A DNA stretch of 64,000 nucleotides from IMG/VR virus record IMGVR_UViG_2645727901_000008; one strand, given 5' to 3'. Positions 1 to 64,000 of the stretch are shown piece after piece. This DNA comes from a virus (lineage: Duplodnaviria > Heunggongvirae > Uroviricota > Caudoviricetes). The first letter of the stretch is position 1, and the number at the start of each line of letters is the position of its first letter. Made by a program: the position numbers and the translations under genes. Under the pieces are notes generated by a model. That model saw nothing but the letters and a program-made list of their open reading frames with translations, was not told where the DNA came from and did not search any database.

Positions 1-600
1 CTCGATGACACCAGCAAAGTCACCTGATACAAAGGAAGTGTTTTTGAGTACGTCATCAGCCAAAAATGCCTTCATCTCTGCATGTGGGAAGTAGGGCGCT
101 TTGTATTTGCCATACCCCACGTTGAACTCGCCATTTTGGTTGTACCGCGTTACGCCATTAAAACAGTGACGATTAAGGTACAAAAATGCGGCAGCATGAT
201 GTAGTTGGTCATACTTTCCTCTGTTAAATGCCTCACGCACTTCGAGGTAAGCGTCAGCGTTGTTGTAATTTTTGAAAAAACTATATGACAGCGTGACGAG
301 CGAATGTCCTTCTCGCTGCAATGTCTGATAGAAGTTAATCAGGTCACCGTTAATATCATTAAGCAGGTTGTGGCGAAATCCTGCATTCGTAAATACGGAA
401 CCGCCACCAACGAATGGTTCTATTAACCGCTTACCGTGTGGTAGATGCTCAAGCACTGTAGGCAATTCTGAGAATTTACCACCTACCCATTTGAATATCG
501 GACGCTCATATTCATCCGGAGTCCGAATGGTGCGCATATAGCTAATTTCAGCCATCGTATCCTGTTTTTCTATGGCTATGCTTGCTATAGATTTACTCAT
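1..600 (-). CDS. Dam-like DNA N6-adenine methyltransferase, 3' end truncated by window edge
   Basis: Minus-strand ORF from ATG at 600 runs off the window start; translation carries FKWVGGK (AdoMet motif I) and LYLNRHCFNG typical of Dam-family enzymes; start overlaps upstream stop by 8 nt. Confidence 0.7.
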   Translation of the reverse strand, partial: MSKSIASIAIEKQDTMAEISYMRTIRTPDEYERPIFKWVGGKFSELPTVLEHLPHGKRLIEPFVGGGSVFTNAGFRHNLLNDINGDLINFYQTLQREGHSLVTLSYSFFKNYNNADAYLEVREAFNRGKYDQLHHAAAFLYLNRHCFNGVTRYNQNGEFNVGYGKYKAPYFPHAEMKAFLADDVLKNTSFVSGDFAGVIE

Positions 601-1273
601 AGAGCACCCCCTTATTCGCTTCGAAAACTGCCTTTGCGAATCCATGTGGAGTAGCACTTCGAAAATTAGCCCTGTCAGGCCCTGGTGGCGCGGCATGGAT
701 TCTGTTATCTGGCTTGCCTAATGATTCGTCCATTAGGGCATCAGGCATGACAAAGCCCTGGCCGCTCCAGAGGCATGTTTTTTTTGTGTAGTTATCTTCC
801 TGACAATATGCAGTGAAGAAGTAAGGGTGAAAGATGTGATCTGGCTTACGCCAGAATGTCGATATTTTGCTGACCGGATTTTCAATCATGTACGGACAAC
901 CGATCATCTTTGCAATGTCATAACACTGCCAGACAACCTGCATTGCTTTGAACTGGAAAACCGGATCTTTATTAGCCTTGTCCGAAAACCAGCGCGCGCC
1001 GGAAACAGCCAGGTCAGTACACGGTGGGAACCCGGCCAGAAACACGATGCGCTGCAAATTCTTACGGAGAAAAGCGTATACTTCATCGCTATCGATGATC
1101 GCACTAATACGCGTCAGAACGGCACCTGATTGCATCCGCTCGTCACTGGTCGATAAGTGCTGTGGATCGACGATAGCGGCATCGACACCGTATTCCAGCC
1201 AGGGGGCAACCATTGCCCCCGTAAAATCACAAAGACTCACAACAAGCTGTCGGTTATTATCGTTCTGCTTCAC
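593..1273 (-). CDS. C5-cytosine methyltransferase-like protein (compact); start uncertain, GTG at 1273 with GGAGG upstream preferred
   Basis: Motif IV-like GFPPC and motif VI-like ENP in translation; motif I degenerate; translationally coupled to the downstream Dam-like ORF. Confidence 0.45.
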
Positions 1274-2162
1274 CGCCAATGGCCTCCACCAGCGCGTTAA
1301 ACAGTGCAGATAATTCGCCCGTAAAGAGCACGAAATCAGCATCAAATCGTTGTGCTACATCCTCCCGGTCGATATCGTCGTTCTGGTCATAGAGATCATC
1401 ACAGAATGTCAGGGCTTTGATACTCATATCATCGTTGACTCTGAACGACGCACGGTCCATCCAGTTAATTGCAACGGTCGTAGCTACTTTCCCCGCCTCA
1501 ATGTGAGACATAATCTCGTCGGACTGTAGATCAACTTTGTTGCAGCGAACGGCACCACCATTATCGAGCAGACCCTTTAATGTGGCGTCTTCACCTGCTG
1601 TAAATCCGGCAGGGAAGCCGCTTTTAAACCACTCGGTCATTGTAATTTCCAGCGGTTCGCGTGGTGTGAATGGAATGACAGGCAGGCTGCCGAGCGACTT
1701 TCGCAATAAAGCCAGCTGGTCCTCTGCCTTTTTGGCGCTGCTTGCCTCAACGAATACCAGATGGTTGCTGCGGTCGATCAGGATTTTGGCGAGTGATTTT
1801 CTCGTGAACGCGCGAGGCAAAAGTGAATGCAGGACTTCATCTTTAAGACTGTCTCTTTCCGTTTTCTTCAGCTTGCGGGCTTGCTCTTCTTCGAGTTTCA
1901 GGACTTTTTTCTGCAACTCTTCCTTGAGCACCTGCGAGGGGAGAATTTTTTCTTCTCGCTTATGCTGTATTAGCAGAAAACCCTGGTATTCATGGGTGAG
2001 GTTGTCACCAAGAACAGGTGTCCAACCGACTTTAGCTGTGTCCTGAGAACCGCAAGGAGTAAACACGAATTTGCTAAGAGCATCGGATACTTCTGCGGCA
2101 CTCCAGTTAACTTCACGTGAAAGACGATAGATGAAGATGTTTTTGAAAGCGACTGATCTCAT
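1257..2162 (-). CDS. rdgC: Recombination-associated protein RdgC homolog
   Basis: 301 aa; N-terminus ...[13 protein letters not shown]...FTPCGSQD... matches E. coli RdgC as I recall it; length matches. Confidence 0.85.
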
Positions 2163-2168
2163 GTTTCA

Positions 2169-2212
2169 CCAATTGTGTTAGAAAATTCTATTCAATTATC
2201 TAACACAATTGG
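2169..2212. promoter_or_regulatory. Palindromic site CCAATTGTGTTAGA-N16-TCTAACACAATTGG immediately upstream of rdgC start
   Basis: Perfect 14-bp inverted repeat read directly from sequence; core TGTTAGA-N16-TCTAACA recurs elsewhere in the window. Confidence 0.5.
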
Positions 2213-2221
2213 ATGTGTTTT

Positions 2222-2875
2222 CTATCCCTTCTTGAAATCAAAGTTGCTTGCGATGGCCTGGAAGGTGCCTCCAGCCTTGAAATCAATATTTTCGTCGGCT
2301 GTCACAGTAATGTTTTTGCCATTAACGCTGATGTTATCGGCTGATTTGACGTTAACACTCCCTCCCGCATTCACTACTACATCAGCCGGACCAATGATGT
2401 ATATCTGCCCTGATTCATTCATTCCAATCCTTGAGCCTGCTGCCGTATTCGCTATTTCATATCCACCGCCAGCCGTTCGCACTTCGAGCACATTGTTGCG
2501 GTGAATCACGAAATCTTTTGTCGCCGAAAATTGCGGGCGGGGAGGCGCTCCGTCTACTTCTGGTGGCGTCCAGCCGCTACCATTGCCTGACGCCTCCGGC
2601 GCGACGTTTGGTACTCCTCCAGGCGCATCCTGAGCTGCGCCAACTATCATTGGGCGTCTGGTATCAATTCGACCATTAACATCCAGATAAGGAAACTCTA
2701 CCCATACCAGGTCGCCTTTTACTGTAGGTACAAACGCGTTACCTATGGGTAACAGGTATTCTGCCCAGGGTAGATCGTCATCAGGAACGCCATTCCAGTC
2801 TGGTAAAACACGGACCTGAGCACGCATAAGCCCTGCCGGGTGCACAGTTCCAACAATTTGCGCTCTACGCTTCAT
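2222..2875 (-). CDS. Baseplate central spike / gpV-like protein (OB-fold plus beta-helix repeats)
   Basis: 217 aa; C-terminal repetitive VNAGGSVNVKSADNISVNGKNITV pattern typical of phage baseplate spike proteins. Confidence 0.5.
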   Translation of the reverse strand: MKRRAQIVGTVHPAGLMRAQVRVLPDWNGVPDDDLPWAEYLLPIGNAFVPTVKGDLVWVEFPYLDVNGRIDTRRPMIVGAAQDAPGGVPNVAPEASGNGSGWTPPEVDGAPPRPQFSATKDFVIHRNNVLEVRTAGGGYEIANTAAGSRIGMNESGQIYIIGPADVVVNAGGSVNVKSADNISVNGKNITVTADENIDFKAGGTFQAIASNFDFKKG

Positions 2876-3852
2876 TTGTTCGGCACTCCTAATATCATTC
2901 GTGTTGTGTAGCCTACGCGGTCTTCAAAGTGCGCAACATTTTTTACTATCAGCTTGCGGGGCATTGATTCATCAATGCGGTTTTCCTGGTCATAGCGGTA
3001 TACGATAATCTCTATTACCATTCCCGGTTTTATATCCGGATTGCCTGCGACTTCTATATCCATTTTGGGGACGAGAGACAGCTGCATATTGCGAAGAGTT
3101 TCCATATCAGAATCGGATATATAACGCACTGGGAGTGAGCTATCGCCATATTCGACGTAGCCATCGGTCATGGAATACCCAACAAAACGATATTGATTCT
3201 TTGCTGTTGTCGCATGTTCCTGTTGGAGTAGGCGCATTTTGGACAAAGTGTATTCTGCTTTAGGGTTATTCCCCTCGTAGGTAAATGATGGCGTTTGCTT
3301 CATCAGATCAGCCAGGGTGTAAAAGTTAAATTCCCCACGGCATACCCAACATAATGCACCTTTGTCTCGCGCTATCTGCGAGAGCATTTTTGACGGTTTG
3401 TCACCGGCATTCAGATGATATGTAACTGCGCGTTTTAGCACGCTGCTGGTAATTTTAAGCTTGCCGGAATATGCCTTGAATATAGCGTCTGGTGTTTTGT
3501 TGGTATGTAAATTTGTGCGCGGGGAGGGGATCTTAAACCTGCGCACGTCTTCACTGACAGCAATAACGGTAACAACATCACCAGCCAGCATTGCAGACGT
3601 AACAAAGAAGTCTGTTTTAAAAGTGCCTGCATTACCGTTTGGATCGCCCATTTCAGCCACCAGCGATGCACCGTATTTGGCTTTCCAGTCATCAATTACG
3701 GTGCCGGTAGCGTCATGAATTTCCAGTTTTAGCAAAGGGGCTTTGAGGCTGGTTTTTTCTACATATACTGCGGTAAAAATCCAGTCTCGTGGCACTTTGT
3801 TATCGTTAATGAGCACTGACTGTAGAAAATATTGTTGTAACTCCTGGGCCAC
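2872..3852 (-). CDS. Hypothetical phage protein (326 aa), possibly structural
   Basis: Long ORF tightly packed with neighbours on the same strand; no motif recognised. Confidence 0.45.
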   Translation of the reverse strand: MAQELQQYFLQSVLINDNKVPRDWIFTAVYVEKTSLKAPLLKLEIHDATGTVIDDWKAKYGASLVAEMGDPNGNAGTFKTDFFVTSAMLAGDVVTVIAVSEDVRRFKIPSPRTNLHTNKTPDAIFKAYSGKLKITSSVLKRAVTYHLNAGDKPSKMLSQIARDKGALCWVCRGEFNFYTLADLMKQTPSFTYEGNNPKAEYTLSKMRLLQQEHATTAKNQYRFVGYSMTDGYVEYGDSSLPVRYISDSDMETLRNMQLSLVPKMDIEVAGNPDIKPGMVIEIIVYRYDQENRIDESMPRKLIVKNVAHFEDRVGYTTRMILGVPNK

Positions 3853-3855
3853 TTA

Positions 3856-4623
3856 TCACCCCATAGATATCGAGGTTTCGGTAATAATACGTTTTGCGTC
3901 CAACTCCCATGCTGTGATCACGTCTGCAATCACACTTATCGGCGCTTGTGTGGCATAAATACGCTCTTCTCCAATTGGTGCCGAAACATCCGTAAATCCG
4001 ACTTCTTTGGCATCCTGTATCGAGCAAATCAGCGGGACCGGGACACGAACAAGGTGAGTGGTTGCTTCAAATTGTGTACCTGTCATCAGGCGAAGCCGTG
4101 CGCCCAGCGAATTACACATCAGACTCATGGTCGCTTTATCAGTTGACATTAACGTAACGTCATACGTCAGAATGGCCTGGGTGTATTCCAGTTCTGCTAA
4201 AGGCATTCCGGTATCCGGTTCGCAAAAACTGGCTACTTTTTTGCGGTCAATCTGCTGATCATCGTTGATATAATTGATATCCATAGTGCGTGAGATATTG
4301 ACCAGGGGGAGAGCATCCCGGTTAATGTTCTGGTTTTCAGGTTTTCTCCCTTGCCCGGCATTTGCGCGACGAACTGCTTTAAGAAACTCGATCGCATTGT
4401 CGAAACGGGCCACATAGACACGCTCTGCTGGTGGACGATTCAGGAATGACGCAAAGCGTTTTTCTTCCGGCGCGGGGGCCACCAGTAAGATATCAGAAAA
4501 GATATTGCTGATTAGCGTAGCAAACGCGTTATCCACGTTTTCAAAGCCCGTGGTCTGGAATTTCCCTGTGCGTGAGGTTTGCCATTCACCTGTTCGCGCC
4601 AGGAGGGTTTTATTTGAAGTCAT
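3856..4623 (-). CDS. Hypothetical phage protein (255 aa)
   Basis: Long ORF in operon context; no motif recognised. Confidence 0.45.
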   Translation of the reverse strand: MTSNKTLLARTGEWQTSRTGKFQTTGFENVDNAFATLISNIFSDILLVAPAPEEKRFASFLNRPPAERVYVARFDNAIEFLKAVRRANAGQGRKPENQNINRDALPLVNISRTMDINYINDDQQIDRKKVASFCEPDTGMPLAELEYTQAILTYDVTLMSTDKATMSLMCNSLGARLRLMTGTQFEATTHLVRVPVPLICSIQDAKEVGFTDVSAPIGEERIYATQAPISVIADVITAWELDAKRIITETSISMG

Positions 4624-5453
4624 TCGATCACTCCGTTTTGAGTCGTATCAAAATTCCTGGCAGGTATGCAGTAGTAAAGCGAACCAACATGCTGTGTGCC
4701 GTAGCTAAAAATACGGTGCACGTACCACCAGCGGCGGGCTACGCCGTTTACCATCTCTTCATTCCATTCAAGAATTGATCCGACGGGGACGTTATTTGCT
4801 GCAATACGCAGAATCAGAACATCATCGGTTAAGCCATCCTGCTCACCGTCTGCGTCAATCGCATGGAAAGAGTCACGCCCGTCCGGGTTATCCAGCACAT
4901 AAACGATTTCAGGTTCCTGGTAAGTCAGTTCGCGCTGGTTGTTATCCAGTTCAGTGAATGACTCTTCTCCTGTTTCGTCGCTGACTACCCCATATGTGCC
5001 AACATCTGGTCGATATAAGAGAGCCTGAAACGCGTCTGGGCTGGATTCAATAATCAGCATCCAGTCTGCGCGGATTTGGTCGTTAAAGGCTTTATGCCCG
5101 TTATAGCGTGCTTTTAGCTGTGGAGTTGGTTCTCTGCCAGCCAGGGAAGGTGGAAGTATGGCTATATCTGATTCGGCAGCATCCGGAGTAAGGCCAGCGT
5201 TGCTATCAGCAAAATTATCATGGCTATCAGCTTTGGCGGCGGGTTGCTCTTCCAGAATGCTGAATGAATCCGAACCGGTATTGCCATGTTCCGGCGCGCC
5301 TCCTGCATTCGCTTCAATCGGCGCTGGCGTTTCTCTCTGCGTGCTGTCATGTTCTGACTCATTACTTGCCAGGTTTGCATCGTCAGCAAACCATTCGTCA
5401 AAACGGCCCATAAGCATCCTCAAAGGTCGATTTATCAGGTATCGAGGGTGCAT
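4620..5453 (-). CDS. Hypothetical phage protein (277 aa; start may be ATG at 5411)
   Basis: Long ORF; GAGG 6 nt upstream of the internal ATG at 5411. Confidence 0.45.
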   Translation of the reverse strand: MHPRYLINRPLRMLMGRFDEWFADDANLASNESEHDSTQRETPAPIEANAGGAPEHGNTGSDSFSILEEQPAAKADSHDNFADSNAGLTPDAAESDIAILPPSLAGREPTPQLKARYNGHKAFNDQIRADWMLIIESSPDAFQALLYRPDVGTYGVVSDETGEESFTELDNNQRELTYQEPEIVYVLDNPDGRDSFHAIDADGEQDGLTDDVLILRIAANNVPVGSILEWNEEMVNGVARRWWYVHRIFSYGTQHVGSLYYCIPARNFDTTQNGVIE

Positions 5454-5488
5454 TGTCTGGAGATTGTGATTTCAATTCATATCCCAAC

Positions 5489-5536
5489 ATGGGACTAAAG
5501 TGCTTTACATTGTCCCATATTGGGACTACTATACTT
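5489..5536 (+). promoter_or_regulatory. higBA promoter/operator region with nested inverted repeats (ATGGGAC...GTCCCAT, GTCCCA-TAT-TGGGAC) and a TATACT -10-like hexamer
   Basis: Inverted repeats read from sequence directly upstream of the higB RBS. Confidence 0.4.
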
Positions 5537-5556
5537 TCAGAGAGAAGGAATCTGTG

Positions 5557-5859
5557 ATGAAAATAATTTCGGTAAAAACACTAAGGGATTTCTGGGCGAA
5601 GAATCCCGATGCAGAACAGCCATTAAAGGCATGGGTTGATGAAGCAACAAAGGCTGACTGGAAAAATCCGGCTGAGATCAAAGAACAGTACCGGACAGCC
5701 AGCATCCTTAAAAACAGGCGCGTGGTGTTCAATATTAAGGGAAATGATTACAGGTTAATTGTCGCAATTGCTTATCAGCGAGGATGGATGTTCGTTAAGT
5801 TTATTGGAACACATAAGGAATACGATGCCATTGAAGCGGATACAATAGAACTGGAGTAA
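5557..5859 (+). CDS. higB: Type II toxin HigB (RelE-superfamily mRNA interferase)
   Basis: VFNIKGNDYRLIVAIAY...FIGTHKEYD aligns with E. coli HigB VFNVGGNELRVVAMVF...VMTHKEYD; ATG at 5557 with GAGAAGGA RBS. Confidence 0.8.
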   Translation: MKIISVKTLRDFWAKNPDAEQPLKAWVDEATKADWKNPAEIKEQYRTASILKNRRVVFNIKGNDYRLIVAIAYQRGWMFVKFIGTHKEYDAIEADTIELE

Positions 5860-5862
5860 ATC

Positions 5863-6222
5863 ATGAACATTAAACCTATCCGTACAGAACAAGATTATGA
5901 GGCCGCACTGCGTGCGGTCGAACCGATGTTCGATAACGAACCGGAAATGAACACACCGGAAGGCGATTTCTTTGAAGTAATGTGCCTGCTCATTGAAGAG
6001 TACGAGAAAAAGCATTACCCAATTGAGCCACCATCACCTATTGAAGCCATTAAATTCCGTATGGAACAGCAAGGGCTGACCGTGAAGGATCTGGAACCGG
6101 CGATTGGTAAGTCAAATCGAGTTTACGAAGTGCTTAATGGGACACGAAATTTGACGTTACCTATGATTCGTCGTTTACATGCCCAGTTTGGTATTCCACT
6201 GGAAAGTCTGGTTGGTGTTTAA
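5863..6222 (+). CDS. higA: Antitoxin HigA (XRE-type HTH)
   Basis: C-terminal HTH pattern GLTVKDLEPAIGKSNRVYEVLNGTRNLTL resembles HigA; starts 4 nt after higB stop. Confidence 0.8.
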   Translation: MNIKPIRTEQDYEAALRAVEPMFDNEPEMNTPEGDFFEVMCLLIEEYEKKHYPIEPPSPIEAIKFRMEQQGLTVKDLEPAIGKSNRVYEVLNGTRNLTLPMIRRLHAQFGIPLESLVGV

Positions 6223-6284
6223 GTTTGGCGGTCTGGAGGACCGCTTTTTATCTAAAATAAAAATTAGAAGGTTTGATAGCTTGT

Positions 6285-7022
6285 ATGGGCAAAAATTCAT
6301 CAACAGAAAACACATCTACAATTGACTCAATCAAGGGCACAATGGATGAAGCCATAAAAGATAAATTATTTAATAAATTATTTGCATATGTGGTGGTTTC
6401 ATTTTTTGTCGTTAATTGGCAAGAAATACTAATTTTGTTTAAATCTAAATATGATATATACACAACACTGTCTATAGTATGGGTAGGGGATAAATATCAA
6501 ATCCCTTATTTTGGAACCTTCATTGTATCTCCGTTTTTAGCTCACTTTGTGATGCCGTTTATATATGGCACTATTGCGTCCATAGTGATGCCTTATATTA
6601 CTATGCGTATATCAAAACTCACTGGTAGAAATTATGCGCAAATAAGATACATTGACCATGAATTTGACTCAGAAGAGAAAGCAAGAGTAAAGGCGTTGCT
6701 GAGAAACCTAAAGAAAAAAGAGGAAGAGCTTTTAAAATTAGAGGAACAAATAGAAGGTCAACAAAAAATACTGAATACAATCGAAGAAAAGAAGAGAGAG
6801 ATTGAGAGTGCCAGAGTGGCTCTGTATCACGGTATAAAAGTAATTGTTGATATATATAAAGCAAAAGATAAAAGGATTTCCACCAAAGAAGATTTTGCCG
6901 ATTTATTAAAAGCAATTGAAGAAAGTGATTTTTATAAAGACACTGGGTTGTGGGGTATTAATAAATTAATAGATGACGTGGAGACAATATATGAGTCTCA
7001 ATCGACATCAAAGGACAAGTAA
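6285..7022 (+). CDS. AT-rich accessory gene: membrane N-terminus plus coiled-coil C-terminus, unknown function
   Basis: Visibly AT-rich codons; hydrophobic segments then K/E-rich heptad-like region; sits between higBA and a convergent gene. Confidence 0.5.
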   Translation: MGKNSSTENTSTIDSIKGTMDEAIKDKLFNKLFAYVVVSFFVVNWQEILILFKSKYDIYTTLSIVWVGDKYQIPYFGTFIVSPFLAHFVMPFIYGTIASIVMPYITMRISKLTGRNYAQIRYIDHEFDSEEKARVKALLRNLKKKEEELLKLEEQIEGQQKILNTIEEKKREIESARVALYHGIKVIVDIYKAKDKRISTKEDFADLLKAIEESDFYKDTGLWGINKLIDDVETIYESQSTSKDK

Positions 7023-7055
7023 TATAAAAGGCGGGATAACCGCCTTTGTTGTAAA

Positions 7056-8252
7056 TTAAGAACCTTTCTTCACATACTCCATGAACATTTTTTCAGCTTG
7101 TGCAGGTGGTGTTCCTGCCATGACCAGCGCATCAATGAACGCCTGCTTCTTCAGTGCGAACTGATCGGCCAGGCGTTGCTGAAGCTCCTTGTTTTTCTGT
7201 TTCTCACGTTGCAACGCCGCTTCTTTTGCTGCCGCCCGTTTTTTCTGTGCGTCTGACAACTTTCTGGCCTTGGTCAGTTGGTCACGTAGCTTGTCAATCT
7301 TGCCGTTGTCCTTTGCCAGTTTTGTGCTTAAAGCGGCCTGGCGCTTCTGATAGAGCCTCCATTCGCGCTTGGCAGCGTCAACGTTTGTTTTACTGTTGCG
7401 ATTGCGATTAAACTCCCTCTCGTCTTCTTTTGAGAAGTGTTTGGTTGTACGGCGGCGATCGTCACCAAATGCAATTTGCGTTGCGGCCTTTTGTAACGCA
7501 CGAGCAATACTCATTTGCCAACTAGCGGACTGTAACCGCGTCATTGAGTGGATCACGTGTTTACAGGCGACGCCTTGTAGCTTAGGGTTACGAACTTTTG
7601 GATAGGCGTATTCTTTTGGCGGGGCCAGGGCAAAGTTACCCGCAGTAGCGATGTAACGATACCAGTATTGATGACGACCACAGTCACAATCGAAAGACAC
7701 CCGCCCGGCGCACAGTGATTTAGTGATTTTCAGAGCTGATTTATCGTCTTCTGCGATGTCATCGACCATCTGATCCCATTCTTCAAAGCGTATCCGGACG
7801 ATATGGTGCTGGTGGACGGATATATCCGATGCTTCTACGCGGATATGAATCACGTTGTGGCGAAGAGATACGGGTGTAGCTCTTTTGATACCAGATCCGT
7901 CATCCACGGCGTTATTTGCACGCTTAATATCGATTGCCTGGCTGGATGCCACCAGCTGGGCGTATGTGATGCCAGCCGTCTTGCTGTCATATTTTTCGCG
8001 TGTTTTACTCCGTAGCTTTTCGAAACCTTTCAGGTCGTCTCGCGTGAAGAACGTGCCGCCTTTTTTCTTCCCTAACTTGAGAATATCTTCGGCGGATTTG
8101 TTCCTCAGTCTACCTGGCGTCAGCGTCCGGTGAGCTTGTCGGCGCTTACGGGTTTGTTCTTTCCTGATAAGGTCGAATAAACGCGTGAAGTCCTTAGAGG
8201 ACAGGCCGTCAGTGATATAGCGCCCGTCCTGGTTTTTCAGGAAATCAGGCAT
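7056..8252 (-). CDS. Hypothetical protein (398 aa) with CxC...CxH zinc-finger-like motif and basic coiled-coil N-terminus
   Basis: Long ORF; FDCDCGRHQYW...ACKHVIH motif seen in translation. Confidence 0.5.
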   Translation of the reverse strand: MPDFLKNQDGRYITDGLSSKDFTRLFDLIRKEQTRKRRQAHRTLTPGRLRNKSAEDILKLGKKKGGTFFTRDDLKGFEKLRSKTREKYDSKTAGITYAQLVASSQAIDIKRANNAVDDGSGIKRATPVSLRHNVIHIRVEASDISVHQHHIVRIRFEEWDQMVDDIAEDDKSALKITKSLCAGRVSFDCDCGRHQYWYRYIATAGNFALAPPKEYAYPKVRNPKLQGVACKHVIHSMTRLQSASWQMSIARALQKAATQIAFGDDRRRTTKHFSKEDEREFNRNRNSKTNVDAAKREWRLYQKRQAALSTKLAKDNGKIDKLRDQLTKARKLSDAQKKRAAAKEAALQREKQKNKELQQRLADQFALKKQAFIDALVMAGTPPAQAEKMFMEYVKKGS

Positions 8253-8574
8253 TTTCTATCTCCGGTTCCGCGCTCGCGTAATCACGGATCTTGTTCCTCA
8301 GCCATGCCACATCAGGAAGAGTTAACGTGGTCCCGGCGGGCATTTCTTCCATTTCTGACTCATGGCCCACCAGCACCCGGAATACCCAGCGCAAATCTGC
8401 ATTGCCATACGCCCTGTAGGCTGCAAGGTCTGAACGATATACTTCATCAATCTTTATCGTGTACTGGAAATTATCAGAGTGATACTCCGATACCCGCTTA
8501 ATCATTTCCTGGTGAAACAGCGCACGAAAAATATCGTCTTCAATGTACCTATCGTCGAGTCTGCTATAGCCCAT
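8245..8574 (-). CDS. Hypothetical protein (109 aa)
   Basis: ORF overlapping downstream gene start by 8 nt, consistent with coupling. Confidence 0.4.
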   Translation of the reverse strand: MGYSRLDDRYIEDDIFRALFHQEMIKRVSEYHSDNFQYTIKIDEVYRSDLAAYRAYGNADLRWVFRVLVGHESEMEEMPAGTTLTLPDVAWLRNKIRDYASAEPEIENA

Positions 8575-8767
8575 AACAAAGCCTCTCAGTCATAACATGG
8601 GGGAAACTGTATGCAGGGTGTGAAATGCGAGAAACAGACAGGCCACCAGTTCAGGGGGATGTGGTTCATAAATCCCCTCACTGGTGACAAGTGACTTTCA
8701 TTAATCTTTATGCGGGGGCCAGCTTCATTTGCTGGCATTAGATTAAAAATTAAACGGAGTGAATGAC

Positions 8768-8902
8768 ATGGATGTTATTCTAGAATTGTTAAAGCTTATT
8801 GATCTGTTTATGAACGCCTCATTGACCACTCAAATACTGGCGTCAATATTTTTGTTACTCTTCTACCTGGTATTGAGGGAGTTAACAAAGCTACTAATGT
8901 GA
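8768..8902 (+). CDS. Small hydrophobic peptide (44 aa), candidate membrane peptide
   Basis: ATG at 8768 preceded by GGAG; translation MDVILELLKLIDLFMNASLTTQILASIFLLLFYLVLRELTKLLM; below ORF-track size cut-off. Confidence 0.3.
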   Translation: MDVILELLKLIDLFMNASLTTQILASIFLLLFYLVLRELTKLLM

Positions 8903-9556
8903 TCAAAGTATCACGGTATCTTCATCAACTTCTTTCCCAGCCAGTGACTTTGGCTGGGAGGTGCCTGCTTTAACTTTTTCATGCCCAATAATGGAAAGGA
9001 ACGAAGCGAGTATGCCTGTTTTTTGCTCTTTCTCGACTGTACCGGTCATCTGCTCTACATAATCTGCACTGGCAACGTTGTGGTATACGGTCGCGTAGCA
9101 ACACAGGATCATCAGAATATGCTCCGGCCTGATATCCTGCCAGTTCACCCTGTAGACTTCTTCTCCGTTACCGTTGTATTCGGTATCAACGATAGAGTCG
9201 GGGATTTCGAAAGCACCTTTGTTATTTTGCGGCAGGGATAATAGTTTCTGGAGTTTTAACTCTCTGTATCTTTCCATCCCGACGATGATTGCTGCTCTTC
9301 CATCGGCATGACGGGTCTTGAGAGTCACCTGACTTGCTCCGGTGCCAGCGGAGATCGTTGGCGTAATTTCGTCTACCAGTACCTTAAATTTGCTTTTCCG
9401 CAGGGCTGCTATAGCTGGAGGAATTTTTTGCTTTTGCTCCAATGCTGACGCGGGAAGGGGTTTTACTTCGTTAATAATGAGAGCACCGTCTTTCAGTATT
9501 GCAGTGAGCATTTGAGGCTTGCTGGTGGTCAGGCTGAATATTGCGATCTTTTCCAT
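8903..9556 (-). CDS. Hypothetical protein (start at internal ATG 9556 with GGAGGAAGG RBS)
   Basis: ORF with strong RBS at the internal Met (MEKIAIFSL...). Confidence 0.5.
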   Translation of the reverse strand: MEKIAIFSLTTSKPQMLTAILKDGALIINEVKPLPASALEQKQKIPPAIAALRKSKFKVLVDEITPTISAGTGASQVTLKTRHADGRAAIIVGMERYRELKLQKLLSLPQNNKGAFEIPDSIVDTEYNGNGEEVYRVNWQDIRPEHILMILCCYATVYHNVASADYVEQMTGTVEKEQKTGILASFLSIIGHEKVKAGTSQPKSLAGKEVDEDTVIL

Positions 9557-9824
9557 TGTCCTTCCTCCACGGATGACGGATACAAAAAAAGGCCGCACAT
9601 GGCGGCCTGCTTTGGCGTTATGACTCCCTACCGCGCTTCGGCTGAAAGTTAATCGTCAAAAGAACCTTCAACGGGAGCCGTTAGCGCGATGGATTATGTG
9701 CAGTTTGTGATTTCCAAAATAGTGTCAACCACTTTTTGTGGATTTTATTTTTTGACCGAAATTTGGCCTAAATCATGTTGATGTAGTTAATTGTTTTTAT
9801 AACATAAAACTTCATTTTGTTTAC

Positions 9825-10448
9825 ATGAAGGATGGTGTAGTGAAGTTAAGGGTTTTAGGGGCCGCGCTCGCGGCTATGTTGGGATGCGTATCTGCTAATA
9901 CTGCCAATGCAACTGCGTTACCTGCACAATTCAGGGCAGGGCAGCAGGTTATGAATAATGCTGGTGGGGATCATTCACAAGCGGCCATTATGGACTTTTG
10001 CAAGAGGGAGGGCATTCCATTACGGCCTGTTGGAACTCAGTTTATTGGTAAAACTGACTTTTGCGTTTTTGCATATACAGCATATCTGACGGACAAAGCT
10101 ATAACAAAAACAGGTTATTCAACCAAAGATACTCTTTCCAGATTAAGTCAGGGATGGCAGCAATTCGAAGTGTATCGCCAGCAAGGATTAGGTGAGTTAT
10201 TGCAACCACTTTTTATGCTTGCGTTGGTGCCCGAGGGGCAGCAATTTTTGGTTAAAAAGGGAATGCTTCGCCAAAGTGATATTGCCGGGTTCGATAGCAT
10301 GATGGCTTATGAGCGCAAACTAACCGAGCAGCGAAATAAAAAACCATCTGCTTCATGTGTGCAAAGTAAAACAGCAGAATACAGTGCAGTAGCCGGGCCT
10401 TTAGCCAAACAAATGGCAGAGCAATGGTGTAAAAAATACGGGCAATAA
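9825..10448 (+). CDS. Secreted protein with N-terminal signal peptide, unknown function
   Basis: LRVLGAALAAMLGCVSANTANA signal-like N-terminus. Confidence 0.5.
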   Translation: MKDGVVKLRVLGAALAAMLGCVSANTANATALPAQFRAGQQVMNNAGGDHSQAAIMDFCKREGIPLRPVGTQFIGKTDFCVFAYTAYLTDKAITKTGYSTKDTLSRLSQGWQQFEVYRQQGLGELLQPLFMLALVPEGQQFLVKKGMLRQSDIAGFDSMMAYERKLTEQRNKKPSASCVQSKTAEYSAVAGPLAKQMAEQWCKKYGQ

Positions 10449-10468
10449 GTTACGCAGCGGAGGCAGAA

Positions 10469-10861
10469 TTGAAAAGATTGACTATTGCTTTACTGGCGTC
10501 TTTCCCTTTGATCGCGAGCGCCGGAAATTTACAAGTTAAGTGCGGTCGGTTTGATATAAAAATCTATCCAGATGCCATATTTCTGAATGGGAATAAGGTT
10601 GATAACGTACACCGAAAAACTAAATCTGACGTAATGAGCTATGTGTTCCAGGAGTATGCGGAGATGGGGGGAACTTACACGCTGTACTCGCTGGATGTTC
10701 CTTCTCGCGGTGATATGACATTATCCCATCAATGGCAGAACGCCGATGGCGAAGCTCTGCGCGAAGTTAAAACAGAAAAATGCGGCACTTTCCATTCTTT
10801 TAAAGGGAAAGTGCCAAATGTTAAATCTGTGCTTGAAAAACAGCGCGCAGGTGATTTTTAA
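10469..10861 (+). CDS. Secreted/periplasmic protein with signal peptide, unknown function
   Basis: MKRLTIALLASFPLIASAG signal-like N-terminus. Confidence 0.55.
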   Translation: MKRLTIALLASFPLIASAGNLQVKCGRFDIKIYPDAIFLNGNKVDNVHRKTKSDVMSYVFQEYAEMGGTYTLYSLDVPSRGDMTLSHQWQNADGEALREVKTEKCGTFHSFKGKVPNVKSVLEKQRAGDF

Positions 10862-10884
10862 ACTGCGTTAGCACTTTGAACATG

Positions 10885-10927
10885 GCGACAACACATCTTG
10901 GTGGCTGCGTTGTCGCTGTATGTTTTT
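10885..10927 (+). terminator. Rho-independent terminator after the two secreted-protein genes
   Basis: GCGACAAC...GTTGTCGC stem followed by TGTATGTTTTT. Confidence 0.5.
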
Positions 10928-10949
10928 ATAATATAAAGCATTAAAGTTT

Positions 10950-11567
10950 TCATTTTTGTCGGATCTTTTCCAGCATATTTAATTCATTATCACTTTCTGC
11001 TGCTGAGACGGTTGGCCTCACATTTCCGAAATATTTCCTGTGAGACTCATGACTTATGTATTCACCGACAGTTTCATTCTTGAATATACGAATTTGACAT
11101 ATGCGAGATCCAACAATAAGTTCTACAGGGCTATTCCCATGATTAAATAACTCTAAAGATATACAGCCTCTGTACCCTGGTTGTATCATGGTATTTAATG
11201 AAAGACCAAGCCTTGTATAGCTGCTTCTGGACAATACATCAGCGTAGCAATCTGGTGGCAAACAAACATATTCTAATGTTGTTGCCAGTACCACTTGATT
11301 CGGGTAAACAATGAATCTATCCCCAAGATCTCTCCTTGTTTCCTGGAAAAATGTTCTGATTGGTTGATGAGTATCATTGTTTTTTGATGGAATTAACTCT
11401 ATTGACGGCTTCCTTGTCATAATAGACACTAAAAAATCGTAACCAAGTCTAAGGTCTATGGTGAAGTTCCCAATTTGGTTTTTATTTAGAAGAGGTTCAA
11501 TGAACAACGACTCAGGTTCTTCTGATTCATAATATTGCAGCAATTCAGCTTTGCTTAGGAGATTCAT
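10950..11567 (-). CDS. dCTP deaminase-fold (Dcd/dUTPase-superfamily) protein
   Basis: IDLRLG, VYPNQVVLATTLEYVCLP, SSYTRLGLSLN and QPGYRGCISLELFNHGNSPVELIVGSRICQIRIF align motif-by-motif with E. coli Dcd as I recall it; ATG at 11567 overlaps upstream stop (ATGA). Confidence 0.65.
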   Translation of the reverse strand: MNLLSKAELLQYYESEEPESLFIEPLLNKNQIGNFTIDLRLGYDFLVSIMTRKPSIELIPSKNNDTHQPIRTFFQETRRDLGDRFIVYPNQVVLATTLEYVCLPPDCYADVLSRSSYTRLGLSLNTMIQPGYRGCISLELFNHGNSPVELIVGSRICQIRIFKNETVGEYISHESHRKYFGNVRPTVSAAESDNELNMLEKIRQK

Positions 11568-12637
11568 TGTGCACTCCATTTTTCAAGAATCATTACGTTT
11601 CGAATCGATTTTTCAACCAAATCATTTATAGTTTTTTCTATGGCTTCTTGTGACAACCCAGACCATATACCCGTAGGTTTTTCCCATTCAGAGCATAAGT
11701 ACTGCCAGCTGCTGTTAATAAAAGCATGCATTTCATTGTGGTCGCGAATAACAAAAGGACGCACATTATCAAAAGCTGATTTCACATCAAGCAAAGGTGT
11801 CGGCAATGTCAAACAAGGAGAAATAATCTGCCCACCATTATGTAAGGCTGATATCACAGCATTGAACATGCCAACAACTGGATTTTCCACTTTGTTCAAA
11901 AAGTCGCTTACAATTTTAACTCTATCTTCTGTGGATGGGTGAGTATAGCTTGCAGGATGAGAGCCAGCTAATTTGTATAAGAAATCTACCCCACTTTTTC
12001 CAATAAATTGGGCACTAAATAGATCTGCAAAATATTCTCTGCAATGATTTATCCAAATAACATCAGGTAGATTACTCCATTCTGGTCCAGGAAGTGTGCC
12101 TTTGTCCTTGGAACGATAGTTAAGACAGGCAAGCTCAGAAATACCTTTGCTAATATCAACGAAATGTCCCAATTCGTGATATAAAGGTATAGAGCATAAT
12201 GGTCGTCTTCTGTACATTTCAGGTAATGAAATCTGAATTAATTCGACATCGAATTTGACATTTAAAACTTCGTCAAATAAAGAATACAAATTCTTGTTTA
12301 CAGACTTAAAATAAAACCCATGCATATCTGGAGATAGGGCTGTGGTTATAAGTGTTTTTTCACTTATCCATTTTTTACAGGCATCATTTAAGCAATAGAC
12401 AATCTCGTAGGGAATTTTCTTTGTAGTACTGCCAGTGAAAAAATTAACTGCATCGGTGATAAAAAAAGTACAATCCGCAATTATTTTATCAGCAACATTC
12501 ACATGGTTTTCATAGAGCTTATCCACCGCTTCTTGTAGAACAGCAAGATATTCATGCATGTCTTTAGAAAAATAGGGAGATTCTGATATCTCCCTTAGCT
12601 TATTTCGAACTAATGTAAGTTGTGTAAATGCAAGCAT
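11564..12637 (-). CDS. HExxH zinc-metallopeptidase-like protein (357 aa)
   Basis: YHELGHFVD motif with downstream acidic/His residues; start ATG overlaps upstream stop by 1 nt. Confidence 0.5.
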   Translation of the reverse strand: MLAFTQLTLVRNKLREISESPYFSKDMHEYLAVLQEAVDKLYENHVNVADKIIADCTFFITDAVNFFTGSTTKKIPYEIVYCLNDACKKWISEKTLITTALSPDMHGFYFKSVNKNLYSLFDEVLNVKFDVELIQISLPEMYRRRPLCSIPLYHELGHFVDISKGISELACLNYRSKDKGTLPGPEWSNLPDVIWINHCREYFADLFSAQFIGKSGVDFLYKLAGSHPASYTHPSTEDRVKIVSDFLNKVENPVVGMFNAVISALHNGGQIISPCLTLPTPLLDVKSAFDNVRPFVIRDHNEMHAFINSSWQYLCSEWEKPTGIWSGLSQEAIEKTINDLVEKSIRNVMILEKWSAQ

Positions 12638-12942
12638 TAAATGTACTCTAATACATTCCGGGCCATTACGGGTTCTAACATATCTTCGCTAGTTACTTTG
12701 GTTAGCACCTGGGCGAGCGCCTTAGTGTGGCGTATCTCTACCGCGAGCGAGATGGACTCTCTGTGAGAAGGAATCTGTAATTGATCACCTTTATCTACAC
12801 TTAAGTTTGAGGCTTCTCTGATCACCTCATAAACCCGTAACTTTAACTGCTGTGACACTTCTTGTTGAGATGCTATAAGCTGAAGTACAGTCTTGATCAA
12901 CTTCAAAGAATCAGAAGCTTGCTGAGGAACCGCATAGAGCAT
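12637..12942 (-). CDS. Small helical protein (101 aa), first gene of the three-gene cassette
   Basis: ATG at 12942 with GGAGGGG RBS; coupled to the next gene. Confidence 0.5.
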   Translation of the reverse strand: MLYAVPQQASDSLKLIKTVLQLIASQQEVSQQLKLRVYEVIREASNLSVDKGDQLQIPSHRESISLAVEIRHTKALAQVLTKVTSEDMLEPVMARNVLEYI

Positions 12943-13077
12943 AACCCCTCCTTTCCCTTATCTATAACCGCTTTCTTTTTTCTGTGTATGTTAAAAGTAG
13001 AAGCGGTTTTTACCTTTTGTAATATATATAGTGTCTAAAACTAACTTTGGCACTATATATGGCATGATATCTATGTT

Positions 13078-13123
13078 TTAAAGACACAAAAGCTCTGTTA
13101 AAACAGAGCTTTTGTGTCTTTAA
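13078..13123. repeat. Perfect 17-bp-stem palindrome AAGACACAAAAGCTCTG-TTAAAA-CAGAGCTTTTGTGTCTT upstream of the three-gene cassette
   Basis: Read directly from sequence; no flanking U-tract on either strand. Confidence 0.6.
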
Positions 13124-13267
13124 CTTGATCATTTTCTCGCTGAAGTGTATGTCAGGCTTAGCTCATAATCAAGTTGCTTCCAAGCTAAAAATGAGCTAGC
13201 TCCCTGAAACACTAAGAGCGGGGTGTTTCATTTATTAGCGTTGGGCCTGACGGTGTGTAGGTGAATT

Positions 13268-13555
13268 TTAGCTCATTACTCGATAACGACGGGGAATGGA
13301 ATTCTCCATCAGGCCACGAATTACTCCCGCCTCACGTAGTTCCTCTGTCTCCCAGTATCTGTTTGTCACCAGATCGAGGCTGGCTATGACCTTGTGCCGG
13401 TCATTCGGCATAGCTAATTTTTCTGCTATAACCATCAGTGAAAACTCTTCATCCAGTAGAATTTGATAGCAGTTTTTTGATAGTTCCACTTCCCTTATGA
13501 GACTGAAACGTCGCTGGATTGTGGCAGTAGAGTAAGTGAAATCTATTTTCTTCAT
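13268..13555 (-). CDS. Hypothetical protein (95 aa)
   Basis: ORF in track; no motif recognised. Confidence 0.4.
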   Translation of the reverse strand: MKKIDFTYSTATIQRRFSLIREVELSKNCYQILLDEEFSLMVIAEKLAMPNDRHKVIASLDLVTNRYWETEELREAGVIRGLMENSIPRRYRVMS

Positions 13556-13574
13556 CGTGCGGAGAATCCGATTA

Positions 13575-13600
13575 TTTAGCAGTTAAAGCCCCGGACAGGC
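13575..13600 (-). terminator. GC-rich hairpin (GCCCCGG-ACAG-CCGGGGC) after antirepressor-like gene
   Basis: Hairpin read from sequence; near-identical hairpin follows the second copy at 51537-51555. Confidence 0.4.
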
Positions 13601-13614
13601 CGGGGCAACAGTAA

Positions 13615-14541
13615 TTAACTAACAATCCAGTCCATAGCAACCATATCCTCTGGCGCTAAATCAATAGCATGGATTTTCCCATCCCGGATAGTGCGCCAGT
13701 GCTTCCTTGATCCGCCTTCGGGCCATACCCATACACCTTCAGACCATGAGGCGCGACGGCATACCGTTGCATATCCACTTCTGATCTTCTCTCTGGCGGT
13801 ATGCAGTGACAGATTATCTTTTGGGATTTCCGGTAAAGGATGATGGATTGCCTGAAACAGCCCCATCTTGGGATGATACCAGCGTTTGTTGCGTGGTTCT
13901 GCCTCCGACATAACCTGCTTGAAGGCTTTCTGGAAGGGGGCCAGGGCCACAATGGAGCGTCGCGCAAGCAAACCATCTGGAGTTAAAAACTCATGCGTAT
14001 CGGTGGGAATCCGGAAAGCGTTAACCAGGTTGCGACATTTGGCTTCGGTCAGGCCACATTTCGCCGCCAGCTGGCGGTAGCCAATGTAGCCTTCCGGAAT
14101 ATTGCCTTTCTTTATTTGCTCGAGTGTTTCAGCGACCATCGATACTTGTGCTGATACCTCGGCTACCTGGGCATTTACGGCGTTGATCCGGCGTTCATGC
14201 TCAAGATGCATTTGCGCCATTTCAGCCAGGATTTCGGCTTTTGATTTTAACTGTACCCGGGCATTCTCCAGTTCGCGCCAGCGGTCCACCAGCCGGGCGG
14301 TGAATTCGGGAGAGAGCTGCGCGACGACGACAATACTATCGCGCTTGCCTTGCTCGCCTTCGAAGACGTAATAGCTCGCCGGGCGGCCTGCGGTGGGCTT
14401 TTCCTCAATTTGAGGAAAAGATATTACGCCCCGTTCCGCCAGGTGTTCAATGGTGCGTTTAACGTTATCAGGGCGCTTACCTACCAGTTCCGCGATCTCA
14501 ATGCTGGTCATTGTCGCTTTTTGAGAGATGGACAGATTCAT
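13615..14541 (-). CDS. Rha-family regulator / antirepressor-like protein with C-terminal DUF2829-like extension (fused form)
   Basis: N-terminus MTSIEIAELVGKRPDNVKRTIE is Rha-like; C-terminus homologous to the separate 66-aa ORF at 51564-51764; start overlaps upstream stop. Confidence 0.65.
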   Translation of the reverse strand: MNLSISQKATMTSIEIAELVGKRPDNVKRTIEHLAERGVISFPQIEEKPTAGRPASYYVFEGEQGKRDSIVVVAQLSPEFTARLVDRWRELENARVQLKSKAEILAEMAQMHLEHERRINAVNAQVAEVSAQVSMVAETLEQIKKGNIPEGYIGYRQLAAKCGLTEAKCRNLVNAFRIPTDTHEFLTPDGLLARRSIVALAPFQKAFKQVMSEAEPRNKRWYHPKMGLFQAIHHPLPEIPKDNLSLHTAREKIRSGYATVCRRASWSEGVWVWPEGGSRKHWRTIRDGKIHAIDLAPEDMVAMDWIVS

Positions 14542-14756
14542 CAGTGCGCCTCCACGCAGTTCATCGGCAGATTCCAGTAATTGAGGATCTCCATCGCATC
14601 AAGAGTGAAGCGAGCAGCAAAAATGCAGGGTTCTTCGGGAAGGTATGAGCGCGCCTCTGCTTCGGTAGCAGCCATGACGCAGATATACAGGTGTTTTTGG
14701 CAGGAATAGAAACGCCAGATAAATTCAGAATGAGTTGGGGTAGGGATAGTAGCCAT
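14541..14756 (-). CDS. Icd-like small protein (assigned by position upstream of the antirepressor-like gene)
   Basis: 71 aa; AAGGAGG RBS; paralog of ORF at 52468-52692; same order as P1 icd-ant. Confidence 0.4.
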   Translation of the reverse strand: MATIPTPTHSEFIWRFYSCQKHLYICVMAATEAEARSYLPEEPCIFAARFTLDAMEILNYWNLPMNCVEAH

Positions 14757-15067
14757 ATTGGCAGCCTCCTTTGACTAAGTTAAGGAGCTACCGCGTGAGG
14801 TTCCAATCTCAATGGCGGTAGCACTGACTGGGTTGGAACTACCGGCGTCAAAGGGAACCGGCCTGCCTTTCGGCAGCCCAGCCAGCACTACCATTGATCT
14901 CTGAGCTAAACGCTACGTATGGCTGTGCGATGGCATGACACAAAAAAAGACGCTTTCGGCGTCTGTGTCGCCTTTGACATTATCCGGGGTTCCAATCCCG
15001 GCACCCGTTTTTCTAAGGTGCCGTAGAAATATACCCCACGATAATGCCAGGGCGCAACAGTCAGTAT

Positions 15068-15238
15068 TTTATGCTTTGGCGGATTTCTTCCGGGCTTGCT
15101 TGCAGGCGTAGGCCATTGCTTTAGCTTTCACTTCATCCAGCTTCCCGGTGATCGCTTCTTTTCCGAGAGTGACAAACCAGTCATAGCAACCGCCAGTGAT
15201 GTTCTGGATTTGAAAGTTGAGGTAGCGAACGGTCATTT
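15068..15238 (-). CDS. Possible small protein (about 56 aa)
   Basis: Minus-strand ORF with GGGGTG RBS; below ORF-track cut-off. Confidence 0.2.
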
Positions 15239-15567
15239 TGACACCCCCAGCGCGAGTAAAGAATGCAGATTATCGCGTGAGTGGCGGACAACGAGTGATG
15301 GGAAAAGACAGTAGCTGTTCATAGTGTAGTGACTCCTTGCTTTCGGAGCCGCCATCGACTGTTCCACGGTCTGGTGGCGGCGCAATAAAGGCTGGAACAC
15401 CGTGAGTCAACGGGGGCTTTTCAGCCACCTATATTGCACCGCCATAGGTATAGCGGCGGCAATAATACGAAAAACTAAACAGTTTGTCTCAAAAAGTTGA
15501 CCGGTGTGCCAATCGGTAGTGAATGTACATCGGAGAAATTTACAATTCAACTTAAAATGTTAGAAAA

Positions 15568-16146
15568 CTAATTTATCAATTCAATCGCCATCTGATACAA
15601 CGTCATTTCATCGGCATTGTGCCGCATGAAATCTGCTTTTCCGCCTATTTTTCCGTCAGCATGAACAGGGACCAGCCAGGGATATTGTTCTCGGACCTCG
15701 GCTGGCGCTGCGTACTGGTGGTGCCATTTACACAAAGGGAGGACATATTTATGCGCGTTCTCTGCCGTTCTCCCGAAGATATGGTGCAGGGATACTACTG
15801 GGCTATGTTGTCCGTGAATATGGCAGGCAATGCAGGGGAGAGTACCGATAGCGGTCTGTATCCGGCGTTCATCAGCTGTGAGTGATCTGCCCTTCAGGCC
15901 GCGTGACGTGCGTGTTTTTTTGGGCGGAGCGGATACAGCTTTATCTTTTCTCCGCTGTTCATATTGCTTTGCTTTTTCAATTTTCTTTTGCCGATATTCA
16001 GGCGATGCGGCTTTTTCTCTCGCTCGCTGCTGCTGGCGTTGAGCTTGTTGAAGGCGCTTTGCCCTTTGTTCCTCTCGCCAGGCCGGGTCAGCCAATTTTT
16101 GCATGGCTTTTTGTCTCTGTTTCTCCCAATAGCTCTGTTTCTGCAT
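15568..16146 (-). CDS. ref: Ref-like HNH endonuclease (recombination enhancement function)
   Basis: Basic N-terminal region plus CIACHIHG...SLHHI...CKWHHQYAAPAEVREQYPWLVPVHADG as in P1 Ref. Confidence 0.8.
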   Translation of the reverse strand: MQKQSYWEKQRQKAMQKLADPAWREEQRAKRLQQAQRQQQRAREKAASPEYRQKKIEKAKQYEQRRKDKAVSAPPKKTRTSRGLKGRSLTADERRIQTAIGTLPCIACHIHGQHSPVVSLHHIFGRTAENAHKYVLPLCKWHHQYAAPAEVREQYPWLVPVHADGKIGGKADFMRHNADEMTLYQMAIELIN

Positions 16147-16194
16147 GATGGCAGTCTCTTACTTTTCAATGATTTTTCTATGATTGATCAAAAC

Positions 16195-16224
16195 TGTTAG
16201 ATATTCAAAATTGATTTTCTAACA
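16195..16224. promoter_or_regulatory. Palindromic site TGTTAGA-N16-TCTAACA in the divergent region upstream of ref
   Basis: Read from sequence; about 50 bp upstream of the ref ATG. Confidence 0.5.
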
Positions 16225-16263
16225 CAAAACATTAATATCATTCCTGATAACTGTTTGGAGGAC

Positions 16264-16419
16264 ATGATGCTTATAGCTTTAAGTGCGATCCACCAGCCAT
16301 CTGTGAATGAAATTGGCCTGTTCTATGTGTTGTTTTTCGGGGCGTTGGCGCTACTTGAGCTTGGTATTGAGCTTTTCGCAGTGCTTATGTTTTGCGTCAC
16401 GATTTTGGGGAAATTTTGA
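16264..16419 (+). CDS. Small hydrophobic protein (about 51 aa)
   Basis: ATG at 16264; translation MMLIALSAIHQPSVNEIGLFYVLFFGALALLELGIELFAVLMFCVTILGKF. Confidence 0.3.
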   Translation: MMLIALSAIHQPSVNEIGLFYVLFFGALALLELGIELFAVLMFCVTILGKF

Positions 16420-17042
16420 TGGTGAAACGAGTTTTGAAAATTTACATCGCGGGGCCGATGACTGGTTATCCAGATTACAACCGTGCTGCGTTTAATGCGA
16501 AAGCGAGCGAGCTGATGGCTGAAGGGCATATCGTTCTGAATCCAGCTGTGTTACCTGGTGGCCTTTGTCAGAGTGAATACATGGATATTTGCCTGGCAAT
16601 GGTGCGTTCTGCTGATGCGATCTACTTGCTCAATCGATGGGAGGAATCGATTGGTGCTCGTGCAGAGCACGCGCTGGCTGAAAAGCTGGGGCTGACTGTA
16701 ATTTATGAATCACCAACCAACATTGAATGCCAGGTTGCTCCGCATATTTACCGGGAACTGGTCAATGCGTTACGTGATGTTGCTATTGAATGTCACGGCA
16801 CGGATCAGCTTCGCGCTCGCTTAAGCCAAACCCTTTCCAGTTACCTGTCTTTGGCTGAAGGATACAACCTCCGACAGCGAAGAATGGTCAAATTAATCAC
16901 TCTTTTATCGCAATCCCTTGCAAATGCTGAACCAACCAATCCGCTACCTGGTGACGCAATGAATTATCTGAAGTCATGCGGTGTTGTTTCTGAAGATGCA
17001 GTTCGTTTTGTGGAGTTTATGTCTCGGAGGATGTCGGCGTGA
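16419..17042 (+). CDS. DUF4406 / nucleoside 2-deoxyribosyltransferase-like protein
   Basis: N-terminal IYIAGPMTGYPDYN motif; C-terminal HIYRELVNALRD segment repeated in ORF 25135-25758. Confidence 0.5.
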   Translation: MVKRVLKIYIAGPMTGYPDYNRAAFNAKASELMAEGHIVLNPAVLPGGLCQSEYMDICLAMVRSADAIYLLNRWEESIGARAEHALAEKLGLTVIYESPTNIECQVAPHIYRELVNALRDVAIECHGTDQLRARLSQTLSSYLSLAEGYNLRQRRMVKLITLLSQSLANAEPTNPLPGDAMNYLKSCGVVSEDAVRFVEFMSRRMSA

Positions 17043-17356
17043 GCTGGCGGGGATGGGGAAGGGCAGAAATCATGATACTCCGCCAGTGCGCCGGAACTAT
17101 GACGGTAGAGAGTATTGGGAAGCTGATCGGTCGTACCGGTGATGCCGTCAGGACTAAAGCGCGGGAGCTGGGGATCAGCATGATTCTGAAAGGAGACTTT
17201 CATCCGTCAGCCAAATACCGGCAGAGCGATATAGAACTGGCACGGCAGCTTCATCAGTGTGGTGTTCCCCGCCGTGAGATCGCGGAAAAACTCGAAATGC
17301 CCCTGGGCATGATTAATCAGTACGTTTATTTCGAAAGGAGAGTACATGAAGTCTGA
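17039..17356 (+). CDS. Hypothetical small protein, possible HTH
   Basis: ORF in a tightly packed plus-strand array. Confidence 0.4.
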   Translation: MSWRGWGRAEIMILRQCAGTMTVESIGKLIGRTGDAVRTKARELGISMILKGDFHPSAKYRQSDIELARQLHQCGVPRREIAEKLEMPLGMINQYVYFERRVHEV

Positions 17357-17771
17357 AGGTTTAACGCCAGAGCAACTGGCGGAGCGTAACGCTCAGTATG
17401 TGACGGAAATTTCCCGTCTTGAGAAAGAGCGCGCGGCGCTGGCGGCGGAGAATGCAGGGCTAAAGGCGATATGTGATGACTGTCGCAGGTTCATCATGAA
17501 TGGTGTGCAGATGGGTTATATCAAGGTGCCAACAGCGGAAACAGATCCAGACCTTGAGACAATACGTATTGCTATATCACCACAAAAGCCCATTCCAGCC
17601 ACCGATGCTTTTCTGGCTGAAGTCCGGGCACAGGGATTGGAGATGTTTGCTCAGAAATGTAACTCAAAATCAGAACAGTCGATTGCATCTGATATACGCG
17701 ATAACTGGAAACTACTCGGTGAACATGCCACTGACTTTGCCGCAGAGCTTCGCAAGGGAGGGAAACAGTGA
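17346..17771 (+). CDS. Hypothetical protein (141 aa)
   Basis: ORF in packed array. Confidence 0.45.
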   Translation: MKSEGLTPEQLAERNAQYVTEISRLEKERAALAAENAGLKAICDDCRRFIMNGVQMGYIKVPTAETDPDLETIRIAISPQKPIPATDAFLAEVRAQGLEMFAQKCNSKSEQSIASDIRDNWKLLGEHATDFAAELRKGGKQ

Positions 17772-18016
17772 GTAATTCAGCACGACTACAGCTTGGTTTT
17801 TCACCGCTATCAAAAACCATCGTGTTGGCAAAAATGCGTGACTTAGGGGATGGAACAAAACGTCGTGTTGGCAATGATCGCGGTCGTGATGTAACCAACG
17901 AGGCCGCTCAACTCGTCTGGCATCTGGTCATGGCAGAAGGCGGTGAAATTAATTGGGAGCTGGATGATGGTTCGCGCATGGTATTGAAGGCAGAAAAGCA
18001 GGAGCCACCACAGTGA
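17768..18016 (+). CDS. Hypothetical protein (82 aa)
   Basis: ORF in packed array with overlapping stop/start. Confidence 0.35.
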   Translation: MSNSARLQLGFSPLSKTIVLAKMRDLGDGTKRRVGNDRGRDVTNEAAQLVWHLVMAEGGEINWELDDGSRMVLKAEKQEPPQ

Positions 18017-18306
18017 ATATCGACACCACGATAACGATCGATACGGCCCTCAACACAGGTTTGGCCCTGCTCGGTTGGTTTTACATCATGTTCAGTGCGG
18101 GGAAGTGGGCGGCCTCTGTTTTTCTAAAGCAGTGGGGAAAGCGCCGCAAACAGGAGATACGCCAGAAAGCGTTAGAGGCGTTCTATGACGCCTTTGAACT
18201 TAGCCGCATTGAGCCTGGCACAACAGCCAGGGTAGCAACAAAAGATGACCTGATGATCGTGATGTTCCGACAGGAGAAAGCAAATGGCAGCAAAGCGAAT
18301 GACTAA
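18013..18306 (+). CDS. Hypothetical membrane protein (97 aa)
   Basis: Hydrophobic segment LALLGWFYIMF. Confidence 0.4.
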   Translation: MNIDTTITIDTALNTGLALLGWFYIMFSAGKWAASVFLKQWGKRRKQEIRQKALEAFYDAFELSRIEPGTTARVATKDDLMIVMFRQEKANGSKAND

Positions 18307-18508
18307 TCGCGAACTTGTTGATGCCGCGATTGAACTTGCTGGCGATTTTTATTCCATGATGGGGTACACGCATCGCCCAGGCTTCAAATATTGGGAGTCT
18401 CCGCACCCGCAAGAGCAACGGGTATTTCAAATGGCCTGTCGCGCTTTTGAAGTTATTCGCGGTTCTGATGTGATGGACGCGATTGCTGATTTGGAGGATG
18501 AAGAGTGA
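18284..18508 (+). CDS. Hypothetical protein (74 aa)
   Basis: ORF in packed array. Confidence 0.35.
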   Translation: MAAKRMTNRELVDAAIELAGDFYSMMGYTHRPGFKYWESPHPQEQRVFQMACRAFEVIRGSDVMDAIADLEDEE

Positions 18509-18816
18509 ACACAATTAAAGAAATGCCGGTAGAACGTGATGAATATGGCTGCTGGACACATCCGGAGTATGAGAAGTTTTGCGCAGGTCGTGAATATATT
18601 TCCACTGAGGAATTTGACGCCTGGATGAAGGAAAATAATCTTCAGTGGACTATTCGCAGTATGGATGAAGATGATTTTGATCTGGACGCAGCTGGTCCCG
18701 ATATTGCCGCCTGGGAACCGGAGCGACCAGAAGGTGAAGGCTGGTTTGTTGGCTCTATTCATGACACTGAAGATGGTCCAGTTTGTATCTGGCTGCGGGA
18801 GAAGGTTGCCGCATGA
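18505..18816 (+). CDS. Hypothetical protein (103 aa)
   Basis: ORF in packed array. Confidence 0.4.
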
Positions 18817-19505
18817 TCCAAGCTATGCATGAAGTGAATTTATATAGCCGTATTGATGGTTCTGGCTACAGAAACATATGGGTAGTTGGTGATCTGCATG
18901 GTTGCTACACCAGACTGATGTCCGAACTCCATCGTGTGGATTTTGACCCGGCGCAGGATTTACTGATATCGGTTGGCGACCTTATCGATCGCGGTACTGA
19001 AAATGTCGAATGTCTGGAACTATTACAGATGCCCTGGTTCAGGGCAGTAATGGGGAACCATGAGCGGTTGATGCTTGATGCGTTAAGTCCTGATGGCAAC
19101 GTGAATAACTGGCTAATGAATGGCGGACAATGGTTCTTCATGCTGGACACTGATCAGGAAATATTAGCCAAGGCGCTGGTGGAGCTGGTAAAGCGTCTGC
19201 CATATATCATTGAGTTGAACACCGGACATGAAACTATCGTTATAGCCCATGCCGACTATCCAGGTGGAGAGTACCAGTTCGGTAAGGATGTATCGCTTTT
19301 TGATGTTGTCTGGTCGCGCAGTCGCGTCGGTGATTCGATAGATGGCATTGGTGGAGAAATCACAGGCGCAGATCGCTTTATCTTTGGGCACACACCGGTA
19401 CGAAGACCAAAAGCATACTGGAATCAGCACTACATAGACACGGGCGCGGTTTTTTGTGGAAATCTGACGCTAATGCAGGTGAAGGGAGGGCAGCTTAAAG
19501 TCTGA
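18813..19505 (+). CDS. ppp: Ser/Thr protein phosphatase (lambda PPase / P1 Ppp-like metallophosphatase)
   Basis: GDLHG, GDLIDRG and GNHE metallophosphatase motifs; ATG at 18813 with GAGAAGG RBS. Confidence 0.8.
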
Positions 19506-19530
19506 TCAAATCATTTACGCACTCAAAATG

Positions 19531-19560
19531 CGTTAGAACATTGATTTTAGTTTTCTAACA
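19531..19560. promoter_or_regulatory. Palindromic site CGTTAGA-N16-TCTAACA followed by TATTAT, upstream of the 19603 gene
   Basis: Read from sequence. Confidence 0.5.
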
Positions 19561-19602
19561 TATTATTTTACCACTCGGAACAAAACAGAGTCGGTATGCA
19601 TT

Positions 19603-20598
19603 ATGAGTGCAATAATCACCCCATATGTCGTAAATGAAACTGGTGTGGCTGTCTTTCCGGTAGACAAGCCCACCAGCAACTACATCGGCGCAGGTCGCCG
19701 TTTCATTATCTCACCACTTCCGCGAGAACAGGCTGAAAACACTCCAGATGGCGTAGTGGATCTGAATTATTCGCTGGTTGCCAACCAGTCGCTGAAACCA
19801 TTTTTTCAAAGCGAGCGCGTATTTAACGCGTTAGGCGGTGAAGATTCGCTTGTTCATTGGGTAAGTTCCAATATCCACGATTGCCAGGCGCACGATAAGC
19901 GCGATTGCAGCCACCAGCTAACCACTCATTTCTATAACGGCTCTGCCGTTCGCCTGTGCTGGAAGCATGATGCGGAATACATGATGAAGGGGTACAGCAA
20001 GCTGGACGACCAGTTATCCCTGAATCGCGCCAACTGGGTTATGAACTGGGCTGCGAGCGAGTTAAAACTACCGCCAGAACGCGATCTGAGCATGGTTGAA
20101 CTCACTTTTTGGGCCATTCGCCGGAATCTGAAAGATGAGCTGCCAGATGAAGCCGGGCGCATTGCATTTTGTCAGCCAAAAACTGAAATCCCTACCGGTA
20201 CGCTGAAAGAATCAGATATCACCTGGGAGCACAGTACCCGCGAGCTGGTGGACATAACCGCAGAGCAGATCGTCAACCTGTCTGTAGATGAGGATTCCGG
20301 CCTGCTTTATATGCGCCGACCAAAAGCGGTCCTCGGTAAAAGCCCAGCTTATCTCCGGTTTGTGGTTTCTCGTCCGTGCATCGGATGCGGTGGCAAAGTT
20401 AACCACCCGTTCATGTACCGCGCCCGCTCGTTAAACGAACACGACCGCTGGGCTGTTCCTCTTTGTGATGACTGCGCCAGAAGCGCAGAACACGATGTCC
20501 GGGCATGGGAAAAAGCACATGGCATACGCCTTTATGTAGCCGCTAACCAGCTTTTCGACTTCGCCATCGAGCGCGGAGTGATCACGTTCAATAACTGA
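19603..20598 (+). CDS. Hypothetical protein (331 aa) with Cys-rich C-terminus
   Basis: Long ORF; CIGCGG...CDDC motifs. Confidence 0.5.
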   Translation: MSAIITPYVVNETGVAVFPVDKPTSNYIGAGRRFIISPLPREQAENTPDGVVDLNYSLVANQSLKPFFQSERVFNALGGEDSLVHWVSSNIHDCQAHDKRDCSHQLTTHFYNGSAVRLCWKHDAEYMMKGYSKLDDQLSLNRANWVMNWAASELKLPPERDLSMVELTFWAIRRNLKDELPDEAGRIAFCQPKTEIPTGTLKESDITWEHSTRELVDITAEQIVNLSVDEDSGLLYMRRPKAVLGKSPAYLRFVVSRPCIGCGGKVNHPFMYRARSLNEHDRWAVPLCDDCARSAEHDVRAWEKAHGIRLYVAANQLFDFAIERGVITFNN

Positions 20599-20611
20599 TG
20601 GGAACAACGCA

Positions 20612-20911
20612 ATGAGTCAAGGTAACGGTGGTGGAGCTGCAAAGTGCAGAATCTCCACTTGTTTGATTAATGGCAGAAAAATAGAACCGTGCGCGGCGCT
20701 GGCACAATCTCTGGAGCAGGATGCTGAATACACGACGCGAAAAGGCCTGCTGAAATACAAAGTCTATAACCATGAATTAATTCATTCACAGGACCTGATC
20801 ATGCTGCGGTCTGGTGAATTTTCTAAATCGCCTATTCGAGTTTCATTTTGCCCATTCTGTGGTGAAAGTCTGAAAACGTGGGAAGCGGAGGCAACCAGTG
20901 AGCAAAATTAA
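20612..20911 (+). CDS. Small Cys-containing protein (paralog of 22405-22667)
   Basis: Shares C-terminal FCPFCGESLKTW...EATSE with the paralog. Confidence 0.45.
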   Translation: MSQGNGGGAAKCRISTCLINGRKIEPCAALAQSLEQDAEYTTRKGLLKYKVYNHELIHSQDLIMLRSGEFSKSPIRVSFCPFCGESLKTWEAEATSEQN

Positions 20912-21356
20912 CTATCAAGAACTGCGCGAGGCGGCGGAACAGGCAACGCAAGATGAATGGGTAGCATATATTTTGCCGGGTCATAACGGCATTTATCCTG
21001 CGCGCACGTCTGAAGGTAGGCATTGCGGATACTTTATTGACTGGCCTGGCATTGATGGACAAAGGAATGCTGGTGCTAATGCCCGTTATATCGCGGCTAT
21101 CCCACCAAAAGTTGCACTGTCACTCCTAGGCGAAATTAAGCGCCTGGAGGACAAAAATATTGATGCCATGTGCCAAATTGCAGAGCTGGAGAGCAATCGC
21201 GCGGCGCTGGCGGCGGAGCATGGTATTCAGATTGCAATAAATGAACTGCTTGCTCTGGCCCCGCGTCTGGATAAACGAGCGATGGATGCACTCTCTGTGG
21301 CTGTGGAGCACCTGTGTAAACTGATTAAGAAGGAGGCAGTCAGTGAGCAAAATTAA
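20898..21356 (+). CDS. Ead/Ea22-like protein
   Basis: N-terminal MSKINYQELREAAE signature shared by three paralogs. Confidence 0.55.
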   Translation: MSKINYQELREAAEQATQDEWVAYILPGHNGIYPARTSEGRHCGYFIDWPGIDGQRNAGANARYIAAIPPKVALSLLGEIKRLEDKNIDAMCQIAELESNRAALAAEHGIQIAINELLALAPRLDKRAMDALSVAVEHLCKLIKKEAVSEQN

Positions 21357-22023
21357 TTACCAGGCACTGCGTGAGGCGGCAGAAAAAGCACTACATGGTG
21401 AATGGGGTTACGAGGCAGGGGCAATCTGGAATACCTGTGATAGCGGCTATGTTCAGCACATGGCAGCGGTCGAGACTGGCGATGATGTTAGCGATGAAGA
21501 GCATATGAGCAATATGCGTTTTATCACGCTCGCCACGCCAACTGTTGTTCTTGGATTGCTTGATGAGCTTTCTGAAGCTAAAGCTGCCGAAGAGAATGAG
21601 TCCAGTTGTGCTAACAGCGTTATCGACATCGCTATCAACTGGCAGATGCGAGCCAAAGATGCAGAAGCCAAGCTGGAAGCCGCAGAGAAGCGCATTGCGG
21701 AACTGGAAACAAAAGCGAACCAGCAAACCAGAATAAGCGATAAGAATCTGACCAGGCTGATTGCCGATGCTGACAAAATGCTGGGTATGCGTTCGCCGGT
21801 TATAGACAGCGAGTGGTGGACGCTTTTACGGCAGTTCCTGATTGAACTTCAGGATCGCCGCAGAAACAGCATTTCTGAATCTGGAATCCGTGCTGAAACC
21901 CTGAATGATTTAATCCGACATATTGACAGAAACCTGGATATTGACGCGATGAAATCGCCGTTTGAACTGTCATCTGAAATTGTGGATTACGTTAATAGGC
22001 AACTGCACAAGGAGAATTCGTAA
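21343..22023 (+). CDS. Ead/Ea22-like protein (226 aa)
   Basis: MSKINYQALREAAEKA N-terminus; coiled-coil middle. Confidence 0.55.
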   Translation: MSKINYQALREAAEKALHGEWGYEAGAIWNTCDSGYVQHMAAVETGDDVSDEEHMSNMRFITLATPTVVLGLLDELSEAKAAEENESSCANSVIDIAINWQMRAKDAEAKLEAAEKRIAELETKANQQTRISDKNLTRLIADADKMLGMRSPVIDSEWWTLLRQFLIELQDRRRNSISESGIRAETLNDLIRHIDRNLDIDAMKSPFELSSEIVDYVNRQLHKENS

Positions 22024-22242
22024 TGCAGGTGGCATTTGTTGGCCTGTTACCGCATCCGATCCGCCTTTGGGCGGATATGTCACTCATAAAAACGCATTTT
22101 TTTACTACTGATGGCGGCATTCCGGCACCAAAGCGCCGTCATACCGGTATTGCAGCGGCACGACGAGCAGCAAAGAGACGCAGGAGAGCAAAGCGATGAA
22201 AAACCGTAAAGCAAATAAAGTGGCAAAACAGGAGGCGGCGCA

Positions 22243-22404
22243 GTGAACCAGCAAACCAGAATAAGCGATAAGAGCCTGACCAGACTGATTGCCGATGCGG
22301 ACAAGGTGCTGGAGCGGAACACACCCGTTGCCGATGAGGAATGGTGGCAGGATTTCCGGGCTGCAATGCTGGAACTTCAGGAACGTCGTCGGGAGGAGTT
22401 GAAG
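22243..22404 (+). pseudogene. Remnant of an Ead/Ea22-like C-terminal segment (about 150-bp imperfect direct repeat of 21717-21870)
   Basis: DNA and translation (NQQTRISDKSLTRLIADADK...) repeat the C-terminal part of ORF 21343-22023. Confidence 0.4.
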
Positions 22405-22667
22405 TGAGTGAATTAAAGTGTCGAATTAATGGCAATCAGATAGAACCGTGTGCGGTACTGGCAAAAGCACTCGAATATGGAAATCCAGCCTTTAAGAGTA
22501 AAGGCATATTTATCCCGGAACGCGTGAATATAAATACCGGCGAGCCAGGCTTAGACATTGCTCAAATTCACTCCGGCCAATATGTCGGTCGTGGTGTTGC
22601 CATGTGTTTTTGCCCGTTCTGTGGTGAAAGTCTGAAAACATGGAAAAAGGAGGCAACCAGTGAGTGA
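22405..22667 (+). CDS. Small Cys-containing protein (paralog of 20612-20911), probable GTG start
   Basis: Paralogous C-terminus; the longer ORF-track start overlaps the remnant. Confidence 0.45.
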
Positions 22668-23214
22668 AGTTAACTATCAGGCACTGCGTGAGGTGGCAGA
22701 GGCCGCGAAGGGGGATACGACGTGGCAGAACCTACAGGCTTTTCATGCTGCGGCAACGCTGGAGGTTGTGCAGGCGTTGCTGGATGAAAACGAAAGACTG
22801 TGTCGCGATCTGATAGCTCGTAATGGTGAGATTGAAGGGCTTCGGGAGTGGGCAGAAGAACTGGAGGCACGGGAAGTGGCTTTGCCAGTAGCGTCATGCA
22901 TTGTTGAAGATGGATGCATGTGTGTTGATGGGTTCAGTGAGTATGTAGGTCACTCGCTACCTGATGGAATGCATGAGCTTTATGCTGCCCCACCAGCGTC
23001 GGTAGTGCCGGAAGGACTAGTTAAAGCAGTGCGTTTCTATGAACAGGTAAAGTGTGAGAATCCGCCAGTCGAAACCGGAGCATGGAAAGACGCTATTGAC
23101 TGGGTGCTCAAAGAGGCTTGCCAGGCTGTAAACATTGGCATCAAAGGAGAGAGATATGGCAACTTTAACAAAAAAAGAACAAGCATGGTTGAACGAATTA
23201 CAGGACGTTCTTGA
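22660..23214 (+). CDS. Ead/Ea22-like protein (184 aa)
   Basis: MSEVNYQALREVAEAA N-terminus. Confidence 0.55.
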   Translation: MSEVNYQALREVAEAAKGDTTWQNLQAFHAAATLEVVQALLDENERLCRDLIARNGEIEGLREWAEELEAREVALPVASCIVEDGCMCVDGFSEYVGHSLPDGMHELYAAPPASVVPEGLVKAVRFYEQVKCENPPVETGAWKDAIDWVLKEACQAVNIGIKGERYGNFNKKRTSMVERITGRS

Positions 23215-23419
23215 TCGCTGTCCGTCACCGAAAAAAATAGGCTTTTACACCATTGGCGATAAAAACATTTACCTGTATGACCTACGCCGCATGGATGTAA
23301 TCATGGAGGCTCTTGATAATCGTTCGTCGATGGATTGGTGTGCTGCTGTCCATGATATGAATGCCGGATTTGATGAAACGATTTTGTTCCCCTCATCAGT
23401 TGAAAGCACTGCGGGTTAA
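23135..23419 (+). CDS. Hypothetical small protein
   Basis: ORF in packed array; start uncertain. Confidence 0.35.
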   Translation: MASKERDMATLTKKEQAWLNELQDVLDRCPSPKKIGFYTIGDKNIYLYDLRRMDVIMEALDNRSSMDWCAAVHDMNAGFDETILFPSSVESTAG

Positions 23420-23429
23420 GGAGTAACAC

Positions 23430-23813
23430 ATGACCACTATTACCAAAGAACGTATTGAATTGTTCATTAAAAATCCGCTTGAAAACGGACTTACCCGTGG
23501 CGAACAAATGGAACTGGCACGAATTGCACTGGCCTCGCTTGAGGCAGAGCCAGTTGGTGCATTCCACATTGCTGAACAGCAAGTTGACGGCACAAGTGAC
23601 TACATCAAGGATGGGGAGTGGCCTATTGATAATGGGACAATTGAAGTCTACGCCGCCCCGCCAGTACCGGTAGTACCTGCTGCATTACCTGAGAACGACG
23701 ATGAGGACGGGCAGGACATTGATTATCTTGAGCCATCTGAAGTTTACGCGCTTGGGCGAACAGCTGGCTGGAACGCCTGCCGTGCTGCCATGCTTAAGGG
23801 AGATAAATCATGA
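23430..23813 (+). CDS. Hypothetical protein (127 aa)
   Basis: ORF in packed array. Confidence 0.45.
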   Translation: MTTITKERIELFIKNPLENGLTRGEQMELARIALASLEAEPVGAFHIAEQQVDGTSDYIKDGEWPIDNGTIEVYAAPPVPVVPAALPENDDEDGQDIDYLEPSEVYALGRTAGWNACRAAMLKGDKS

Positions 23814-24181
23814 TTAATCGTACCAAGCTGGAGCACATCCTCGAATATGCCAGACAGCAGAAGCGCTTTGGTCAGCATTGCAAAATTCCGCCAGGAGATA
23901 TGGTTGAAATCGTGGAGATTGCCATGCGTAAGGCTGGCAACTATCCGGTAACTCCGGATAGTTGGATAAGCTGTAGTGATCGAATGCCTGAAAAGGGCCA
24001 GAACGTGCTTATTTCGGTGAATTTCGATAGCTCTCTGGTTGAACCGCTAATATGCTCCGCACGCTATACCGGAAGCACCTTTCGGCGCGGAGATGCAACG
24101 ATTAAGCCGGGTAATGGTATTGAGCAAGCAACTCACTGGATTCCGCTACCGGAACCGCCGCAGGAGGTTAACCGTGGCTAA
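23810..24181 (+). CDS. Hypothetical protein (123 aa)
   Basis: ORF with stop/start overlap. Confidence 0.45.
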   Translation: MINRTKLEHILEYARQQKRFGQHCKIPPGDMVEIVEIAMRKAGNYPVTPDSWISCSDRMPEKGQNVLISVNFDSSLVEPLICSARYTGSTFRRGDATIKPGNGIEQATHWIPLPEPPQEVNRG

Positions 24182-24455
24182 CCTGCAACTTGCCGTCAAA
24201 GGTGAATACTTCGATGCCATGATTCGCGGGGAGAAAACAGAAGAATATCGCCTGTGTAATGACTACTGGAATAAGCGAATTATGTTCCGGGAATATGACC
24301 GCCTGATTATCACAAAGGGATATCCGAAGCGCGACGATTCCAGTCGCAGAATAGACGTCCCGTATAACGGATATGAAATCAAGACAATCACACATCCGCA
24401 CTTCGGTGATAAACCGGTAAAGGTGTTCGCGATAAAAGTGAAGATTAATAGCTAA
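24174..24455 (+). CDS. ASCH (PUA-like) domain protein, GTG start
   Basis: GTG at 24174 preceded by GGAGG; translation VANLQLAVKGEYFDAMIRGEKTEEYR has the shape of an ASCH domain. Confidence 0.45.
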   Translation: MANLQLAVKGEYFDAMIRGEKTEEYRLCNDYWNKRIMFREYDRLIITKGYPKRDDSSRRIDVPYNGYEIKTITHPHFGDKPVKVFAIKVKINS

Positions 24456-24478
24456 ATTTCAATTAACACGGAGTAATT

Positions 24479-24772
24479 ATGTGGCGCGGTAATAATCATG
24501 GCGGAAGCCAGATGATACTTACCGAATATACGTTCGACCCCAAAACCTATAAATCACGTTCAGTATATTTGCTTCGGCACAATAGCCGCGTAAGGAATAC
24601 CGTGCTGGAGCAAAATCTGACCGTTGAAATGGATAATTTTGGGAACTTCAAGCCAACAATTGCGCTTGATGATTTTCCGCGTGGTTTAAGCGAAAGAGAA
24701 GCAATGCTGAAATTAGCAGAATGGCTACAAAGATTAAGCATTGCTATTGAAGATAACTGGTCTGAACCTTAA
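24479..24772 (+). CDS. Hypothetical protein (97 aa)
   Basis: ORF in packed array. Confidence 0.4.
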   Translation: MWRGNNHGGSQMILTEYTFDPKTYKSRSVYLLRHNSRVRNTVLEQNLTVEMDNFGNFKPTIALDDFPRGLSEREAMLKLAEWLQRLSIAIEDNWSEP

Positions 24773-24778
24773 ATTTAT

Positions 24779-25153
24779 ATGATGACACTAAAACATTTTC
24801 TTGACCGCCCATTATGGGCGGCAGCCGCAGGCTATGATTTTAATTATATGGATTGCATGTCTTATACTGCCAATGCATACGACCATTCGTTCAGCCTGCT
24901 GTTTAATTCTTTAAGAATATTGCCGGAAACAGAAGTTGGAGAGCTTCATTTATGGCTATTGGGTTTTATCGCGGCTGTCGTTGGTATTGCTGTATGGCCT
25001 TTTATTTTCTGGCTGGTGGCTGTTGTAGTGTGGTTTAAGTGCAAGACATACCGGAAAAAGTATTTCTTAGGTGATGGAATGACTGATATTGCCAAAATGA
25101 ACATTGAAAAATGGACTAAGGAATGTGAAAAGAAATGGCGCAAAAAGAAATGA
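24779..25153 (+). CDS. Hypothetical membrane protein (124 aa)
   Basis: Hydrophobic stretch LWLLGFIAAVVGIAVWPFIFWLVAVVVWF. Confidence 0.45.
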   Translation: MMTLKHFLDRPLWAAAAGYDFNYMDCMSYTANAYDHSFSLLFNSLRILPETEVGELHLWLLGFIAAVVGIAVWPFIFWLVAVVVWFKCKTYRKKYFLGDGMTDIAKMNIEKWTKECEKKWRKKK

Positions 25154-25758
25154 CCAGAATCACTGAAGAGCGTATATCAGAGATTATTTCCCGTATCGAA
25201 ATGTATGGTCACGGAGCTGGATATACGGCAGATGAAGTATTGGAAATAGCCCAGCAGATGCTGGCCTTGAGACAAAAAGAGCAACATGAAAGTAATACGT
25301 GTAGATTGAATTTTGAGCAGTGGCTGGAACAGCAACGCGGGAAAATCGATGTGGACTGTGGTTGTGTGTCCACTGAAACATTCATGCACTGGCTGCGGGT
25401 AGCTTACGAGGCTGGCAACTATCCGGATATTCCGGATAGTTCGGCGCAAGCACCAGGGAAGGGGGGGTTCCCCGGAGAGCGGATCCGAATTAAGCCGCAT
25501 GTTTACCGTGAACTGGTTAACCGCCTCCACGATACAGCGATCAAGTGTGCTGGCACCCAGCAATTACGGGAAAGAATTAGCCGCGTTTTGGGCGAAGTTA
25601 TTACACCAGATCGTCATAAACAAGCCGAGAAAAGCGGCCTGGAAAGGAGTCATCTTGAGGCGGCATTAAACATTAAACCGGGGCATACGCTAGGTGTCAT
25701 TGATGCCATGTTGGTTCATGAAATGGCTAAGGCGTTATTGCCACTGGAGGCTGATTAA
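25135..25758 (+). CDS. Hypothetical protein (207 aa) sharing a segment with ORF 16419-17042
   Basis: HVYRELVNRLHDTAIKCAGTQQLRERI resembles HIYRELVNALRDVAIECHGTDQLRARL. Confidence 0.45.
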   Translation: MAQKEMTRITEERISEIISRIEMYGHGAGYTADEVLEIAQQMLALRQKEQHESNTCRLNFEQWLEQQRGKIDVDCGCVSTETFMHWLRVAYEAGNYPDIPDSSAQAPGKGGFPGERIRIKPHVYRELVNRLHDTAIKCAGTQQLRERISRVLGEVITPDRHKQAEKSGLERSHLEAALNIKPGHTLGVIDAMLVHEMAKALLPLEAD

Positions 25759-25821
25759 ATTCCGGATAAAGCTGATATCTGATCACCATGCTAAAATCCC
25801 CTCAATTCACAGAGGGGATTT

Positions 25822-26094
25822 TTGTATATGTTGCGTAGATTTTTAGGTAAAAGCGTTATTGTCGGTGCGATGTTGGCTATGTCTGGGTGTGCTATGGTGC
25901 AATACAATGACGGAGAAAAGGTTAGCATCCAGTCAGATGGTTGGTATGGCCTGGATAGCCTGCAAAAAACAGCGGATAAAGCCTGCCAGCAATACGGAAA
26001 GTCTAAAGCCGTATATCAGCATAGCGCGAACGCTAACCCTCATCTTGCGCCCGGTTCGGGTGTTCAGAATACCATCTGGAAATGTGAGCCTTAA
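25822..26094 (+). CDS. Small lipoprotein
   Basis: Signal peptide with lipobox-like LAMSGC. Confidence 0.5.
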
Positions 26095-26096
26095 AC

Positions 26097-26345
26097 ATGA
26101 GCGACTGGAATATTGCAGCCAAAAGTCAGGAAGAACGGGATAAGGTTAACGTAGATCTGGCTGCCAGCGGTGTGGCGTACAAAGAGCGATTGAACATACC
26201 AGTCATAGCGGAACAGGTGGCCAGGGAACAACCTGAGCACTTGCGTGCATATTTCATGGAAAGACTACGTTATTACCGCGAGCAGAGCGTGAAACTACCA
26301 AAAGGAAGTGATCCGGTATATCAAAAGGCAGATCCACAAAAATAA
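26097..26345 (+). CDS. hot: Hot (homolog of DNA polymerase III theta subunit)
   Basis: [36 protein letters not shown] closely matches E. coli HolE. Confidence 0.8.
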
Positions 26346-26420
26346 GCCTTTTCAATAAGCTATATCACCACCAGCTAAAAAATACATTCTGACTTGCATG
26401 AAATGCGCCCTTTAGCGATA

Positions 26421-26440
26421 TACTGTATATAAACACAGTA
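26421..26440 (+). promoter_or_regulatory. LexA (SOS) box TACTGTATATAAACACAGTA upstream of humD
   Basis: CTGT-N8-ACAG consensus read from sequence 17 bp before the humD ATG. Confidence 0.65.
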
Positions 26441-26456
26441 TTTAGGAGGGCGTATA

Positions 26457-26849
26457 ATGGGATTCCCATCACCAGCAGCCGATTTTGCTGAAAGCAGAAT
26501 TTCGCTTGACGCACAATTCATCAAACGACCAACCGCAACATATTTCATGCGGGCCGCCTGCTCACATCTCCGTGAGGGGATTTTGCAAGGTGCAATGCTG
26601 GTGGTTGATTCATCTCTTCCACCACTGGATGGTTCTCTACTCATATGTGCCGTAGAGGGAGAATTTCGCGTAAAGCGATACCGCAAGCATCCTCGCCCAC
26701 ACCTTGAGGATCTGGAAAGCGGAAGACGTGAGTCACTGCCAGATGATGATGACAGCAGCTATTCCGGGAGTCAGGCCATATTCGGGGTAATCACATACAT
26801 CATTAACGATGCCAGGAGTGGGGAATTTGATGATTGCCCGGTGATTTAA
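26457..26849 (+). CDS. humD: HumD (UmuD-like SOS mutagenesis protein)
   Basis: MGFPSPAADFAESRISLD N-terminus and LexA/UmuD-type C-terminal domain; position upstream of phd-doc as in P1. Confidence 0.85.
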   Translation: MGFPSPAADFAESRISLDAQFIKRPTATYFMRAACSHLREGILQGAMLVVDSSLPPLDGSLLICAVEGEFRVKRYRKHPRPHLEDLESGRRESLPDDDDSSYSGSQAIFGVITYIINDARSGEFDDCPVI

Positions 26850-26921
26850 GCTGCAAAGAGCTGGTGCTTTATGCTTGTGAAGTTTATACTTGTGTACACA
26901 TAACGAGTACACGAGGTGTTT

Positions 26922-27143
26922 ATGCAATCCATTAACTTCCGTACCGCGCGTGGCAACCTTTCTGAAGTGCTCAACAATGTTGAAGCCGGGGAAGAGGTTG
27001 AAATCACCCGCAGAGGCCGTGAGCCAGCAGTAATTGTCAGCAAGGCTACTTTCGAAGCCTACAAAAAAGCGGCGCTGGATGCTGAATTTGCATCCCTGTT
27101 TGACACCCTGGACTCCACCAACAAGGAACTGGTTAACCGATAA
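26922..27143 (+). CDS. phd: Phd antitoxin
   Basis: [39 protein letters not shown] matches P1 Phd as I recall it; ATG at 26922 with GAGG RBS. Confidence 0.9.
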
Positions 27144-27523
27144 TGAGGCATATATCACCGGAAGAACTTATTGCGCTTCATGATGCGAATATAAGCCGCT
27201 ACGGCGGCCTGCCGGGAATGTCAGATCCGGGTAGGGCAGAGGCCATTATCGGGAGAGTTCAGGCCAGAGTTGCCTACGACGAGATCACCGACCTTTTCGA
27301 AGTCTCCGCCACCTACCTGGTGGCTACGGCGAGAGGGCATATATTCAATGATGCCAATAAGCGTACCGCGCTAAACAGTGCGCTGCTATTTCTACGCCGT
27401 AACGGTATACAGGTATATGATTCTCCCGTGCTGGTGGAACTTGCGGTGGGGGCCGCAACTGGTGAAATCCCCGTATCTTCAGTAGCGGAAAAACTACGTG
27501 AATTATTTGGTTCCAATATTTGA
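27143..27523 (+). CDS. doc: Doc toxin (Fic-family kinase)
   Basis: [39 protein letters not shown]... matches P1 Doc as I recall it; start overlaps phd stop. Confidence 0.9.
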
Positions 27524-27526
27524 AAA

Positions 27527-27555
27527 GAAGCCCGCTCAACCAGGCGGGCTTCCTA
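27527..27555. terminator. Hairpin GAAGCCCGC-N8-GCGGGCTTC between convergent doc and minus-strand gene
   Basis: Inverted repeat read from sequence; weak U-tract. Confidence 0.35.
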
Positions 27556-27606
27556 CTATCACTCAATGATTTTTTCTGCTGTCAGCCAGCTAATTCGGTG
27601 ATGTTT

Positions 27607-28413
27607 TTAGGCGTCAGCATCAGCATCCTCCGCTACCTCTGCTTCCACATCAGCCACGGCTTCATCGGACGGTTCTTCTTTGGCCTGATCTGCAATCGCC
27701 GCACGGCATTTCGCCCTGGCTGTAGCGATTGCTTCAGCTCGCACATCATCAGGAATCGTTGACGTGATATACATATCCACTTCTTCGGCGCGGAACACTG
27801 TTTGGTCCAGATATTCGCGTAGCATCCAGGTAAATTCGAAATCACACGCGATAATCTCTGCGCTACCTTCTGCACCATTTGAGAAATGAATAAATGCCTG
27901 TTTAGCCAAACCGATAACACGACATGCGGTTGCCAAAACAGCGACAACTAGGTTTACATTTTCACACGCTACGGGCTGATTAACGCCGGAGATTACTCCA
28001 TTTAACTGTCGGTTATATGGAAGGTAGTTTGAGATGCGTTCTACGCGCCATGTGCCAGTCAGGCTGCCATTTTTAAATATAATTGGTGTAACGGATAGCC
28101 CAAGCTCGCGTATAAGTCGTTGCGCTATAGCAGGATCATTAAACAGGTCTAATGCTATACATTCGAAAGACTGCGCAAGGGCAAACAGTTCTTCCAGAGA
28201 GTAGTCTTTGCCCCTGGCGGTGATGTAACGACGAACGCCGCTGTCTGCATCACTCCATATAGCTACGCCATGCTCTTCATTCAGCACTTCATTAAAGCCG
28301 AGATACGTCATGATAGTGCGTTCAATCGTGTCAAACGGCAGTGACATGTCGGCGTTAACAGCCACCAGCAGGCCATTACGCAAGCGGTATTGAATTGTTT
28401 TGGTGCTTTCCAT
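27607..28413 (-). CDS. Hypothetical protein (268 aa) with acidic C-terminal tail
   Basis: Long ORF; C-terminus EEPSDEAVADVEAEVAEDADADA. Confidence 0.45.
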   Translation of the reverse strand: MESTKTIQYRLRNGLLVAVNADMSLPFDTIERTIMTYLGFNEVLNEEHGVAIWSDADSGVRRYITARGKDYSLEELFALAQSFECIALDLFNDPAIAQRLIRELGLSVTPIIFKNGSLTGTWRVERISNYLPYNRQLNGVISGVNQPVACENVNLVVAVLATACRVIGLAKQAFIHFSNGAEGSAEIIACDFEFTWMLREYLDQTVFRAEEVDMYITSTIPDDVRAEAIATARAKCRAAIADQAKEEPSDEAVADVEAEVAEDADADA

Positions 28414-28419
28414 GTCAAA

Positions 28420-29097
28420 TCACTCCACTACAAACCAGTCACATGCCAGTAAGTCGCCTACAGAAGGAACCCACGGAACAACTACACCTTGTGCATTTTT
28501 TAAGGCGAAATAAGCACCATACGGAACGAGGTCGCCGGGGAAATATCCCTTAATGGGTTCCATTCGTGCCGGGTACTGTCCTTCAGGAACCAGCCAGCAG
28601 AATTGGTTTTCGCCGTTCCACCCGCGTCGAGCAACTTTCTTGCCATCCTTCAGCCACATCAGCGCGTCAGAAAAGTCGGCTGCTTCAAGGTCGATTTCTT
28701 CTTGCTGGGTGGTGATGCCACCAGCAGAAATAGTTACGCTCCCGGTAAGATTAATCATCACGCCGTTGTCATCCGTAATGATGACCGTGGTTCCATTTTT
28801 GGCGGCGTCGTTAACCAGGCCATAGCGTTCCTCAAATGGTTTCTCCGGGGCATAGAACAAATAACCGTTTTCATAAACGATCAGATACCCGCCAGTTTTT
28901 GGTCGGTGTTTTTGTAAAAACATTGCGTCAACACAAACTGTTGCCCCTTTTGGCTCAACGAGTTCGATGCAGCCCCAAAGTGGGGCATCAGTTACTCCGA
29001 AAATAACAACATTTTTGATTTTCGATGCACTAACGTTTTTGTGAGCTTTGTATTTGGGAAGGAACTTAAAAAGCTCTTTCGTTGCCATGTTATTCAT
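28420..29097 (-). CDS. Protein with C-terminal DUF2829 (Tad2-like) domain
   Basis: C-terminus ALMWLKDGKKVARRGWNG...VPWVPSVGDLLACDWFVVE fits the DUF2829 pattern as I recall it. Confidence 0.5.
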   Translation of the reverse strand: MNNMATKELFKFLPKYKAHKNVSASKIKNVVIFGVTDAPLWGCIELVEPKGATVCVDAMFLQKHRPKTGGYLIVYENGYLFYAPEKPFEERYGLVNDAAKNGTTVIITDDNGVMINLTGSVTISAGGITTQQEEIDLEAADFSDALMWLKDGKKVARRGWNGENQFCWLVPEGQYPARMEPIKGYFPGDLVPYGAYFALKNAQGVVVPWVPSVGDLLACDWFVVE

Positions 29098-29111
29098 AGT
29101 CTTTTCTCTGC

Positions 29112-29606
29112 TTATAACTTTTCGTACTGAAGCGGTGAACGCTTAATTTCAAAGTGGCCTTCCGATGTGCTACCAAAGCCACCAGCACCACGTTCCGTTT
29201 CGTTGAGTTCCTCAACCTCGACTAGTGAGACTTGTTCAACACGCTCAAAAATGCCTTGCATGACAGCCATTCCTGGCTTGAGACAAACGCCTTCCCCGCC
29301 GGGATCAGTAATCAGTTTTGCCATGATTTCACCGCGATAATCGGAGTCGATAATTCCTACGCAGTTAGCCAGGCGAGTATGTTTTTTGCAGCCCAATCCG
29401 GATCGCGGATAGAGTTTCAGACACCAGCCGGGCGGGATCTCCATAGCCAGTCCGGTATACACCCACCAGCTTGAGGAAATTGCACCATTGCTATCGACGC
29501 ATGTTTTTATTTCAACAGCCTCAAAATCCATCGCCGCCGATCCGGAGGTGGCATAAGCTGGAAGTTTTGCTGCCGGATGTAGGCGTTTCACTTTTACGTA
29601 AATCAT
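29112..29606 (-). CDS. dut: dUTP diphosphatase
   Basis: GIIDSDYRGE and RGAGGFGSTS dUTPase motifs. Confidence 0.85.
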   Translation of the reverse strand: MIYVKVKRLHPAAKLPAYATSGSAAMDFEAVEIKTCVDSNGAISSSWWVYTGLAMEIPPGWCLKLYPRSGLGCKKHTRLANCVGIIDSDYRGEIMAKLITDPGGEGVCLKPGMAVMQGIFERVEQVSLVEVEELNETERGAGGFGSTSEGHFEIKRSPLQYEKL

Positions 29607-30079
29607 TGTTTTTTAGCTCTCTGCGTGAAGGTGTAAACCCGACGTTTGATATGTGGAACGGTAGGAACAGGAAGACAGGAACTTTCAATAACCCCTTGCT
29701 CCTCCAGCGATCGCACCGCCCGCAAGAACTGCGACGTGTCGCCGCCAAACTGGCGGGCATAGGTGCTGCCGTTAAGAAGTATTTGAGCTATTACCCGAGC
29801 TTTTGTCTGGCTGTCACGATATGCGAATAGCCGCACGGCCTCTTCTGGCGCAATCGCTAACTGATAGCCTTTACCGGCACGGTGTCGAATGAATCCATGC
29901 GCCAGTAGGTTTTTGAGTTCGTTACGAGTGCGAACAGATCCGTAATCCAGGAAGTGCGGATTAATAACGACTGGCTTAAACCATTCCGTAGGTGCTTTAG
30001 CTAATAGAGCTAACAGCTTTCCGGACAATTCTGGATAGGAAGACGGGTAACAATTCAGAGATGGGTAATAAGTTTTCAC
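29603..30079 (-). CDS. Hypothetical protein (158 aa)
   Basis: ORF overlapping dut start by 4 nt. Confidence 0.45.
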   Translation of the reverse strand: MKTYYPSLNCYPSSYPELSGKLLALLAKAPTEWFKPVVINPHFLDYGSVRTRNELKNLLAHGFIRHRAGKGYQLAIAPEEAVRLFAYRDSQTKARVIAQILLNGSTYARQFGGDTSQFLRAVRSLEEQGVIESSCLPVPTVPHIKRRVYTFTQRAKKQ

Positions 30080-30420
30080 CGACGCCCCCTTGCAGGATAT
30101 CGACCTGCATCAGTATCCGGTGCGATAAAGCCGGTAGTGGGGCGAGTGAAAGCGAGATTAATCTTCTCGACCATAGTGCGATAATTTTCCTGATAGTGGG
30201 CCAGGAGTTTTTCGGCGGCAATGATGGTTACTTTCCGGACGTAGCTTTCTGCTTCCTCCAGATTTCGCCAGTTTTTTTCGAGGGTAAACACAGGGACGGC
30301 CTCAAGCCCGGTCATGATGCCGAATACAACGACAGCATGACTGTTCTTAACACCAGCAGCGAAGGTTACGGTGTAACCATCCACCTTAAAGCGTCTTGAT
30401 TCCGTGATTTGACTCTGCAA
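30076..30420 (-). CDS. Hypothetical protein (114 aa), TTG start in track
   Basis: ORF; start codon at 30420 is TTG. Confidence 0.4.
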   Translation of the reverse strand: MQSQITESRRFKVDGYTVTFAAGVKNSHAVVVFGIMTGLEAVPVFTLEKNWRNLEEAESYVRKVTIIAAEKLLAHYQENYRTMVEKINLAFTRPTTGFIAPDTDAGRYPARGRR

Positions 30421-30493
30421 AGCACCCTCCGAAATAGGCGAGGGTACTTTACAGCAAAGATAACAATCTAAAAAGATGTGTTAGAAATTTAAT

Positions 30494-31522
30494 TTATGAA
30501 TCCATCAGGCGGCTATTAGCCCCCACAGACACGCCGCCACGGCGCAGATACCGCATAAGTGTTTCCGGTTTCTTCCAGGTTCCTTCCTGCATGATCTCCA
30601 CCATAGACACCTGCTTTTCAGCCATATCGATAGCGGCCCCGACACGAGCACTATGCCCGGTCCACGTCCGGTATCTCCCTTTGTTTGGCGTGGCATCTCT
30701 TTTATTCAGCAACACCCAGGCGTCGCTGAATATTTTCTCCATTGCAGGTGCAGTAAGGGGAGTTGTCGTAATCCTGGCCTTATTGCTACGGTGTATCGGC
30801 GGGAACAGCACCGCGTCAGGATGTTCACGAAGCCCGGAAACATCCAGCCAGTCATTCAGCACTGCGGTAGTGCGACGGGAAAGCACCTTATCAAGCCCGG
30901 CGGCGGTCGTTATTGTCTTCGTGTGTGAAATATGTAGCGTGACAGTGTCACCTGTTTGGTCCAGATCTCCTACACGAATACGCGAGATTTCAGACATTCG
31001 CATCAGCGTATTGTATGCAACGAAGAGGAAAGCCCGGTTACGCAGGTCCACCAGCCGTTCTGACCTGGACAACAGGACGTCGAGCAGTTTCAGATCGTCC
31101 CACCGCAGCGGTATAGCCTGGCCTGTTCGTTCGCCTTTTTCCGTTGCCGCTTCGCGCCGGATGCGCCGCATAGCCAGAGAAACACTTTTATCATCCGAAA
31201 GTGGCGGAAGGCCACAATGCGAAAGCAGCATGTTAAGCATGGCGTAGTGCTTATCAATGGTGGTCGAAGCCAGATCAGCATCATGCAGCTGAAGAAAATA
31301 CTCGCGGGCCATCTCTGGTGAGATCGGGAACCAAGCGAGCTGGCGAGCGTGGCACCATCGCGCCCAGGAGTGAAACACTAACCGGAGATCGCGCAAAGTA
31401 TTCGGCGCGTAAGCCCCCTGGTCATTCATGAACCGCATAAAGTTTTCTGCGGCCTCCTGGTACTCTTTGCCAATGTTGCGCAGAAAACCACCGGAGCTGC
31501 CAGAGATAATTAATTCACTCAT
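30494..31522 (-). CDS. dre: Cre-family tyrosine recombinase (Dre-like)
   Basis: 342 aa; aligns with P1 Cre at NMLLSHCGLPPLSDDKSVSLAMRRIRRE and WTGHSARVGAAIDMAEKQVSMVEIMQEGTW; cognate site is rox-like. Confidence 0.85.
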   Translation of the reverse strand: MSELIISGSSGGFLRNIGKEYQEAAENFMRFMNDQGAYAPNTLRDLRLVFHSWARWCHARQLAWFPISPEMAREYFLQLHDADLASTTIDKHYAMLNMLLSHCGLPPLSDDKSVSLAMRRIRREAATEKGERTGQAIPLRWDDLKLLDVLLSRSERLVDLRNRAFLFVAYNTLMRMSEISRIRVGDLDQTGDTVTLHISHTKTITTAAGLDKVLSRRTTAVLNDWLDVSGLREHPDAVLFPPIHRSNKARITTTPLTAPAMEKIFSDAWVLLNKRDATPNKGRYRTWTGHSARVGAAIDMAEKQVSMVEIMQEGTWKKPETLMRYLRRGGVSVGANSRLMDS

Positions 31523-31673
31523 GAAACTATTTAACCTCTATATACAGATGACGCTACGCAAAAATATAAAAATGACAGGGTAGCTATAAGTTAATTTTCA
31601 AAATTCAAGCCTTTGATTCGAGGCACGTATTTTTAGTGATGTCAACACTGATCATCTACCCATGATTATAGTC

Positions 31674-31705
31674 TAACTTTAAATAATGCCAATTATCTAA
31701 AGTTA
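31674..31705. other. rox-like recombination site TAACTTTAAATAAT-GCCA-ATTATCTAAAGTTA (one substitution relative to rox as recalled), about 150 bp upstream of the recombinase start
   Basis: 14-bp inverted arms around a 4-bp spacer read from sequence; also related to loxP. Confidence 0.8.
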
Positions 31706-31906
31706 GAAACTTAGGAATTTTTTTCCTTTCCCCGTAGATGGGCAATGCATTGCTGGCGTGGGCTTTAAGTTATGCCTGGCAGTTTTTAAGCAGAATTTTC
31801 TAAATTGGATGACAAAAAAATGCATCTTGATCCTTTACTCACCCTGTTATTCGGCATAGATTTGTCATAGTAATTTTATGTTAGAAAACTAAATCGAGTA
31901 GGAATA

Positions 31907-32944
31907 ATGAGTAAGAAGTCGATCGAGAAAGAGTACAAACGGTTCCTGCAAACCGCTGAACGGTGGAAAGAGCTGGTGGTCGCAAACTCTGTTTTCCATG
32001 ATACCAGTTATGCCGGCGAGGAATTCCGCCACGTTGCACTAACACATGATCAGAATGTACTAGAAGAAGCTGAAAAGTGCCTCACAGAATGGAAAGCCTT
32101 TGTTGACTTGTGCCGTAACGCTGACGGCAAAGCGTCCAACATTGTTGAGTCTGTATATTCTCCGATCCCATTCATTATTGAGGACACAAATCAAAGCACG
32201 CATATTGTTGTGCAAAGCGCGACCACCACCCGCTCATTTACGCGCGAAAATCTGCTCAAAAAATATGATGCAATTATAAAGAAAAGCCTGAAAAACAAGA
32301 TATTTTCGCAGATTGTTGGTGCACTTGAAGAAGAGCGCCGTTTTTTCGCATCAGAACCTGAAGGGGAAGTTTACCGGGCGCGCAAAGATGGATACACAGA
32401 TGTAGTGCTTACAACAAACATTGAAGGCAGCAATGCTCTGTCACGATTCAGGGTAGGCGCACACGGAGCCTTAGTGTTCGCAAAACTTCCGAACACCACA
32501 GTGCCCGTTGTTAATAATGTCGGCGAACGTCGCAGCATTACTATTTATTCTGGGGTTGAGTCGATACCTTGCGGCCTGCTTGGTGACTTTAGCCTCTATC
32601 GCGTTCGCGATCTGGAGAAACACCAACCAAGCTATGTTGCGAAGTCATATATCTTGCGAAACATCGACATCCGCAATGAGAGCTTAAAGAACAAATCAGC
32701 CAAAATGCTTGAGGAAGCCGATCCGGCTATTCGCCATATCATTGAGCGTAAAATACAGACAGCACGCGAAGCGATGGCGAGACTGAATAAAATGGATCTG
32801 GAGTTGTTAGACGTAATGATGACATCCGGAGATGACCTGACAGGCATAAAACTGACAGACGCGCGGAAAAGATACGGTAAAACCATAGAAGAACGTTACG
32901 GGTTCACTTTCTCCCAAACACAGCACGCCGCTAAACTCTGGTAA
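31907..32944 (+). CDS. Hypothetical protein (345 aa) at the position P1 uses for its c1 repressor
   Basis: Convergent with pacB and adjacent to the recombination site; TGTTAGAAAA motif 22 bp upstream; no similarity to P1 C1 that I can recognise. Confidence 0.5.
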   Translation: MSKKSIEKEYKRFLQTAERWKELVVANSVFHDTSYAGEEFRHVALTHDQNVLEEAEKCLTEWKAFVDLCRNADGKASNIVESVYSPIPFIIEDTNQSTHIVVQSATTTRSFTRENLLKKYDAIIKKSLKNKIFSQIVGALEEERRFFASEPEGEVYRARKDGYTDVVLTTNIEGSNALSRFRVGAHGALVFAKLPNTTVPVVNNVGERRSITIYSGVESIPCGLLGDFSLYRVRDLEKHQPSYVAKSYILRNIDIRNESLKNKSAKMLEEADPAIRHIIERKIQTAREAMARLNKMDLELLDVMMTSGDDLTGIKLTDARKRYGKTIEERYGFTFSQTQHAAKLW

Positions 32945-32969
32945 TCACAAGCCCCGCATTGCCGGGGCT

Positions 32970-34478
32970 TTATATATCCAGATCTGGCATTTCCACATCT
33001 GCAAGAACCTGATCGCGGAAGGTAGCCATTTCAGCGCCGATATCTTCATTAGCAGGAACATAGTCCACCAGCATTGTAAAGCAGTAGGTATCCCATCGGT
33101 CAGGTGATTTGATGTTCAGCTTTTGCCGCATGTGCTCCTTGCGCATCATCGCCATCTTCCCTTCTTCATTAAGTAAAAAGGGGATTTTTGACGCTTGCTC
33201 TGCCGTTTTAGGGTCACTGTCTATTCGCATACGACCTGACTTTATGGCATCACGAGCCATAATATTTGCGTAGGCACGTTGGTTAACAAAACGCTCCTTG
33301 TCTTTGTTCGAAAACATGGGTTTCCCCCACCGAATACGTACCGGATTAGCCCCACGGCGCACCAGCTGCGCACAGGTATCTGAACCAAAACCGTCTGCGT
33401 CAACCGCGATTGTAATATTCGGGTATTTATCCGGCGTGCATTCGTTGTATATAAAGTCAGCAAAAGCCAGCGGGTCCATAGTCCCTGGCATTTCCATTAT
33501 CTTAAAGTTAACAACGCGCCGCTTATTCCTGTGACCTGACACCTTGCAGATGTTAAGGACCGACTTGTCTCGCCCGTTCCCAACGTCAGCTGTCGCTACC
33601 CACCCCCAATTTTTCTCCAACAACACCTTGCGCCGCGCAGCGCGATCGCATTCATCACGACCAAGCAAATAGCCGTTAATCTCCCGAGGGAACTGACCAA
33701 GCACCTTAACCATATACTCAATAGAATCGCGCCCGCCATATTCCAGGAGTTTCTGCCTGATGAATTGTGGTGTGACGAACGGTGATTCTTCTGAGTTAAG
33801 AACAATTGCTGTCCAGATCCCTTTCGGGTTGTCTGGGGTTTTAGCTTGAGAATGGTGCGAATCGTAGAAATAACCACTTGGCCTTGTTGGCTGGGATAGC
33901 ATCAACATTCGGTTATCTTCTTCAGTAAGAGCACCGGTCATTACGCCGATCGCCTTATCAGATATACCAGATGCTTCATCCAGAATTAGAAGCAAATGTG
34001 CCGCGTGTTCCCCCGCCAGCGCTTCTTCGTTGCCGAGTCGATAACCTTTGCAGAGAACTTCCCAAATCCCCTTACGGGAGCGCTCATAAAACATGGTGTC
34101 AGAGAGGACAAAATAGGTCTGCAACCACCCATGACGCTTAACTGCATTCGCCCAATACTGTTTAACGTATTTGAATACGCCTGTTTTTACCTGGCCTATC
34201 TTGTTAGCAACAATGATGACACGGGCATCGGGGAACAGGATCATAAAAATCAACAGCAACATCGCGGTAAGGGACGACTTCCCCGTTCCGTGTCCGGACG
34301 TGACGGTAGTCCTACTCCCCGTTTCCTGCACTGACTGAATGATCTGCTGCTGCTGGTGGGAGGGGAACATCCCAAAAATATCGACAACAGCCTGGGTAAA
34401 GTTGTAGCGGTATTTGATTACCATATCGCGCCAGCGTGGATCGCTGGTGACGCATTTAATCTTGCGCCCGCCAGCCAT
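32970..34478 (-). CDS. pacB: Terminase large subunit (PacB-like)
   Basis: 502 aa; Walker A-like TSGHGTGKSS; downstream of and coupled to the pacA-like gene. Confidence 0.8.
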   Translation of the reverse strand: MAGGRKIKCVTSDPRWRDMVIKYRYNFTQAVVDIFGMFPSHQQQQIIQSVQETGSRTTVTSGHGTGKSSLTAMLLLIFMILFPDARVIIVANKIGQVKTGVFKYVKQYWANAVKRHGWLQTYFVLSDTMFYERSRKGIWEVLCKGYRLGNEEALAGEHAAHLLLILDEASGISDKAIGVMTGALTEEDNRMLMLSQPTRPSGYFYDSHHSQAKTPDNPKGIWTAIVLNSEESPFVTPQFIRQKLLEYGGRDSIEYMVKVLGQFPREINGYLLGRDECDRAARRKVLLEKNWGWVATADVGNGRDKSVLNICKVSGHRNKRRVVNFKIMEMPGTMDPLAFADFIYNECTPDKYPNITIAVDADGFGSDTCAQLVRRGANPVRIRWGKPMFSNKDKERFVNQRAYANIMARDAIKSGRMRIDSDPKTAEQASKIPFLLNEEGKMAMMRKEHMRQKLNIKSPDRWDTYCFTMLVDYVPANEDIGAEMATFRDQVLADVEMPDLDI

Positions 34479-35842
34479 TAATCATCCTCCGGCGGTTCTA
34501 TCGCGATATCATCATCTCCGGCGTCATACCCTGCATCAGATACATCATAATCACCGTAAATTTCAGCCGTTGCCGAAGGGTCAATATCCAGCTCTTCGTC
34601 GTTGGCCTCGAATTCTCCAGCTTTACGCTCGCCATTGCGGTCGTAATCTCCGCACCCCAATTCTTCAACAATGGTTGCCACATCCGCCCGGCGCTCTGCC
34701 AGCCATTGCGGATGGTTAGCCTGAAGCGTTGCAAACTCCCTTGCCTCTTTGTCCAGCTGTTCATCATCAACATCATTGACGTCAGAAACAGGTGGTTCGA
34801 GAAGAGTGATAGCTTTCGCCGCGCGCGCCGCGAGGATAGCCGGGACGCTGACCCCCTGGCGCTCGATGTATTCAGCAACACCGATATCATCCAGTTCCTC
34901 GCGCTCACGCATACGTATAGCGGCGGCGATAACTCTGGCTGCGCGTGCGTCAGCGCCAATGCGATATTCAATCTCTTTGCCACGCTGTTCGGCCTGTAGG
35001 CGTGCTAATTCGAGTTTTTCTCTGGCCTCAGCCTCTTTGAATGCTTGCTGGCGAGCGCTCTGACGAAGCTTTTCATCCCCCTGTCGCAGCTTTTGTTCGG
35101 ACTGATATATAGCTGCCAACCTACTGATAAAATCATTCATGTAGTAGGCCGCGTCACTGATTAGACCGAGAAGACGCTGCCCAGGGTGCATTCCTTCTGG
35201 CTCTTTATCGCCCAAGGCGTCTATTTCCGCCTGTAGGCGTTCGGCCTCCTGATCAACAATGCTTTGATACTGAAGTGCGCGCTCTTGCGCCATTTGAATT
35301 GCTAACCGCAGGTGTTCTTCTGCGCCGTTCTTCATCATATCGCGAGCCACATTCGTAGTGGGCAATGTGGCACGCTGCACAGCACCGTCAGGGATCATTG
35401 CAGAAGATCCCTCAATTTTTGGGGCGCTTTTATCTTCTTCGGGGATCATTTTCGCCATTTTTTCGCGCAATGATCTCCTGACAGATTCTTTTATCTCATT
35501 GTTATTATTTGCATTATTTTCATGATCCGAAGTTTTCTTTCTCGGCATACTTCGGAAAGAACCTGCGCCCTGCGAATTGTCAATTTCTGTAAATTTTGTT
35601 TTTTCTGCACCCTCTTCCAGCTTTTTTGTTGCTCTTCCCGCCCGTTTTTTTTCAGGTGATTTGGTGCTTTTTTTTGTTGTCTTTACCTGCGACCGCACCT
35701 CATTTTTTTTCATATTGAGATGCTTTCTGGCTGTATTGAAGCTAAGGCCATGCTCCTCACAGTATTCCTTTACAGTGATCCCTTTTTCTTCACGCAACGC
35801 TATAAAGCGGGCGCGGTGCTCCTCCCAATTAACCAGACTCAT
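34478..35842 (-). CDS. pacA: Terminase small subunit (PacA-like)
   Basis: 454 aa basic and coiled-coil-rich protein in the lpa-pacA-pacB order of P1; internal GATC cluster. Confidence 0.7.
   Translation of the reverse strand: MSLVNWEEHRARFIALREEKGITVKEYCEEHGLSFNTARKHLNMKKNEVRSQVKTTKKSTKSPEKKRAGRATKKLEEGAEKTKFTEIDNSQGAGSFRSMPRKKTSDHENNANNNNEIKESVRRSLREKMAKMIPEEDKSAPKIEGSSAMIPDGAVQRATLPTTNVARDMMKNGAEEHLRLAIQMAQERALQYQSIVDQEAERLQAEIDALGDKEPEGMHPGQRLLGLISDAAYYMNDFISRLAAIYQSEQKLRQGDEKLRQSARQQAFKEAEAREKLELARLQAEQRGKEIEYRIGADARAARVIAAAIRMREREELDDIGVAEYIERQGVSVPAILAARAAKAITLLEPPVSDVNDVDDEQLDKEAREFATLQANHPQWLAERRADVATIVEELGCGDYDRNGERKAGEFEANDEELDIDPSATAEIYGDYDVSDAGYDAGDDDIAIEPPEDD
35393..35527. other. 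Candidate pac site: five GATC elements (mostly TGATCC/TGATCT) within about 135 bp inside pacA
   Basis: GATC at 35393, 35406, 35444, 35472 and 35524 read from sequence; P1 pac is a cluster of TGATC(A/G) hexamers inside pacA. Confidence 0.35.
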
Positions 35843-36231
35843 AAAGCAACACCACGCTTTTTAACGGCGGCATTCCACAGCTTATTCGCCATGTCCACCA
35901 GCTCTCGTTGCTCTTTTCGCGCCTGTTCGACTGATTTCCTGCTACAGTTTTTAACCAGTAAGCTACCGTATTCAGGCGTGCGCCCGCGCACCTTGAACTG
36001 ATATCCGTTCAGACCATGTAGCCAATATTTTCGTGGATACACACGATCATCCAGCTCACAGATTGCCCTGCTTGAACGAACAAAATGACGAATGATGTTA
36101 GTTACACTTACTCGTGAAACATGGAGATGAGGGTATTTTTCTTTGGCGAGAGTGGTAATTTCAGTGACTGTCAGATAGCAGTCAGCCCTGATCATGATAT
36201 CCGCAATTTCTGCGCTGCTGATTTGTTCCAT
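35839..36231 (-). CDS. lpa: Late promoter activator Lpa-like (assigned by position and size)
   Basis: 130-aa ORF immediately upstream of and coupled to pacA. Confidence 0.55.
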   Translation of the reverse strand: MEQISSAEIADIMIRADCYLTVTEITTLAKEKYPHLHVSRVSVTNIIRHFVRSSRAICELDDRVYPRKYWLHGLNGYQFKVRGRTPEYGSLLVKNCSRKSVEQARKEQRELVDMANKLWNAAVKKRGVAL

Positions 36232-36309
36232 TAATCCCCCGGGCAGGAAATGACCGAGGGGATGATAATGAGAATGTTAAAACTGTATAGACTGGTAAAA
36301 AGATGATTA

Positions 36310-36339
36310 TATTAGAAAATTAATATTAAATACCTAACG
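36310..36339. promoter_or_regulatory. Degenerate palindromic site TATTAGA-N16-CCTAACG overlapping a TATAAT-like hexamer upstream of lpa
   Basis: Read from sequence; same 16-bp spacing as the other sites. Confidence 0.3.
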
Positions 36340-36732
36340 CTACCAGCGAGACAAACGAACAACATGTTTCACTTTTGCGATCCACTTTCCGCGATAACTA
36401 TTGATTACGGCCTGTGCCAGCTTCAAATTGGCTTCAAAATCAGCCTTACTACCATCAGACTCCACCAGCATTCCTCCATCTATTTCTGGTAAACATAGAT
36501 AATCCTGCTCAACCTGCAGCGGCATTGATGGCTCTCTGAATGGCGTTACTTGCTCTGCTTTCCAGCGAAATCTAACCCTCATCCCCCTGGTGGTCATTAC
36601 TAGATAGCCTGTTATAGTGCTTTTATGGCCCACATCAGTACGCGTGGCATTGCATGACACGATCTTACAGTTAGCGATAGACCACTCCATATTGGTGGCC
36701 TGTTGAGTGCTTAATTTGGTAGTCCCGTACAT
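36340..36732 (-). CDS. Hypothetical protein (130 aa)
   Basis: ORF coupled to the upstream gene. Confidence 0.45.
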   Translation of the reverse strand: MYGTTKLSTQQATNMEWSIANCKIVSCNATRTDVGHKSTITGYLVMTTRGMRVRFRWKAEQVTPFREPSMPLQVEQDYLCLPEIDGGMLVESDGSKADFEANLKLAQAVINSYRGKWIAKVKHVVRLSRW

Positions 36733-37307
36733 CAGAAAGCCTCCCAGTCAGTCGCGATAATATCCACACCAGTTGCAAACCAGTCTGTCTGCGCCTGTAA
36801 ATCACCATTCATCATTACCAGGCGAGGCATCACCATCACATCGCACCCTTCCACAATATCGAATGCCTCTTCCGGCAAGAATTCGAAGAGCTTTTCTTTG
36901 CTGCCAATGCTGCCACGGAACATCGATATATAGCTCCCTTTAGGCCATGATGTCCGCCGGGCATCAAGCCCTTTCATCATCCAGTAAAAAGCCGAGGAAA
37001 AAGGGATATTCTTTTTGCCAATGATTACATTATTCGCTTCTGTGTACTTCAGGAACTTAACTAACCTTACCATTGACTCGGATAACGCAACGTATGGCTC
37101 ATGATTGATTGCTGACACGCTTACACCGTGCAATCCAACGCTTACCACTGTCATATCGCCGCTTTGTGCGGTTTCGATATTGACGCCTTTGCGAACTAAT
37201 GAGGCGTAAAGTTCCTCTCGCTTTTGGGTCCAGCGTTCACGCTTCCCTATGAAGTCACTCAAAATGAGATCTTCTTCTGCATATGCGTTATCGTTCGCCA
37301 TTAACAT
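36732..37307 (-). CDS. Hypothetical protein (191 aa)
   Basis: ORF in track. Confidence 0.45.
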   Translation of the reverse strand: MLMANDNAYAEEDLILSDFIGKRERWTQKREELYASLVRKGVNIETAQSGDMTVVSVGLHGVSVSAINHEPYVALSESMVRLVKFLKYTEANNVIIGKKNIPFSSAFYWMMKGLDARRTSWPKGSYISMFRGSIGSKEKLFEFLPEEAFDIVEGCDVMVMPRLVMMNGDLQAQTDWFATGVDIIATDWEAF

Positions 37308-37761
37308 AACGTCTCCTTTTTTACACGCGCGACTATCCCCCGGAAGTACCGGTAGTGATGTCGTAACTTCGTATTAATTAAGGGGTACAGCCTGAGCGGC
37401 TATATGATGAATTGAAAGGAGTTGTGGCGGTGGTGCCTCCACCTGCCAGGTTAGCCACTCCCGGCGACGTCACTTATCAGAACGTAGTGAATGAAAATGG
37501 CTTCGTCACGAGCGCATAGCCGCAATTACCACAACGGAAACGGCGCTCACGCTAATTAAACGCCTTTTCCTGTTGTGCGCCGTACTCTTCCGGCTGTCAC
37601 ACCGAATCGCCAGGATGGTGAGTCCTCGGTCCGACGATATGAACGGGGCTTGCACATTCCGGCTACCTGGTTTGTTGCCTGAGCTAGGGGAAAAGGTAAC
37701 CCCTTTAACGTCACCAGACCGCTAACGACGCATGTGCCATACGCCGTGTTACAACCAAATA

Positions 37762-37837
37762 TGGTGGCCCCTACCGGACTTGAACCGGTGACCGTGCGAT
37801 TATGAGTCGCCAGCTCTAACCACTGAGCTAAAGGGCC
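37762..37837 (-). tRNA. tRNA-Ile2 (anticodon CAU, ileX-like; would be read as Met without lysidine context)
   Basis: Reverse complement GGCCCTTTAGCTCAGTGGTTAGAGC...GACTCATAATCGC...GGTTCAAGTCC...GGGGCCACCA nearly matches E. coli ileX. Confidence 0.85.
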
Positions 37838-37848
37838 AATTAGTGTTT

Positions 37849-37962
37849 TATTTTCGACGCCTGAGATTCTTCGCGACTTGTTCTACGCCGTATACGATCA
37901 CAAGTAGAAACAGCAAAAACCATCCAGGGTTCTTATCGATATACGTCCAAAAATCCATCATG
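37849..37962 (-). CDS. Possible small membrane peptide (about 37 aa)
   Basis: Translation MMDFWTYIDKNPGWFLLFLLVIVYGVEQVAKNLRRRK. Confidence 0.25.
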
Positions 37963-38120
37963 AGTTCCTGAACGCACCTTCAATAATCGGCAATAGCAAT
38001 ACCACAGCTACTGAAACTAATGCCCCATCAGCCAACACCGACATCACTTTGCTGGTGAAATCCACCAGTACGGACAAAACGAGAAAGCCAATGGCGCCCG
38101 CAATACGCGCCTTGCCAATC
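37959..38120 (-). CDS. Possible small membrane protein (about 53 aa)
   Basis: Translation MIGKARIAGAIGFLVLSVLVDFTSKVMSVLADGALVSVAVVLLLPIIEGAFRNS. Confidence 0.25.
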
Positions 38121-38121
38121 A

Positions 38122-38577
38122 TTACAGATAATCTTCCACACGAAGGCCAAGACGGCGACCAACCTCTTCCAGAACCTTATGCTCCGCAGGTTCGATTTCA
38201 CCATCTGCTTCAGCGATCGTGAGCATGTTCACGAAGACTTCTTCCGCTTCTTTGGGATCGTTTTTGATATCTTCAATTTCGCGGAGGATATTCATGCGAC
38301 CAACACGGAAACCAGCTTCCAGTTGCTCAGTAAAACGGGTGATTGTTGCGGTAATTTCGTTGCCAAAATGACTTAAGCGAGGATTAGAGCGGACAAGCTG
38401 ATCAAGTTTCGCTGTTTCTTCCTTTTCGATTTCACCATCTGCGGCAGACACCAGCAAACAGCCACCGATGATGGCCTCCATCAGATCGCGATTCTCAACC
38501 CTTTTCAGCTCTACTTTTGCTGAAGCGACTTTCTTACCGAAAAATTTACCGAACATTGGTTTTCCCTCAATAAACAT
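38122..38577 (-). CDS. TerB-like (tellurite-resistance family) protein; start may be ATG at 38556
   Basis: Repeated helical ...ADGEIE... segments typical of TerB-like proteins; GAGGGAAAA RBS before the internal ATG. Confidence 0.5.
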   Translation of the reverse strand: MFIEGKPMFGKFFGKKVASAKVELKRVENRDLMEAIIGGCLLVSAADGEIEKEETAKLDQLVRSNPRLSHFGNEITATITRFTEQLEAGFRVGRMNILREIEDIKNDPKEAEEVFVNMLTIAEADGEIEPAEHKVLEEVGRRLGLRVEDYL

Positions 38578-38823
38578 GACGTATTTATTAGGTTGCGGTG
38601 CCTGGTGCCTCCAGGTGACGTTAACCAGTTAACAATTAACGCCGGGATTTTTGTCTTCACAATTAAGGAGGATTGTTTTAACTGTTCCGCGTGCGCTTAG
38701 CCGCATTCACCGCAATGGTAAGAGCACTTGGCTGGCTGGGCGGCGATGACGCCTGTACGCATTTGGTGAACCGGTTCTGCTTCCGGCATTCGCTTAATTA
38801 GCCAAATACTCTTAACGTTGCAC

Positions 38824-38910
38824 TGGCGGAGAGTAATGGAATCGAACCATCATCGCTTGCGCAATGGGACGGTTTTCAAGACCGCTTGAGCACCATGCTC
38901 CCTACTCTCC
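38824..38910 (-). tRNA. tRNA-Ser-like (anticodon UGA, long variable arm), atypical D-arm
   Basis: 7-bp acceptor GGAGAGT/ACTCTCC, anticodon loop CTTGAAA, T-loop TTCGATT, encoded CCA; folded by eye. Confidence 0.5.
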
Positions 38911-39045
38911 CGTTATTGTGGCGACCGGTGCTGATCTCCGGCTTGCGGTTATTTCAGACTCTCACGGGCGTTTAATTGCCCCGCCGAACAGCTCTTTTCC
39001 GCAATAGCTGCAATGTCTTTCGCGCATCAGCCTGCGCATTCACCA

Positions 39046-39135
39046 CAATGTTGAGAACACTGGTTGTCACGCTGCAACGCAACATTTATTCGTAGATTGG
39101 GATATGACCCCGTTACGCCAGTGTTCTCAACGTTG
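39046..39135. repeat. 18-bp inverted repeat CAATGTTGAGAACACTGG ... CCAGTGTTCTCAACGTTG flanking about 54 bp
   Basis: Read from sequence; one mismatch between arms. Confidence 0.55.
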
Positions 39136-39283
39136 TAGTGCCGGTTACGGTTCCGGCCAGGCCTCTTCCTCAACGGGTTGTTCTCCATACGGACTACCGT
39201 TTATTGGTCGTTCCTGCGGTTTATGTTGTGAAGCCAGATGCTTATCTTCTGGTTGCTTCAAAGAGCTGCACTTCATCACAACG

Positions 39284-39356
39284 GTAAGGGTACTTCGTAG
39301 GGATTCGAACCCTCTGCCAAGCACGGCGATCTCCGACGTCGCAAAATACCCTTACC
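39284..39356 (-). other. tRNA-like element with T-arm (GGGTTCGAATCCC) and 10-bp closing stem but no canonical anticodon arm; possible tRNA pseudogene
   Basis: Folded by eye; T-loop present, cloverleaf incomplete. Confidence 0.25.
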
Positions 39357-39364
39357 TGTTGCGT

Positions 39365-39440
39365 TGGTGCCGATTAACGGGATCGAACCGCTGACCATTC
39401 GCTTACAAAGCGACTGCTCTACCAACTGAGCTAAACCGGC
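39365..39440 (-). tRNA. tRNA-Thr (anticodon UGU)
   Basis: Reverse complement GCCGGTTTAGCTCAGTTGGTAGAGC...CTTTGTAAG...GGTTCGATCC...CGGCACCA. Confidence 0.85.
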
Positions 39441-39444
39441 AATT

Positions 39445-39531
39445 TGGTGGGGAGTGATGGAGTCGAACCACCCGAGTCGCAATGACAGTAGATTTACAGT
39501 CTACCCCGCTACCCCTACGGACTAACTCCCC
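39445..39531 (-). tRNA. tRNA-Tyr-like (anticodon GUA, class II long variable arm)
   Basis: Acceptor GGGGAGT/ACTCCCC, anticodon stem-loop GTAGA-CTGTAAA-TCTAC, T-loop TTCGACT, encoded CCA. Confidence 0.6.
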
Positions 39532-39536
39532 TAAAG

Positions 39537-39612
39537 TGGCGATGGTGGGTGGATTCGAACCACCGACCGACAGCTTAGAAGGCTGCTGCTCTATCCTACT
39601 GAGCTACACCAT
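39537..39612 (-). tRNA. tRNA-Arg (anticodon UCU)
   Basis: Reverse complement GATGGTGTAGCTCAGTAGGATAGAGC...CTTCTAA...GGTTCGAATCC...CACCATCGCCA. Confidence 0.85.
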
Positions 39613-40853
39613 CACTTGCCGGGTACGTCTCCGGCGAGGGCTTCCACCTCCGTATGCTTTTCGGCGCACCGCGCCCTGGCTGCAATTCAGTAACAGGGGA
39701 TGCATAACCCTGGCTTCCAGCGTGATTAGCGCCTTCAGCATGACGGGATATACCCGTAACCAACAAACTTTCCCATATACCATCAAACAATGGCTGTTAC
39801 GCGGGAGGGACGTAACAGGTAAGGGCGCTGACCAGAAAGACCTGACCCTTCTCATTCATCTGGTTAATCACACCAGCGCCCTTGCCTGTTATGTCTCCCC
39901 GTTCCCTAATACACAGACGGGGACACTCTGCGGTCGATTTTTTGACGGGGGACGACTCATACCCCGTGGCGTCTGGCTTCTTAGGCCGCTACCATCATCA
40001 GATCATCGTTTGCATTTACTTTAATGGTCGGTTTCTAAACCGCCGCAAAGCCGCTAACCATGACGAAAACCCTAAAAAAGCCCACCCGAAGATGGGCAAA
40101 TACGCTACATCTCACACAAGAAAGAAGCCGACTGCCTGAGCTGGATTCACTTTCAAATGCCCGCAGAAAGGGAACACAAGTCGGCTTCTTTCTTGATGCG
40201 GCACTCTCTCCGCCCGTCACCGTTCTGTCTCGGTTGTCGCGTTTGCCACGCCAGCCGTAACGAGGTTTAAAGTCTTTGCACGTTTCCATCACTCGACTGC
40301 CGTCTGTGGCTGTTCGTTGCAGCGGGGGTGCCTCCCCCTGGGGATATCCCCGGCCTTACCCCATTCTTTCAAGACACAATGCAAGGCCGCATCCGCATAG
40401 GTGCATTACCGCAACATTAAGGAGACTTAGGGCAAAAGGTAATCGCCACAAAAAAAATCCCTATGCCTCCTTAATGTTGAGGATGTGCATTGATGATGAT
40501 TCGATGCGGCGAGTCCCGTTACTCTCTGCCGGACCATCATCAATGAACATCTTAAAAAGACCTTCCGTGGCTCAACATGTCTTGTCGTTTACTCCGTAAA
40601 GTGCTCTCTCTGAAACCACTTTACGCACTAAACCTGCTGAACTTTGGCTTGCTCGGTGCCAAAGCGAGTCCCTGTATGTATGTAATTTTCTAACACTTTA
40701 ATTTGTTATTTGCTGGTGGGCGAACAACAACCAATAAGTGACTATCAAGCCCAGCAAGCGAAATGTGGCAACGCTCCACCAGCAAGGAAAATTCTAAGTT
40801 AAGTTACTCTCACAATCAATACGTTCGTTTAGTGAAATTAGATTTCTAACATT
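39613..40853. other. About 1.2 kb without a convincing CDS; rich in long-loop inverted repeats
   Basis: Only short, overlapping ORFs in all frames; 13-bp inverted repeat CAACATTAAGGAG...CTCCTTAATGTTG around 40408-40478 and others. Confidence 0.4.
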
Positions 40854-42074
40854 TTATTTCCCATAAAGATCTTCTACGCCCCCATTCTTCTTGTCCCATT
40901 CGTTAGCCCACACCCGGCAGGCATCAATAATTTCTTGACGACGGTCGCCCTGCATAAAGGGGATGCTTTCATGAAAACTACTTGGGATACAGGCCACGCT
41001 GAATACGGTATCAAACGCAGTCTGTTTGATAGCTTCCAACGTCTCTGGGCGCATTTTCAATTCATCGATCGGCGCATCCTTAGAGTCCATAATCCGGCGA
41101 TGCAGGCGCGGGAAATCAGTCTCCAGGTACGCCATAATTTTATCTGCCAGGCATTCGTCTATATCGGTATTCCAGTCCGTTTCGAAGCCGGGCAGGCGAT
41201 AGTAAAGCGGCGTTCCCCATACTGATGGGATCACATCCATCGTCAGCAGGCGGTTGGTTCTAATTTGTTGATGGTAATTAGCCGTCAACAGAGCTTCACC
41301 ACGCTGACCAGTCTCCGCAACCAGACCATGCGGGTACTCATGGATATAGGCAATAGCATCCACCCCGTCATACATGAGCGGGAATGTCTCTGGCCTTTGT
41401 CCCATACCACAAGCGCGGTTCAGATCATGACCAAGCTGTGAGCACTCTCGTTTCAGCGTTTCAATAATGTTCTGCGCTGTTGCTAACTTTTTACGCAGTG
41501 TGACGCCTTCGCCTTGATACTTAATGCATTGCTGATTCAGCTCTGTTAAACGCTCTTTTAGTTCCCGACGCTCTCTTTTCAGCGCACGGTTATCCTTCTC
41601 CGCAACATCCAGTCGTTTTGACAGACTGGCTGGATAGTCTTTTTTGTAACGACTCAAATCGGCTTCTGCGGATTTGCGCAGTGTGTTTGCCTGTTCAAGA
41701 CGCGCTTCCAGATTACCGATCTCACTACGCATATTCGCGGCAAATTGATTAACAGCATTGCCAAGACTTTCAACTGTCGCTGATACGCCTGTGACTTGTG
41801 AAAAACGGATCAAGCCATCATTAACGGCTTGTTGATATCCCTCAAACTGATCCACCAGCTTGTTGTAATCAACCGTCCCTTCCTCAAGTAGCTGGTTGAT
41901 CTCCGCGACCAGGTTATCAGTAGTGGCAATGACGCTCTCATGTAACCGTCTGGACAGGTCATCCCCCGGATTCCGCTTTTGAATAAGGGCGATCTGTGTC
42001 CGCAGCGTTTCAATCGCGGCTGAGATGATTTCCAGATTAGAAGTATCAGTTTGTTGACTCATTGCAGTTCCCAT
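40854..42074 (-). CDS. Hypothetical coiled-coil protein (start likely ATG at 42074 or 42062)
   Basis: Long ORF; the ORF-track start would place a TTTCTAACA motif inside the gene. Confidence 0.5.
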   Translation of the reverse strand: MGTAMSQQTDTSNLEIISAAIETLRTQIALIQKRNPGDDLSRRLHESVIATTDNLVAEINQLLEEGTVDYNKLVDQFEGYQQAVNDGLIRFSQVTGVSATVESLGNAVNQFAANMRSEIGNLEARLEQANTLRKSAEADLSRYKKDYPASLSKRLDVAEKDNRALKRERRELKERLTELNQQCIKYQGEGVTLRKKLATAQNIIETLKRECSQLGHDLNRACGMGQRPETFPLMYDGVDAIAYIHEYPHGLVAETGQRGEALLTANYHQQIRTNRLLTMDVIPSVWGTPLYYRLPGFETDWNTDIDECLADKIMAYLETDFPRLHRRIMDSKDAPIDELKMRPETLEAIKQTAFDTVFSVACIPSSFHESIPFMQGDRRQEIIDACRVWANEWDKKNGGVEDLYGK

Positions 42075-42177
42075 TGTTTTTTGCAAGATTAGTTTTCTAA
42101 CATATTTTATTAGTATGAGAACAAGAGCGAAAGATGTGATAAACAAAAAACCCGCTAATCGGCGGGTTTTTGAGCGG

Positions 42178-42492
42178 TTATTGTGTCATTGCCTGGTAGA
42201 TAAAATACACGATGCATACCGGTACGATAGCCCATTGCAGCAATGAAAGCAGCCTCATGGCTGTCATGGGAGTAACTCCATCTACGTATTCCTTCTCTGA
42301 CATTTTCCCTAACCAACTAACCGACAAAAGGGTCGAGTTCTCCCCCATTTCCAGCTCCCTGAGGGCTTCCCGGATTAAAGGCGCTGTTACCACCTTGCGG
42401 GCAGTGTTGAGCGTAATGCTCCGCGTCCTCCCGGCGTCATCGGCAAACGCCAGGTTCACATGATATTTTTTGCTCAATGTACAAACTCCCAA
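42178..42492 (-). CDS. Hypothetical membrane protein (104 aa)
   Basis: C-terminal hydrophobic LLSLLQWAIVPVCIVYFIY. Confidence 0.4.
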   Translation of the reverse strand: MGVCTLSKKYHVNLAFADDAGRTRSITLNTARKVVTAPLIREALRELEMGENSTLLSVSWLGKMSEKEYVDGVTPMTAMRLLSLLQWAIVPVCIVYFIYQAMTQ

Positions 42493-42674
42493 TCATTGGC
42501 TTTCGCGCTTTCCGGGGTAATGCATACCTTGTCGCCGGTAACTATGTTTCGGGCTTCTAATGCCCCATCATCCATCTTTTTAAGCTCTATACAGAAAGAA
42601 TGAGGCCATGAGCAGCGACGAGCAACAACGTTAGCACCAGCAGGGATAAGTTCAGCCACGTTAAGTAAACGCAA
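42474..42674 (-). CDS. Hypothetical small protein (66 aa)
   Basis: ORF in track. Confidence 0.3.
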   Translation of the reverse strand: MRLLNVAELIPAGANVVARRCSWPHSFCIELKKMDDGALEARNIVTGDKVCITPESAKANDWEFVH

Positions 42675-42688
42675 AACGATTTCTCCGT

Positions 42689-43132
42689 TTAATCAAGACA
42701 AACATATTCCGTGATAGCTTTTATGGCTTCATCGGCACTGCGCGCCTCAAAGCAGTAATAGCCTGCTTCCGTGAGGCGAGTCATCCAGACGAGCTGTTCG
42801 GGAGTCAGACGGTTTCTCCCGTGCTTCATCTCAATGCGCATTCCGTGATACCCACCACGAGCAAGGTCAATAGAAAGGTCCGGATAGCCCTTCTTCTGAC
42901 CTTCTGCCACCATCTTAATGGCTGTCCTTTTGCCTCTCAGGCCGCCGTTCGGTGTTGAGTGTGTGTGCTCATACACGTATCGCATGTTGCGATACAGCCA
43001 ATCCAGAACGCGAACCTGTTCGTAATGTTCGTAATTCCGTTTTAATAAGTCAGGATTTCTTTCTAACTCTCTCAGTGCAGCAGCGTGCGGGGATATTTCA
43101 GAATACGCACTATGATGCCTGCGTCTTCGCAT
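42689..43132 (-). CDS. VRR-NUC domain nuclease-like protein
   Basis: GYPDLSIDLARGGYHGMRIEMKHGRNRLTPEQ resembles the VRR-NUC (PD-(D/E)xK) motif; ATG at 43132. Confidence 0.6.
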   Translation of the reverse strand: MRRRRHHSAYSEISPHAAALRELERNPDLLKRNYEHYEQVRVLDWLYRNMRYVYEHTHSTPNGGLRGKRTAIKMVAEGQKKGYPDLSIDLARGGYHGMRIEMKHGRNRLTPEQLVWMTRLTEAGYYCFEARSADEAIKAITEYVCLD

Positions 43133-43320
43133 CAAATTTCTAACACAAACTTACTGAATTCATGAACACGATAATAACAAGAGCGTTAGTTTTATCAAAC
43201 CGAGGGGAATACTACTGAAGAGATAGGCGGATGCAACAGGTCGGACTTGTTTTTAGAGTAAATGGTGATGCGGGTCAACAAGCCGGGTAAATTGTATGTC
43301 ATTTACCCAACTTGTTATTT

Positions 43321-43581
43321 TTAATGGTTTATTTTATCAGGTTCGTTAATTTCCGTAACCGCCTTGTCGATAGCAATCATCCATCCTTCATAGGATAAAT
43401 CATCAACAAGTCCCACCAGCTTATCGTCAGTGTGCGGAAAATAAATCCATCCCCATTTCGAAGGGTTTCCTATATGCCGCAGGGTAAATACCCGCTTATA
43501 ACGGTGGTATTCAAGGGCGTATCCCTTCCCTTGTGAGTACGCTTTTAAGTCGTCGATCGTAAACCTACGATTCTTCCGCAT
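43321..43581 (-). CDS. Hypothetical protein (86 aa)
   Basis: ORF in track. Confidence 0.4.
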   Translation of the reverse strand: MRKNRRFTIDDLKAYSQGKGYALEYHRYKRVFTLRHIGNPSKWGWIYFPHTDDKLVGLVDDLSYEGWMIAIDKAVTEINEPDKINH

Positions 43582-43583
43582 GG

Positions 43584-44018
43584 CTACCCCACGATTCGAT
43601 ATTTCTCTATAGACTCGTCGTAACTTGTGTATACGTATGGCTCTGTATCATCAGCATAAGGCGCGACTTCCAGAGCATGAACGGGATTGTATACCGCGTC
43701 ATTTTCCAGGCGATCGCTCGAATACAGATGCCCGGCTAAAACCGTAAGCGCCGGGCGACTCATTTTGTAGATTTCTGCCACATCACTATCTACAACTTGT
43801 CCAAATGATATGTCGCCACGCTCCAGCAATAACGTTTTAAGCGCAGGCCACCACGGCCCATAAAGATGATAAAGCTGTGGATCTCTTTTCAGCCTTTCCG
43901 CCATGCCATCCAGATATGCATCCAGAAACGCCTCTTCACTCCTGCCATTGAGCGCCTGCGGCAAAATGTCCTCAAGGTAGGATTCCGTCGGTTTTACAGT
44001 GTCAATTAATGTCGTCAT
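43584..44018 (-). CDS. Hypothetical protein (144 aa)
   Basis: ORF in track. Confidence 0.45.
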   Translation of the reverse strand: MTTLIDTVKPTESYLEDILPQALNGRSEEAFLDAYLDGMAERLKRDPQLYHLYGPWWPALKTLLLERGDISFGQVVDSDVAEIYKMSRPALTVLAGHLYSSDRLENDAVYNPVHALEVAPYADDTEPYVYTSYDESIEKYRIVG

Positions 44019-44054
44019 TCAAATTCGGCCCCGGTTGGGGCCGCTCCTTATCTG

Positions 44055-47000
44055 TTAGGCCGCATCGGCGATTATTTTACGCAATTCATCTACCGAGTAA
44101 CGCGTAGATACCATCCATGCAGGACGGTCAAAGTTCACATCAGCAACCGGGTTTGCTTCAAAATTCCAGAAACGCCCGCCAATCTTCTTAATCGCGTCTT
44201 TGGCGTTCCGTATTGTCGAGGAACCAGGTTGGTCGGCAATGAGATAAACCGCACCGACGTCCTCGCTGACACTCCACCAGCGCCCGCGAACACGCGCCTT
44301 AGCGCGAATCGGCTTATCATTAACCACAATGATATAGTCATCATTCGCCGCTTCATCAGCTCTGGCTTCAGCCACTGCCGCCTGCTCTTCTCTTTTGCTT
44401 TCAGCCTGTTCAAGCCTTTCCGCGATCTCTGATTCGGTGGCCCCGCCGTTTTTCAGCGATACATAGTCTTGCCACGTTGCTGATTTGAGCGCATCCGGCA
44501 ACTCATTCACATAGTCACCGTCTTTCAACTCACGGGCGCGGCGGGTAGCCATTTCTACCAGGCGATTAACAGAAACAGCATCAGCAAAATCGTCCTTACT
44601 AATGTGTTTTTCATCAAATGCATTGATGACAGCCCCCACCTTAATCCACTGCGCTGCTGGCGAATCCAGAGGATTATCGGCCTGAACAATGGCTAATTTC
44701 GCTCCATCGACACCATTATTAGCCAGCTGCTCCAATGCCGACCAGCCATCGGCATCGCTGAGTGATTTATATTGCTCAAACAATGCATCGCGCCAGGCCA
44801 CCAGCGCAGCTCGTGTTTTCTCAATTTTCGCCGTAATTTTCGCGGCCTTCACCTGATTAAACATCCGTTCAATGTCATCAGTGTTGCTAAAGGCTTTCAT
44901 CCTGCCCTGGAATAAACGGTATGCCACCACGGTCTTCCAGAAAGATTCCAGCCCTTCTCCGGACGGTTTACGGAACAGGCTAAGAATATCTTCAGAAGTA
45001 ACTTTATTAAGTGAGCGACCGGACAAACCACGCCCTGCCATCCAGTTTTCAAACTCCTGGGAAACATCATCCATCGTGGCCTGTGACCCCCATGCCTGCA
45101 TTCCCTGGATGTAATCATATCCATACAATGCCTGGAGGAATCCCTCGCCGTCCACGACATTCAGCGGGTTATCACTGGCTTGTATTTTTGCCACTTCACG
45201 CTTCAGCGCCTCATCGTTGCCATCAGGGTAAATCCACCGCTCAGGCGCTATATCCGATGCTCGCCCGATTTTTTGACCTATTACGCCATCATAAGCCGAT
45301 GACAGTGCAATCTGACCATCATCGGTGCGATAAGCCCAGTATTTAATAGCTGAACCACCGCCCCATACTCTACTAGGCTTCCCGGCAGTGACATTCATTA
45401 CCCCATTGCGAATAGCATCATAGAACTGATCGCGCGTAAGTGTTGTTGATAGCTGGTGGCATTGAACACCACGTGCAGCTGTTTCACGCGATTCTGCAAC
45501 TCCCTCTTCAAAGGTTACCGATTCAATTATCAGGTTAAAGGGCAAAAATAATGCCGTCCCCGGAGAACGAGAGTAACGACTAGCCACATCCAGCCAGGAT
45601 ATGCGGCACGTACACCCGCCCCTTTCCGCATCAATGGCGGTAACACGAACAATTGCTGTCGTATTGTGATTCTCATCGATGATCGCGCGATAATGGCTGC
45701 CCTTGTGCAACAAGATATTTTTCTCAGTGCGTACATACTCCTGTGGGTTCTGCAATACATCGGCATCAAGCTCCAGAACCCCGGCTTTAATCGCACGTTC
45801 CAGATCACCACGAGAACGTTTCATAACGGTGTCAGCGTCTTTAGCTCTGGTGATCGCAAAGCGTAGCTCCCGCACACGTTTTCTGTAGTCTCGCAACTGT
45901 TCCAGAACATATTTCTGCCCGTTCCTGTTCGTCCCCGCTTTAATCAGGTCGTCAAGATTGCGCTGGTAATGCTCTACCTGCTCCATCGCGCTTTTCAGTT
46001 CTGTCTCCATCATGCCGATATCTTTCCCGGCAGCATTCGCCGCTTTCAGGTAGTTATCGAGAGCATTATTGGCTTCGCGTAGGGCTTTCAGTTTCAGACG
46101 TTCTTCACGCTCTTGCGCCTGACGACTCATGATTGCACGGCGTTCTTCCGGATTTGCCGCCAGCATAATGGCGCGTTCATCTGCGTCATCCGCATCACCA
46201 TTGGCGATCTCTGACATGTCGGAGGTCATCACCATATTGATCCAGTCCTTCTTACGTTTCAGCGTATCCAGACGGAAGTCATCAAATGTGCCTTTGCCAC
46301 AATAGTAGTGAACATTGACCTTTTCTTGTGGTGAGCCTACCCGAGCGCCGCGCCCATTACGTTGGTCGATACTGGCAGGAGTCCAGGGTAGTGTCAGATG
46401 GTGGATATCGGTTGTCCCGATGTGCAAGTTAATACCTACTTCAGCCTTCTTGTTACAGATTATGATGCGCGTGCGACCTTCGTTATAGTCGGCGGCAATA
46501 CCTTCCATGCCCTCAAGGCCAGCATCATTTTTAGCTGAGAGATAATCCTCATATTGGGCAAGTTTGCTGTAGTAGGTTTCCCATGCACCTTCTTTGTATT
46601 CACCGTTTTTATTTGGCGTAGGTTCAGTCGGCTTATTCACCTTCTTCAGCTTGACGCCGCCAGCCTGGCTAACTGTCGTCGCATTGATAATGCCTATCTC
46701 CTGCTCCGGCATTTGCAGTGCACTGGCAATAATACGGCGCAGCTTCTGGTGCTGGGCTTTTTCATCAATGAAGACGATTTGTTTACCGTTCTTCAGACCT
46801 TCACGAAGGTTTTCGATCAGCGCGGCATACTTCGGCGGGATGGGGTGTGATACCTGCTGCATATCAATACCGGCAGCCGCAATGGCCTTCAGTATTTCAG
46901 CTTCCAGTTCAATGCCAGCACGTATTTCAACATGCGACGGATGTTCGCTAAAGGTGGTCTTCACTACCTTGCTGGCACGCGTACTGACCAGCCCACCAGC

Positions 47001-50000
47001 GCCATCTTCTTCGGCCTCGTCTACATCATCTGCCACTTTACCGCCAGCTACTTTTGGCAGGGCATCAGCAATAGCTTTTACCTTGTCTGCAAGCTCAACG
47101 GGGAACTGGAATGTAATCGCACTGGCATACAGATCAGGATCTATAGCAACCTTATCCATGTCGCGGATGATGGAGAAGATGAAATCATCCGGTTTTTCGT
47201 TTGTGATATGCCCGTTTTCATCGACCGTCAGCGCATCTTTACTACTTAACTCCTGTGCACGCTTACGAAGTTCTTCGTAAATGGCCTCTTGCTCTCCTGT
47301 CATCGGGATCTGCAAGGTATTCTCGACAATATCAGGGATTTTTACCGTCGCCCCGACGTCCGCAGCAGTCTTCAGAGTAGTCCAGCGATGGAAAATACCA
47401 CGCAGACCATCCAGGTTCTGGAAGCCCACCAGTCCCTGCTTCTCTTCCACCTCACCGGAAATTTTCTGAACCTGAACTGTGGCTGTTTTACCGAACACGC
47501 GAACGAAATCATCCGGCGTAACAATACCCATGCGCATCCACTCTTCCTGCGGAATGACAGTAGACAGCATGTTGAAAGCATCAATCGGGCTGTTCACCAG
47601 CGGTGTTGCCGTCAGCATAACCACACCACGCCCGTTGTTGCGTTTCATCATGTACGCAGCTTTTACAGCCATGTCGCGGGCCATTTTGGATACTGCCGGG
47701 TTAGGCAAATATGCCAGTTGCCCCGCTTCGCGCCCGGCGCTAAAGGAGTTGCGGTAGTTATGCCCTTCGTCGGCAATTACGCTATCGAAGTTCATATCCT
47801 CAAAGTACGGGATATTCTGCTTCTTCGTTGTACCGGTATTTGCGGCCTGGTCCTTAATCTTGTTCTTCTTCTGCGCGTCACGGTGTTTGCCAGATGCCAG
47901 GTCAAGACGCCCCATTTCCACAGCATTAAAGACCGCTTGCTGTGAGTTTTCCTCAATGGTTTCTTCTCGTAGCGGGATAGACGCGAATTGCTCTTTTGTC
48001 ATGATGACCGTTCGCCAATTTGACGACGGGATCATGTTCATGCGCTGAACGATAACGGCGCTGGCGGACTCTTTCACAACATTTCTGGTAAGAGCCTGCC
48101 CGTTACTGTCGAGGCGTGGTTCGCCATTTTCATCAAGCACCGGCGCGGTCAGAATATTTCCGCTGTCATCACGAACTTCATCCAAACCGATAAACATCAT
48201 ATTGGCGAAGGCATCAGAACTGTAGAAACTCTGTGCCTCGTGATACCAGTTCTGATAAACCGCCTTCGGAACAACAATACACGTGCGTTTAGTGCGACCT
48301 GTTTCGAAGTTATACGCCTCAAGCGCAAGCGCGGTCGTGGTTTTACCCAGCCCGGTGCCAAATCCCATGATGCCGCGCCCATCTTCTGATAAGCGACGAA
48401 CTTCTTCATTCTGATAAGTCAGAGGAATGCGCTTCCCACTAATCCCCTCCAGGCCAAGCGGTGCGTCAGAATGCGTAAACGGGATGAAGCCATTAAATGC
48501 GTCGTTATAGTCGCGGGCTATCTGATCAGCCTGCGGGTGAGTGCGTAACCAGTCGTTGAAGCTAATTTCCAGTTGAGCAATCTTATCCAGGTACTCGTTA
48601 GCGTTCTGCCCACGCGGTTTAATGCCGTTCAGGTAGTTTTCTAACTGGTTCAGGAAGCCGTCTTTATTGTTGGCCTTCTTGAACTCATTCCCGTTTTTGC
48701 CGTTTACGGTTCGTAGTTGATAGCCAGTAAATACCCCGTCCTTACCTTCGTAATCGTCCGGAGATACCAGAATGCCGTCCTCAACCTTAAGGTCGGGTTC
48801 TGTATACTTAAACTCGTCATAGCCCTGCTCTGCCAGGAACTCTTTTATCAAGCGGCGATCCAGCCAGCGGGCGTTCAGATTAACGGTGACTTTATTTAGT
48901 GGCGTGAAAATGCGTTTCTCTTCGATTTTCGCCAACTGACGCTCAAAGTTCGCTTTCTGCTCACCTGTTGACGCATCACGCCAGCCCACCAGCAATGCTG
49001 TTTTGGTTGCAATATCGCCGCTGGTGGCGCGGTCCATCGGCAGCAGGCAGCCATACCCATCAATAGCGATATCATCAAATTTCGCCAGGTATTCCAGAGC
49101 AGCATCGTCGTCTCCTGGCAGTTCGCCAGCAAACGCCTCACGAAAATCGTCCAGTGTGATTGGATTAAGTGCCACGTCACTGAAAAGGTGGGTTACAACT
49201 TGTTCCGGGCGTGTAAAGTCAATACCGGCAGCACCATCCGTTACATCAAGTCGTCCAGCAAGGAGGTCAGAAGCAGAGCCGTCCTGTTTCACGTTGCCAG
49301 TGAAAGTCATCCAGTTTTTAGCGCCAGCTTCAGCAATCCCATTCAGCTTAATCGCGTGCGGCGGACCATACTTCGCAATTTCGGCTTCCGCCAGGCGCGC
49401 GGCATCAGCAAGTACATCATCAACATTTTCCCCCAGATTACGCTTATCAAGCGCCTTGTTGATCAACTGCCCTATCAGTGCGCCGCGCATAACGCGTTCT
49501 CTGTCTTTTTCTCTCTGCTTGCCAGCAAAGCGAATCATTGCCGCTACTTCATCACTGATAACCGATGGATAGTCGGACGCGATCGCCGATATCTGGTCCC
49601 ATGACAACGCCAGAATGCCATTTGTTGACTGAAACGCGATCTGCAGATCACCAAACGTCGTAACACCATATCGATTTACATCAAGCGCGGAGGATTTGGT
49701 TGTCGCGTCCTTGACCCATTTCAGACCATCAAACTCATGCCAGATGCCGCCTACAAGGCGTTTATCGCCCACTTTCGCGCCCTGCCATGCCTGAGTAGTT
49801 ACGCCAAGCAAATCCCAATTAATGCGGCTTTCAAAGCGGCGCGATAGAGCGGTTTTCATCGACTCATTGGATACACGACCGTCCTTTTTCACCACCAGGG
49901 TATTGCGGAAGCTGGTACGCTCCATATCGCCGTAAACAAATCGCTTCCCTTCGGTTGTAAACCATTTTCCTTTGAGGAAGGTATCCCAAAGGACGTTTGC

Positions 50001-50894
50001 CGATTTGAGCGTTGCATCATCCGTGTCGGGGATCATCTCCAGGAAGGTTTCCGGGTGTTTACGCAATACCCATACGTCCACCACGGTATCTGTACCGGAT
50101 TCGCTGAACGTACCAGAAGGCATACGATGTGCGCCCAAAAATTCCGCTTTACGGCTGACTTTATCGCGCAATTTTTTGTATTTCGTACCATCGGTCATGC
50201 CATTCGGCACCACCAATACAATTAGTCCACCAGGTTTAACCTTGTCGATCGTGCGCAACACAAAGTAATTGCCAACGTTCTTCTCGTTTGCATATGCCGG
50301 ATCAAGCCCGGCAACGCCGGAACGCCCTTCACCAAACGGTACGTTACCAACAGCGTGGTCATACATTGCGTCTTTCGCCGCCAGCGCCTCAAACGCCCCG
50401 ATATTCACATCGTCTTCCGGGTGCAAAAGCTGGTTTATTCGACCGGAAATCGGAGACAGTTCGGCGCTGGTCATTATCATGCCCTGCCGTTTTGTCTCCT
50501 GGAAAATACCTGTGCCCGCTGATGGTTCCAGTACGTGCCCACCATCAATACCGTAGTCAGCAAACAGATCCCATATACCTTCAGCCATAAACTGTGGCGT
50601 GTAGTATTCGTATTGGCTGCCCTCACCATCTGTCAGGCCGCCTTCACCGGTATACCCGGCAAGAATCTGACGTTGTTCGTCAGTTAATTTCGCCCCATCG
50701 AAGCCGGGCGGAAGGGAATTAAGAAGATTTACTGCGGCATTGTTTGCTGCCCGGCGTGTTTTCTGAATACTGACGCCATCGGCTTTCCTGACGCCAAAGG
50801 TCGCAACAGCACGTAATTTATGCAACCGACTAACAATTTCAATCAGTTCGCCTAAGCTGGAGGCTTCACTGATTGAATGAAGTAGTTTGTCCAA
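44055..50894 (-). CDS. darB: DarB-like giant antirestriction protein (N6-adenine methyltransferase plus SF2 helicase), TTG start
   Basis: 2279 aa; MTase motifs EPSAGTGIF and GNVPFGEG; helicase motifs GFGTGLGKTTTAL, DEGHNYRN, LTATPLVNS; size matches P1 DarB. Confidence 0.8.
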   Translation of the reverse strand: MDKLLHSISEASSLGELIEIVSRLHKLRAVATFGVRKADGVSIQKTRRAANNAAVNLLNSLPPGFDGAKLTDEQRQILAGYTGEGGLTDGEGSQYEYYTPQFMAEGIWDLFADYGIDGGHVLEPSAGTGIFQETKRQGMIMTSAELSPISGRINQLLHPEDDVNIGAFEALAAKDAMYDHAVGNVPFGEGRSGVAGLDPAYANEKNVGNYFVLRTIDKVKPGGLIVLVVPNGMTDGTKYKKLRDKVSRKAEFLGAHRMPSGTFSESGTDTVVDVWVLRKHPETFLEMIPDTDDATLKSANVLWDTFLKGKWFTTEGKRFVYGDMERTSFRNTLVVKKDGRVSNESMKTALSRRFESRINWDLLGVTTQAWQGAKVGDKRLVGGIWHEFDGLKWVKDATTKSSALDVNRYGVTTFGDLQIAFQSTNGILALSWDQISAIASDYPSVISDEVAAMIRFAGKQREKDRERVMRGALIGQLINKALDKRNLGENVDDVLADAARLAEAEIAKYGPPHAIKLNGIAEAGAKNWMTFTGNVKQDGSASDLLAGRLDVTDGAAGIDFTRPEQVVTHLFSDVALNPITLDDFREAFAGELPGDDDAALEYLAKFDDIAIDGYGCLLPMDRATSGDIATKTALLVGWRDASTGEQKANFERQLAKIEEKRIFTPLNKVTVNLNARWLDRRLIKEFLAEQGYDEFKYTEPDLKVEDGILVSPDDYEGKDGVFTGYQLRTVNGKNGNEFKKANNKDGFLNQLENYLNGIKPRGQNANEYLDKIAQLEISFNDWLRTHPQADQIARDYNDAFNGFIPFTHSDAPLGLEGISGKRIPLTYQNEEVRRLSEDGRGIMGFGTGLGKTTTALALEAYNFETGRTKRTCIVVPKAVYQNWYHEAQSFYSSDAFANMMFIGLDEVRDDSGNILTAPVLDENGEPRLDSNGQALTRNVVKESASAVIVQRMNMIPSSNWRTVIMTKEQFASIPLREETIEENSQQAVFNAVEMGRLDLASGKHRDAQKKNKIKDQAANTGTTKKQNIPYFEDMNFDSVIADEGHNYRNSFSAGREAGQLAYLPNPAVSKMARDMAVKAAYMMKRNNGRGVVMLTATPLVNSPIDAFNMLSTVIPQEEWMRMGIVTPDDFVRVFGKTATVQVQKISGEVEEKQGLVGFQNLDGLRGIFHRWTTLKTAADVGATVKIPDIVENTLQIPMTGEQEAIYEELRKRAQELSSKDALTVDENGHITNEKPDDFIFSIIRDMDKVAIDPDLYASAITFQFPVELADKVKAIADALPKVAGGKVADDVDEAEEDGAGGLVSTRASKVVKTTFSEHPSHVEIRAGIELEAEILKAIAAAGIDMQQVSHPIPPKYAALIENLREGLKNGKQIVFIDEKAQHQKLRRIIASALQMPEQEIGIINATTVSQAGGVKLKKVNKPTEPTPNKNGEYKEGAWETYYSKLAQYEDYLSAKNDAGLEGMEGIAADYNEGRTRIIICNKKAEVGINLHIGTTDIHHLTLPWTPASIDQRNGRGARVGSPQEKVNVHYYCGKGTFDDFRLDTLKRKKDWINMVMTSDMSEIANGDADDADERAIMLAANPEERRAIMSRQAQEREERLKLKALREANNALDNYLKAANAAGKDIGMMETELKSAMEQVEHYQRNLDDLIKAGTNRNGQKYVLEQLRDYRKRVRELRFAITRAKDADTVMKRSRGDLERAIKAGVLELDADVLQNPQEYVRTEKNILLHKGSHYRAIIDENHNTTAIVRVTAIDAERGGCTCRISWLDVASRYSRSPGTALFLPFNLIIESVTFEEGVAESRETAARGVQCHQLSTTLTRDQFYDAIRNGVMNVTAGKPSRVWGGGSAIKYWAYRTDDGQIALSSAYDGVIGQKIGRASDIAPERWIYPDGNDEALKREVAKIQASDNPLNVVDGEGFLQALYGYDYIQGMQAWGSQATMDDVSQEFENWMAGRGLSGRSLNKVTSEDILSLFRKPSGEGLESFWKTVVAYRLFQGRMKAFSNTDDIERMFNQVKAAKITAKIEKTRAALVAWRDALFEQYKSLSDADGWSALEQLANNGVDGAKLAIVQADNPLDSPAAQWIKVGAVINAFDEKHISKDDFADAVSVNRLVEMATRRARELKDGDYVNELPDALKSATWQDYVSLKNGGATESEIAERLEQAESKREEQAAVAEARADEAANDDYIIVVNDKPIRAKARVRGRWWSVSEDVGAVYLIADQPGSSTIRNAKDAIKKIGGRFWNFEANPVADVNFDRPAWMVSTRYSVDELRKIIADAA

Positions 50895-51045
50895 AGGATT
50901 TCCCCCTCTAAACCGTAAAAAATTCCGCTATGCGGTACGGTTGAGAGGGTATGGAGAATGTTATTTTCAGGGGGACGATACTACCGTCAAAATCACATAC
51001 TCCCCATAGTTTGCCTACTTATTAACCCATGACCGGGAGAAAAAT

Positions 51046-51531
51046 ATGGCAAACATTGAACCTCGCTGGCTAATTGAAGCCCGTAAGCACATTGGCCTGA
51101 CTGAAATAAAAGGCGCTAAACACAACCCTGAAATCGTTCAGTTCTGGCGCGACATCAAGCGCGGCGGAATTAAAGACGATGAAACGCCGTGGTGCGCAGC
51201 ATTTGTCGGTGCAATGCTGGAACGTGTAGGCATCCGCTCAACAAGATTTGAGTCGGCAAAATCCTATCTGGATTGGGGCGAGAAATTAGATACACCGGCA
51301 TACGGATGTATCGTTGTATTTACCCGCGTAGGCGGTGGGCACGTAGGCTTCGTTGTCGGACGCCGTGCCAATGGCGATCTGCTTGTCCTGGGTGGGAACC
51401 AGGGGGATGCTGTTAATATTCGCGCATTCCCAACATCAAGAGTGTCTGGCTATCGCTGGCCTGCTGGCGAACCACGCAATACCGCTCTGTTACCAGTCGG
51501 AGACGCAGCAACCTCAACTAATGAGGCATGA
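51046..51531 (+). CDS. Putative peptidoglycan hydrolase-like protein (TIGR02594-like)
   Basis: PWCAAFVG...GGGHVGFVVG pattern; weak family assignment from memory. Confidence 0.4.
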   Translation: MANIEPRWLIEARKHIGLTEIKGAKHNPEIVQFWRDIKRGGIKDDETPWCAAFVGAMLERVGIRSTRFESAKSYLDWGEKLDTPAYGCIVVFTRVGGGHVGFVVGRRANGDLLVLGGNQGDAVNIRAFPTSRVSGYRWPAGEPRNTALLPVGDAATSTNEA

Positions 51532-51555
51532 AAAAAGCCCCGGCCAGGCCGGGGC
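51531..51555 (-). terminator. Rho-independent terminator (GCCCCGG-CCAG-CCGGGGC plus T6 on minus strand)
   Basis: Hairpin and A6/T6 tract read from sequence. Confidence 0.55.
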
Positions 51556-51563
51556 ATCACGCT

Positions 51564-51764
51564 TCAATTCACGATCCAATCATTACCGACTATATCAGCC
51601 GTCGATAAATCAACTTCCCGGATCTGGAGTCCATTAATACAAAACCATCCGGTAGTAGAGTAATTATCAGGCCAGGCCCATACACCAACACTCCATGCTT
51701 TACGGCGGCACACTTCAGCCTGTCCTTCCCTGATTTTTTTTACCGCCTGCATGATGTCCATCAC
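51564..51764 (-). CDS. DUF2829-like small protein (66 aa), separate-ORF counterpart of the C-terminus of ORF 13615-14541
   Basis: AVKKIREGQAEVCRRKAW...ADIVGNDWIV; GTGATG start overlaps upstream stop. Confidence 0.45.
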   Translation of the reverse strand: MMDIMQAVKKIREGQAEVCRRKAWSVGVWAWPDNYSTTGWFCINGLQIREVDLSTADIVGNDWIVN

Positions 51765-52468
51765 TCACCTCCCCAACCGATCACCTGGAATTGCCCCATT
51801 TTGGGGTGATACCAGCGTTTTCCTCGGTGTTCAGCCTCCGACATCATCCGGTTAAAAGCATTCATGAAGGGAGATAAGGCCACGATGGAACGACGCGACA
51901 ATACCCCCTCTGGAGTTAAAAACTCATGTGTATCGGTGGGGATCCGGTAAGCGTTAACCAGGTTGCGACATTTGGCTTCGGTCAGGCCGCATTTTGCCGC
52001 CAGCTGGCGGTAGCCAATGTAACCTTCCGGCATGTTGCCCTTCTTGATTTGCTCGACGGTTTCTACCACCTGGCTAACCTTTGACTCAACAACATGAAGC
52101 CGCTTTTGCTGCTGAACTGCATTTGCAGCCATTGCGGCGATCATCTCTATTTCGGTCAACGGCTGGCGTGCTTGTTCTTCCAGTTCGCGCCAGCGGTCCA
52201 CCAGCCGGGCGGTGAATTCGGGAGAGAGCTGCGCGACGACGATAATGCTATCGCGCTTGCCTTGCTCGCCTTCGAAGACGTAAGCCTCAACACTACGTCG
52301 TAGTCCTAAGTTATTGATTTTTTCGAAAACCTCAATTTGAGGACGAACAATAACGCCACCTTTGTCTAATGTCTCAATAGTGCGTTTCACATTGTCATGA
52401 CGTTTTCCCACCAGCTCCGCGATCTCAATGCTGGTCATTGATGGCTTTTCGAGAATGCAGATATCCAT
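51761..52468 (-). CDS. Rha-family regulator / antirepressor-like protein (split form)
   Basis: MTSIEIAELVGKRHDNVKRTIE N-terminus; two DNA stretches nearly identical to copy 1. Confidence 0.65.
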   Translation of the reverse strand: MDICILEKPSMTSIEIAELVGKRHDNVKRTIETLDKGGVIVRPQIEVFEKINNLGLRRSVEAYVFEGEQGKRDSIIVVAQLSPEFTARLVDRWRELEEQARQPLTEIEMIAAMAANAVQQQKRLHVVESKVSQVVETVEQIKKGNMPEGYIGYRQLAAKCGLTEAKCRNLVNAYRIPTDTHEFLTPEGVLSRRSIVALSPFMNAFNRMMSEAEHRGKRWYHPKMGQFQVIGWGGE

Positions 52469-52692
52469 CAGTGAGCCTCCGCAATGCCGGGATTGGTAAT
52501 ATTGCGATACCAGGGATTGGTGTTTGGTTGTGGGGAAGTGGAGAAACGACCAGTGAGAACGCCATACTGATCAGGGATCAGAGAACGGGCTTCTTTTTCA
52601 GTTGCGGCAATTGCGAAGTGATCGCAGTGTTTTTGCAGGGAGTGAAAACGCCAGATGAATTCTGGACGTGAGCAAGGATTGGCATTAACCAT
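52468..52692 (-). CDS. Icd-like small protein (paralog of 14541-14756)
   Basis: Shares PEFIWRF...AIAATE...AH with the paralog. Confidence 0.4.
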   Translation of the reverse strand: MVNANPCSRPEFIWRFHSLQKHCDHFAIAATEKEARSLIPDQYGVLTGRFSTSPQPNTNPWYRNITNPGIAEAH

Positions 52693-53022
52693 AGTTACGG
52701 CCTCACTAACAGGTTTAACAACCTGCTACCCGCTGCTAAACAGGTGGCAGGACGTGACGGGGTTAGCAGACTGGCGTTAGTGAAACCAGCAGGCCGAAGC
52801 CTCCCCATCACGCCCCACCATAATTTGGGCGTAACGCGGTTTTACGGACACAAAAATACCGCAATATCGGATATCTGCGGTTGTCCGCACTAACATTCAG
52901 GCTGCTAAACCCGGTCGCAGAATTTGCTACGACGACATGAATATAAGCCTGAAAACATGGAAGATCAACTAAAAATTTCAGCAATAGATGACTTCAGTCG
53001 ATGATGCAGATCATACATTCCG

Positions 53023-53052
53023 ATTTAGAAACGGCAAATTAATTTTCTAACA
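53023..53052. promoter_or_regulatory. Palindromic site ATTTAGA-N16-TCTAACA about 330 bp upstream of the second icd/ant-like module
   Basis: Read from sequence; imperfect left half. Confidence 0.45.
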
Positions 53053-53106
53053 CAAAATGTCGAGCGAGCATTTTCCGATCATTGGGATGTTTTGTAGACG
53101 CACAGG

Positions 53107-54069
53107 TCACCCCCTAAAGCCAGCCGGGATTGACCAATCCTCACGGTCAAATTCAGACCGATAGCCACGCTGTTTCATCAGGTCAAAGGCTTCACCAATG
53201 GTTGCACACCCCTGGGAGCCAGAATAATCCATTGAGAAATCCAGGGCACTGGATTGTTTAGGCTTATTCACTGCGGTAGCGGCACTACGTATCCATGCAA
53301 ATTTTTTTGCCAGCTTTTCAGCGGTACGATACAGAGCCTGCCGTTTTGTGTGCCCCTCGTCTGAACGACGCTTTGCAGCTCTCGCTTTTGCCGCCGCCAG
53401 GCAGTGGTTGGTCTGTTCTTCCCTGATTACTGTTTTTTTATCCAGCACCCCGTTATCCGTTTGAGAACTATCTGCTGGTGAAGCCTTTGGCTGAACCGCG
53501 CATGATCTTTCTCTTCTTTTGGCTATAGAGTGACTCTTATTTTCTATTGGCTGTTCATTTTGAACATGGGGGGACTTGTTCAATTTGAACAGGGGGTTCC
53601 CAGTTTCAAAAAAATAACGAACCTTTGAAATCAACTGCTTAACCAGTTTTGTGGCGTTGGCAAATTTGATGCCCTGCTTACCCCCTATCTCCATTGCTAC
53701 ATGAATGAAGTGGAGAAATTGTGTCGTAAACCGATATACGTTACACACCTGGGCATTGTTATTCGCTACCTGATGTTGCTTAACAAGCATTCCGCACTTC
53801 GTCGCTTCAGCAAATGCCCGGCGTACAGTAGAAATACTGCGTCCTGTAATCTCGGACATATCAGCATATGAGCGACGGATCATGTATTCATCGGTAGACC
53901 CTGCCAGGTTGGCGAACTCGGCAATAATGGCGCTATGTGAAGGGGAAAGAAGACCGCTATGACGAGCAAAAAAACTCAACTGATGACCTTTGATTTTTTT
54001 GTGGTATTCAGTGTTGTTTTTATACTCAGAAGTGTTGAAAGTTACTGAAACTGAATTTAAAATATTCAT
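53107..54069 (-). CDS. RepL-like HTH protein (possible lytic replication initiator)
   Basis: HTH-like SYADMSEITGRSISTVRRAFAEATKCGML; TGTTAGAAATTT motif upstream. Confidence 0.4.
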   Translation of the reverse strand: MNILNSVSVTFNTSEYKNNTEYHKKIKGHQLSFFARHSGLLSPSHSAIIAEFANLAGSTDEYMIRRSYADMSEITGRSISTVRRAFAEATKCGMLVKQHQVANNNAQVCNVYRFTTQFLHFIHVAMEIGGKQGIKFANATKLVKQLISKVRYFFETGNPLFKLNKSPHVQNEQPIENKSHSIAKRRERSCAVQPKASPADSSQTDNGVLDKKTVIREEQTNHCLAAAKARAAKRRSDEGHTKRQALYRTAEKLAKKFAWIRSAATAVNKPKQSSALDFSMDYSGSQGCATIGEAFDLMKQRGYRSEFDREDWSIPAGFRG

Positions 54070-54130
54070 CAGATAGTTCCGTGCAAAAATCTATCTACCG
54101 TATAAATCTATGCCAGTGGATTTATACACC

Positions 54131-54165
54131 AAAAAGCCGCTTCTCAGCGGCTTTTGCTTTTTTTG
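54131..54165. terminator. Bidirectional rho-independent terminator (AGCCGC-TTCTCA-GCGGCT flanked by A5 and T-rich tract)
   Basis: Read from sequence. Confidence 0.6.
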
Positions 54166-54269
54166 GCAGTCGCTACCGGAGCAGTGACCGCGATCCTACT
54201 CAATCACATCGGACAGGATCAACAGTGTATATAAATACACTATGTTAGAAATTTAATTTCATGCAGCGG

Positions 54270-55268
54270 TTATCCCCGTCGCGAAACGAAGAGTAATGGG
54301 GTAGTATTTTTGCTCTCCTTCGGCGATAACTCCGGCTCTTTCTTGCCTGATATCGGCAAGCCATAAGTCGCATTTGCCCCCAGAGATTCAAGCATCGCAG
54401 CCACTATGCGAGCATCATCTTCAGACTGCATACGGCAGAGCGCCCGACGCTGTTCTGCGCTGATAAAAACAGGCAGCTCCTGGATAGCATCACGCAAAAT
54501 CCTACGGCATTTCTTCGCATCTTCGCCCTGGCTTTCCATCATTGCGGCCTGGTTGCGTAATTCGTCGCGAAGTTGCATATTTTCCACTTCAAGGAGCATC
54601 AATTCTGACTCAAGGGCTTCACGCTGTGCTGACTCGAAAATAGCCTGCTGATTCTTCATTGCTGAAAAGTGGTGAACAAGATCCGTAGCCGCGTTATCGG
54701 TAAAACCTTGTTCGATAAGTGCCGCATGAATAGCCGCGTCGCGCTCTTCTGCTGATTCCAGCATCAGACTTTTCTTGTCGAGGCTGATATAGTTAGGCAC
54801 AGTTACGTAATCAAAGCCGTGGAAAGACTTTACCAGGGATACCGATGAATCTGGACCAGATGTAGCCCACGACCAACCACCAGCACCAGAGTTAATCATG
54901 CCCTGAACAATACGCCCGGTGTCTGTATCCAGTATTTCCTGCGTATGAGTAACAATGCCGTTGTCGTCAATCGAAATGTCGATAGTCCTGTTTGACGGCA
55001 CGTTCTCCAATACAACAGGCTTCCCATCTACCATCACAACAGAGACTTCCGGCAAGTTCAGGCTTTTCGTTTTGTTATAGTGCATCGCCCGGCGACCATG
55101 ACCGTAATAACCATACATCTCACCCAGCGCGATACGCTCTTTTGTTTCTGGCGAGTTGAATGTGTCTCGTACCGACTGAATGACGTAATTTCGGTTGTTC
55201 TGCGGTGTGTGTTTGCGGATTTTCTCTACCAGGGAGAAGCGATCCGTAACAGTATTCAGTGATTGCAT
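54270..55268 (-). CDS. Head maturation protease/scaffold-like protein (P1 Pro-like, assigned by position after portal)
   Basis: Immediately downstream of the portal-like gene; C-terminal coiled coil. Confidence 0.4.
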   Translation of the reverse strand: MQSLNTVTDRFSLVEKIRKHTPQNNRNYVIQSVRDTFNSPETKERIALGEMYGYYGHGRRAMHYNKTKSLNLPEVSVVMVDGKPVVLENVPSNRTIDISIDDNGIVTHTQEILDTDTGRIVQGMINSGAGGWSWATSGPDSSVSLVKSFHGFDYVTVPNYISLDKKSLMLESAEERDAAIHAALIEQGFTDNAATDLVHHFSAMKNQQAIFESAQREALESELMLLEVENMQLRDELRNQAAMMESQGEDAKKCRRILRDAIQELPVFISAEQRRALCRMQSEDDARIVAAMLESLGANATYGLPISGKKEPELSPKESKNTTPLLFVSRRG

Positions 55269-55281
55269 TATTTCCCTCCGG

Positions 55282-56964
55282 TTAATTGCTCATCACAAAT
55301 TTTGCAAAGTTTATTAACTGTTCTGGCGTCCAGTTTTCCGGATCGTCACCGGACGACAACGGCGCGGATTCGTACATACCATGCTCGTTGTTTTGCTCTG
55401 ATTCATTCGCCTTAAACTCTTTGATCATGGTGTTGAGAGTGTCATCGTCGATGTGCAACTGCTCAGTGAACAGATAACGCATAAACGCGTCGCTACCAGC
55501 CAGTTTCGGGTTGTTCTGGATCTGGTCCATAATTTGGGAGATGACAGCAACAAAGTTGGCGCGTGCATCCAGTTCTCGGTTTTCCTCTTCCTGGATAGCA
55601 GTGTTCATTGAGTTGAATTGCACGTCATAAGGGCGGTTTGTTTCGGTGTAAACCTTGCCGTATTTATAAGCGAGGTGAATGTCCAGAAGCCGATAAATAG
55701 TTCGCTGGGCGGCCTGTCTGATCCAGTTCGCACGCAATGCAGCCTGGATAGCAGTTTGCTGCCAGCCGCCTTCTCCAAGCCCTCCGCTCATCTGATCAGC
55801 CCAGCCAAGCATTGTTGCGTCAATGCCGAGGCTTGCAGCAAGCTGCCGGAGGTGAAACATAACGTCTTCGATACCACTGATATCTGCGGGTATGGATTGC
55901 GTATCAATGGTGATGCCGTTCTTCCCGTCTCCCATAACAGGTATCAGATGGTTAAGCACAGTCGGAATAGCGTTGGCATTAATCGACCTTTGCGCCACCA
56001 GGTCACTATGACGCTTCAATGCCTGGCTGACGCCACGCGTATAGTTCGCCGCATTAACCGGGTCCAGTGTGTTCGTCGTAAGAGCAATCAGGCGGTCAAT
56101 TTTGGCTGCATTATTTCGCGTTGATTTCAGCGCGGCGAGCGAAGCACATAAATTAAGGTAAGGTTCATAGCTGTATTCCAGGAATGAAGTTCCGTAATTC
56201 TGCGTCTCCATTAACGGCTTATCAGCCTGATCACTTAACAGTGAATACCCTTTTGTACCGTAGCTAACCGGAATAACCTTATGCTGCGGCGTCCAATACG
56301 GGTTTTTCATGGAAACAAGATTCCACGGTTCGGTTATTACCCTGCGCAAACTATGCGTATCCAGAATGTAATCACCACTAAAACCGACCAGCTGGCTACC
56401 GCGATAAAATTCCTGGACGAAGTGTGGAAGAGTGTAATAACTGGATTCAATGCCAGTTATCCCTCTGCCCTGTTCAGCATAAGGTCGGACATAAGACACC
56501 CCAAAGATCGCCATAATCATGGCCCATGAAGGAAGTCCGTCATTAATCATTGCCCCCAAATCAGCTGTTAACTCTTCACACCTACTTACCGCCTCGGCAT
56601 CGGAACCATCTTTTGGCGAAAGCATGAATGCCAGCCCGGTTTTCTTTGAAGGCGCAAGCGCATGTGCAATATGAATGTTTAAAGCCGTTGAGATAGTCGG
56701 GCTTTTAGCCATCGTTTCCAGGATGTTGTACTTTTGCAGGCGCTCGCCGGGCAGTTCAGCGGATAAAGAAATTGAATCTGCTGCACTCGTCATGCCATCG
56801 CTGTTGCTACCCAGGATGCCTGGACGTAAAGCGGACAGGCCGGAACGAGCAACGACACTATGCCCGCTCGTAAAAACGACCGGATCGGCGGGCGTAACAT
56901 CACCACCGTTGAAGGCTTTCTTCAATGCCGACAGAAAGCCTTTGTTTTTGTCTTTCGTTGCCAT
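55282..56964 (-). CDS. Portal protein-like (P1 Prt-like)
   Basis: 560-aa ORF at the head of a morphogenesis block; assignment by size and context. Confidence 0.55.
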   Translation of the reverse strand: MATKDKNKGFLSALKKAFNGGDVTPADPVVFTSGHSVVARSGLSALRPGILGSNSDGMTSAADSISLSAELPGERLQKYNILETMAKSPTISTALNIHIAHALAPSKKTGLAFMLSPKDGSDAEAVSRCEELTADLGAMINDGLPSWAMIMAIFGVSYVRPYAEQGRGITGIESSYYTLPHFVQEFYRGSQLVGFSGDYILDTHSLRRVITEPWNLVSMKNPYWTPQHKVIPVSYGTKGYSLLSDQADKPLMETQNYGTSFLEYSYEPYLNLCASLAALKSTRNNAAKIDRLIALTTNTLDPVNAANYTRGVSQALKRHSDLVAQRSINANAIPTVLNHLIPVMGDGKNGITIDTQSIPADISGIEDVMFHLRQLAASLGIDATMLGWADQMSGGLGEGGWQQTAIQAALRANWIRQAAQRTIYRLLDIHLAYKYGKVYTETNRPYDVQFNSMNTAIQEEENRELDARANFVAVISQIMDQIQNNPKLAGSDAFMRYLFTEQLHIDDDTLNTMIKEFKANESEQNNEHGMYESAPLSSGDDPENWTPEQLINFAKFVMSN

Positions 56965-57048
56965 GAATCACCGCGAATTGTTTCCAGTTTCGCGGCAGCA
57001 TAATCAGTATGTGATTTGATAGGAGAGTTTTATTGGTGCTGTTAATGA

Positions 57049-57381
57049 TTACTTACACGCTTCCCTGCCCACATAGTCAGCGATGGAACCACTTACAATC
57101 CCCCCCATTTTGGGATCAGGTTTTGAATTTTTCATCTGTTCAAGCGTCTCCCCAGAACCAAGATACTTCACTTCATTTGTCATGCAATTATATATTCTCT
57201 TCGAATATGCTGTCCCAGATGGGCCTTCCCTTTTTGTAATGATAGTTTTATATTCACCTTCACGACCAATATCCAGCACTGTATAAGTAGCTTTTGGATC
57301 AGAAGGGATTTTTATCTTATAGGGCGCAGCACAAACTGATGCAGAAGCTAATAAAGCACAAACCAGGATTATATTTCTCAT
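57049..57381 (-). CDS. Small secreted protein (AT-rich island)
   Basis: Signal peptide MRNIILVCALLASASVCAAP; AT-rich codons. Confidence 0.5.
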   Translation of the reverse strand: MRNIILVCALLASASVCAAPYKIKIPSDPKATYTVLDIGREGEYKTIITKREGPSGTAYSKRIYNCMTNEVKYLGSGETLEQMKNSKPDPKMGGIVSGSIADYVGREACK

Positions 57382-57425
57382 AACTATACTCCATGTTATA
57401 AATTATCAAAGCTAAGTAAGTAAAA

Positions 57426-57983
57426 CTAATCTGGATCAACAATAAGTTGTGAAACCTTCGCTGCAAGTCTTATATAGCGTTCAGCTTCATTTCTGGTGAT
57501 TTCAAAATCCAGAAAGTGCGCGGCTTCATTTCTTAGCGAGCGAAGCCGTTTTAACAGCAAAGCAGCGGAATCTTCAAGTTTTCCTTCTTGAATCAACCAG
57601 TCAATGAATAGTTCTGGATTCCGTTTCGGCTTTAACCCTCCCTGTATAAAACCAGAGCGCCCGGCAGCCTCCTCTACCATCAACCATGACTCCATAATAG
57701 CAGCTCTAGGTGAAAAATCAGCAATTCTCTCTAATTGTGCGATTTTATTTATATATTCAGAGTTATTATTACCATTGTTAATATTTTTATTCCCAACTGA
57801 TGCATCTGTTGCTAATACTTCTGCTGCGGTTAGTCCCGCATTAAACTCAGCTTCAGCTGCTCCAATCTTGAATCTACTCAGACGTACTATTAACTCCTTA
57901 ATATCAACCCCATACTTATTAACAAACCACACAAACACCAATGGCCATGCAAGAGCTGAAACCAAATCTGTAAATGATGACAT
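57426..57983 (-). CDS. Membrane-anchored protein with HEPN-like Rx4H motif (AT-rich island)
   Basis: N-terminal hydrophobic helix; C-terminal LRSLRNEAAHFLDF fits Rx4-6H. Confidence 0.45.
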   Translation of the reverse strand: MSSFTDLVSALAWPLVFVWFVNKYGVDIKELIVRLSRFKIGAAEAEFNAGLTAAEVLATDASVGNKNINNGNNNSEYINKIAQLERIADFSPRAAIMESWLMVEEAAGRSGFIQGGLKPKRNPELFIDWLIQEGKLEDSAALLLKRLRSLRNEAAHFLDFEITRNEAERYIRLAAKVSQLIVDPD

Positions 57984-58108
57984 CGGTTATCCTCATTCAT
58001 TATATTCTCAGCTAGTTTACATATTATTAAACAGGAACAAAAATGAATTATGCGCCCATCTTCAGATATGTTATGAACGCACAGAAAGAGCATTAAGTTA
58101 CATTGATG

Positions 58109-59485
58109 TTACCCAACAGAGGTTGACTCAAACATAGAAAAAATTAACCCTTTACCTTCGCCAAACTCAGTCTCAATTTCATCAGAAACGGCAGATAAAA
58201 TGCTACGCAGATCGACATCTCCGCCGCCGAACATATCGCCTAACGCTTGTTGTTGGTGAATAAGTTCATCGTTAATTTTTTGCGCCAGTTTCTTGAAAGC
58301 GGCCCCCATTCGCTTAGCGCTTCGGTTGTTGGCAACAATAAACAGAGCAAGCGCTTCTGCTTCCGGAGTGCTATCTCCAAACAATCCACGCTGTGCGATC
58401 ACCTCTTCTACTGCCTGACCGTTATCTTTTGCTTCACGAACAAGGTTAATTGCTTCCTGGAGTGCTGCTATCGCCTGTGTATCCAGGCCATTAACCTGCT
58501 CTATACCGTCCACTAAGCCTGTTACTGCGTCATGGTGAGCGTCGCCAGACAGCGACTGCATTTGCGCAAAATCGCTGGCTGCCGTATTTAATGCGGTCAG
58601 GATATTACGCATTTCCGGATCTGGCTCTTCCGACACTAGCCGAACAAGCCTTTCATCCTTGTACGCTTTGGCAAAAATTGCATTCTGGATGCGATCGATA
58701 AGCTGTTTCGTGGGACGCCCATCGGCAGTAAGCAAGCCTGCCGTCGCTGTATCGCCAATTTCGCGCAAAAACGCACGAATAAACGCATCATTGGACCGCG
58801 CCAGCAGATTTCCATCATCTGAAGGATTAAATAGCGCCATGACGCTCTCAGTGAGAAATTGCGCATCCGCATACGCTTTTTCACTTGCTGCCATCTCTTG
58901 CAGATCGCTAATGTTTGAATCGCGGGCAAATTGAGCGCGGTCTACATCTGTGAGTCTTTCTCGCACTAGTACGGGCATAGACATTTGCGAAATTTCGTCA
59001 GGATTCAGACCAAACTCTTTCGCATGGTCGATCAGGTACTGGCGATACTCATCCGCCTGTCCTTGCTCATAGGCACGCCAGATACCCATACTCCTTCCGT
59101 TGCCGGATTCAACAACGTTGTCCGGACCAACTATCGGCGCTCCGTGGCTGCTCATACCGGAATCCGTTAATTGTGCCGGGCGTAAATTGGAGGCAATACG
59201 GTTAACCTGGAGTTTGCTGGATAGCCGGGTACGATCTCGTGGTTGGAGTTCTTCCGGGAAGGCCGGGTTAATCATACCGTCAAGGTTGTTCGAAATGATC
59301 AGACTGCTGGCATCAACGACCTTAAAAGCCGTCTTTACCTCTGCACCTTTGCTGGTGACTACGTAGCTACTTCGCCCCAGGCGTGTTTCTTTCCTCTCTA
59401 ATGAAGAAACCAGAGCAATGACGCTGTTAATATCTGCGGCCTCGGAAAGCGCAGAAGTAACTGATTTGTTCAAAATACACTCCAA
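58109..59485 (-). CDS. Hypothetical virion-associated protein (458 aa), in the DarA-operon neighbourhood
   Basis: Long ORF downstream of the DarA-like gene. Confidence 0.45.
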   Translation of the reverse strand: MECILNKSVTSALSEAADINSVIALVSSLERKETRLGRSSYVVTSKGAEVKTAFKVVDASSLIISNNLDGMINPAFPEELQPRDRTRLSSKLQVNRIASNLRPAQLTDSGMSSHGAPIVGPDNVVESGNGRSMGIWRAYEQGQADEYRQYLIDHAKEFGLNPDEISQMSMPVLVRERLTDVDRAQFARDSNISDLQEMAASEKAYADAQFLTESVMALFNPSDDGNLLARSNDAFIRAFLREIGDTATAGLLTADGRPTKQLIDRIQNAIFAKAYKDERLVRLVSEEPDPEMRNILTALNTAASDFAQMQSLSGDAHHDAVTGLVDGIEQVNGLDTQAIAALQEAINLVREAKDNGQAVEEVIAQRGLFGDSTPEAEALALFIVANNRSAKRMGAAFKKLAQKINDELIHQQQALGDMFGGGDVDLRSILSAVSDEIETEFGEGKGLIFSMFESTSVG

Positions 59486-59567
59486 CTATAGAGAAAGCTG
59501 TGAGTGTAAAAAGAGTGTGATTTATGTGAGAACAGAGAAGTGAAAGGGGCATTTCGCCCCCTTTTGA

Positions 59568-59936
59568 TTACCCGGCATAACCGTTGGCTTTCACCCAGCT
59601 TATGGTCTGTTCTTTAGCCTGCTCCAACGTAAGGAACTCGCCAACATAGTTTGAGATCCCACGCAGCGCATCAATAAATTCCATTTGTGTGGACTTTGTG
59701 AACACACCGCCCAGGAAGTCAGTCACTATCTTAGGGACTTCATCTACAACAGGATCAGTCTGTTGTTGCGGTTCCGCTGCCGGTTGCGCGGCAGTCCCCA
59801 GGCCCAATTTCAGCATCACATCAACAATCTGCTTACCAATGGTGACGCGTTGCAATACTGGCGCAGTTTTCTGCGCCTGCATTAGATCTGATAGCTCTTT
59901 ACCTAATTTCAGGCGGTCTAAAACAGAGATGGTCAT
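59568..59936 (-). CDS. Hypothetical protein (122 aa) coupled to the DarA-like gene
   Basis: ORF start overlaps upstream stop. Confidence 0.45.
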   Translation of the reverse strand: MTISVLDRLKLGKELSDLMQAQKTAPVLQRVTIGKQIVDVMLKLGLGTAAQPAAEPQQQTDPVVDEVPKIVTDFLGGVFTKSTQMEFIDALRGISNYVGEFLTLEQAKEQTISWVKANGYAG

Positions 59937-61861
59937 TAAGCACCTCCCTGCTGAATTTCAGCCAGAATGTTGATCAGGTAGTCAACTGCTGCACCCACAG
60001 TGGCTTCGTTCTCGTCGTATCGACCTGCACTGATTAGAGCATTTGCTGCTTCCTGTACATGATCAAGTTCAGTACTGATGACCGTCAGATCGCGGGGTGT
60101 AAACTGCTCCGGAACGGATTTCAGGTACTCCAGCGCTTTATCTGCCTCCTGATCAGCTTCACTTGCTGATTCACCAGCTTCTTCTGGCTCCGGCTCCTGT
60201 TCTGTTGCTGGTTGTGGTTGTGATTCCGGATCAACCACATGCTCTGTTTTTACTTCGATTGAATGATTTTGAAGGGCGTTATACACGTCCATAATGAAAA
60301 GGTTCTCCCCATCACCAAGTGGATACGCCACGTTTGGAAACGCTTTGCGGAAAAGAATTTTCACTTGCGCCTTGAATGTTTTCAGGTCACTGCCAAACAG
60401 GTCTACATAGCCATCAATATGTTTCGACATGCTGGACACAACCAATTGGCCTGCAAAATCTTTCAGCTCATCTTCATCAGGAAGATAGAGCAACTCGTAC
60501 TGGCTGACTTCTTCATCTGTCAGTTTACGGTCATACGTAATGATACCGTGACGAGCATATTCGTAATACTGATCAGCCTGGTCAGGACGATCAATCACGG
60601 CTTTATTTCCATCCGGCACAGCACCAACACCAGCCGGGCGAGATTGAAGTGCATAGTGGTATTTACCTACATCCTGGCTCTCTTGTTGTGATACTGGGTT
60701 CGTCTCGGGGTCTGTCTGTGGTGGTTCGGAGTCTTCCTGCTGGCCTGGTAACACATCAACTTTATATTTATCTGCGTTATGCTCTCGGTAGGCTTTAAGT
60801 AATTTGGTTGCAGCATCTGCCAAACTGCCTCCTTTGACAGCACTGGCATCAATACTGAATTTACCTTCAGGTGCTACTATCGTAACGAAATTGTCACTGC
60901 CGGACGTGACATAATTAACTTCAGCGCCATTATCCAGCACTGTTTTTCCGTCAATGGCAAGATTATGTTTTACATGTCGCAGCTGGTCACTAAACGCTCG
61001 CTCTTTCGTTTTTTCACCTTTAGCAGACAACAATTTATCGCGTTTTGCTTGTAATTCCTCGTTGATGGCTTTCTGGGCATCAAGTTTTTTTTGCATCTCC
61101 GTAAGAGCAGCACGCTTTTCAGTCAGCCCACGTTGCGCAACTTCCACCTGATCAATCATTATTGACCGTTCTTCTGCCAGTTTATCTGCTTCATTGAGAT
61201 AACTCTCAATATCTGCCTTCATTTTGTCCTGGCGCTCTTTTGCTTTCTTAAATTTTTCGCTGTTACGCTCAATCAAATTAGATAGCGCCTGGCATACCTG
61301 GCTTAAAGAAACATCTCTCCCACCAATCGGGGCGACAACGTGAGTTACGTTACGTTTATTAAGTAAAAACTGAAATGCAACAAGCTCGTCGTTACTCTTT
61401 ATTTTTGCCCCGTCAGATGTTGGAGAGTGGAAAATTATGCTTGTACTCTGCCCGTCAGTAAGCGGTATCTGCGCGGTCAAAACAGGGATATTAGCTACCC
61501 GACGTACACGACCGATAATCGCACCACCAATACAATTACGTCCATTTTCATCGGCCCCGGCTTCATCAGTCCCTGCCATAATATTCGTACCATTCAGGCC
61601 ACGATTCAGCGCACGGACGAAAGCTCGCATTGTTTGAGCTAACCGAATTCTGGTTGTAGTTATGGACTCAAACATAGCTTCGTCAGACACAACCAGAATT
61701 TCATTGCCCATATAGGCAAGCTCAATATCTTCTAAGGTCGCCGCCTCAAAAATCAGGTCATCTTCGCTTAATTCTTCTGAAGACCAGCGACTTGGCATAT
61801 AGCCGGGGATCGTATCAGCAAAAGTAGACTGAATATTAATTCGTAAAGGATTGTTAATCAT
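59936..61861 (-). CDS. darA: DarA-like internal head / antirestriction protein (start at internal ATG 61861)
   Basis: About 641 aa from the internal start, matching P1 DarA size; follows the lydA-lydB-like pair; assignment partly positional. Confidence 0.5.
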   Translation of the reverse strand: MINNPLRINIQSTFADTIPGYMPSRWSSEELSEDDLIFEAATLEDIELAYMGNEILVVSDEAMFESITTTRIRLAQTMRAFVRALNRGLNGTNIMAGTDEAGADENGRNCIGGAIIGRVRRVANIPVLTAQIPLTDGQSTSIIFHSPTSDGAKIKSNDELVAFQFLLNKRNVTHVVAPIGGRDVSLSQVCQALSNLIERNSEKFKKAKERQDKMKADIESYLNEADKLAEERSIMIDQVEVAQRGLTEKRAALTEMQKKLDAQKAINEELQAKRDKLLSAKGEKTKERAFSDQLRHVKHNLAIDGKTVLDNGAEVNYVTSGSDNFVTIVAPEGKFSIDASAVKGGSLADAATKLLKAYREHNADKYKVDVLPGQQEDSEPPQTDPETNPVSQQESQDVGKYHYALQSRPAGVGAVPDGNKAVIDRPDQADQYYEYARHGIITYDRKLTDEEVSQYELLYLPDEDELKDFAGQLVVSSMSKHIDGYVDLFGSDLKTFKAQVKILFRKAFPNVAYPLGDGENLFIMDVYNALQNHSIEVKTEHVVDPESQPQPATEQEPEPEEAGESASEADQEADKALEYLKSVPEQFTPRDLTVISTELDHVQEAANALISAGRYDENEATVGAAVDYLINILAEIQQGGA

Positions 61862-62489
61862 GCTCATCCTCCAGGCGCGCGATTTCTTCTTTAAGAGCAC
61901 GTGTCTTAGCTACTTCCTGAGACAAGGCAGCTTTAACGTTACCCGTATCTTGCATTACTTTGTCTGACTTGCTCTGGAGTTTAGACAGTTTGTCGTTAGC
62001 ATTAGCGATATCTTCACGGAGTGCATCACGTGATTCTTTCGCTTCAGCTAATTTCTGAGCGTTAGATTTAACTCCCTGCCGCTTCTTATTTCCGTCATCA
62101 ATATTTTTTGCTGCACGAGCAAGTTTTCGAGCTAATGACTTCTGGAAAGAAGTTGCTCCGCGATTAAATAAAGCCGCAAGAGATTGCCCCAAAGCCGACA
62201 TTGTTTTTACTGGCTTGAACGGTACTGTTTTACCATTCAGTTTGATCCCAGATATATCACCGGTATCGTTAACCTGAACTTCCATTGTCTGTTCATCAAT
62301 ACCAATAAGGGTAAACGTGCGCGTCATGATCCCATCTTTCTTCCTGCCATTACTTGCAGGGATCACCCTCGCTATCTTGTAACCACCTTTGCTGATTTCT
62401 TTGACGAGTTTTGCCAGCCCCTTTTCGTTTAACTCATCATAATTAAGAAGAACATAATTATTCTTATTTGACATCCCAGTCTCCTTCAC
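61854..62489 (-). CDS. Hypothetical protein (211 aa), Hdf-like by position
   Basis: ORF between the lydB-like and DarA-like genes. Confidence 0.4.
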   Translation of the reverse strand: MKETGMSNKNNYVLLNYDELNEKGLAKLVKEISKGGYKIARVIPASNGRKKDGIMTRTFTLIGIDEQTMEVQVNDTGDISGIKLNGKTVPFKPVKTMSALGQSLAALFNRGATSFQKSLARKLARAAKNIDDGNKKRQGVKSNAQKLAEAKESRDALREDIANANDKLSKLQSKSDKVMQDTGNVKAALSQEVAKTRALKEEIARLEDEHD

Positions 62490-62910
62490 GCTTTTCGATC
62501 GTAAACTGGCGCTCTATGCAGTCATTGATAGGGAAAATGCGATAAAGCGGATTCAGTCGACAGTTACCGTTAGTCAATGTGACTTTCAGATCCCACTTCG
62601 TTGGCTCAAGATATTTCGTATCGATGAGCAAATACTCTTCTCTCTCACCGCGTTTTGAGGCGTCAACTGGTCGCGTTTTCCCTGAAATAACCACAGATGG
62701 ATTTTTCAGGTCTTGCAACCAATATTCGATTTGAGCATTGCTGACCCAGCTTCGCTTAACACGTAGCGAAACAGGAAATGCTATAGCGGATTCTTTCACT
62801 ACAGCGTCACCAATACTCAAAATCTCAACACTCTTGCGACGAAAAATGAAACGGTCAATGATGGCAACAAATGCCATGATAAAAATGAAATAATTTCCAA
62901 AGTTACCCAT
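62464..62910 (-). CDS. lydB: LydB-like antiholin (by size and position)
   Basis: 148 aa with N-terminal hydrophobic segment; coupled to the holin-like gene. Confidence 0.45.
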   Translation of the reverse strand: MGNFGNYFIFIMAFVAIIDRFIFRRKSVEILSIGDAVVKESAIAFPVSLRVKRSWVSNAQIEYWLQDLKNPSVVISGKTRPVDASKRGEREEYLLIDTKYLEPTKWDLKVTLTNGNCRLNPLYRIFPINDCIERQFTIEKREGDWDVK

Positions 62911-63236
62911 TATTTCTCTCCACCTTTTCCCCCATTCGCTATTACGCTTAAGAGATTCAAGACGTTACTAGCTCTGGACTTCAAGCCCTGTAAAATTTCA
63001 CTACCGTTGTTACTGGCAATCAGAACAACGCAGAAAATGATACCTTCAGGCCATTCTTGGCTAACCGCCACCCCATACCCCGCAAGCCCGGCTGTTACCG
63101 CAGTAAACAATTCACTCGCAAGATTGAGCAGGGACGCAGAAATGCGCCCGTCTCTAACTCCGAGAAGGAATACGCCGGTTCCACTTAGTAGGGATGTTAT
63201 GACTACTACAGCCAGATTTTCATAATCTGCAAACAT
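62910..63236 (-). CDS. lydA: LydA-like holin
   Basis: 108 aa with hydrophobic helices and charged C-terminus. Confidence 0.5.
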   Translation of the reverse strand: MFADYENLAVVVITSLLSGTGVFLLGVRDGRISASLLNLASELFTAVTAGLAGYGVAVSQEWPEGIIFCVVLIASNNGSEILQGLKSRASNVLNLLSVIANGGKGGEK

Positions 63237-63341
63237 ACCCCTCCAGAAATAACATCTAATGCGCCACTAACTTAGTCAGTTTGTTATTTCCTTACAGGAC
63301 ATCTTCTAGAATCTCCCCCCTTAACATACAAGGGGGGACAT

Positions 63342-63902
63342 ATGCTTATTGGATACATTCGCGTATCAACTAATGACCAAAACACCGCTTTACAACGAAA
63401 CGCCCTTGAAAGCGCAGGATGTGAGCTAATTTTTGAGGATAAGGCGAGCGGCAAAAAGGCTGAACGCCCAGGGTTAAAAAAGGTTCTGCGTATTCTTTCC
63501 AGAGGTGACACCCTGGTCGTATGGAAGTTAGATCGTCTTGGGCGCAGCATGCGTCACTTGGTTGTGCTGGTGGAAGAGCTGCGTGACAGAGGCATTAACT
63601 TCCGGAGTCTCACTGACTCCATCGACACCAGTACACCAATGGGGCGCTTTTTCTTTCACGTAATGGGGGCGCTGGCAGAAATGGAACGTGAGCTTATCAT
63701 TGAACGTACACGCGCTGGACTTGATGCAGCTCGCGCAGAAGGTCGTATAGGTGGGCGTCGGCCTAAATACCAAGAAGAAACATGGCAGCAAATGCGGCGA
63801 TTGCTGGAGAAGGGCATCCCTCGTAAGCAAGTTGCAATCATCTATGATGTGGCTGTTTCCACGCTTTATAAGAAGTTTCCGGCATCATCATTTCAATCCT
63901 AA
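63342..63902 (+). CDS. cin: Cin-like serine DNA invertase
   Basis: MLIGYIRVSTNDQNTALQRNALESAGCELIFEDK...VVWKLDRLGRSM...GINFRSLTDSIDTSTPMGRFFFHVMGALAEMERELIIERT matches Cin/Gin/Hin invertases. Confidence 0.85.
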   Translation: MLIGYIRVSTNDQNTALQRNALESAGCELIFEDKASGKKAERPGLKKVLRILSRGDTLVVWKLDRLGRSMRHLVVLVEELRDRGINFRSLTDSIDTSTPMGRFFFHVMGALAEMERELIIERTRAGLDAARAEGRIGGRRPKYQEETWQQMRRLLEKGIPRKQVAIIYDVAVSTLYKKFPASSFQS

Positions 63903-63919
63903 ACCTTGGTTTAAGAGAA
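63894..63919. other. cix/gix/hix-like crossover site CAATCCTAAACC-TT-GGTTTAAGAGAA overlapping the cin stop codon
   Basis: Core TAAACC-NN-GGTTTA resembles gix TAAACC-GA-GGTTTT; read from sequence. Confidence 0.5.
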
Positions 63920-64000
63920 CTCGGTACCAGCGGTGAAAAGATCCCCCTGTTGAGTACGGCTAACACATGGAGTGCGCGCCAGACTTTCAACGGCGGGATC

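Follow-up and report, generated by a model that had tools for sequence, protein, structure and literature searches.

What does the giant open reading frame on the minus strand of the window (the whole stretch of DNA analyzed in the present study, 64,000 nucleotides in length) encode, and from which codon is it translated? The sequence-only reading, which gave no strand, described an ORF of 2279 codons that starts with TTG and encodes a protein with the architecture of P1 DarB, and proposed an alignment with the latter as a check. The description is borne out: the ORF is intact across 6.8 kb (Table 1), and its product is collinear over the whole length with P1 DarB (YP_006479.1, 2255 aa), showing 43% identity with no missing domain and with residue 1 aligned to residue 1. 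The protein is 95% identical (92.9% at the nucleotide level) to gp15 of phage D6 (ASR76325.1), which is annotated in GenBank as "defense against restriction; similar to P1 gene darB," and 100% identical to RefSeq WP_052936016.1, a member of a cluster with 4384 sequences. Its match to phrog_1685 runs from end to end (residues 1–2279, 2278 profile positions), and phrog_10089, "DarB-like antirestriction," is matched at 6e-78. The window also contains a D6/P1-like backbone comprising portal, protease, repL, and tail genes, and darB was found on plasmids in 98 of the 5426 complete E. coli genomes. The explanation that best accounts for these observations as a whole, and that very probably holds with its P1-derived role in the virion included, is that the gene is the darB ortholog carried by an E. 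coli phage-plasmid that is D6-like and related to P1. The assignment as darB is correct, but the gene is already known, given the darB-like annotation in D6 and the exact protein in RefSeq.

Table 1. Features of the darB locus and of the related genes in the window (positions are those of the window).
Feature	Position	Strand	Evidence or remark
darB CDS, 2279 aa + stop	44055..50894	minus	TTG-initiated ORF
Start codon TTG	50892..50894	minus	homologous to P1 darB ATG (N-terminal alignment); TTG retained in every D6-clade relative sampled
Shine-Dalgarno sequence AGAGGGGG	50902..50909	minus	7 nt ahead of TTG; (G/A)AGGGG conserved among relatives
Leader hairpin, conserved	50890..50955	minus	MFE and covariation
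Candidate promoter: TTGACG (50990-50985), 16 nt, GAAAAT (50968-50963) or TAACAT (50963-50958)	50958..50990	minus	consensus match only
Residues 1–30, where P1 DarB has its capsid-targeting signal	50805..50894	minus	PMC9024508; 8/30 residues invariant among window, D6, and P1
Gamma-class N6-adenine DNA methyltransferase domain, about aa 95–330	49905..50612	minus	motifs and fold (model)
Conserved central region, about aa 331–820	48435..49904	minus	conserved in 33 homologs; model of moderate confidence
SNF2-type SF2 ATPase/translocase, about aa 821–1560, long insert between two lobes	46215..48434	minus	Pfam and motifs
C-terminal third, aa 1561–2279	44058..46214	minus	coiled-coil hairpin, small beta barrel, helical domain, terminal beta domain
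Allelic recombination cassette within darB, about aa 1642–2240	44180..45970	minus	nucleotide identity drop vs allele L010
ulx homolog, 144 aa	43584..44018	minus	phrog_1629 4.5e-59; 46% identity to P1 Ulx
VRR-NUC gene	42689..43135	minus	Pfam 26.2 bits vs 23.8 cut-off
ddrB homolog, N-terminal half (ParB-like domain)	58109..59485	minus	Pfam ddrB-ParB 1.9e-42
ddrA homolog	59568..59936	minus	phrog_1855 4.8e-50
darA homolog	59936..61900	minus	Pfam DarA_N 9.7e-40, DarA_C 9.1e-19
hdf homolog	61854..62489	minus	phrog_1620 1.6e-76; Pfam DarA_N

The N6-adenine methyltransferase and SF2 helicase motifs that had been noticed in the protein are both genuine. Although the Pfam N6_Mtase match is marginal, with a score of 20.2 bits just below the 20.4 cut-off, methylase motifs I (EPSAGTG, residues 123–129) and IV (NVPF, 184–187) and the TP motif (99–100) are present, and an AlphaFold model of residues 1–830 resembles adenine methylases of the group that includes type I HsdM and M.TaqI, with E values down to 7e-9. 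The modeled methylase fold gave 312 PDB matches at E ≤ 0.001, the best being type I HsdM, EcoKI M, and M.TaqI, and the fold is confirmed at the level of the model. In the motor part, the Pfam families SNF2-rel_dom (E 5e-14), ResIII, and Helicase_C all exceed their cut-offs, and helicase motifs are found at residues 846–852 (GTGLGKT), 1042–1045 (DEGH), 1095–1098 (TATP), and 1511–1518 (QRNGRGAR). The catalytic motifs of the two enzymes are invariant across 33 homologs, down to 36% identity. The Pfam search gave no family match for the central region and no nuclease domain anywhere in the protein, and the C-terminal third has no recognizable homolog. The N termini of the window protein and P1 DarB align 1:1, but conservation is weak, with M1, K3, L4, S12, S13, E16, R28, and A29 shared within residues 1–30, and the function of this segment as a capsid-targeting signal has been demonstrated for P1 only (PMC9024508). 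The layout is that of the "methylase-helicase dyad" proposed by Iyer et al. (2017, PMC5512222) for polyvalent proteins encoded by phages and by conjugative elements, in which a SWI2/SNF2 ATPase is joined to an adenine methylase of the EcoKI/TaqI type that has a TP motif near its N terminus. The archetype of the dyad is DarB, and the window protein is a standard member. The window protein and P1 DarB belong to the same length class and have the same domain order, whereas their C-terminal ~700 residues are just 6–26% identical per segment of 50 residues.

All six Dar genes exist in the window: darB, ulx directly downstream of it, and hdf-darA-ddrA-ddrB 7 kb upstream (58.1–62.5 kb), as P1 also has ulx immediately 3′ of darB and a companion lydA/lydB-hdf-darA-ddrA-ddrB operon. 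The darB-ulx adjacency is preserved in all relatives fetched. The proposal that the antirestriction locus is rearranged and may carry altered cargo therefore survives only in part, because the hdf-darA-ddrA-ddrB cluster is intact and ulx is in place, while DdrB differs from its P1 counterpart in being half-length: it consists of 458 aa, is 64% identical to residues 2–446 of the 995 residues of P1 DdrB, and is without the HExxH-containing half, so that the assembly pathway may differ. The next ORF (57426..57983) was considered as the source of the missing half and rejected, as a comparison showed no similarity. Similarly, the neighbors do differ from those in P1 on the upstream side, where darB is flanked by a divergent CHAP-domain gene, beyond which lie an ant/icd/repL module and co-oriented pro/prt, in contrast with the divergent portal gene next to P1 darB and the divergent prt/pro of P1; the first of the downstream "small genes," however, is ulx, placed as in P1. 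The 86-aa gene after ulx was considered as a homolog of Lxc, following the P1 arrangement, and rejected as it lacks similarity. The VRR-NUC nuclease gene reported downstream is present and is, by D6 annotation, a homolog of P1 pmgM; nothing found links it to the Dar system, and the half-length DdrB is the one real ground for altered cargo. Pfam and PHROG annotation revealed no partner defense genes beside darB, the neighbors being phage structural, lysis, and dar genes.

P1 DarB has been seen in virions by mass spectrometry (PMC9024508), and the P1 Ulx protein belongs to the Dar components and assists the localization of DarB. The packaging, ejection, and antirestriction function of the window DarB are extrapolated from P1 at 43% identity and might proceed as follows. 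By analogy with the P1 accounts of Iida 1987 and Piya 2017, as relayed in PMC9024508, PMC12810830, and PMC11109961, DarB would be made late in infection. Its N terminus would direct it into the prohead after Hdf, DarA, and DdrA, with Ulx and DdrB helping, and about 40 copies might be held per virion. Ejected together with the DNA, the protein would shield it in cis against type I systems such as EcoKI and EcoBI. In the most likely mode of action, which is the dyad proposal of Iyer et al. (PMC5512222), the SNF2 motor would track the entering duplex, and the attached methylase might modify adenines, or the complex might displace or block the type I enzymes. Comparable head-carried antirestriction proteins, which have an N-terminal capsid-targeting sequence and are ejected with DNA, are T4 IPI* and IPIII (an analogy made in PMC9024508), but they have no sequence relationship with DarB and are small inhibitors rather than enzymes.

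It is conceivable that the protein is not virion cargo but a cytoplasmic methylase-translocase serving the plasmid prophage, for instance in defense or as an epigenetic module, comparable to components of type ISP R-M, DISARM, or BREX. A gamma-class adenine methylase and a dsDNA-tracking SF2 translocase in a single chain are also the layout of the type ISP enzymes LlaGI and LlaBIII, the latter of which was matched by Foldseek (4xqk, E 8.8e-6); weak NCBIfam matches to DISARM DrmD and to DpdE exist, and darB has its own sigma-70-like promoter candidate. The NCBIfam scores are, however, far under the cut-offs (43.7 bits vs 610 for DrmD and 31.6 vs 500 for DpdE) and cover only the generic helicase C-lobe. 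The window protein differs from the type ISP enzymes in having neither a detectable nuclease nor a target-recognition domain and in its reversed domain order, and the role proposed for DarB, protecting incoming DNA, is opposite to attacking it. The lack of detected nuclease domain and partner defense genes, the full-length orthology with a P1 protein found in virions by mass spectrometry (PMC9024508), and the conserved ulx adjacency with the full dar set all count against the cytoplasmic module, which is exceedingly unlikely. Another explanation is that darB-linked restriction relief is mainly a property of the DNA, whose Chi sites would bring about RecBCD/RecA-dependent, ClpXP-mediated alleviation, while the primary role of the protein would be a different one, e.g., head filling or DNA ejection. 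Plasmid-borne P1 darB DNA relieves EcoKI restriction without the protein via Chi-dependent restriction alleviation, and stop-codon and catalytic mutants still abolish EcoKI defense provided that Chi and an EcoKI site are present (PMC11109961), which confounds some of the earlier evidence obtained with plasmids. The window darB contains 6 Chi sites, compared with 0.08 expected per strand (about 0.16 for both strands), but the enrichment spans the genome and is not specific to darB, the whole window having 44 sites vs about 1.5 expected. The plasmid effect depends on the molecule itself carrying an EcoKI site, of which the window darB has none, and the authors of PMC11109961 treat it as an artifact to control for, not as a phage mechanism. 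In addition, the catalytic motifs of both enzymes do not vary within the family, as would be expected if enzymatic activity were under selection, and a DNA-based origin of the relief is very unlikely.

As for the start codon, translation of darB begins at TTG, and the TTG start is a D6-clade trait. An in-frame TAG stop lies 12 codons 5′ of the TTG. The statement that this TTG is the only in-frame start does not hold, because the first 120 codons also contain a TTG at codon 24, without a Shine-Dalgarno (SD) sequence, and, within the conserved methylase region, an ATG at codon 103; what stands is that the first TTG alone has an SD, the purine-rich stretch noticed earlier, and alone fits the N termini of the homologs. 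The same start was called by both the D6 depositors and PGAP. One might argue that TTG is a rare start codon, that a stable hairpin buries the SD and the start codon, and that a relative, pSa1423, has a frameshifted copy, so that translation would start from the ATG of codon 103 or the gene would be decaying. Nevertheless, residues 1–102 are conserved, their alignment with P1 DarB begins at residue 1, the ATG falls after the invariant methylase TP motif and its use would truncate the domain, the ORF is intact, and TTG and SD are conserved in relatives as distant as 67% protein identity. There is next to no chance that TTG is not the true start or that the gene is decaying.

The leader distinguishes the window darB, with its TTG start and structured leader, from P1 darB, which has ATG and an unstructured leader. 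In the hairpin, 2 nt of the start codon lie in a UCCA/UGGA stem and the SD lies in a CCCUCU/AGAGGG stem; after these come a middle stem and, at the apex, a CCGC/GCGG hairpin. Its MFE is −25.7 kcal/mol with a z of −4.2. The consensus that RNAalifold derived from a MAFFT leader alignment was weak (covariation term +1.5), as the variable stems had been misaligned by MAFFT. In the covariance-model alignment that replaced it, which leans towards the modeled structure, 95% of cells are paired and compensatory changes occur in 6 of the 21 pairs, which was equaled in none of 500 shuffles. The leaders of the relatives were gathered by a protein-anchored locus search instead of a pattern scan of IMG/VR (CTCCATACC-N28-58-YTTTGRA), which was discarded as the matches listed were indistinguishable from chance. 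The hairpin accompanies the TTG start in the D6 clade and is absent from relatives starting with ATG or GTG. An Rfam 15 search of the leader found no family, the sole match being a chance snoRNA on the opposite strand (16.5 bits vs 88, E 0.7). The idea that the leader motif is a repeated promoter element was rejected, since it occurs once in the window. The RNA hairpin masking the start site is a small unreported detail, and it points to translational control over how much DarB is made, or when, in the D6 clade but not in P1: pairing of the SD and start region, together with the weak TTG, would throttle or gate DarB translation. With regard to transcription, darB and ulx form their own unit, which a terminator-like hairpin (51555-51537) parts from the upstream operon. 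In the candidate promoter, TAACAT aligns with the −10 element of the predicted PdarB of P1. The P1-type late promoter pattern derived from LPdar, LPlyz, and LPpro (AAGTKAYTW-N4-TANNNT) has three matches in the window, a count not above chance, and none of them is near darB.

The C-terminal ~600–620 residues constitute a sharply bounded cassette, for which no structural homolog was found. Compared with allele L010, nucleotide identity is 65–73% within the cassette but 96–100% upstream and 97% in ulx, and three identity classes of the cassette exist among the 98 E. coli genomes. D6 gp15, which is otherwise an allele of the same gene and shares its TTG start, leader, and neighbors, differs in a divergent patch at aa 1682–1815 (69–75% nucleotide identity). 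The swappable tail module is also a small unreported detail. As a tentative and rather doubtful proposal, the DarB of the D6 clade may be an antirestriction effector of modular build, in which a constant methylase-SNF2 "engine" is combined with an exchangeable cassette that would choose the host defenses to be neutralized, or the capsid or partner to be fitted, while the output would be gated by the hairpin sequestering the SD and the TTG start.

As it stands, the darB finding adds nothing new, and its value is only to recall that DarB, an enzyme of roughly 250 kDa that presumably enters the cell with the phage DNA, was discovered nearly 40 years ago and still has a mechanism described as "not defined" (PMC11109961). 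The leader hairpin and the cassette variants are handles for experiments, and the natural cassette variants on a near-identical enzymatic core provide a ready-made swap series for the mapping of specificity.

The ORF listing gives darB as a single frame that begins at TTG; the sequence-only reading had its coordinates, length, start codon and Shine-Dalgarno (SD) sequence right but had not given the strand, which is minus (Table). That reading had also recognized the product as DarB-like and had named alignment to P1 DarB as a check. The two proteins align in one piece from residue 1 to the end, at 40% identity by BLASTP and 43% by MAFFT, and in DNA the ORF is 92.9% identical from end to end to D6_15, a gene of Escherichia phage D6 that its depositors annotated as "defense against restriction; similar to P1 gene darB." D6-like sequence also makes up the first 25 kb of the window, and the 16 kb around darB match 641 PLSDB plasmids (the best 98.6% identical), nearly all of them non-mobilisable, about 90 kb in size and from E. 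coli, Salmonella or Shigella. These flanks and matches, as judged by similarity, place the window within a D6-like plasmid prophage. RefSeq WP_052936016.1 ("SNF2-related protein") is exactly the same protein, N-terminus included, and belongs to a 90%-identity cluster of 4384 sequences; the database search returned over 1000 homologues, 2200-2320 aa long and encoded on Enterobacterales and Aeromonas contigs of 80-100 kb, and these include the P1 DarB cluster (16,340 members). Of 5426 complete E. coli genomes, 98 carry D6-type darB, in each case on a plasmid. By all these comparisons, the gene is the darB orthologue of D6-like phage-plasmids, a known gene that is already so annotated and abundant in databases.

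Features of the darB region and of the second dar operon
Feature	Position	Strand	Remarks
darB	44055..50894	-	2279 aa, TTG start
Leader hairpin	50955..50890	-	three-tier fold, -25.7 kcal/mol, z -4.2
Candidate -10 hexamers	GAAAAT 50968-50963; TAACAT 50963-50958	-	consensus match only
Terminator-like hairpin	51555-51537	-	strong, GC-rich, then T-run: GCCCCGGCCTGGCCGGGGC TTTTTT
Allelic cassette in darB	44180..45970	-	sharply bounded, roughly residues 1642-2240
ulx homologue	43584..44018	-	144 aa; PHROG "Ulx-like anti-restriction" at 4.5e-59; 46% identity to P1 Ulx
VRR-NUC ORF	42689..43135	-	corresponds to D6_12, "similar to P1 pmgM"
hdf-darA-ddrA-ddrB	58.1-62.5 kb	-	other four Dar genes, P1 order
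ddrB homologue	58109..59485	-	458 aa; 64% identity to residues 2-446 of 995-aa P1 DdrB
Antisense ORFs inside darB	46594..47280; 47289..47945; 49003..49572	+	228, 218, 189 aa; all TTG starts
Chi within darB	44274; 44798; 45452; 46993; 48986; 49020		six copies
tRNA genes	37762..39613	-	Met-CAT, Ser-TGA, Thr-TGT, Tyr-GTA, Arg-TCT

Several observations concern the element and its relatives. One further record places the identical protein on a 178,700-bp contig, roughly double the length of a D6-like plasmid; either a cointegrate or an assembly join could explain this. In the Salmonella plasmid pSa1423-90k (NZ_MK356557.1 54160-55004), indels disrupt the frame of the darB 5' region, annotated merely as a 110-aa hypothetical protein; in some D6-like plasmids the gene is apparently in decay. 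Against the five tRNA genes of the window, the D6 annotation has tRNAs for Asn, Thr and Ser at the corresponding place, so the tRNA array varies among D6-like elements. The long antisense ORFs within darB are probably by-products of codon composition.

The N6-adenine methyltransferase and SF2 helicase motifs proposed earlier are well supported. In an alignment of 33 homologues with identity down to 36%, the methylase TP motif (99-100), motif I (E123 P124 ... G129) and motif IV (N184 x P186 F187) are invariant, as are helicase motifs I (G846 T G x G K851), II (D1042 E x H1045), III (A1096 T P) and VI (Q1511 RNGRGAR). The Pfam models SNF2, ResIII and Helicase_C all exceed their cut-offs; N6_Mtase fell 0.2 bits short, and residues 1-830 were therefore modelled (pLDDT 78.7). 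Foldseek returned 312 matches to this predicted model at E<=0.001, including type I HsdM subunits, EcoKI M, M.TaqI, M.BseCI and CamA (best E 7e-9), and the predicted fold makes the methylase assignment sound.

Conservation in the same alignment falls past about residue 1570. In a confident predicted model of residues 1560-2279 (pLDDT 85.6), a long hairpin of coiled coil is accompanied by a small beta barrel (about 1720-1795) and by two further domains, one helical and one a terminal beta domain. DNA identity between the window and another E. coli allele (P0003, from the relative locus L010) is 96-100% from about 49970 to 45970, then 65-73% as far as about 44180, and 97% again in ulx. The DarB of D6 differs from that of the window mainly at residues 1682-1815 (sub-patch 45450..45850). 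Of the 98 E. coli genomes, 97 have a core segment with at least 90% identity, and the cassette falls into three identity classes (at least 90% in 33, 80-90% in 64 and 60-80% in 2). Such bounded divergence beside a constant core indicates, at the level of sequence, that old, diverged alleles are being shuffled onto a constant enzymatic core, and a specificity or interaction module would fit this pattern. The cassette is a modest new observation, worth a note rather than a headline.

The minus strand reads into the start as ...GCA TAG CGG AAT TTT TTA CGG TTT AGA GGG GGA AAT CCT TTG GAC..., in which the in-frame TAG 12 codons 5' of TTG opens the frame. The AGGGGG-type SD noted previously is present as AGAGGGGG, 7 nt from the TTG. 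This TTG had been called the only in-frame start; it is the only one with an SD, but TTG24, which lacks one, and ATG103 also lie within codons 1-120, with no further candidates. The TTG pairs with Met1 of P1 DarB in the alignment, although P1 darB itself starts at ATG behind an AAGGA SD. In the start-region alignment, TTG occupies the homologous codon in D6, four divergent plasmids and E. fergusonii pEF-4, each with (G/A)AGGGG 5' of it, and TTG is also found in a Raoultella relative (78% protein identity), in one 67% relative and in IMG/VR relatives that share 85% identity across the 400 N-terminal residues; P1 and relatives at 52-55% identity use ATG or GTG.

The block just 5' of the SD stays conserved despite the divergence of its flanks, and it occurs once in the window. 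The leader is predicted to fold into a hairpin whose first stem pairs UCCA with UGGA, the latter made up of the two final TTG bases and the two that follow them, and whose second stem pairs CCCUCU with the SD bases AGAGGG, with a middle stem beyond it and CCGC/GCGG as the apical hairpin. CP085065 (z -4.5), pEF-4 (-2.3), the Raoultella relative (-4.1) and the relative locus L157 (-5.8) all have this architecture as their minimum-energy fold, the middle stem being wholly different in sequence in the last two. In the 67% relative the hairpin is shorter, yet the SD is still covered. When a covariance model built from the window sequence was used to align 11 distinct leaders, 95.1% of cells were paired and 6 of 21 pairs had changes on both sides, in an alignment that is fitted to the structure and whose invariant outer stems give no covariation signal; none of 500 shuffles reached this pairing and covariation, and slid controls paired at 24-53%. 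P1 and those ATG/GTG-start relatives that were sampled first (L014-L016) have leaders with no more structure than shuffles (z 0.0 to -1.0), and three further IMG/VR ATG-start leaders (z -1.5 to -2.3) have no common SD-covering hairpin. No Rfam family matches the leader hairpin. Among the leaders sampled, a predicted hairpin covering the SD and part of the start codon accompanies the TTG-start relatives of the D6 clade and is absent from ATG/GTG-start leaders, including that of P1. Most likely it would attenuate or gate the translation of a very large protein that is needed only late and in modest copy number. This, too, is a modest new observation that deserves a note and not a headline.

With either candidate -10 hexamer, transcription would begin at the foot of the hairpin, and TAACAT aligns with the -10 of the predicted PdarB in P1; no P1-type late promoter was found for darB. 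The terminator-like hairpin, located in the gap between the icd/ant/orf17 operon's end and the CHAP gene convergent with it, is probably a terminator that would make darB-ulx a separate transcription unit.

The antirestriction locus had been described as rearranged, perhaps with altered cargo. Rearrangement applies to the upstream side only: in P1 and relatives at 53-55% identity the portal gene is divergent from darB, whereas in the D6 clade that place is taken by a divergent gene for a CHAP/TIGR02594 peptidoglycan hydrolase, beyond which orf17, a Rha/Roi antirepressor, icd, repL, pro and prt follow on the darB strand. Neither the darB-ulx pair nor the second dar operon is disrupted; ulx lies directly 3' of darB as in P1, an adjacency kept in every relative fetched, and the ORFs ahead of hdf-darA-ddrA-ddrB occupy the position of P1 lydA/lydB. 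As for cargo, all other Dar genes are present and the one real difference is a half-length DdrB without the C-terminal half, where the P1 protein has an HExxH motif; the next ORF does not encode the missing half. The VRR-NUC gene reported downstream is real, and the 86-aa gene after ulx, considered as an Lxc homologue, is not Lxc-like. Elements with the alternative darB allele contain one additional gene, of 114 aa, between CHAP and darB (L010 3562..3906 and L011 1398..1742), and the first ~50 darB codons, at the position of the capsid signal, are more divergent in these elements (78% identity).

P1 DarB is a head protein of ~250 kDa, detected by LC-MS/MS, with roughly 40 copies in each virion; its residues 1-30 are enough to send a reporter to the capsid, its incorporation is aided by Ulx and DdrB after Hdf, DarA and DdrA, and it is believed to enter the cell along with the DNA (PMC9024508; PMC12810830). 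Deletion of darB renders P1 sensitive to EcoB and EcoK through an as yet undefined mechanism, and darB DNA on a plasmid can relieve EcoKI restriction without the protein, via Chi-dependent restriction alleviation (PMC11109961). The window has 44 copies of Chi (GCTGGTGG), of which the minus strand bears 29 and the plus strand 15, against ~1.5 expected; this enrichment resembles that reported for P1. Sites for EcoKI, EcoBI and EcoAI are absent from darB. Iyer et al. proposed that the methylase is carried along incoming DNA by the SNF2 motor (PMC5512222). Packaging and antirestriction by the DarB of the window would follow wholly from the work on P1, at 43% identity, and the evidence on function that comes from the present analysis is solely that both catalytic centres are invariant throughout the family, which suggests that the enzymatic activities matter.

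Follow-up and report, generated by a model that had tools for sequence, protein, structure and literature searches.

Positions 53055-51537, on the minus strand of the window (the whole 64,000-nucleotide stretch of DNA that was analysed), very probably form an immI-type immunity operon, the second such copy and a paralogue of the first, in a D6-like plasmid prophage of the P1 family; in action it is most likely P1 immI-like. Over 3.1 kb, spanning orf17-20, the window shares 95.9% identity with phage D6, and at least 80% of the module is present in 110 plasmids. The D6 genome was reportedly published by Gilcrease and Casjens in 2018. A second immI-like module had been proposed here by an earlier, sequence-only reading; the proposal is upheld by a C4 RNA, its a1/b1 and a2/b2 targets, icd, a gene of the anti-repressor class and a paralogue elsewhere in the window. 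The order of the operon is candidate operator/promoter, a1/b1, C4, a2/b2, icd, Rha/Roi-type gene, 65/66-aa ORF and terminator, the three coding sequences being chained via TGATG stop/start overlaps. D6 already carries an annotation of the module, which as such is not new. The new element is the link to the Tad2 fold, which lies in the small protein, the sole unexplained part of the module; a literature search for a link between DUF2829 and anti-repressors found none. Features of the operon and its upstream neighbour are as follows.

54240-54257, plus strand: candidate monovalent operator half-site CTATGTTAGAAATTTAAT, 20.1 bits, outside the matrix training set, 5' of repL
53107-54069, minus strand: repL-like lytic replication gene, directly upstream of the operator
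53020-53055, no strand: bivalent palindromic D6-type candidate C1 operator, core TTAGAAA-N12-TTTCTAA at 53025-53050
53010-53037, minus strand: promoter-like element, -35 TTGCCG (53037-53032, in the palindrome), 16-nt spacer, -10 TATGAT (53015-53010)
52940-52968, minus strand: second promoter-like element, TTGATC, 17-nt spacer, TATATT, directly 5' of a1/b1
52888-52908, minus strand: upstream C4 targets, a1 UUAGCAG (52908-52902) and b1 GUUAGUG (52894-52888)
52740-52825, minus strand: C4 antisense RNA gene, Rfam RF01695, 70 bits against a gathering threshold of 45, full length (1-87)
52701-52739, minus strand: downstream C4 targets, a2 (52739-52733) and b2 (52710-52704)
52468-52692, minus strand: icd-like gene for a 74-aa homologue of the cell-division inhibitor, with 61% identity to P1 Icd (E 8e-27)
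51761-52468, minus strand: Rha/Roi-family putative anti-repressor gene, 235 aa, PF09669 (36.8 bits against a cut-off of 29.9)
51564-51764, minus strand: small ORF with a predicted Tad2/DUF2829 fold, 66 aa from GTG 51764
51537-51555, minus strand: strong intrinsic terminator with 8 G-C pairs followed by TTTTTT, 9 nt past the small-ORF stop, which marks the end of the operon

C4 antisense RNA, targets and candidate operator

A regulatory RNA, the absence of which the sequence-only reading had named as refuting its proposal, was found, with the C4 match at 70 bits accompanied by a match to the Rfam c4-a1b1 model (RF03163) at 52894-52946 (51.5 bits against a gathering threshold of 46.7). The 5' segment running from c4 to icd has 91% DNA identity to P1/P7. 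The recognition loops of C4 read CACUAAC (b', 52782-52776) and CUGCUAA (a', 52769-52763), a hybrid specificity in which a' is of the P7 type and b' of the P1 type, and b2 abuts or overlaps the GAGG Shine-Dalgarno of icd. Covariation was scored over 8 distinct sequences from relatives, in which slid controls were 25-53% paired overall and 27-53% paired for a2/b2. Between C4 and a2/b2, the 14 pairs were 100% paired, with 8 double changes and 0 one-sided changes; between C4 and a1/b1, the 14 pairs were likewise 100% paired, 8 of them showing double changes. The loops and the four target sites thus covary perfectly, which points to selection on their pairing. Among the relatives there are two types of a and four of b, with perfect three-way compensation. 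C4 specificities are therefore diversifying naturally, so that many related phage-plasmids can coexist without cross-immunity. A single phage here carries two immI modules with orthogonal C4 RNAs.

Upstream of these elements, the sequence-only reading had placed a palindrome about 330 bp before the icd-like start and likened the arrangement to operator control in P1. The palindrome is present at or near that position, 333 bp 5' of the icd ATG (52692), and is above chance; its imperfect arms reach over 53015-53060, and it is placed as Op51 is, over the -35 of P51a. The promoter-like element at 53010-53037 is the positional equivalent of P1 P51a/Op51 by the geometry of the P1 GenBank annotation, and that at 52940-52968 is the equivalent of P51b by alignment with P1. 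No terminator was predicted between repL and the operator.

The palindrome is part of an operator-like motif that recurs genome-wide. Its pattern occurs 6 times at up to 2 mismatches, against 0.36 expected, and 4 times at up to 1 mismatch, then exclusively with the 12-nt spacer. A half-site matrix yielded 17 sites in the window as opposed to 0.5 in shuffled sequence, and 8 of the 17 lie outside the training set. The two halves of the palindrome are unequal: the left half is weak (8.6 bits), whereas the promoter-distal half-site, TTGTGTTAGAAAATTAAT (53055-53038, minus strand; 25.5 bits), is the top-scoring half-site of the window. The motif stands at about 12 loci across the 64 kb, among them 2173, 16192, 31876, 36307 and 54240, and precedes c1, lpa, ref, repL, hrdC-dmt and pmgS; the sites before c1, lpa, ref and repL presumably correspond to P1 Op99, Op88, Op2 and Op53. 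The P1 annotation agrees for Op51, Op53 and Op99, and the half-site at 54240-54257 is the positional equivalent of Op53 (P1 OrepL annotation). It is a candidate operator of D6-type C1, and the genes it precedes correspond to the C1 regulon of P1. The palindrome survives as an island in two plasmids with otherwise unrelated flanks (L005 and L012), and both hexamers of the upstream promoter-like element are kept in L012.

No match to the operator consensus of P1 C1, ATTGCTCTAATAAATTT, occurs at up to 3 mismatches, and the palindrome is therefore not a P1-type operator. The C1 encoded in the window, at 31907-32944, is a remote homologue of P1 C1 (20% identity, E 8e-8); we infer from the motif, which is different, recurrent and conserved and overlaps the -35, that D6-type C1 would bind it. 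The palindrome was ruled out as a terminator, being A+T-rich and lacking a T-run, with no terminator predicted there. The same A+T-richness, the position just 55 bp past the repL stop codon and the tie of oriL to repL in P1 (P1 annotation) would suit a site of another type, for example a replication element of the adjacent repL or an IHF/Fis-type site. The motif, however, is spread over its dozen or so loci upstream of genes without clustering at repL, the palindrome overlaps the -35 hexamer exactly like P1 Op51, and it is retained in L005, a plasmid with an IS-type TnpB gene in the position of repL, all of which makes such a site very improbable.

Icd, the Rha/Roi-type protein and the small ORF

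The icd stop overlaps the start of the Rha/Roi-type gene (TGATG at 52468). The 235-aa product of the latter has an N-terminal winged HTH, a long helix and a conserved C-terminal core, and matches phrog_63 'anti-repressor Ant' (4.9e-48), while at the DNA level its gene resembles roi of Stx and HK97-type phages. With residues 1-232 of the copy-1 protein (308 aa, 13615-14541) it shares 67% identity, and it is without the C-terminal domain that this paralogue carries. BLASTP against P1 Ant1/2 gave E 0.30, no homology; the protein is a putative anti-repressor by its position and family label. The operon, most likely immI-like in action, has a different putative effector.

The 66-aa product matches residues 244-308 of the copy-1 protein (45% identity, E 5e-19), and is a detached form of its C-terminal Tad2-fold domain. 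Its start is more likely ATG 51761 (65 aa), as annotated in D6 (orf17) and by PGAP: GGAGG (51772-51768) lies 6 nt before this ATG, which forms a TGATG overlap with the stop of the 235-aa ORF. The expectation that the small ORF is separate here agrees with these signals, which mark a translationally coupled cistron where copy 1 has a fused domain. A split antirepressor-like gene had also been proposed. The two separate ORFs do match the fused copy 1, but the direction of the split may be the reverse: stand-alone homologues occur in other lineages and canonical DUF2829 proteins are single-domain, from which the fused form may be the derived state.

The label 'DUF2829-like' holds for the predicted fold and for the family more than for the protein taken alone. 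Against PF11195, the small protein scores 14.9 bits where the threshold is 25 (E 0.04), although aligned end to end; five of the seven family members match PF11195 at E<=1, the best at 3.6e-9. It also matches phrog_7385, a group labelled 'unknown function'. Profile searches of PDB sequences returned weak Tad2/AcrIIA7 matches only (E 0.1-0.8), with P0008 alone doing no better. Proteins of the Tad2 type are homotetramers; they sequester gcADPR or another immune signal and inhibit Thoeris, CBASS or Pycsar defence. The AlphaFold2 model, built from a 7-sequence alignment, has a pLDDT of 89.3; its 12 best PDB matches are all Tad2 (TM 0.71-0.78, probability 1.0), and its top BFVD viral matches are DUF2829/Tad2-like and include proteins of 65-66 aa, the TM range over both sets being 0.71-0.79. 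The small protein is thus predicted to have a Tad2/DUF2829 fold. Ligand contacts of SPO1 Tad2 are W25, N26, W73, S76, T78 and D79 (bioRxiv 10.1101/2023.05.01.538930). Their equivalents, taken from a motif alignment to HgmTad2 rather than from structural superposition, are W24, S25, V51, S54, A56 and D57, so that three of six are kept (W24, S54 and D57, for W25, S76 and D79) and N26, W73 and T78 are replaced by S25, V51 and A56. The family-invariant residues (I11, R20, R21, W24, G27, W29, D57, D62 and W63) include the equivalents of W25 and D79.

The family is small. A word-indexed homologue search with the 66-aa ORF as query returned near-identical or truncated copies and nothing else, and an exhaustive profile search gave 7 matches among 1.84 billion representatives, too few for a deep alignment to be built. 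Genome and viral collections scanned for relatives of P0005 and P0006 held none. Within PLSDB, the family is confined to D6-like plasmids; in two other phage-plasmid lineages (L015 and L017), the homologue is the only gene behind its own C4 RNA. All family members whose context was covered, P0008 being outside this set, sit in a C4-controlled operon.

Proposed action of the operon and readings of the small protein

A repressor operator combined with a processed antisense RNA over an anti-repressor operon is the textbook P1 mechanism, and by analogy with P1 the operon would work as follows. The candidate C1 operator covers the -35 of the upstream one of two tandem promoters, and C1 would lower transcription of the operon in the lysogen. 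C4, processed from the same transcript, would pair with a2/b2 and block translation of icd, and translational coupling and polarity would keep both proteins downstream of icd off; C4 would also work in trans on a superinfecting phage of the same C4 specificity. Upon infection or derepression, transcripts would outrun C4 and all three proteins would be produced, the Rha/Roi-type protein presumably serving as the anti-repressor.

The weakest step concerns the small protein. That it is a small-ligand-binding, sponge-type immediate-early product, made alongside the anti-repressor, is put forward tentatively, at somewhat under an even chance. An anti-Thoeris role in particular is weakly grounded, because only three of six ligand contacts are kept and the stand-alone ORF evolves neutrally. 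The sponge-fold (Tad2/DUF2829) domain is nevertheless tied to C4 operons in three architectures: alone, coupled after icd-ant, and fused to Ant. Either an anti-defence gene has been placed under the tightest immediate-early control of a P1-type phage, or the fold has a new use in anti-repression.

The latter would hold if the small Tad2-fold protein were a working part of the anti-repressor (an oligomerising subunit, a C1 contact or a ligand sensor that modulates anti-repression) and not an anti-defence sponge, which is judged somewhat unlikely. The domain is fused to the anti-repressor in the copy-1 paralogue, where it is under purifying selection (pN/pS 0.14), and the recombinants P0119 and P0127 join the copy-2 N-terminus to the fused C-terminus of copy 1; covalently attached in copy 1, it would be supplied about equally in copy 2 by translational coupling, for which the TGATG overlap and good Shine-Dalgarno provide. 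Its confinement to C4 operons, P0008 aside, recalls the P1 C4 operon, which holds back an anti-repressor, and its gene, the only one under C4 control in L015 and L017, might encode the effector itself. So tiny a family is also unlike the broadly distributed Tad2. Against this, no anti-repressor with a Tad2 fold is known, the small protein has no similarity to P1 Coi (the 69-aa C1 inactivator), and the model that AlphaFold gave for the fused 308-aa protein (pLDDT 69, C-terminus below 60) is too poor for any confident docking of the Tad2-like domain on the Ant core. The homologues in L015 and L017 do without a neighbouring Rha/Roi gene, which means that the domain cannot be a mere appendage.

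The substitution pattern raises a further reading, in which the 66-aa ORF of copy 2 is redundant and functionally relaxed, a leftover still open for lack of time, and the fused copy-1 domain is the active one. Among D6-like plasmids, the small ORF has a pN/pS of 1.22 (pS 0.022), in an alignment in which icd (0.04) and the core of the 235-aa gene (0.08-0.09) are strongly constrained; its variable codons comprise 14 nonsynonymous and 4 synonymous changes, which fits a rough neutral expectation of about 3.3:1 and, by estimate, would very rarely arise at the ratio of the fused domain. In plasmid L008, two family-invariant positions carry G->D and D->Y, and frameshifted or truncated variants are on record (P0002, P0003 and P0007). 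Yet the frame is intact in all 9 complete plasmids (9/9), the 90% cluster of the protein holds 165 member sequences, the start context is sound, with GGAGG 6 nt before an ATG that overlaps the preceding stop, and the 7-sequence alignment gave a confident model. A ratio near or above 1 would also be expected under diversifying selection on a counter-defence protein, and the changes are mostly singletons in a very young genealogy, in which deleterious variants are still unpurged. A relaxed leftover is considered doubtful, rather improbable on balance.

Beyond the tentatively preferred sponge-type product, the Tad2-fold domain might act as a ligand sensor in the lysis-lysogeny switch, binding a nucleotide-derived immune signal, blunting defence and gating the anti-repressor. 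This is a long shot. Were it true, the prophage would read an immune alarm of its host (of the Thoeris, CBASS or Pycsar type) in deciding whether to stay or leave, and the three architectures would all be forms of a single C4-controlled sensor/anti-repressor system, one peculiar to D6-like phage-plasmids.

Comparison with P1/P7, D6, Tad2 and isrK

The operon shares with immI of P1/P7 its order and spacing: the candidate operator over the upstream -35, a1/b1, C4, a2/b2 over the icd ribosome-binding site, and translational coupling of icd to the next gene. It differs in having a 36-bp palindrome of another half-site, a Rha/Roi-type putative anti-repressor unrelated to Ant1/2, and a third coupled cistron with a predicted Tad2 fold; repL is upstream here, whereas it is downstream in P1, kilA is absent, C4 has a hybrid specificity, and the phage has two orthogonal modules.

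Phage D6 orf17-orf19 (GenBank MF356679) and pYU39_89 (PMC6799933) represent the same locus (95.9% identity). In the D6 record, orf19 carries an icd-like label, orf18 is given as a 'putative anti-repressor, similar to HK97 Roi' and orf17 as 'hypothetical'; the record, taken alone, annotates no c4, targets, promoters, operators or orf17 relationships.

To Tad2 (SPO1 Tad2, MoTad2 and HgmTad2/AcrIIA7), the likeness lies in the predicted fold, with an N-terminal helix, R-x-x-W and a C-terminal D-x-x-x-x-D-W. The small protein has 65 aa where Tad2 has 89; relative to SPO1 Tad2 it is 23 residues short, a shortfall that, judged by length alone, is put down to a reduced beta2-beta3 region. Unlike Tad2, the domain here is anti-repressor-fused in copy 1 and is C4-controlled.

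The Salmonella Gifsy-1 isrK-orf45-anrP region (RF01394) offers a last parallel. Copy 2 differs in matching c4-a1b1 instead, but an isrK match lies beside the copy-1 C4 (14943-15021) and a sub-threshold one occurs in L015; these matches indicate that C4-type leader RNAs before anti-repressor genes are widespread in enterobacterial prophages.

The copy-2 operon and its fused paralogue

The stretch at 51000-54100 matches Escherichia phage D6 at 95.9% identity throughout. D6 is a plasmid prophage related to P1, and its annotated genes here are orf16 (peptidoglycan hydrolase), orf17 (hypothetical), orf18 (putative anti-repressor, similar to HK97 Roi), orf19 (icd-like) and orf20 (repL-like). The D6 record carries no annotation of c4, its targets, promoters, an operator or any relationship of orf17. 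At least 80% of 51500-53110 was present in 110 of 579 matching plasmid records, which are mostly from E. coli and Salmonella. The features of the two modules are as follows.

Features of copy 2
53025-53050, palindrome core TTAGAAA-N12-TTTCTAA; arms reach 53015-53060 at 76% complementarity
53037-53032 and 53015-53010, promoter-like element 1, -35 TTGCCG (inside the palindrome) and -10 TATGAT
52968-52940, promoter-like element 2
52894-52946, a1/b1 element (RF03163), Rfam 51.5 bits vs 46.7
52740-52825, C4 RNA (RF01695), full length, Rfam 70 bits vs gathering 45
52468-52692, minus, icd-like gene, 74 aa (ORF listing)
51761-52468, minus, putative anti-repressor ORF, 235 aa (ORF listing), TGA stop 51763-51761
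51772-51768, minus, GGAGG, 6 nt upstream of the small-ORF ATG
51564-51764, minus, small ORF, 66 aa from GTG 51764 (ORF listing)
51761-51759, minus, ATG of the 65-aa form, overlapping the 235-aa ORF stop as TGATG (read from sequence)
51555-51537, minus, strong intrinsic terminator, 8 G-C pairs and T6, 9 nt past the small ORF

Features of copy 1
15555-15572, single operator half-site ~530 bp upstream of the module, overlapping the ref stop codon
14943-15021, isrK match beside C4, Rfam 62.7 bits
14811-14898, C4 RNA, Rfam 77 bits
14541-14756, icd-like gene
13615-14541, fused Ant, 308 aa

A TGATG of the same kind joins the end of icd to the 235-aa ORF start. The sequence-only reading had described the anti-repressor-like gene of copy 2 as split, and the contrast with a fused copy 1 is correct, since residues 1-232 of the 308-aa protein correspond to the 235-aa protein (67% identity) and residues 244-308 to the 66-aa protein (45% identity, E 5e-19). 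The icd-like proteins of the two copies are 45% identical. The proposed separate 66-aa ORF is likewise present; D6 and PGAP annotation use the 65-aa ATG form. A CHAP/TIGR02594-type peptidoglycan hydrolase gene (51046-51531) converges on the operon, with its stop 5 nt from the terminator stem (51537-51555); this gene and orf17 share a common genealogy much younger than that of icd and ant (low synonymous divergence).

Elsewhere in the window, 9876-13332 and 20918-25410 have no counterpart in D6 and may be accessory or defence cargo; the former contains ORFs of 357 aa (11564-12637, HELGH metalloprotease-like motif) and 101 aa (12637-12942) just downstream of the gene for copy-1 Ant. Four tRNA genes (Rfam 41.9-72.1 bits), the last weakly tRNA-like, lie on the minus strand at 37765-39613; three are annotated in the equivalent region of D6.

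Probable control by C4 RNA and a repeated operator-like motif

The regulatory RNA expected at the module was found, with C4 and a1/b1 matches above gathering. By alignment with P1 and P7, the a' loop of copy-2 C4 and both a targets have the P7 form (CUGCUAA/UUAGCAG), and b' and both b targets the P1 form (CACUAAC/GUUAGUG), so that its predicted specificity is a hybrid of P7 a and P1 b. The copy-1 loops differ again from those of copy 2, and the two modules should therefore be orthogonal. Pairing was counted in an alignment of window 52685-52950 and relatives that covered nine D6-like copy-2 modules, P1 and P7. For a'/a2 with b'/b2, and separately for a1/a' with b1/b', 112/112 cells were standard pairs, with both-sided changes in 8 of 14 pairs and one-sided changes in none; sliding the partner by 1-3 columns gave 25-53% pairing and at most one covarying pair. 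Selection thus acts on the RNA-target pairing in these modules. The D6-like plasmids, P1 and P7 together carry two a types and four b types (GUUAGUG, GAUUGUG, ACUUACG, ACGAAUG), and every type is accompanied by corresponding changes in both targets, which suggests that secondary-immunity specificity is still diversifying.

The palindrome pattern occurs six times in the 64-kb window at up to 2 mismatches (0.36 expected) and four times at up to 1 mismatch, the latter with a 12-nt spacer only (spacers of 8-16 tried). Five palindromes were used to build a half-site matrix, which found 17 sites of at least 15 bits, against 0.5 in shuffles, and 8 of the 17 (15555, 30476, 31876, 40681, 40837, 42088, 43131, 54240) lie outside the training set. 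The consensus is about TGTGTTAGAAAWTTAAT, present as single sites or paired and inverted (36-bp palindromes). Of the two halves in copy 2, the promoter-distal one scores higher than any other half-site in the window (25.5 bits), and its partner is weak (8.6 bits). Sites were located relative to genes via the D6 annotation, those named being immediately upstream.

Copies of the putative operator motif
2173-2208, paired, upstream of the hrdC-methylase operon (hrdC-dmt)
15555, between ref and the copy-1 module
16192-16227, paired, upstream of ref
31876-31893, upstream of c1
36307-36342, paired, upstream of lpa
42088-42105, upstream of pmgS
53020-53055, upstream of copy-2 c4
54240-54257, upstream of repL
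19528-19563, 30476-30493, 40681-40698, 40837-40854 and 43131-43148, further copies

These outline a putative D6-type C1 regulon of hrdC-dmt, ref, pdcB, c1, lpa, pmgS and repL. P1 has C1 operators before ref (Op2) and lpa (Op88), and its annotation places others before c4 (Op51), kilA-repL (Op53) and c1 (Op99). The P1 operator consensus was not found in the window, which fits with a C1 only remotely homologous to that of P1 (20% identity, pairwise E 8e-8); identity to D6 C1 is 89.9%. In two plasmid sequences with unrelated upstream DNA (L005 and L012), the palindrome and promoter hexamers are kept between flanks that cannot be aligned. In the 2970-4455 region of L005 (NZ_CP058654.1) an IS200/IS605-type TnpB gene takes the place of the window's repL, and the palindrome, in a more symmetric form, still precedes c4. 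The upstream palindromic site of the sequence-only reading is present. With its recurrence, its overlap with the -35 element and this island-like retention, a replication or architectural site in place of an operator is a very improbable reading of it. We infer that C1 binds here, the palindrome very probably being the operator of the D6-type repressor for the copy-2 operon.

The putative anti-repressor and the small protein of predicted Tad2 fold

Copy-2 Icd shares 61% identity with its P1 counterpart and is under strong constraint (pN/pS 0.04). In the 235-aa protein a Phage_pRha domain scored above threshold and PHROG 63 ('anti-repressor Ant') was matched; comparison with P1 Ant1 gave no similarity (E 0.3). 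That the protein is a putative anti-repressor we infer solely from its place in a C4-controlled operon and from these family labels. Its core is constrained (pN/pS 0.08-0.09), and its N-terminal winged-helix segment (52245-52444) is hypervariable and mosaic among plasmids (nucleotide diversity 0.17-0.23 vs 0.02-0.05 nearby). Two database proteins (P0119 and P0127) are recombinant alleles joining copy-2 N-termini to copy-1 fused C-termini.

The small ORF alone aligned end to end with PF11195 (Tad2-like) at 14.9 bits, below the cut-off of 25. A profile search run exhaustively over 1.84 billion representatives returned only seven relatives; five of seven aligned family members matched PF11195 (best 3.6e-9), and the family gave weak PDB sequence matches to AcrIIA7/HgmTad2 and SptTad2. 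The AlphaFold2 model (pLDDT 89.3) had Tad2 structures as all of its 12 best PDB matches (TM 0.71-0.78, probability 1.0) and DUF2829/Tad2-like proteins, some of 65-66 aa, as its best viral matches, so the earlier DUF2829-like call holds at the level of fold. The gcADPR contacts of SPO1 Tad2 are W25, N26, W73, S76, T78 and D79 (bioRxiv 10.1101/2023.05.01.538930); by motif alignment their equivalents are W24, S25, V51, S54, A56 and D57, and W24, D57 and D62-W63 are family-invariant. With half of the pocket changed, a length 23 residues shorter than SPO1 Tad2, and Tad2 homologues that bind very different signals (bioRxiv 10.1101/2025.08.24.671296), a ligand-binding role is possible but not supported in detail.

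The family, PHROG 7385 (function label unknown), occurs in three architectures, all C4-controlled: as a lone gene, as a cistron coupled behind icd-ant, and as a domain fused to Ant. The first is found in two ~90-kb phage-plasmid contigs, where a distant homologue is the only gene behind its own C4 RNA and icd and ant are absent. L015 carries StbA/StbB-type stability genes, as in D6, and the flanks of L017 are ~77% identical to D6-like plasmids.

Minimal modules
L015, 3746-4238: a1/b1 3746-3798, C4 3860-3948, b2-like site just before ATG 4001, 68-aa gene, terminator
L017, 3752-4320: a1/b1 3752-3804, C4 3869-3956, b2 overlapping an AAGGA Shine-Dalgarno, 96-aa gene, terminator

The three architectures argue for a genuine effector role of the family in immI-type operons. 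The N-terminal extension in L017 is similar to the fused form's Pro-rich linker, and the minimal modules could thus also be deletion derivatives.

Among the roles weighed, a sponge-type binder of a ligand, produced as an immediate-early protein, ranks first, and is put forward tentatively. Next comes a role within the anti-repressor, as one of its subunits or domains, which is rather unlikely. Slightly less likely still is a relaxed duplicate in copy 2 only, which is compatible with either sponge or subunit for the family as a whole. For the stand-alone ORF, nine D6-like sequences gave pS 0.022 and pN 0.027 (ratio 1.22), its variable codons being 14 nonsynonymous and 4 synonymous, mostly singletons, and one plasmid is altered at the family-invariant G and D. 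Total nucleotide diversity resembles that of the neighbours, so the difference is one of distribution over codon positions. The fused domain of the copy-1 protein, by contrast, has pS 0.34 and pN 0.049 (ratio 0.14, eight sequences), and the domain is therefore functional in that form. The detached copy is without measurable constraint and is therefore either relaxed or diversifying; its frame is intact in 9/9 complete plasmids, and truncated versions are also on record.

Comparison with P1 immI

The palindrome and two promoter-like elements of copy 2 are arranged like Op51/P51a and P51b in P1, and b2 (52710-52704) adjoins the GAGG Shine-Dalgarno of icd, as in the P1 annotation. The copy-2 module is most likely an immI-type operon controlled by a C1 operator and C4 RNA, with the same mode of action as in P1. 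Both the locus (D6 orf17-orf19) and the kind of module are already known; copy 2 differs from P1 immI in its anti-repressor family, the extra Tad2-fold cistron or domain, the operator, the hybrid and diversifying C4 specificities, and the presence of two presumably orthogonal modules within one phage.

Follow-up and report, generated by a model that had tools for sequence, protein, structure and literature searches.

A membrane-associated group of HEPN proteins was described by Anantharaman, Makarova, Burroughs, Koonin, and Aravind in 2013 (Biol Direct 8:15; PMC3710099, section 15). Proteins of this group, exemplified by gi 153825856 from Vibrio cholerae, combine a single N-terminal transmembrane (TM) helix carrying a strictly conserved Trp-Pro (WP) pair with a C-terminal HEPN domain that overlaps DUF4145. 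The HEPN domain was predicted to lie at the cytoplasmic face of the inner membrane, and a stimulus-dependent degradation of RNA was proposed. The authors also noted this WP TM module in fusions with two-component receiver domains (PMC3710099). In the open literature that we searched, we found no other paper on membrane-associated HEPN proteins of this WP-TM type, and no experimental study of any member of the two protein families analyzed below.

Two other HEPN proteins have been characterized as agents of abortive infection. RAZR, or PD-T7-4 (ring-activated zinc-finger RNase; Nature 2026), joins a zinc-finger sensor to a DUF4145 domain. This domain is an Arg/His-dependent RNase, which executes abortive infection after binding of the phage portal or of the Gp77 ring (PMC13017515). 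HepS, encoded by the Gifsy-1 prophage, is a single-protein HEPN abortive-infection system and acts as an anticodon nuclease triggered by the phage tail tip (Nature 2026; PMC13043305). A "HEPN-TM" system of phage-inducible islands is named in a review; our comparison with it consisted of a scan of PADLOC models, which was negative.

The window, that is, the whole 64-kb stretch of DNA analyzed here, is by its sequence a D6-like phage-plasmid related to P1. Its region 56900–58200 shares 99.2% identity with the P1-related phage-plasmid Escherichia phage D6. The two genes studied correspond to D6 orf24 (gp103), labeled DUF4145 domain-containing protein in RefSeq, and orf23 (gp104), labeled hypothetical (table 1).

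Table 1. Coordinates in the window of the island, its genes, their predicted parts, and the portal-side flank
Feature	Position	Strand	Basis or remark
Portal gene (Portal_T4-like, similar to P1 prt)	55282-56964		One flank of the island, with pro
Accessory AT-rich island, 1110 bp	57018..58127	.	Flanked by the portal gene and the ddrB-like gene (3' end)
D6 orf23/gp104, 110-aa small protein, exported (predicted)	57049..57381	-	
Predicted Sec signal peptide of orf23, residues 1-18, cleavage VCA/A	57328..57381	-	By inspection, no dedicated predictor
D6 orf24/gp103, 185-aa HEPN (DUF4145-type) protein, inner-membrane-anchored (predicted)	57426..57983	-	
HEPN domain of orf24, residues ~74-182, five helices	57438..57764	-	AlphaFold2 secondary structure and invariant columns
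Predicted catalytic Rx4H motif of orf24, R151-N-E-A-A-H156	57516..57533	-	Codons read from the sequence
TM helix of orf24, residues 3-21, invariant W13-P14	57921..57977	-	Hydropathy and conservation
AT-rich leader, 125 bp, upstream of the HEPN gene, possible moron promoter	57984..58108	-	Sigma-70-like hexamers and GAGGA

A Variable Cargo Slot between the Portal and ddrB-Like Genes

A preliminary description of this DNA had reported two ORFs between the portal gene and genes of the DarA operon. Both are present, on the minus strand, and the flanks are as claimed: the portal gene and pro on one side, and on the other a ddrB-like gene (ddrB-ParB domain, E = 1.9e-42), a ddrA-like gene, and darA (DarA_N, E = 9.7e-40, and DarA_C). 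P1 and P7 match the flanking genes only, at 64–67% identity, and their gene order differs. The higher AT content noticed earlier is also clear. Each of orf24 and orf23 has a GC content of 0.40 and a GC3 of 0.31–0.32, compared with 0.49 and 0.47–0.53 for the portal, pro, ddrB-like, and ddrA-like genes. The GC content of the entire island is 0.386 against a mean of 0.475 for the window; it ranks among the lowest 4% of segments of equal size, and only three such patches exist within the 64 kb.

The limits of the island were defined by alignment with pEHP91H1-2, an island-less D6-like plasmid in which 64 bp separate the portal and ddrB-like genes. Homology stops at position 57017 and restarts at position 58128. 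The right junction corresponds to the last codons of the ddrB-like gene, whose product ends in ...FSMFESTSVG in the island allele and is eight residues longer in the empty-site allele. We searched for terminal direct or inverted repeats flanking the island and found none. Therefore, neither transposition nor an integrase can be put forward as the mechanism of insertion.

A 4.2-kb query extending from the portal gene to ddrB matched 120 D6-like plasmids from E. coli, Salmonella, and Shigella. The full stretch, island included, is found in 14 of them. About 100 match in two pieces and lack approximately 1.06 kb, which corresponds to an empty site, and in three plasmids the same slot is occupied by an IS200/IS605 element encoding TnpA and TnpB. 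The ddrB-prt junction thus provides D6-like elements with a small slot for cargo, which is either empty, filled by the island, or filled by IS200/IS605. In all D6-like plasmids surveyed, orf24 and orf23 are either both present or both absent. We did not detect island DNA outside D6-like plasmids among 72,556 plasmids. Nine of 5,426 complete E. coli genomes contain the island, always whole, with at least 99% identity, and on a plasmid of about 90 kb. Two Salmonella plasmids, pSa1423-90k and NZ_MK356558, gave matches of 88–94% identity. The annotation of pSa1423-90k is broken there into short ORFs, suggesting a low-quality sequence. Both plasmids, the first after inspection and the second, uninspected, on the same suspicion, were excluded from evolutionary inference.

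This patchy presence, together with the restriction of the P1 and P7 matches to the flanks, shows that orf24 and orf23 are not core genes and supports the view of a horizontal island. The accessory island put forward in the preliminary description is thus upheld, both by the mapping of presence and absence in related phage-plasmids, where empty sites predominate, and by the deviant composition. Variable presence between conserved genes and a deviant composition are also the attributes of a moron or accessory cassette. Morons, such as bor and lom of lambda, gp15 of HK97, or cor of phi80 and N15, are single genes or small cassettes of deviant composition. Those of lambdoid phages differ from one relative to the next, and their products are often envelope proteins that change the lysogen or exclude other phages. 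The D6 island shares with these lambdoid morons the same genetic logic only, without sequence kinship or demonstrated functional kinship.

The 185-Residue HEPN Protein and Its Predicted Membrane Anchor

A word-indexed search retrieved 95 homologs of the orf24 protein. Against 1.84 billion cluster representatives, the orf24 profile gave 528 matches at E ≤ 1e-30, a number that rises to 3,933 when the cutoff is relaxed to E ≤ 1e-10. Of the 150 best matches, almost all are 180–210 residues long and align end to end. The family spans many phyla. The orf24 protein itself scores 20.0 bits against Pfam DUF4145 (PF13643; E = 7e-4), for a gathering threshold of 23.1 bits. Among 93 relatives, 84 match DUF4145 (best E = 2.8e-8), 45 HEPN_Swt1, and 11 HEPN_RiboL-PSP.

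The AlphaFold2 model of the C-terminal domain comprises helices 74–90, 92–113, 123–132, 138–156, and 164–182. In agreement with the HEPN fold suspected earlier, about 107 residues align with HEPN crystal structures by fold comparison, and the model conforms to the all-alpha helical bundle of the HEPN superfamily (Pfam clan CL0291). An invariant SPRAAxxExWxxxE helix (residues 91–104) lies inside this domain. The HEPN-type motif singled out in the preliminary description (LRNEAAH) corresponds to R151-N152-E-A-A-H156, in accordance with the Rx4–6H pattern of the clan and its polar residue after the arginine. R151 is invariant in the family (93/93), and N152 and H156 are conserved in 89 and 90 of the 93 members, respectively; Rx4H is found in all 145 diverse representatives. 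Based on these conserved motifs and on the DUF4145, HEPN_Swt1, and HEPN_RiboL-PSP matches of the relatives, the HEPN assignment is secure.

Other libraries were less informative. Sequence searches of the PDB gave no significant match for either protein; a weak local match to HepS lies around the Rx4H helix (PDB 9oij, E = 0.18). Matches in the BFVD fold library were borderline only, and PHROGs places orf24 and orf23 each in a family of unknown function. The sole NCBIfam match, at 12 bits, is with the N-terminal part of a type I restriction endonuclease, a region known to contain DUF4145 in such enzymes. In PADLOC-DB v2.0.0, the one defense catalog checked, the family is missing: the models, which cover known as well as candidate defense systems, gave nothing beyond marginal HEPN noise for orf24 and its relatives.

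The N-terminal TM helix reported in the preliminary description was found again. This call relies on hydropathy scales: residues 3–21 reach 1.63 over a Kyte–Doolittle 19-mer and −8.95 kcal/mol on the Wimley–White octanol scale. Across the family, the Kyte–Doolittle value of the N-terminal helix is at least 1.6 in 80% of members and at least 1.2 in 97%. The WP signature is present in all 91 full-length members and in all 145 diverse representatives. In 100% of the family, the 15 residues following the helix are more positive than those preceding it. This bias predicts an N-out/C-in topology, with a cytoplasmic HEPN domain and only about 2–5 residues in the periplasm. The helix is followed by a conserved juxtamembrane helix and then by a variable Asn-rich linker. 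Residues 1–73, which contain the TM and juxtamembrane helices, are devoid of cysteine.

At about 85 loci, we took the nearest ORFs of 60 aa or more around the HEPN-family gene, two per side, and clustered them. No conserved neighbor was found among these ORFs, as the largest cluster covers three loci. The HEPN protein therefore looks stand-alone, with no conserved partner or antitoxin in this size range. The adjacent minimal nucleotidyltransferase (MNT) of HEPN-MNT pairs is likewise absent, the D6 neighbor being an exported protein. The neighbors are typical of mobile or conflict-related DNA. They include AbiTii, a HepT-like HEPN protein, DUF4747, an integron-type integrase, a P4-like primase, an AAA_25 replication protein, and prophage genes. 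In a Salmonella island beside a P22-like prophage, the HEPN-family gene is near an integrase fragment and a gene for an unknown 468-aa protein. Some homologs lie in plainer chromosomal settings, as in Serratia between nrdG and an arsP-type gene. Such ordinary positions would be consistent as well with a role in housekeeping or regulation.

The 110-Residue Protein and Its Predicted Signal Peptide

The second gene had been described as encoding a secreted protein with a signal peptide, and the family bears this out. The N-terminus of orf23 is hydrophobic and of the Sec type (2.63 over a Kyte–Doolittle 15-mer), and 99% of its family harbor a hydrophobic N-terminal segment ahead of the first conserved residue, P26. 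The mature protein, of 92 aa, is basic (pI ~9). It contains an invariant pair of cysteines, C66 (107/108) and C109 (108/108).

The fold of orf23 is similar to those of Haemophilus influenzae Protein E (Adhesin_E, PDB 3zh5) and Pseudomonas aeruginosa PseM, or TdeM (PDB 9m3l; PMC12494544). With 7–10% identity, this resemblance is one of fold only. We found no Pfam match for orf23 at E ≤ 1 and no family match in PADLOC (PADLOC-DB v2 models run against the orf23 family) or NCBIfam. The Adhesin_E HMM (PF16747) gave weak matches in only 4 of 108 relatives, the best with E = 0.0099. Unlike Protein E, which is a lipoprotein adhesin, orf23 lacks a lipobox; a lipobox-like string occurs in only 6 of 108 relatives. 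Mature PseM is 159 aa long, and its active site requires the C-terminal helices of a second monomer (PMC12494544). These helices, alpha5 and alpha6, which contribute to the dimeric endolytic muramidase active site, are absent from the 92-aa mature orf23. In PseM, a disulfide joins the sheet to a helix; orf23 has its conserved cysteine pair. Two further candidates were discarded. The DUF2511 (YebY-like) label carried by one Xanthomonas relative has no Pfam support in the 108 members, and the match of the orf23 profile to PDB 6xi1, with no passing stretch, was treated as compositional noise.

Relatives of orf23 are encoded on 122 viral contigs. In 37 of 80 viral loci, the family gene lies directly upstream of a same-strand ORF of tape-measure size. 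In Enterobacter and Serratia prophages, the relative occupies the moron slot before the tape-measure gene, near genes such as that of the HicA toxin, and a Pseudomonas prophage has it just after the gene of a cI-like repressor. The family behaves as a recurrent, independently mobile prophage moron encoding an envelope protein. Our best guess, from the localization signals and the gene position in prophages, is that orf23 is an envelope-acting lysogenic-conversion or superinfection-exclusion factor. It would be exported by Sec, adopt a Protein E/PseM-like beta-sheet fold stabilized by one disulfide, and act alone in the periplasm or envelope.

Proposed Function and Comparison with Known Systems

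We lean, with modest confidence, toward a moron cassette carrying two independent cargo genes, in which the HEPN protein would be an RNase tethered to the membrane, latent until triggered by a phage or envelope signal, and would abort infection by competitors. A sub-lineage of D6-like phage-plasmids would have gained the cassette in a single event. Anchored in the inner membrane by a single helix, with a cytoplasmic HEPN domain and an intact R-N-x3-H motif, the protein would be latent in the lysogen. In response to a phage- or envelope-derived trigger, HEPN protomers would move so as to form a composite active site, and the RNase, now active, would cut cellular RNA (tRNA, rRNA, or mRNA) and halt translation, so that infection by the competing phage would be aborted and the clonal population with the plasmid-prophage protected. 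For orf24, we infer RNase activity, its dependence on a trigger, and the defense phenotype from these features and from precedent. The analogy with RAZR and HepS, together with neighborhoods rich in mobile elements and Abi genes, makes the Abi or exclusion function envisaged in the preliminary description plausible.

The WP-TM HEPN protein might instead be a stimulus-responsive RNA-processing or regulatory enzyme unrelated to defense, converting envelope signals into changes of RNA stability and modulating host physiology, along the lines of Anantharaman et al. (2013). Such an enzyme could belong to a family as large and uniform as this one, spread over many phyla and with some copies at stable chromosomal positions; the fusion of the WP module to two-component receiver domains (PMC3710099) and the lack of a PADLOC match point the same way. 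However, the distribution of the gene is patchy even between near-identical plasmids, and the family is often found on prophages, satellites, and islands, beside Abi-type genes. Moreover, the characterized stand-alone DUF4145/HEPN proteins of mobile elements are abortive-infection effectors (PMC13017515, PMC13043305). We consider this regulatory role unlikely.

The preliminary description had suggested that the two genes could form one functional module, a point that our data do not support. The HEPN and 110-aa families are found on one contig at 2 of 91 HEPN loci, genomic and viral, both D6-like and 99–100% identical. Among 80 viral loci with the 110-aa family, the HEPN family is present only on the same two D6-like contigs. 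Over the 171 loci with either family, co-occurrence is confined to these two contigs. The two genes are not a conserved module, and their linkage is limited to the D6 lineage. A true two-component module, with the 110-aa protein acting from the periplasm as a sensor for the membrane HEPN effector, as its regulator, or as its antidote, is improbable in our view. It would account for the arrangement of orf24 and orf23, which are adjacent, co-oriented, and 44 bp apart, for their near-identical composition, and for their joint presence or absence in D6-like plasmids. However, each family is abundant alone in unrelated contexts, and the partner, predicted to be periplasmic, would meet no more than the few N-terminal residues of the HEPN protein on that side of the membrane.

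The two genes have separate Shine-Dalgarno sequences, GAGGA for orf24 and GGAG for orf23. A consensus scan identified a sigma-70-like site, ATAACA-16-CATAAT, at 58074–58047 on the minus strand; promoter-like sites are not more numerous than expected from shuffled sequence (5 vs. 3.9). A terminator scan found none, including between orf24 and orf23, an absence that would also suit a two-component module. As promoter-like sites are at chance level and no terminator was detected, transcription of orf24 and orf23 may result simply from readthrough of the late darA operon.

We also give little credit to an addiction system stabilizing the plasmid-prophage, with the HEPN gene as toxin and an unrecognized antitoxin in the form of a small ORF, an RNA, or orf23 itself. 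Phage-plasmids need stabilization, HEPN proteins in many cases act as type II toxins (PMC3710099), and a partner could be hidden among the RNAs and the ORFs shorter than 60 aa, our neighbor screen having covered the longer ORFs. Yet neither an MNT nor any other conserved neighbor accompanies the HEPN family, a HigB/HTH pair is already present in the same window, and the ~100 D6-like plasmids with an empty site persist without the island. Finally, a catalytically inert HEPN domain with a binding or regulatory role, as in MtlR or nucleotide-binding HEPN domains, is very unlikely in view of the conservation of R151, N152, and H156 and of the Rx4H motif in every diverse representative.

If orf24 is an anti-phage RNase, a function would be assigned to a very widespread family of membrane-tethered HEPN proteins predicted in 2013, and a membrane-based mode of sensing would be added to the soluble sensors of RAZR and HepS. 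A bolder proposal, which we regard as doubtful, is that the WP-TM HEPN family constitutes a large uncataloged class of single-protein abortive-infection RNases with the membrane itself as sensor. Injection of phage DNA, the action of holins, or depolarization would be perceived by the conserved Trp-Pro helix, which would in turn elicit RNA cleavage at the inner membrane face. D6-like elements, frequent in E. coli and Salmonella of livestock and human origin, differ in genes probably involved in competition between phages. The D6-like plasmids with and without the island offer a natural isogenic comparison in E. coli; should orf24 have no phenotype, it would be an ordinary moron.

The HEPN identity of orf24 was already implied by its RefSeq name, and its architecture was cataloged in 2013. 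According to the published description, this architecture is identical to that of the WP-TM HEPN group, every feature that we examined being shared, and a Vibrio member of the orf24 family has 30% identity. The 2013 description was purely computational and dealt with RNA degradation, not phage defense; the phage-plasmid location and the presence/absence polymorphism of the D6 island have no counterpart in it. RAZR is soluble and senses through an N-terminal Cys4 zinc finger, whereas orf24 has a TM helix instead and lacks the four cysteines; the motif spacing differs as well (R146...H154 in RAZR, R151...H156 in orf24). HepS has no significant overall sequence similarity to orf24. It is a soluble tetramer without a membrane anchor; it responds to the tail-tip proteins of siphoviruses by cleaving tRNAs in their anticodon loops. 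Like orf24, HepS is a prophage-encoded stand-alone HEPN protein; it defends the lysogen, and the phage that carries it avoids triggering its own system.

The ddrB-prt junction

In CP057742.1, a D6-like plasmid, and in two sister plasmids, an IS200/IS605 tnpA-tnpB element lies in place of the AT-rich island between the ddrB-like and portal (prt) genes. Insertions thus recur at the ddrB-prt junction, a slot that exists in at least three states. The junction of the island itself falls within the ddrB-like gene, at its 3' end. Alleles carrying the island encode a C-terminus ending in ...FSMFESTSVG, and those of empty sites a different tail, 8 residues longer.

Upstream of the portal gene, a hairpin (CCGCGAA-N11-TTCGCGG) stops 7 nt short of the ATG (56964), and the likely Shine-Dalgarno sequence, GGTGA, overlaps with it. 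Its counterpart in the island-less plasmid pEHP91H1-2 has the stem CCGCAAA/TTTGCGG. This compensatory double change relative to the window keeps the pairing, a hint that the portal gene has a conserved element acting in translation or RNA processing.

Coordinates of the features described, in the window or in the loci named
Feature	Sequence	Position	Strand	Remark
AT-rich patch no. 2	window	5500-6222	+	
HigB-type toxin gene	window	5500-5859	+	PF09907, E=4.9e-34
HTH_3 protein gene	window	5863-6222	+	directly after the toxin gene
AT-rich patch no. 3	window	10950-12942	-	
dCTP-deaminase-like gene	window	10950-11579	-	PF22769, E=1.3e-30
Hairpin	window	56971-56995	-	
Island junction	window	58109-58127		
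Island junction	L020 (pEHP91H1-2)	2230-2270		
IS200/IS605 element	L021 (CP057742.1)	2319-4008		
174-175-aa companion gene	L006, L008, L009	6704-7231		
174-175-aa companion gene	L023, L105			downstream ORF
468-470-aa protein gene	L002-L005	6660-8066	-	

Neighbors of the HEPN homologues

About 120 bp downstream of the gene for the HEPN homologue, Serratia, Salmonella arizonae, and one viral contig carry a gene encoding a protein of 174-175 aa. Serratia locus L007 is identical except that it lacks this gene, which is therefore a variable companion of the HEPN homologue. In Salmonella, the gene after that of the HEPN homologue lies on the opposite strand and encodes a 468-470-aa protein, for which a Pfam search returned no match. 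A 470-aa protein is also the downstream neighbor in L024. The 468-470-aa protein contains the Rx6H-like string RNWASAAH and might represent a further divergent HEPN or Abi protein. The HEPN homologue of L024 shares 58% identity with the D6 protein, a closeness equal to that of the S. arizonae homologue; the Chryseobacterium label of this locus may reflect contamination or misassignment.

Two further AT-rich patches

The composition scan revealed two other AT-rich patches in the window. Patch no. 3 contains the dCTP-deaminase-like gene and, upstream of it, ORFs of 357 and 101 aa, neither with a match in a Pfam search; it could represent nucleotide-depletion defense cargo. Patch no. 2, formed by the HigB-type toxin and HTH_3 genes, is probably a HigBA-like addiction or defense module of the phage-plasmid.

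Follow-up and report, generated by a model that had tools for sequence, protein, structure and literature searches.

The end of this stretch of viral DNA (64,000 nucleotides, hereafter the window) carries a DNA invertase gene, cin, whose Shine-Dalgarno sequence can be buried in a strong RNA hairpin. The locus raises the question of what switch the gene belongs to, and whether the hairpin controls synthesis of the invertase or is incidental. The switch can be recognized by comparison with phages P1 and D6; the hairpin is the only part of the region that has not been described previously, and a role for it is plausible. Taken as a whole, the region is probably best explained by a Cin/cix inversion switch in combination with the role for the hairpin that is proposed below.

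Identity of the Element and the Invertase Gene

Judged from its sequence, the region is almost certainly the cin-cixL end of a tail-fibre inversion switch in a D6-like plasmid prophage of the P1 family. Positions 63200-64000 match the Escherichia coli plasmid pLD93-1-90kb (NZ_CP047663.1) at 100% identity and phage D6 at 99.4%; with D6, the final 25 kb of the window are collinear over their full length (94.3% identity). D6 is a P1-related phage with a plasmid prophage lifestyle. The genes to the left of cin, all on the minus strand, agree with this picture: lydA (62910-63236), which appears in the open reading frame (ORF) listing and is annotated in D6 and in the plasmid as a holin gene similar to P1 lydA; lydB (Pfam LydB); a gene for an Hdf-like protein; and the gene for DarA (Pfam DarA_N and DarA_C). 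lydA is divergent from cin, and the regulatory spacer between the two genes is 105 bp long (63237-63341). It includes, on the minus strand at 63254-63273, a late-promoter-like element for the divergent lydA operon (AAGTTAGTG, 5 nt, and TTAGAT), which was assigned by its similarity to the annotated P1 element LPdar (AAGTTACTT-TGCA-TACCAT). D6-like plasmids that carry a cin invertase and a tail-fibre inversion region are known from Salmonella and E. coli (PMC6799933).

cin itself (63342-63902, plus strand; ATG at 63342, stop codon TAA at 63900-63902) encodes a Din-family serine DNA invertase of 186 aa, as identified from the ORF listing, Pfam, and identity to P1 and D6. The sequence-only reading of this DNA had called the product a Cin-like invertase, and this identification is borne out: the protein contains Resolvase (PF00239, 5e-51) and HTH_7 (PF02796, 3e-18) domains, is identical to D6 Cin throughout (100%, tblastn), and shares 182 of its 186 residues with P1 Cin (98%). 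The features by which Din-family invertases are recognized (a length of ~190 aa, an N-terminal resolvase domain, a serine near residue 9-10, and a C-terminal helix-turn-helix) are all present, with the catalytic Ser9 (codon 63366-63368) in the motif RVSTNDQ. A putative recombinational (Fis-dependent) enhancer is located inside the gene, at 63360-63431, and was assigned from the homologous stretch annotated in P1 (cin +19 to +90); in the alignment, the region differs from the annotated P1 enhancer at 4 of 72 positions (94% identity). We infer enhancer function and Fis dependence from P1 and Mu. Because the D6 GenBank record already annotates cin, cixL, cixR, and the segment between the sites, the system is known biology of the textbook P1/Mu type, to which nothing new is added here.

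Crossover Sites and Invertible Segment

The 26-bp crossover site cixL (CAATCCTAAACC-TT-GGTTTAAGAGAA) lies at 63894-63919 and is identical to cixL of both P1 and D6. The cixL annotation of the D6 record corresponds to 63897-63916, and the crossover marked in the P1 record falls at the corresponding position. The final two codons of cin and its stop codon lie within the left half-site, and the crossover dinucleotide TT (63906-63907) follows 4 nt past the stop, so that Cin is left unaltered by inversion. The core TAAACC-TT-GGTTTA (63900-63913), which opens with the TAA of cin, is the sole perfect AAACCNNGGTTT within the window. A cix-like site overlapping the stop codon had been proposed from the letters alone, and the identity to P1 cixL across that codon establishes it. 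The 1983 paper on the P1 cin sequence is said to describe the same arrangement of gene end and site.

The partner site, cixR (TTCTCTTAAACC-AA-GGTATTGGATAA), is beyond the window; in plasmid pLD93-1-90kb and phage D6, it is found in inverted orientation ~4.0 kb downstream of cixL. At the pLD93-1-90kb locus that matches the end of the window (L016; window coordinate = L016 coordinate + 56699), cixR occupies 11200-11225 and is identical to cixR of P1 and D6. Each of the two sites is identical across pLD93-1-90kb, D6, and P1, and, read in the same orientation, both have TT as the core; two inverted 26-bp sites of this kind, with 12-bp half-sites around a matching 2-bp core, are characteristic of the Din family. 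In L016, ~4007 bp separate the central dinucleotides. As annotated there and in D6, this segment contains a tail-fibre end and an assembly gene on the plus strand and a second such set on the minus strand; in L016, the constant part of the long tail-fibre gene connects to the minus-strand set. The inverted partner site and the tail-fibre genes to be looked for downstream on the sequence-only reading are thus in place, the latter with chaperone genes, and the absence of an inverted partner, which would have counted against that reading, does not apply.

A 216-bp inverted repeat (repeat I1) begins at 63896 and pairs L016 7197-7412 with 11008-11223, its partner arm ending at cixR. Inward translation yields an identical stretch of 32 residues (LGLRELGTSGEKIPLLSTANTWSARQTFNGGI) from either end of the segment; in the window, this reading runs from 63905 and corresponds to the promoterless alternative tail-fibre part Sv'. 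The start of the segment had been placed just past the window edge; this has to be corrected. The invertible C-type segment begins at the crossover dinucleotide (63906/63907), so that its first 94 bases are the final 94 of the window (63907-64000, plus strand) and are part of the 216-bp repeat.

Related plasmids carry the segment both ways round: the homologous interior of the segment in pLD93-1 is oriented opposite to that in D6 and in plasmid ptetA. In addition, the predicted junction of the flipped state is present in 25 plasmid records. The opposite orientations and flipped junctions in these relatives are indirect evidence that inversion of the segment occurs. Low Cin synthesis would be consistent with a report that the C segment of P1 inverts infrequently (bioRxiv 10.1101/2022.07.24.501295).

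The mechanism of inversion is established for P1 and Mu and is applied here through near-identity. Cin dimers would bind cixL (63894-63919) and the inverted cixR, and a Fis-bound enhancer in the 5' part of cin (63360-63431) would assemble the synaptic complex. Both sites would then be cut at the central TT/AA dinucleotide, and the segment rotated and rejoined. By this means, the variable tail-fibre end and its chaperone (Sv-U or Sv'-U') would be swapped behind the constant part of gene S, and the exchange of tail fibres would alter host range.

A Hairpin Over the cin Shine-Dalgarno Sequence

The leader of cin can form a hairpin at 63314-63338 (plus strand) with a perfect 9-bp stem and a 7-nt loop. 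The 5' arm (UCCCCCCUU, 63314-63322) acts as an anti-Shine-Dalgarno sequence, the loop is AACAUAC (63323-63329), and the 3' arm (AAGGGGGGA, 63330-63338) is the Shine-Dalgarno sequence, ending 3 nt from the ATG. The pairing of TCCCCCC (63314-63320) with GGGGGGA (63332-63338) across an 11-nt spacer (63321-63331), as first noticed in the sequence, was confirmed by folding, and the stem is longer than had been claimed. The hairpin folds with -16.4 kcal/mol (z = -3.57), and none of 200 shuffled sequences folds as well. Opening cost was defined as the free energy required to keep positions -13 to -4 unpaired in an RNA from -60 to +36. For cin this is 16.7 kcal/mol, so the proposed occlusion of the Shine-Dalgarno sequence is supported by folding for any RNA that holds both arms. 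Stability of structure at a ribosome-binding site is inversely related to translation initiation, and the stem must therefore hinder ribosome binding on such RNA.

An occlusion of this strength is rare in the window: the cin value is matched at 4 of 5112 background positions (0.08%), for which the mean opening cost is 4.9 kcal/mol (sd 2.8), and it ranks second of 65 heuristically chosen ORF starts that carry a Shine-Dalgarno-like motif. The window contains ~14 distinct perfect inverted repeats with stems of 9 bp or more and loops of 3-12 nt, vs. ~2.5 expected; the stem alone is thus not unique, and it is the exact position over the ribosome-binding site that stands out. A second copy of the C-run/G-run repeat, as would be expected of an operator family, was not found in the 64-kb window. 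Rfam searches of the whole window, and a permissive run on 63150-64000, gave no match that overlaps the cin leader, cin, or cixL. In a literature search that extended to neither the P1 and D6 genome papers nor the 1983 cin sequence paper, we found nothing on a leader hairpin or translational control of cin or gin; likewise, nothing was found on sigma-54 at pin genes.

Promoter and Transcript Start

Whether the complete hairpin forms depends on where transcription begins. A -10-like hexamer, TAGAAT (63307-63312, plus strand), ends 1 nt before the 5' arm and is a candidate -10 element of a cin promoter. Its first, second, and sixth positions (T, A, and T) are kept across the variants TAGAAT, TAAAAT, TAGGAT, and TAATAT (the last in L006, of the Shigella type), and TAAAAT is annotated in the P1 record as the -10 of the predicted cin promoter. 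From these likenesses we infer that TAGAAT is a promoter element. A sigma-70 consensus scan of the spacer (63237-63341) returned no promoter; the hexamer was not called, and it has no good -35. The only match in the scan (9/12) is a weaker promoter-like sequence inside lydA (63199-63226), and no strong upstream plus-strand promoter that could supply read-through transcription was found by the scan.

A transcript that starts ~7 nt after the hexamer (~63319) would lack most of the 5' arm and retain a 4-bp stem. The computed opening cost is 16.3 kcal/mol for starts at 63314 or upstream, and for starts from 63315 to 63320 it is 14.9, 12.3, 9.2, 6.3, 3.4, and 2.0 kcal/mol, respectively. Positions 63313-63322 are all pyrimidine, with the first purine at 63323. 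Because the hexamer abuts the 5' arm, the full hairpin may form only in RNA that reads through from upstream, which would make it an insulator. In the proposed mechanism, a transcript that includes 63314-63338 would fold into the stem, bury the Shine-Dalgarno sequence, and be translated poorly, and transcripts that start within the C-run would partially escape. Given the position of the -10-like hexamer directly before the 5' arm, the likeliest role of the stem would be to limit Cin synthesis and silence transcripts that read through.

Comparative Evidence From Invertase Leaders

The spacer is present in 110 records of D6-like plasmids. A total of 40 D6-type leaders were gathered from plasmids, viral contigs, and metagenomes; pSa1423-90k (L005) was left out as a variant, as its record is full of single-base deletions. 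Across these 40 leaders, hardly any change is seen in the 76 bases that precede the stem; variation is almost confined to the two arms, where the runs differ (G4 to G7, C5, and C-to-T changes). Such a hot spot in the arms of an otherwise near-invariant 105-bp spacer could reflect a mutable homopolymer just as well as tuning.

Where cin is intact, the arms take the forms C6/G6, C6/G7, C5/G6, CCCTCC/G5, CCTTCC/G6, CCTTCC/G5, and a C6 form in which the loop-closing pair is broken. Every intact-cin D6-type allele sampled retains a stem, with opening costs of 6.8-17.5 kcal/mol, and the two 5'-arm substitutions in these alleles are both C-to-T changes that retain G-U pairing. In the GTATCC/GGGAGA allele, the opening cost is 2.0 kcal/mol, and cin is always frameshifted or truncated; in two further weakened alleles (L013 and L014), cin is apparently a pseudogene too. 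One leader (L126) has a full stem yet a pseudogene cin. This pattern of alleles is consistent with purifying selection on the stem for as long as cin is functional, as seen in only two or three independent lineages. Some of the plasmids with the GTATCC/GGGAGA allele carry a pin-type invertase gene just downstream, in the opposite orientation.

Covariation in the stem was assessed over the 14 distinct alleles, and the counts did not exceed those of shuffles; a single pair has changed on both sides, in an alignment made ambiguous by run-length indels. Viral and metagenome contigs yielded no compensatory variants, only the same allele classes.

Beyond the D6-type leaders, P1 has an unrelated 9-bp stem over its own annotated Shine-Dalgarno sequence, with an opening cost of 9.1 kcal/mol. 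Other invertase genes are intact and have no such stem (P7 cin, 0.4 kcal/mol; Mu gin, 1.2 kcal/mol; Shigella-type cin, 2.6 kcal/mol). Din-invertase leaders (n = 62) average an opening cost of 6.7 kcal/mol, vs. 5.0 kcal/mol with the upstream sequence shuffled (mononucleotide shuffle), and 45 of the 62 are above their shuffled counterparts (Wilcoxon p = 3e-5, with relatedness among the leaders ignored).

Selected or Incidental

A selected function for the hairpin, as a throttle or an insulator, has in our judgment close to an even chance of being right. The more specific proposal, that the stem is an easily mutable, selected throttle on Cin translation that sets the frequency of tail-fibre switching, is an unlikely one by itself; it draws on the graded opening costs of natural alleles (6.8-17.5 kcal/mol, through G4-G7, C5, and C-to-U changes that form G-U pairs) and on the recurrence of unrelated stems that bury the Shine-Dalgarno sequence upstream of P1 cin and many chromosomal Din invertases. 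A serious competitor, to which we give rather less than an even chance, is that the hairpin is incidental and unselected: a G-rich Shine-Dalgarno sequence would by chance lie opposite a C-run in a short spacer that was rearranged upon the loss of lydC, and both runs would keep changing through homopolymer slippage, perhaps with translation somewhat lowered as a side effect. The missing covariation and the concentration of variation in the arms are as this would predict, as are the sequence upstream of cin, which lacks homology to P1 (the alignment given by megablast begins at the cin ATG), the ~14 perfect hairpins of at least 9 bp elsewhere in the window, and the want of a comparable stem in P7, Mu, and Shigella-type cin. 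However, chance does not readily account for an opening cost in the top 0.1% of the window, nor for a stem that is present in all sampled intact-cin alleles and degraded in the main pseudogene allele, with changes in intact alleles that keep pairing through G-U. The analogous stem of P1 and the excess occlusion of Din-invertase leaders as a group also argue against it, and for selection on the hairpin.

Two other explanations concern the same bases in different ways. If transcription could start at any position across the C-run (63315-63320), from 0 to 6 C residues would be added to the transcript and would set the strength of the stem and with it Cin translation, possibly in a CTP-dependent manner, as in pyrC. 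The geometry is that of pyrC/pyrD, with a -10 hexamer and, 6-7 nt on, C residues at the base of a 5' hairpin over the ribosome-binding site (PMC6524683), and the stepwise fall in computed opening cost with start position (14.9 to 2.0 kcal/mol) is what such start choice would exploit. We nevertheless regard this as improbable, since pyrC has a purine start 2-3 nt downstream and the first purine here is at 63323, and since the -10 hexamer is itself a prediction with no convincing -35. Furthermore, we know of no link between nucleotide pools and DNA inversion. It is very improbable that the repeat acts on DNA or at transcript ends, as an operator, a terminator between lydA and cin, or the ribosome-binding site of a small minus-strand ORF. 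Its position in a 105-bp divergent promoter spacer would suit a role of this kind, and P7 has a predicted C1 operator at the equivalent place; but the C-run/G-run repeat has no second copy in the 64 kb, and no Rfam family matches it. On the minus strand, the 5' arm reads GGGGGGAG and stands 10 nt before an ORF (ATGTCCTGTAAGGAAATAACAAACTGA) that is just eight codons long. An intrinsic terminator was rejected: the sequence following the stem is CATATGCTT on the plus strand and GATTCTAGAAG on the minus strand, with a T-run on neither, and a terminator scan made no call.

The invertase, the sites, and the switch were already known, and the hairpin would be of modest importance. If it truly limits Cin synthesis, it would partly explain the rarity of inversion, and it would offer a simple handle for tuning host-range switching in transducing phages and phage-plasmids of the P1/D6 type, which are widespread in E. 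coli and Salmonella. On the less likely reading of the stem as a selected throttle, translational damping or insulation would add a widespread level of regulation, not described to date, to phage host-range switching.

Comparison With Known Systems

The closest known systems are P1 Cin/cix and D6. The protein is 98% identical to that of P1 and 100% identical to that of D6, both crossover sites are identical, cin likewise terminates within cixL, and the gene order is shared (lydA, cin, the segment Sv'-U' / U-Sv, and then Sc-R). Compared with D6, the variable tail-fibre genes have ~88% identity and the opposite orientation. Unlike in P1, the 5' leader is unrelated, and lydC, which separates lydA from cin in P1, is absent here, so that lydA and cin are merely 105 bp apart. 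The stem arms are C6/G6 here and GCUUGCUAU/AUAGUGAGC in P1. Mu Gin/gix and e14 Pin belong to the same invertase family, use the same type of 26-bp site, and likewise switch tail fibres (~77% identity to Mu Gin). In Mu and e14, however, the crossover site precedes the invertase start by ~55-65 bp, and the gene is directed away from the segment, whereas cin is here directed toward the segment and ends in the site; moreover, the Shine-Dalgarno sequence of Mu gin is not covered by a stem (1.2 kcal/mol).

For the hairpin, two precedents come from outside the invertases. At pyrC and pyrD, where the choice of start site is nucleotide-sensitive and controls translation, extra C residues at the 5' end of the transcript allow a hairpin to close over the ribosome-binding site (PMC6524683); the cin leader is similar in having a -10 hexamer followed by C residues that would complete a 5' hairpin if transcribed, but it has no alternative purine start nearby. 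CT-rich anti-Shine-Dalgarno motifs within 25 nt upstream of a ribosome-binding site silence read-through, and pyrimidine-rich motifs of this kind are generally depleted upstream of ribosome-binding sites in genomes (Levy et al., bioRxiv 10.1101/086108). Those insulators occur at sigma-54 promoters and have motifs of 3-5 nt, in contrast to the perfect 9-bp stem and sigma-70-like -10 of cin, which are known here from sequence. As in the insulators, a CT-rich motif pairs with the Shine-Dalgarno sequence and is placed at or before the likely start of transcription.

Variation in the cin Leader

Across the compared loci L001–L030 and L114–L126, which include D6-type leaders, the 105-bp lydA–cin spacer is nearly invariant except at a single hot spot, namely the two homopolymer arms of the hairpin over the cin Shine-Dalgarno sequence (63314–63338). 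The arm variants seen in these loci are G4, G5, G6, G7, C5, CCCTCC, and CCTTCC. Because identical arm alleles were found repeatedly in independent assemblies, sequencing error is an unlikely explanation for them. Nor does uniform drift explain the pseudogene-linked allele (stem arms GTATCC/GGGAGA, found with frameshifted or truncated cin), in which around five of the eight positions of the 5′ arm differ, vs. 0–1 of the 76 positions immediately upstream.

Replacement of cin in Related Plasmids

In one class of D6-like plasmids (L029 6500–7727; also L004, L021, L027, and L030), cin is reduced to its first 12 codons or to a frameshifted copy; the 12-codon remnant sits behind a degraded leader. 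Immediately downstream of the cin remnant, and in the opposite orientation, these plasmids carry an intact pin-type invertase gene, beyond which there is a tail-fibre end. From this arrangement, we infer that the P1-type module has been replaced by a Mu/e14-type module in these plasmids, with a cin stump left behind.

Mu gin and the chromosomal pin/gin-type invertase genes share an invariant TGGCA(T/C), situated between the crossover site and the start codon, approximately 33–36 nt upstream of each invertase start in L031–L093 (Mu, L111 215–233; E. coli e14-type pin, L038 566–584). In approximately 22 of 35 distinct sequences this motif is followed by GC at a GG-N10-GC spacing and then by a T-run, as in TGGCACAATTCTTGCT (L085) and TGGCATCATTCCTGCTTTT (the e14-type locus). 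By its sequence, the TGGCA(T/C)...GC element looks like a sigma-54 -24/-12 promoter; we found no report of such an element in the literature on sigma-54 and pin genes. The window lacks this element.

Other Hairpins and RNA Genes in the Window

The window contains approximately 14 perfect hairpins with stems of 9 bp or longer, vs. approximately 2.5 expected. One perfect hairpin sequence, AACTATCCGG...CCGGATAGTT, is present in two copies approximately 1.5 kb apart (23938–23964 and 25417–25441). Three further Shine-Dalgarno-like ORF starts on the (-) strand, near 30420, 36231, and 59473, have very high opening costs (the computed free energy for keeping positions -13 to -4 unpaired) of 17.3, 16.2, and 15.2 kcal/mol, respectively, for start codons that were picked heuristically.

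An Rfam scan of the whole window gave matches at 14811–14898, 14943–15021, 52740–52825, and 52894–52946, all on the (-) strand. Two of these, scoring 77 and 70 bits, are separate matches to C4 antisense RNA; the first is adjoined by an isrK match and the second by a c4-a1b1 target match, and this pattern suggests that a single element carries two immunity-type antisense loci. Five tRNA genes, for Met, Ser, Thr, Tyr, and Arg, are clustered at 37762–39613 (-).

Comparison With P1

In P1, the annotated Shine-Dalgarno GAG of cin is covered by a different 9-bp stem, GCUUGCUAU/AUAGUGAGC (L002 5970–5995). This stem begins approximately 6 nt past the predicted P1cin promoter's annotated -10 hexamer, TAAAAT, and its opening cost is 9.1 kcal/mol, vs. 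4.0 kcal/mol with the upstream sequence shuffled. The lydA–cin gap of P1 (L002 5527–6002) is approximately 475 bp and includes lydC, whereas that of the window (63237–63341) is 105 bp and is without lydC. The sequence TTTCCTTA at 63287–63294 of the window is also present in P1 directly upstream of the lydC start, and may be a remnant of a P1-type lydC upstream region.
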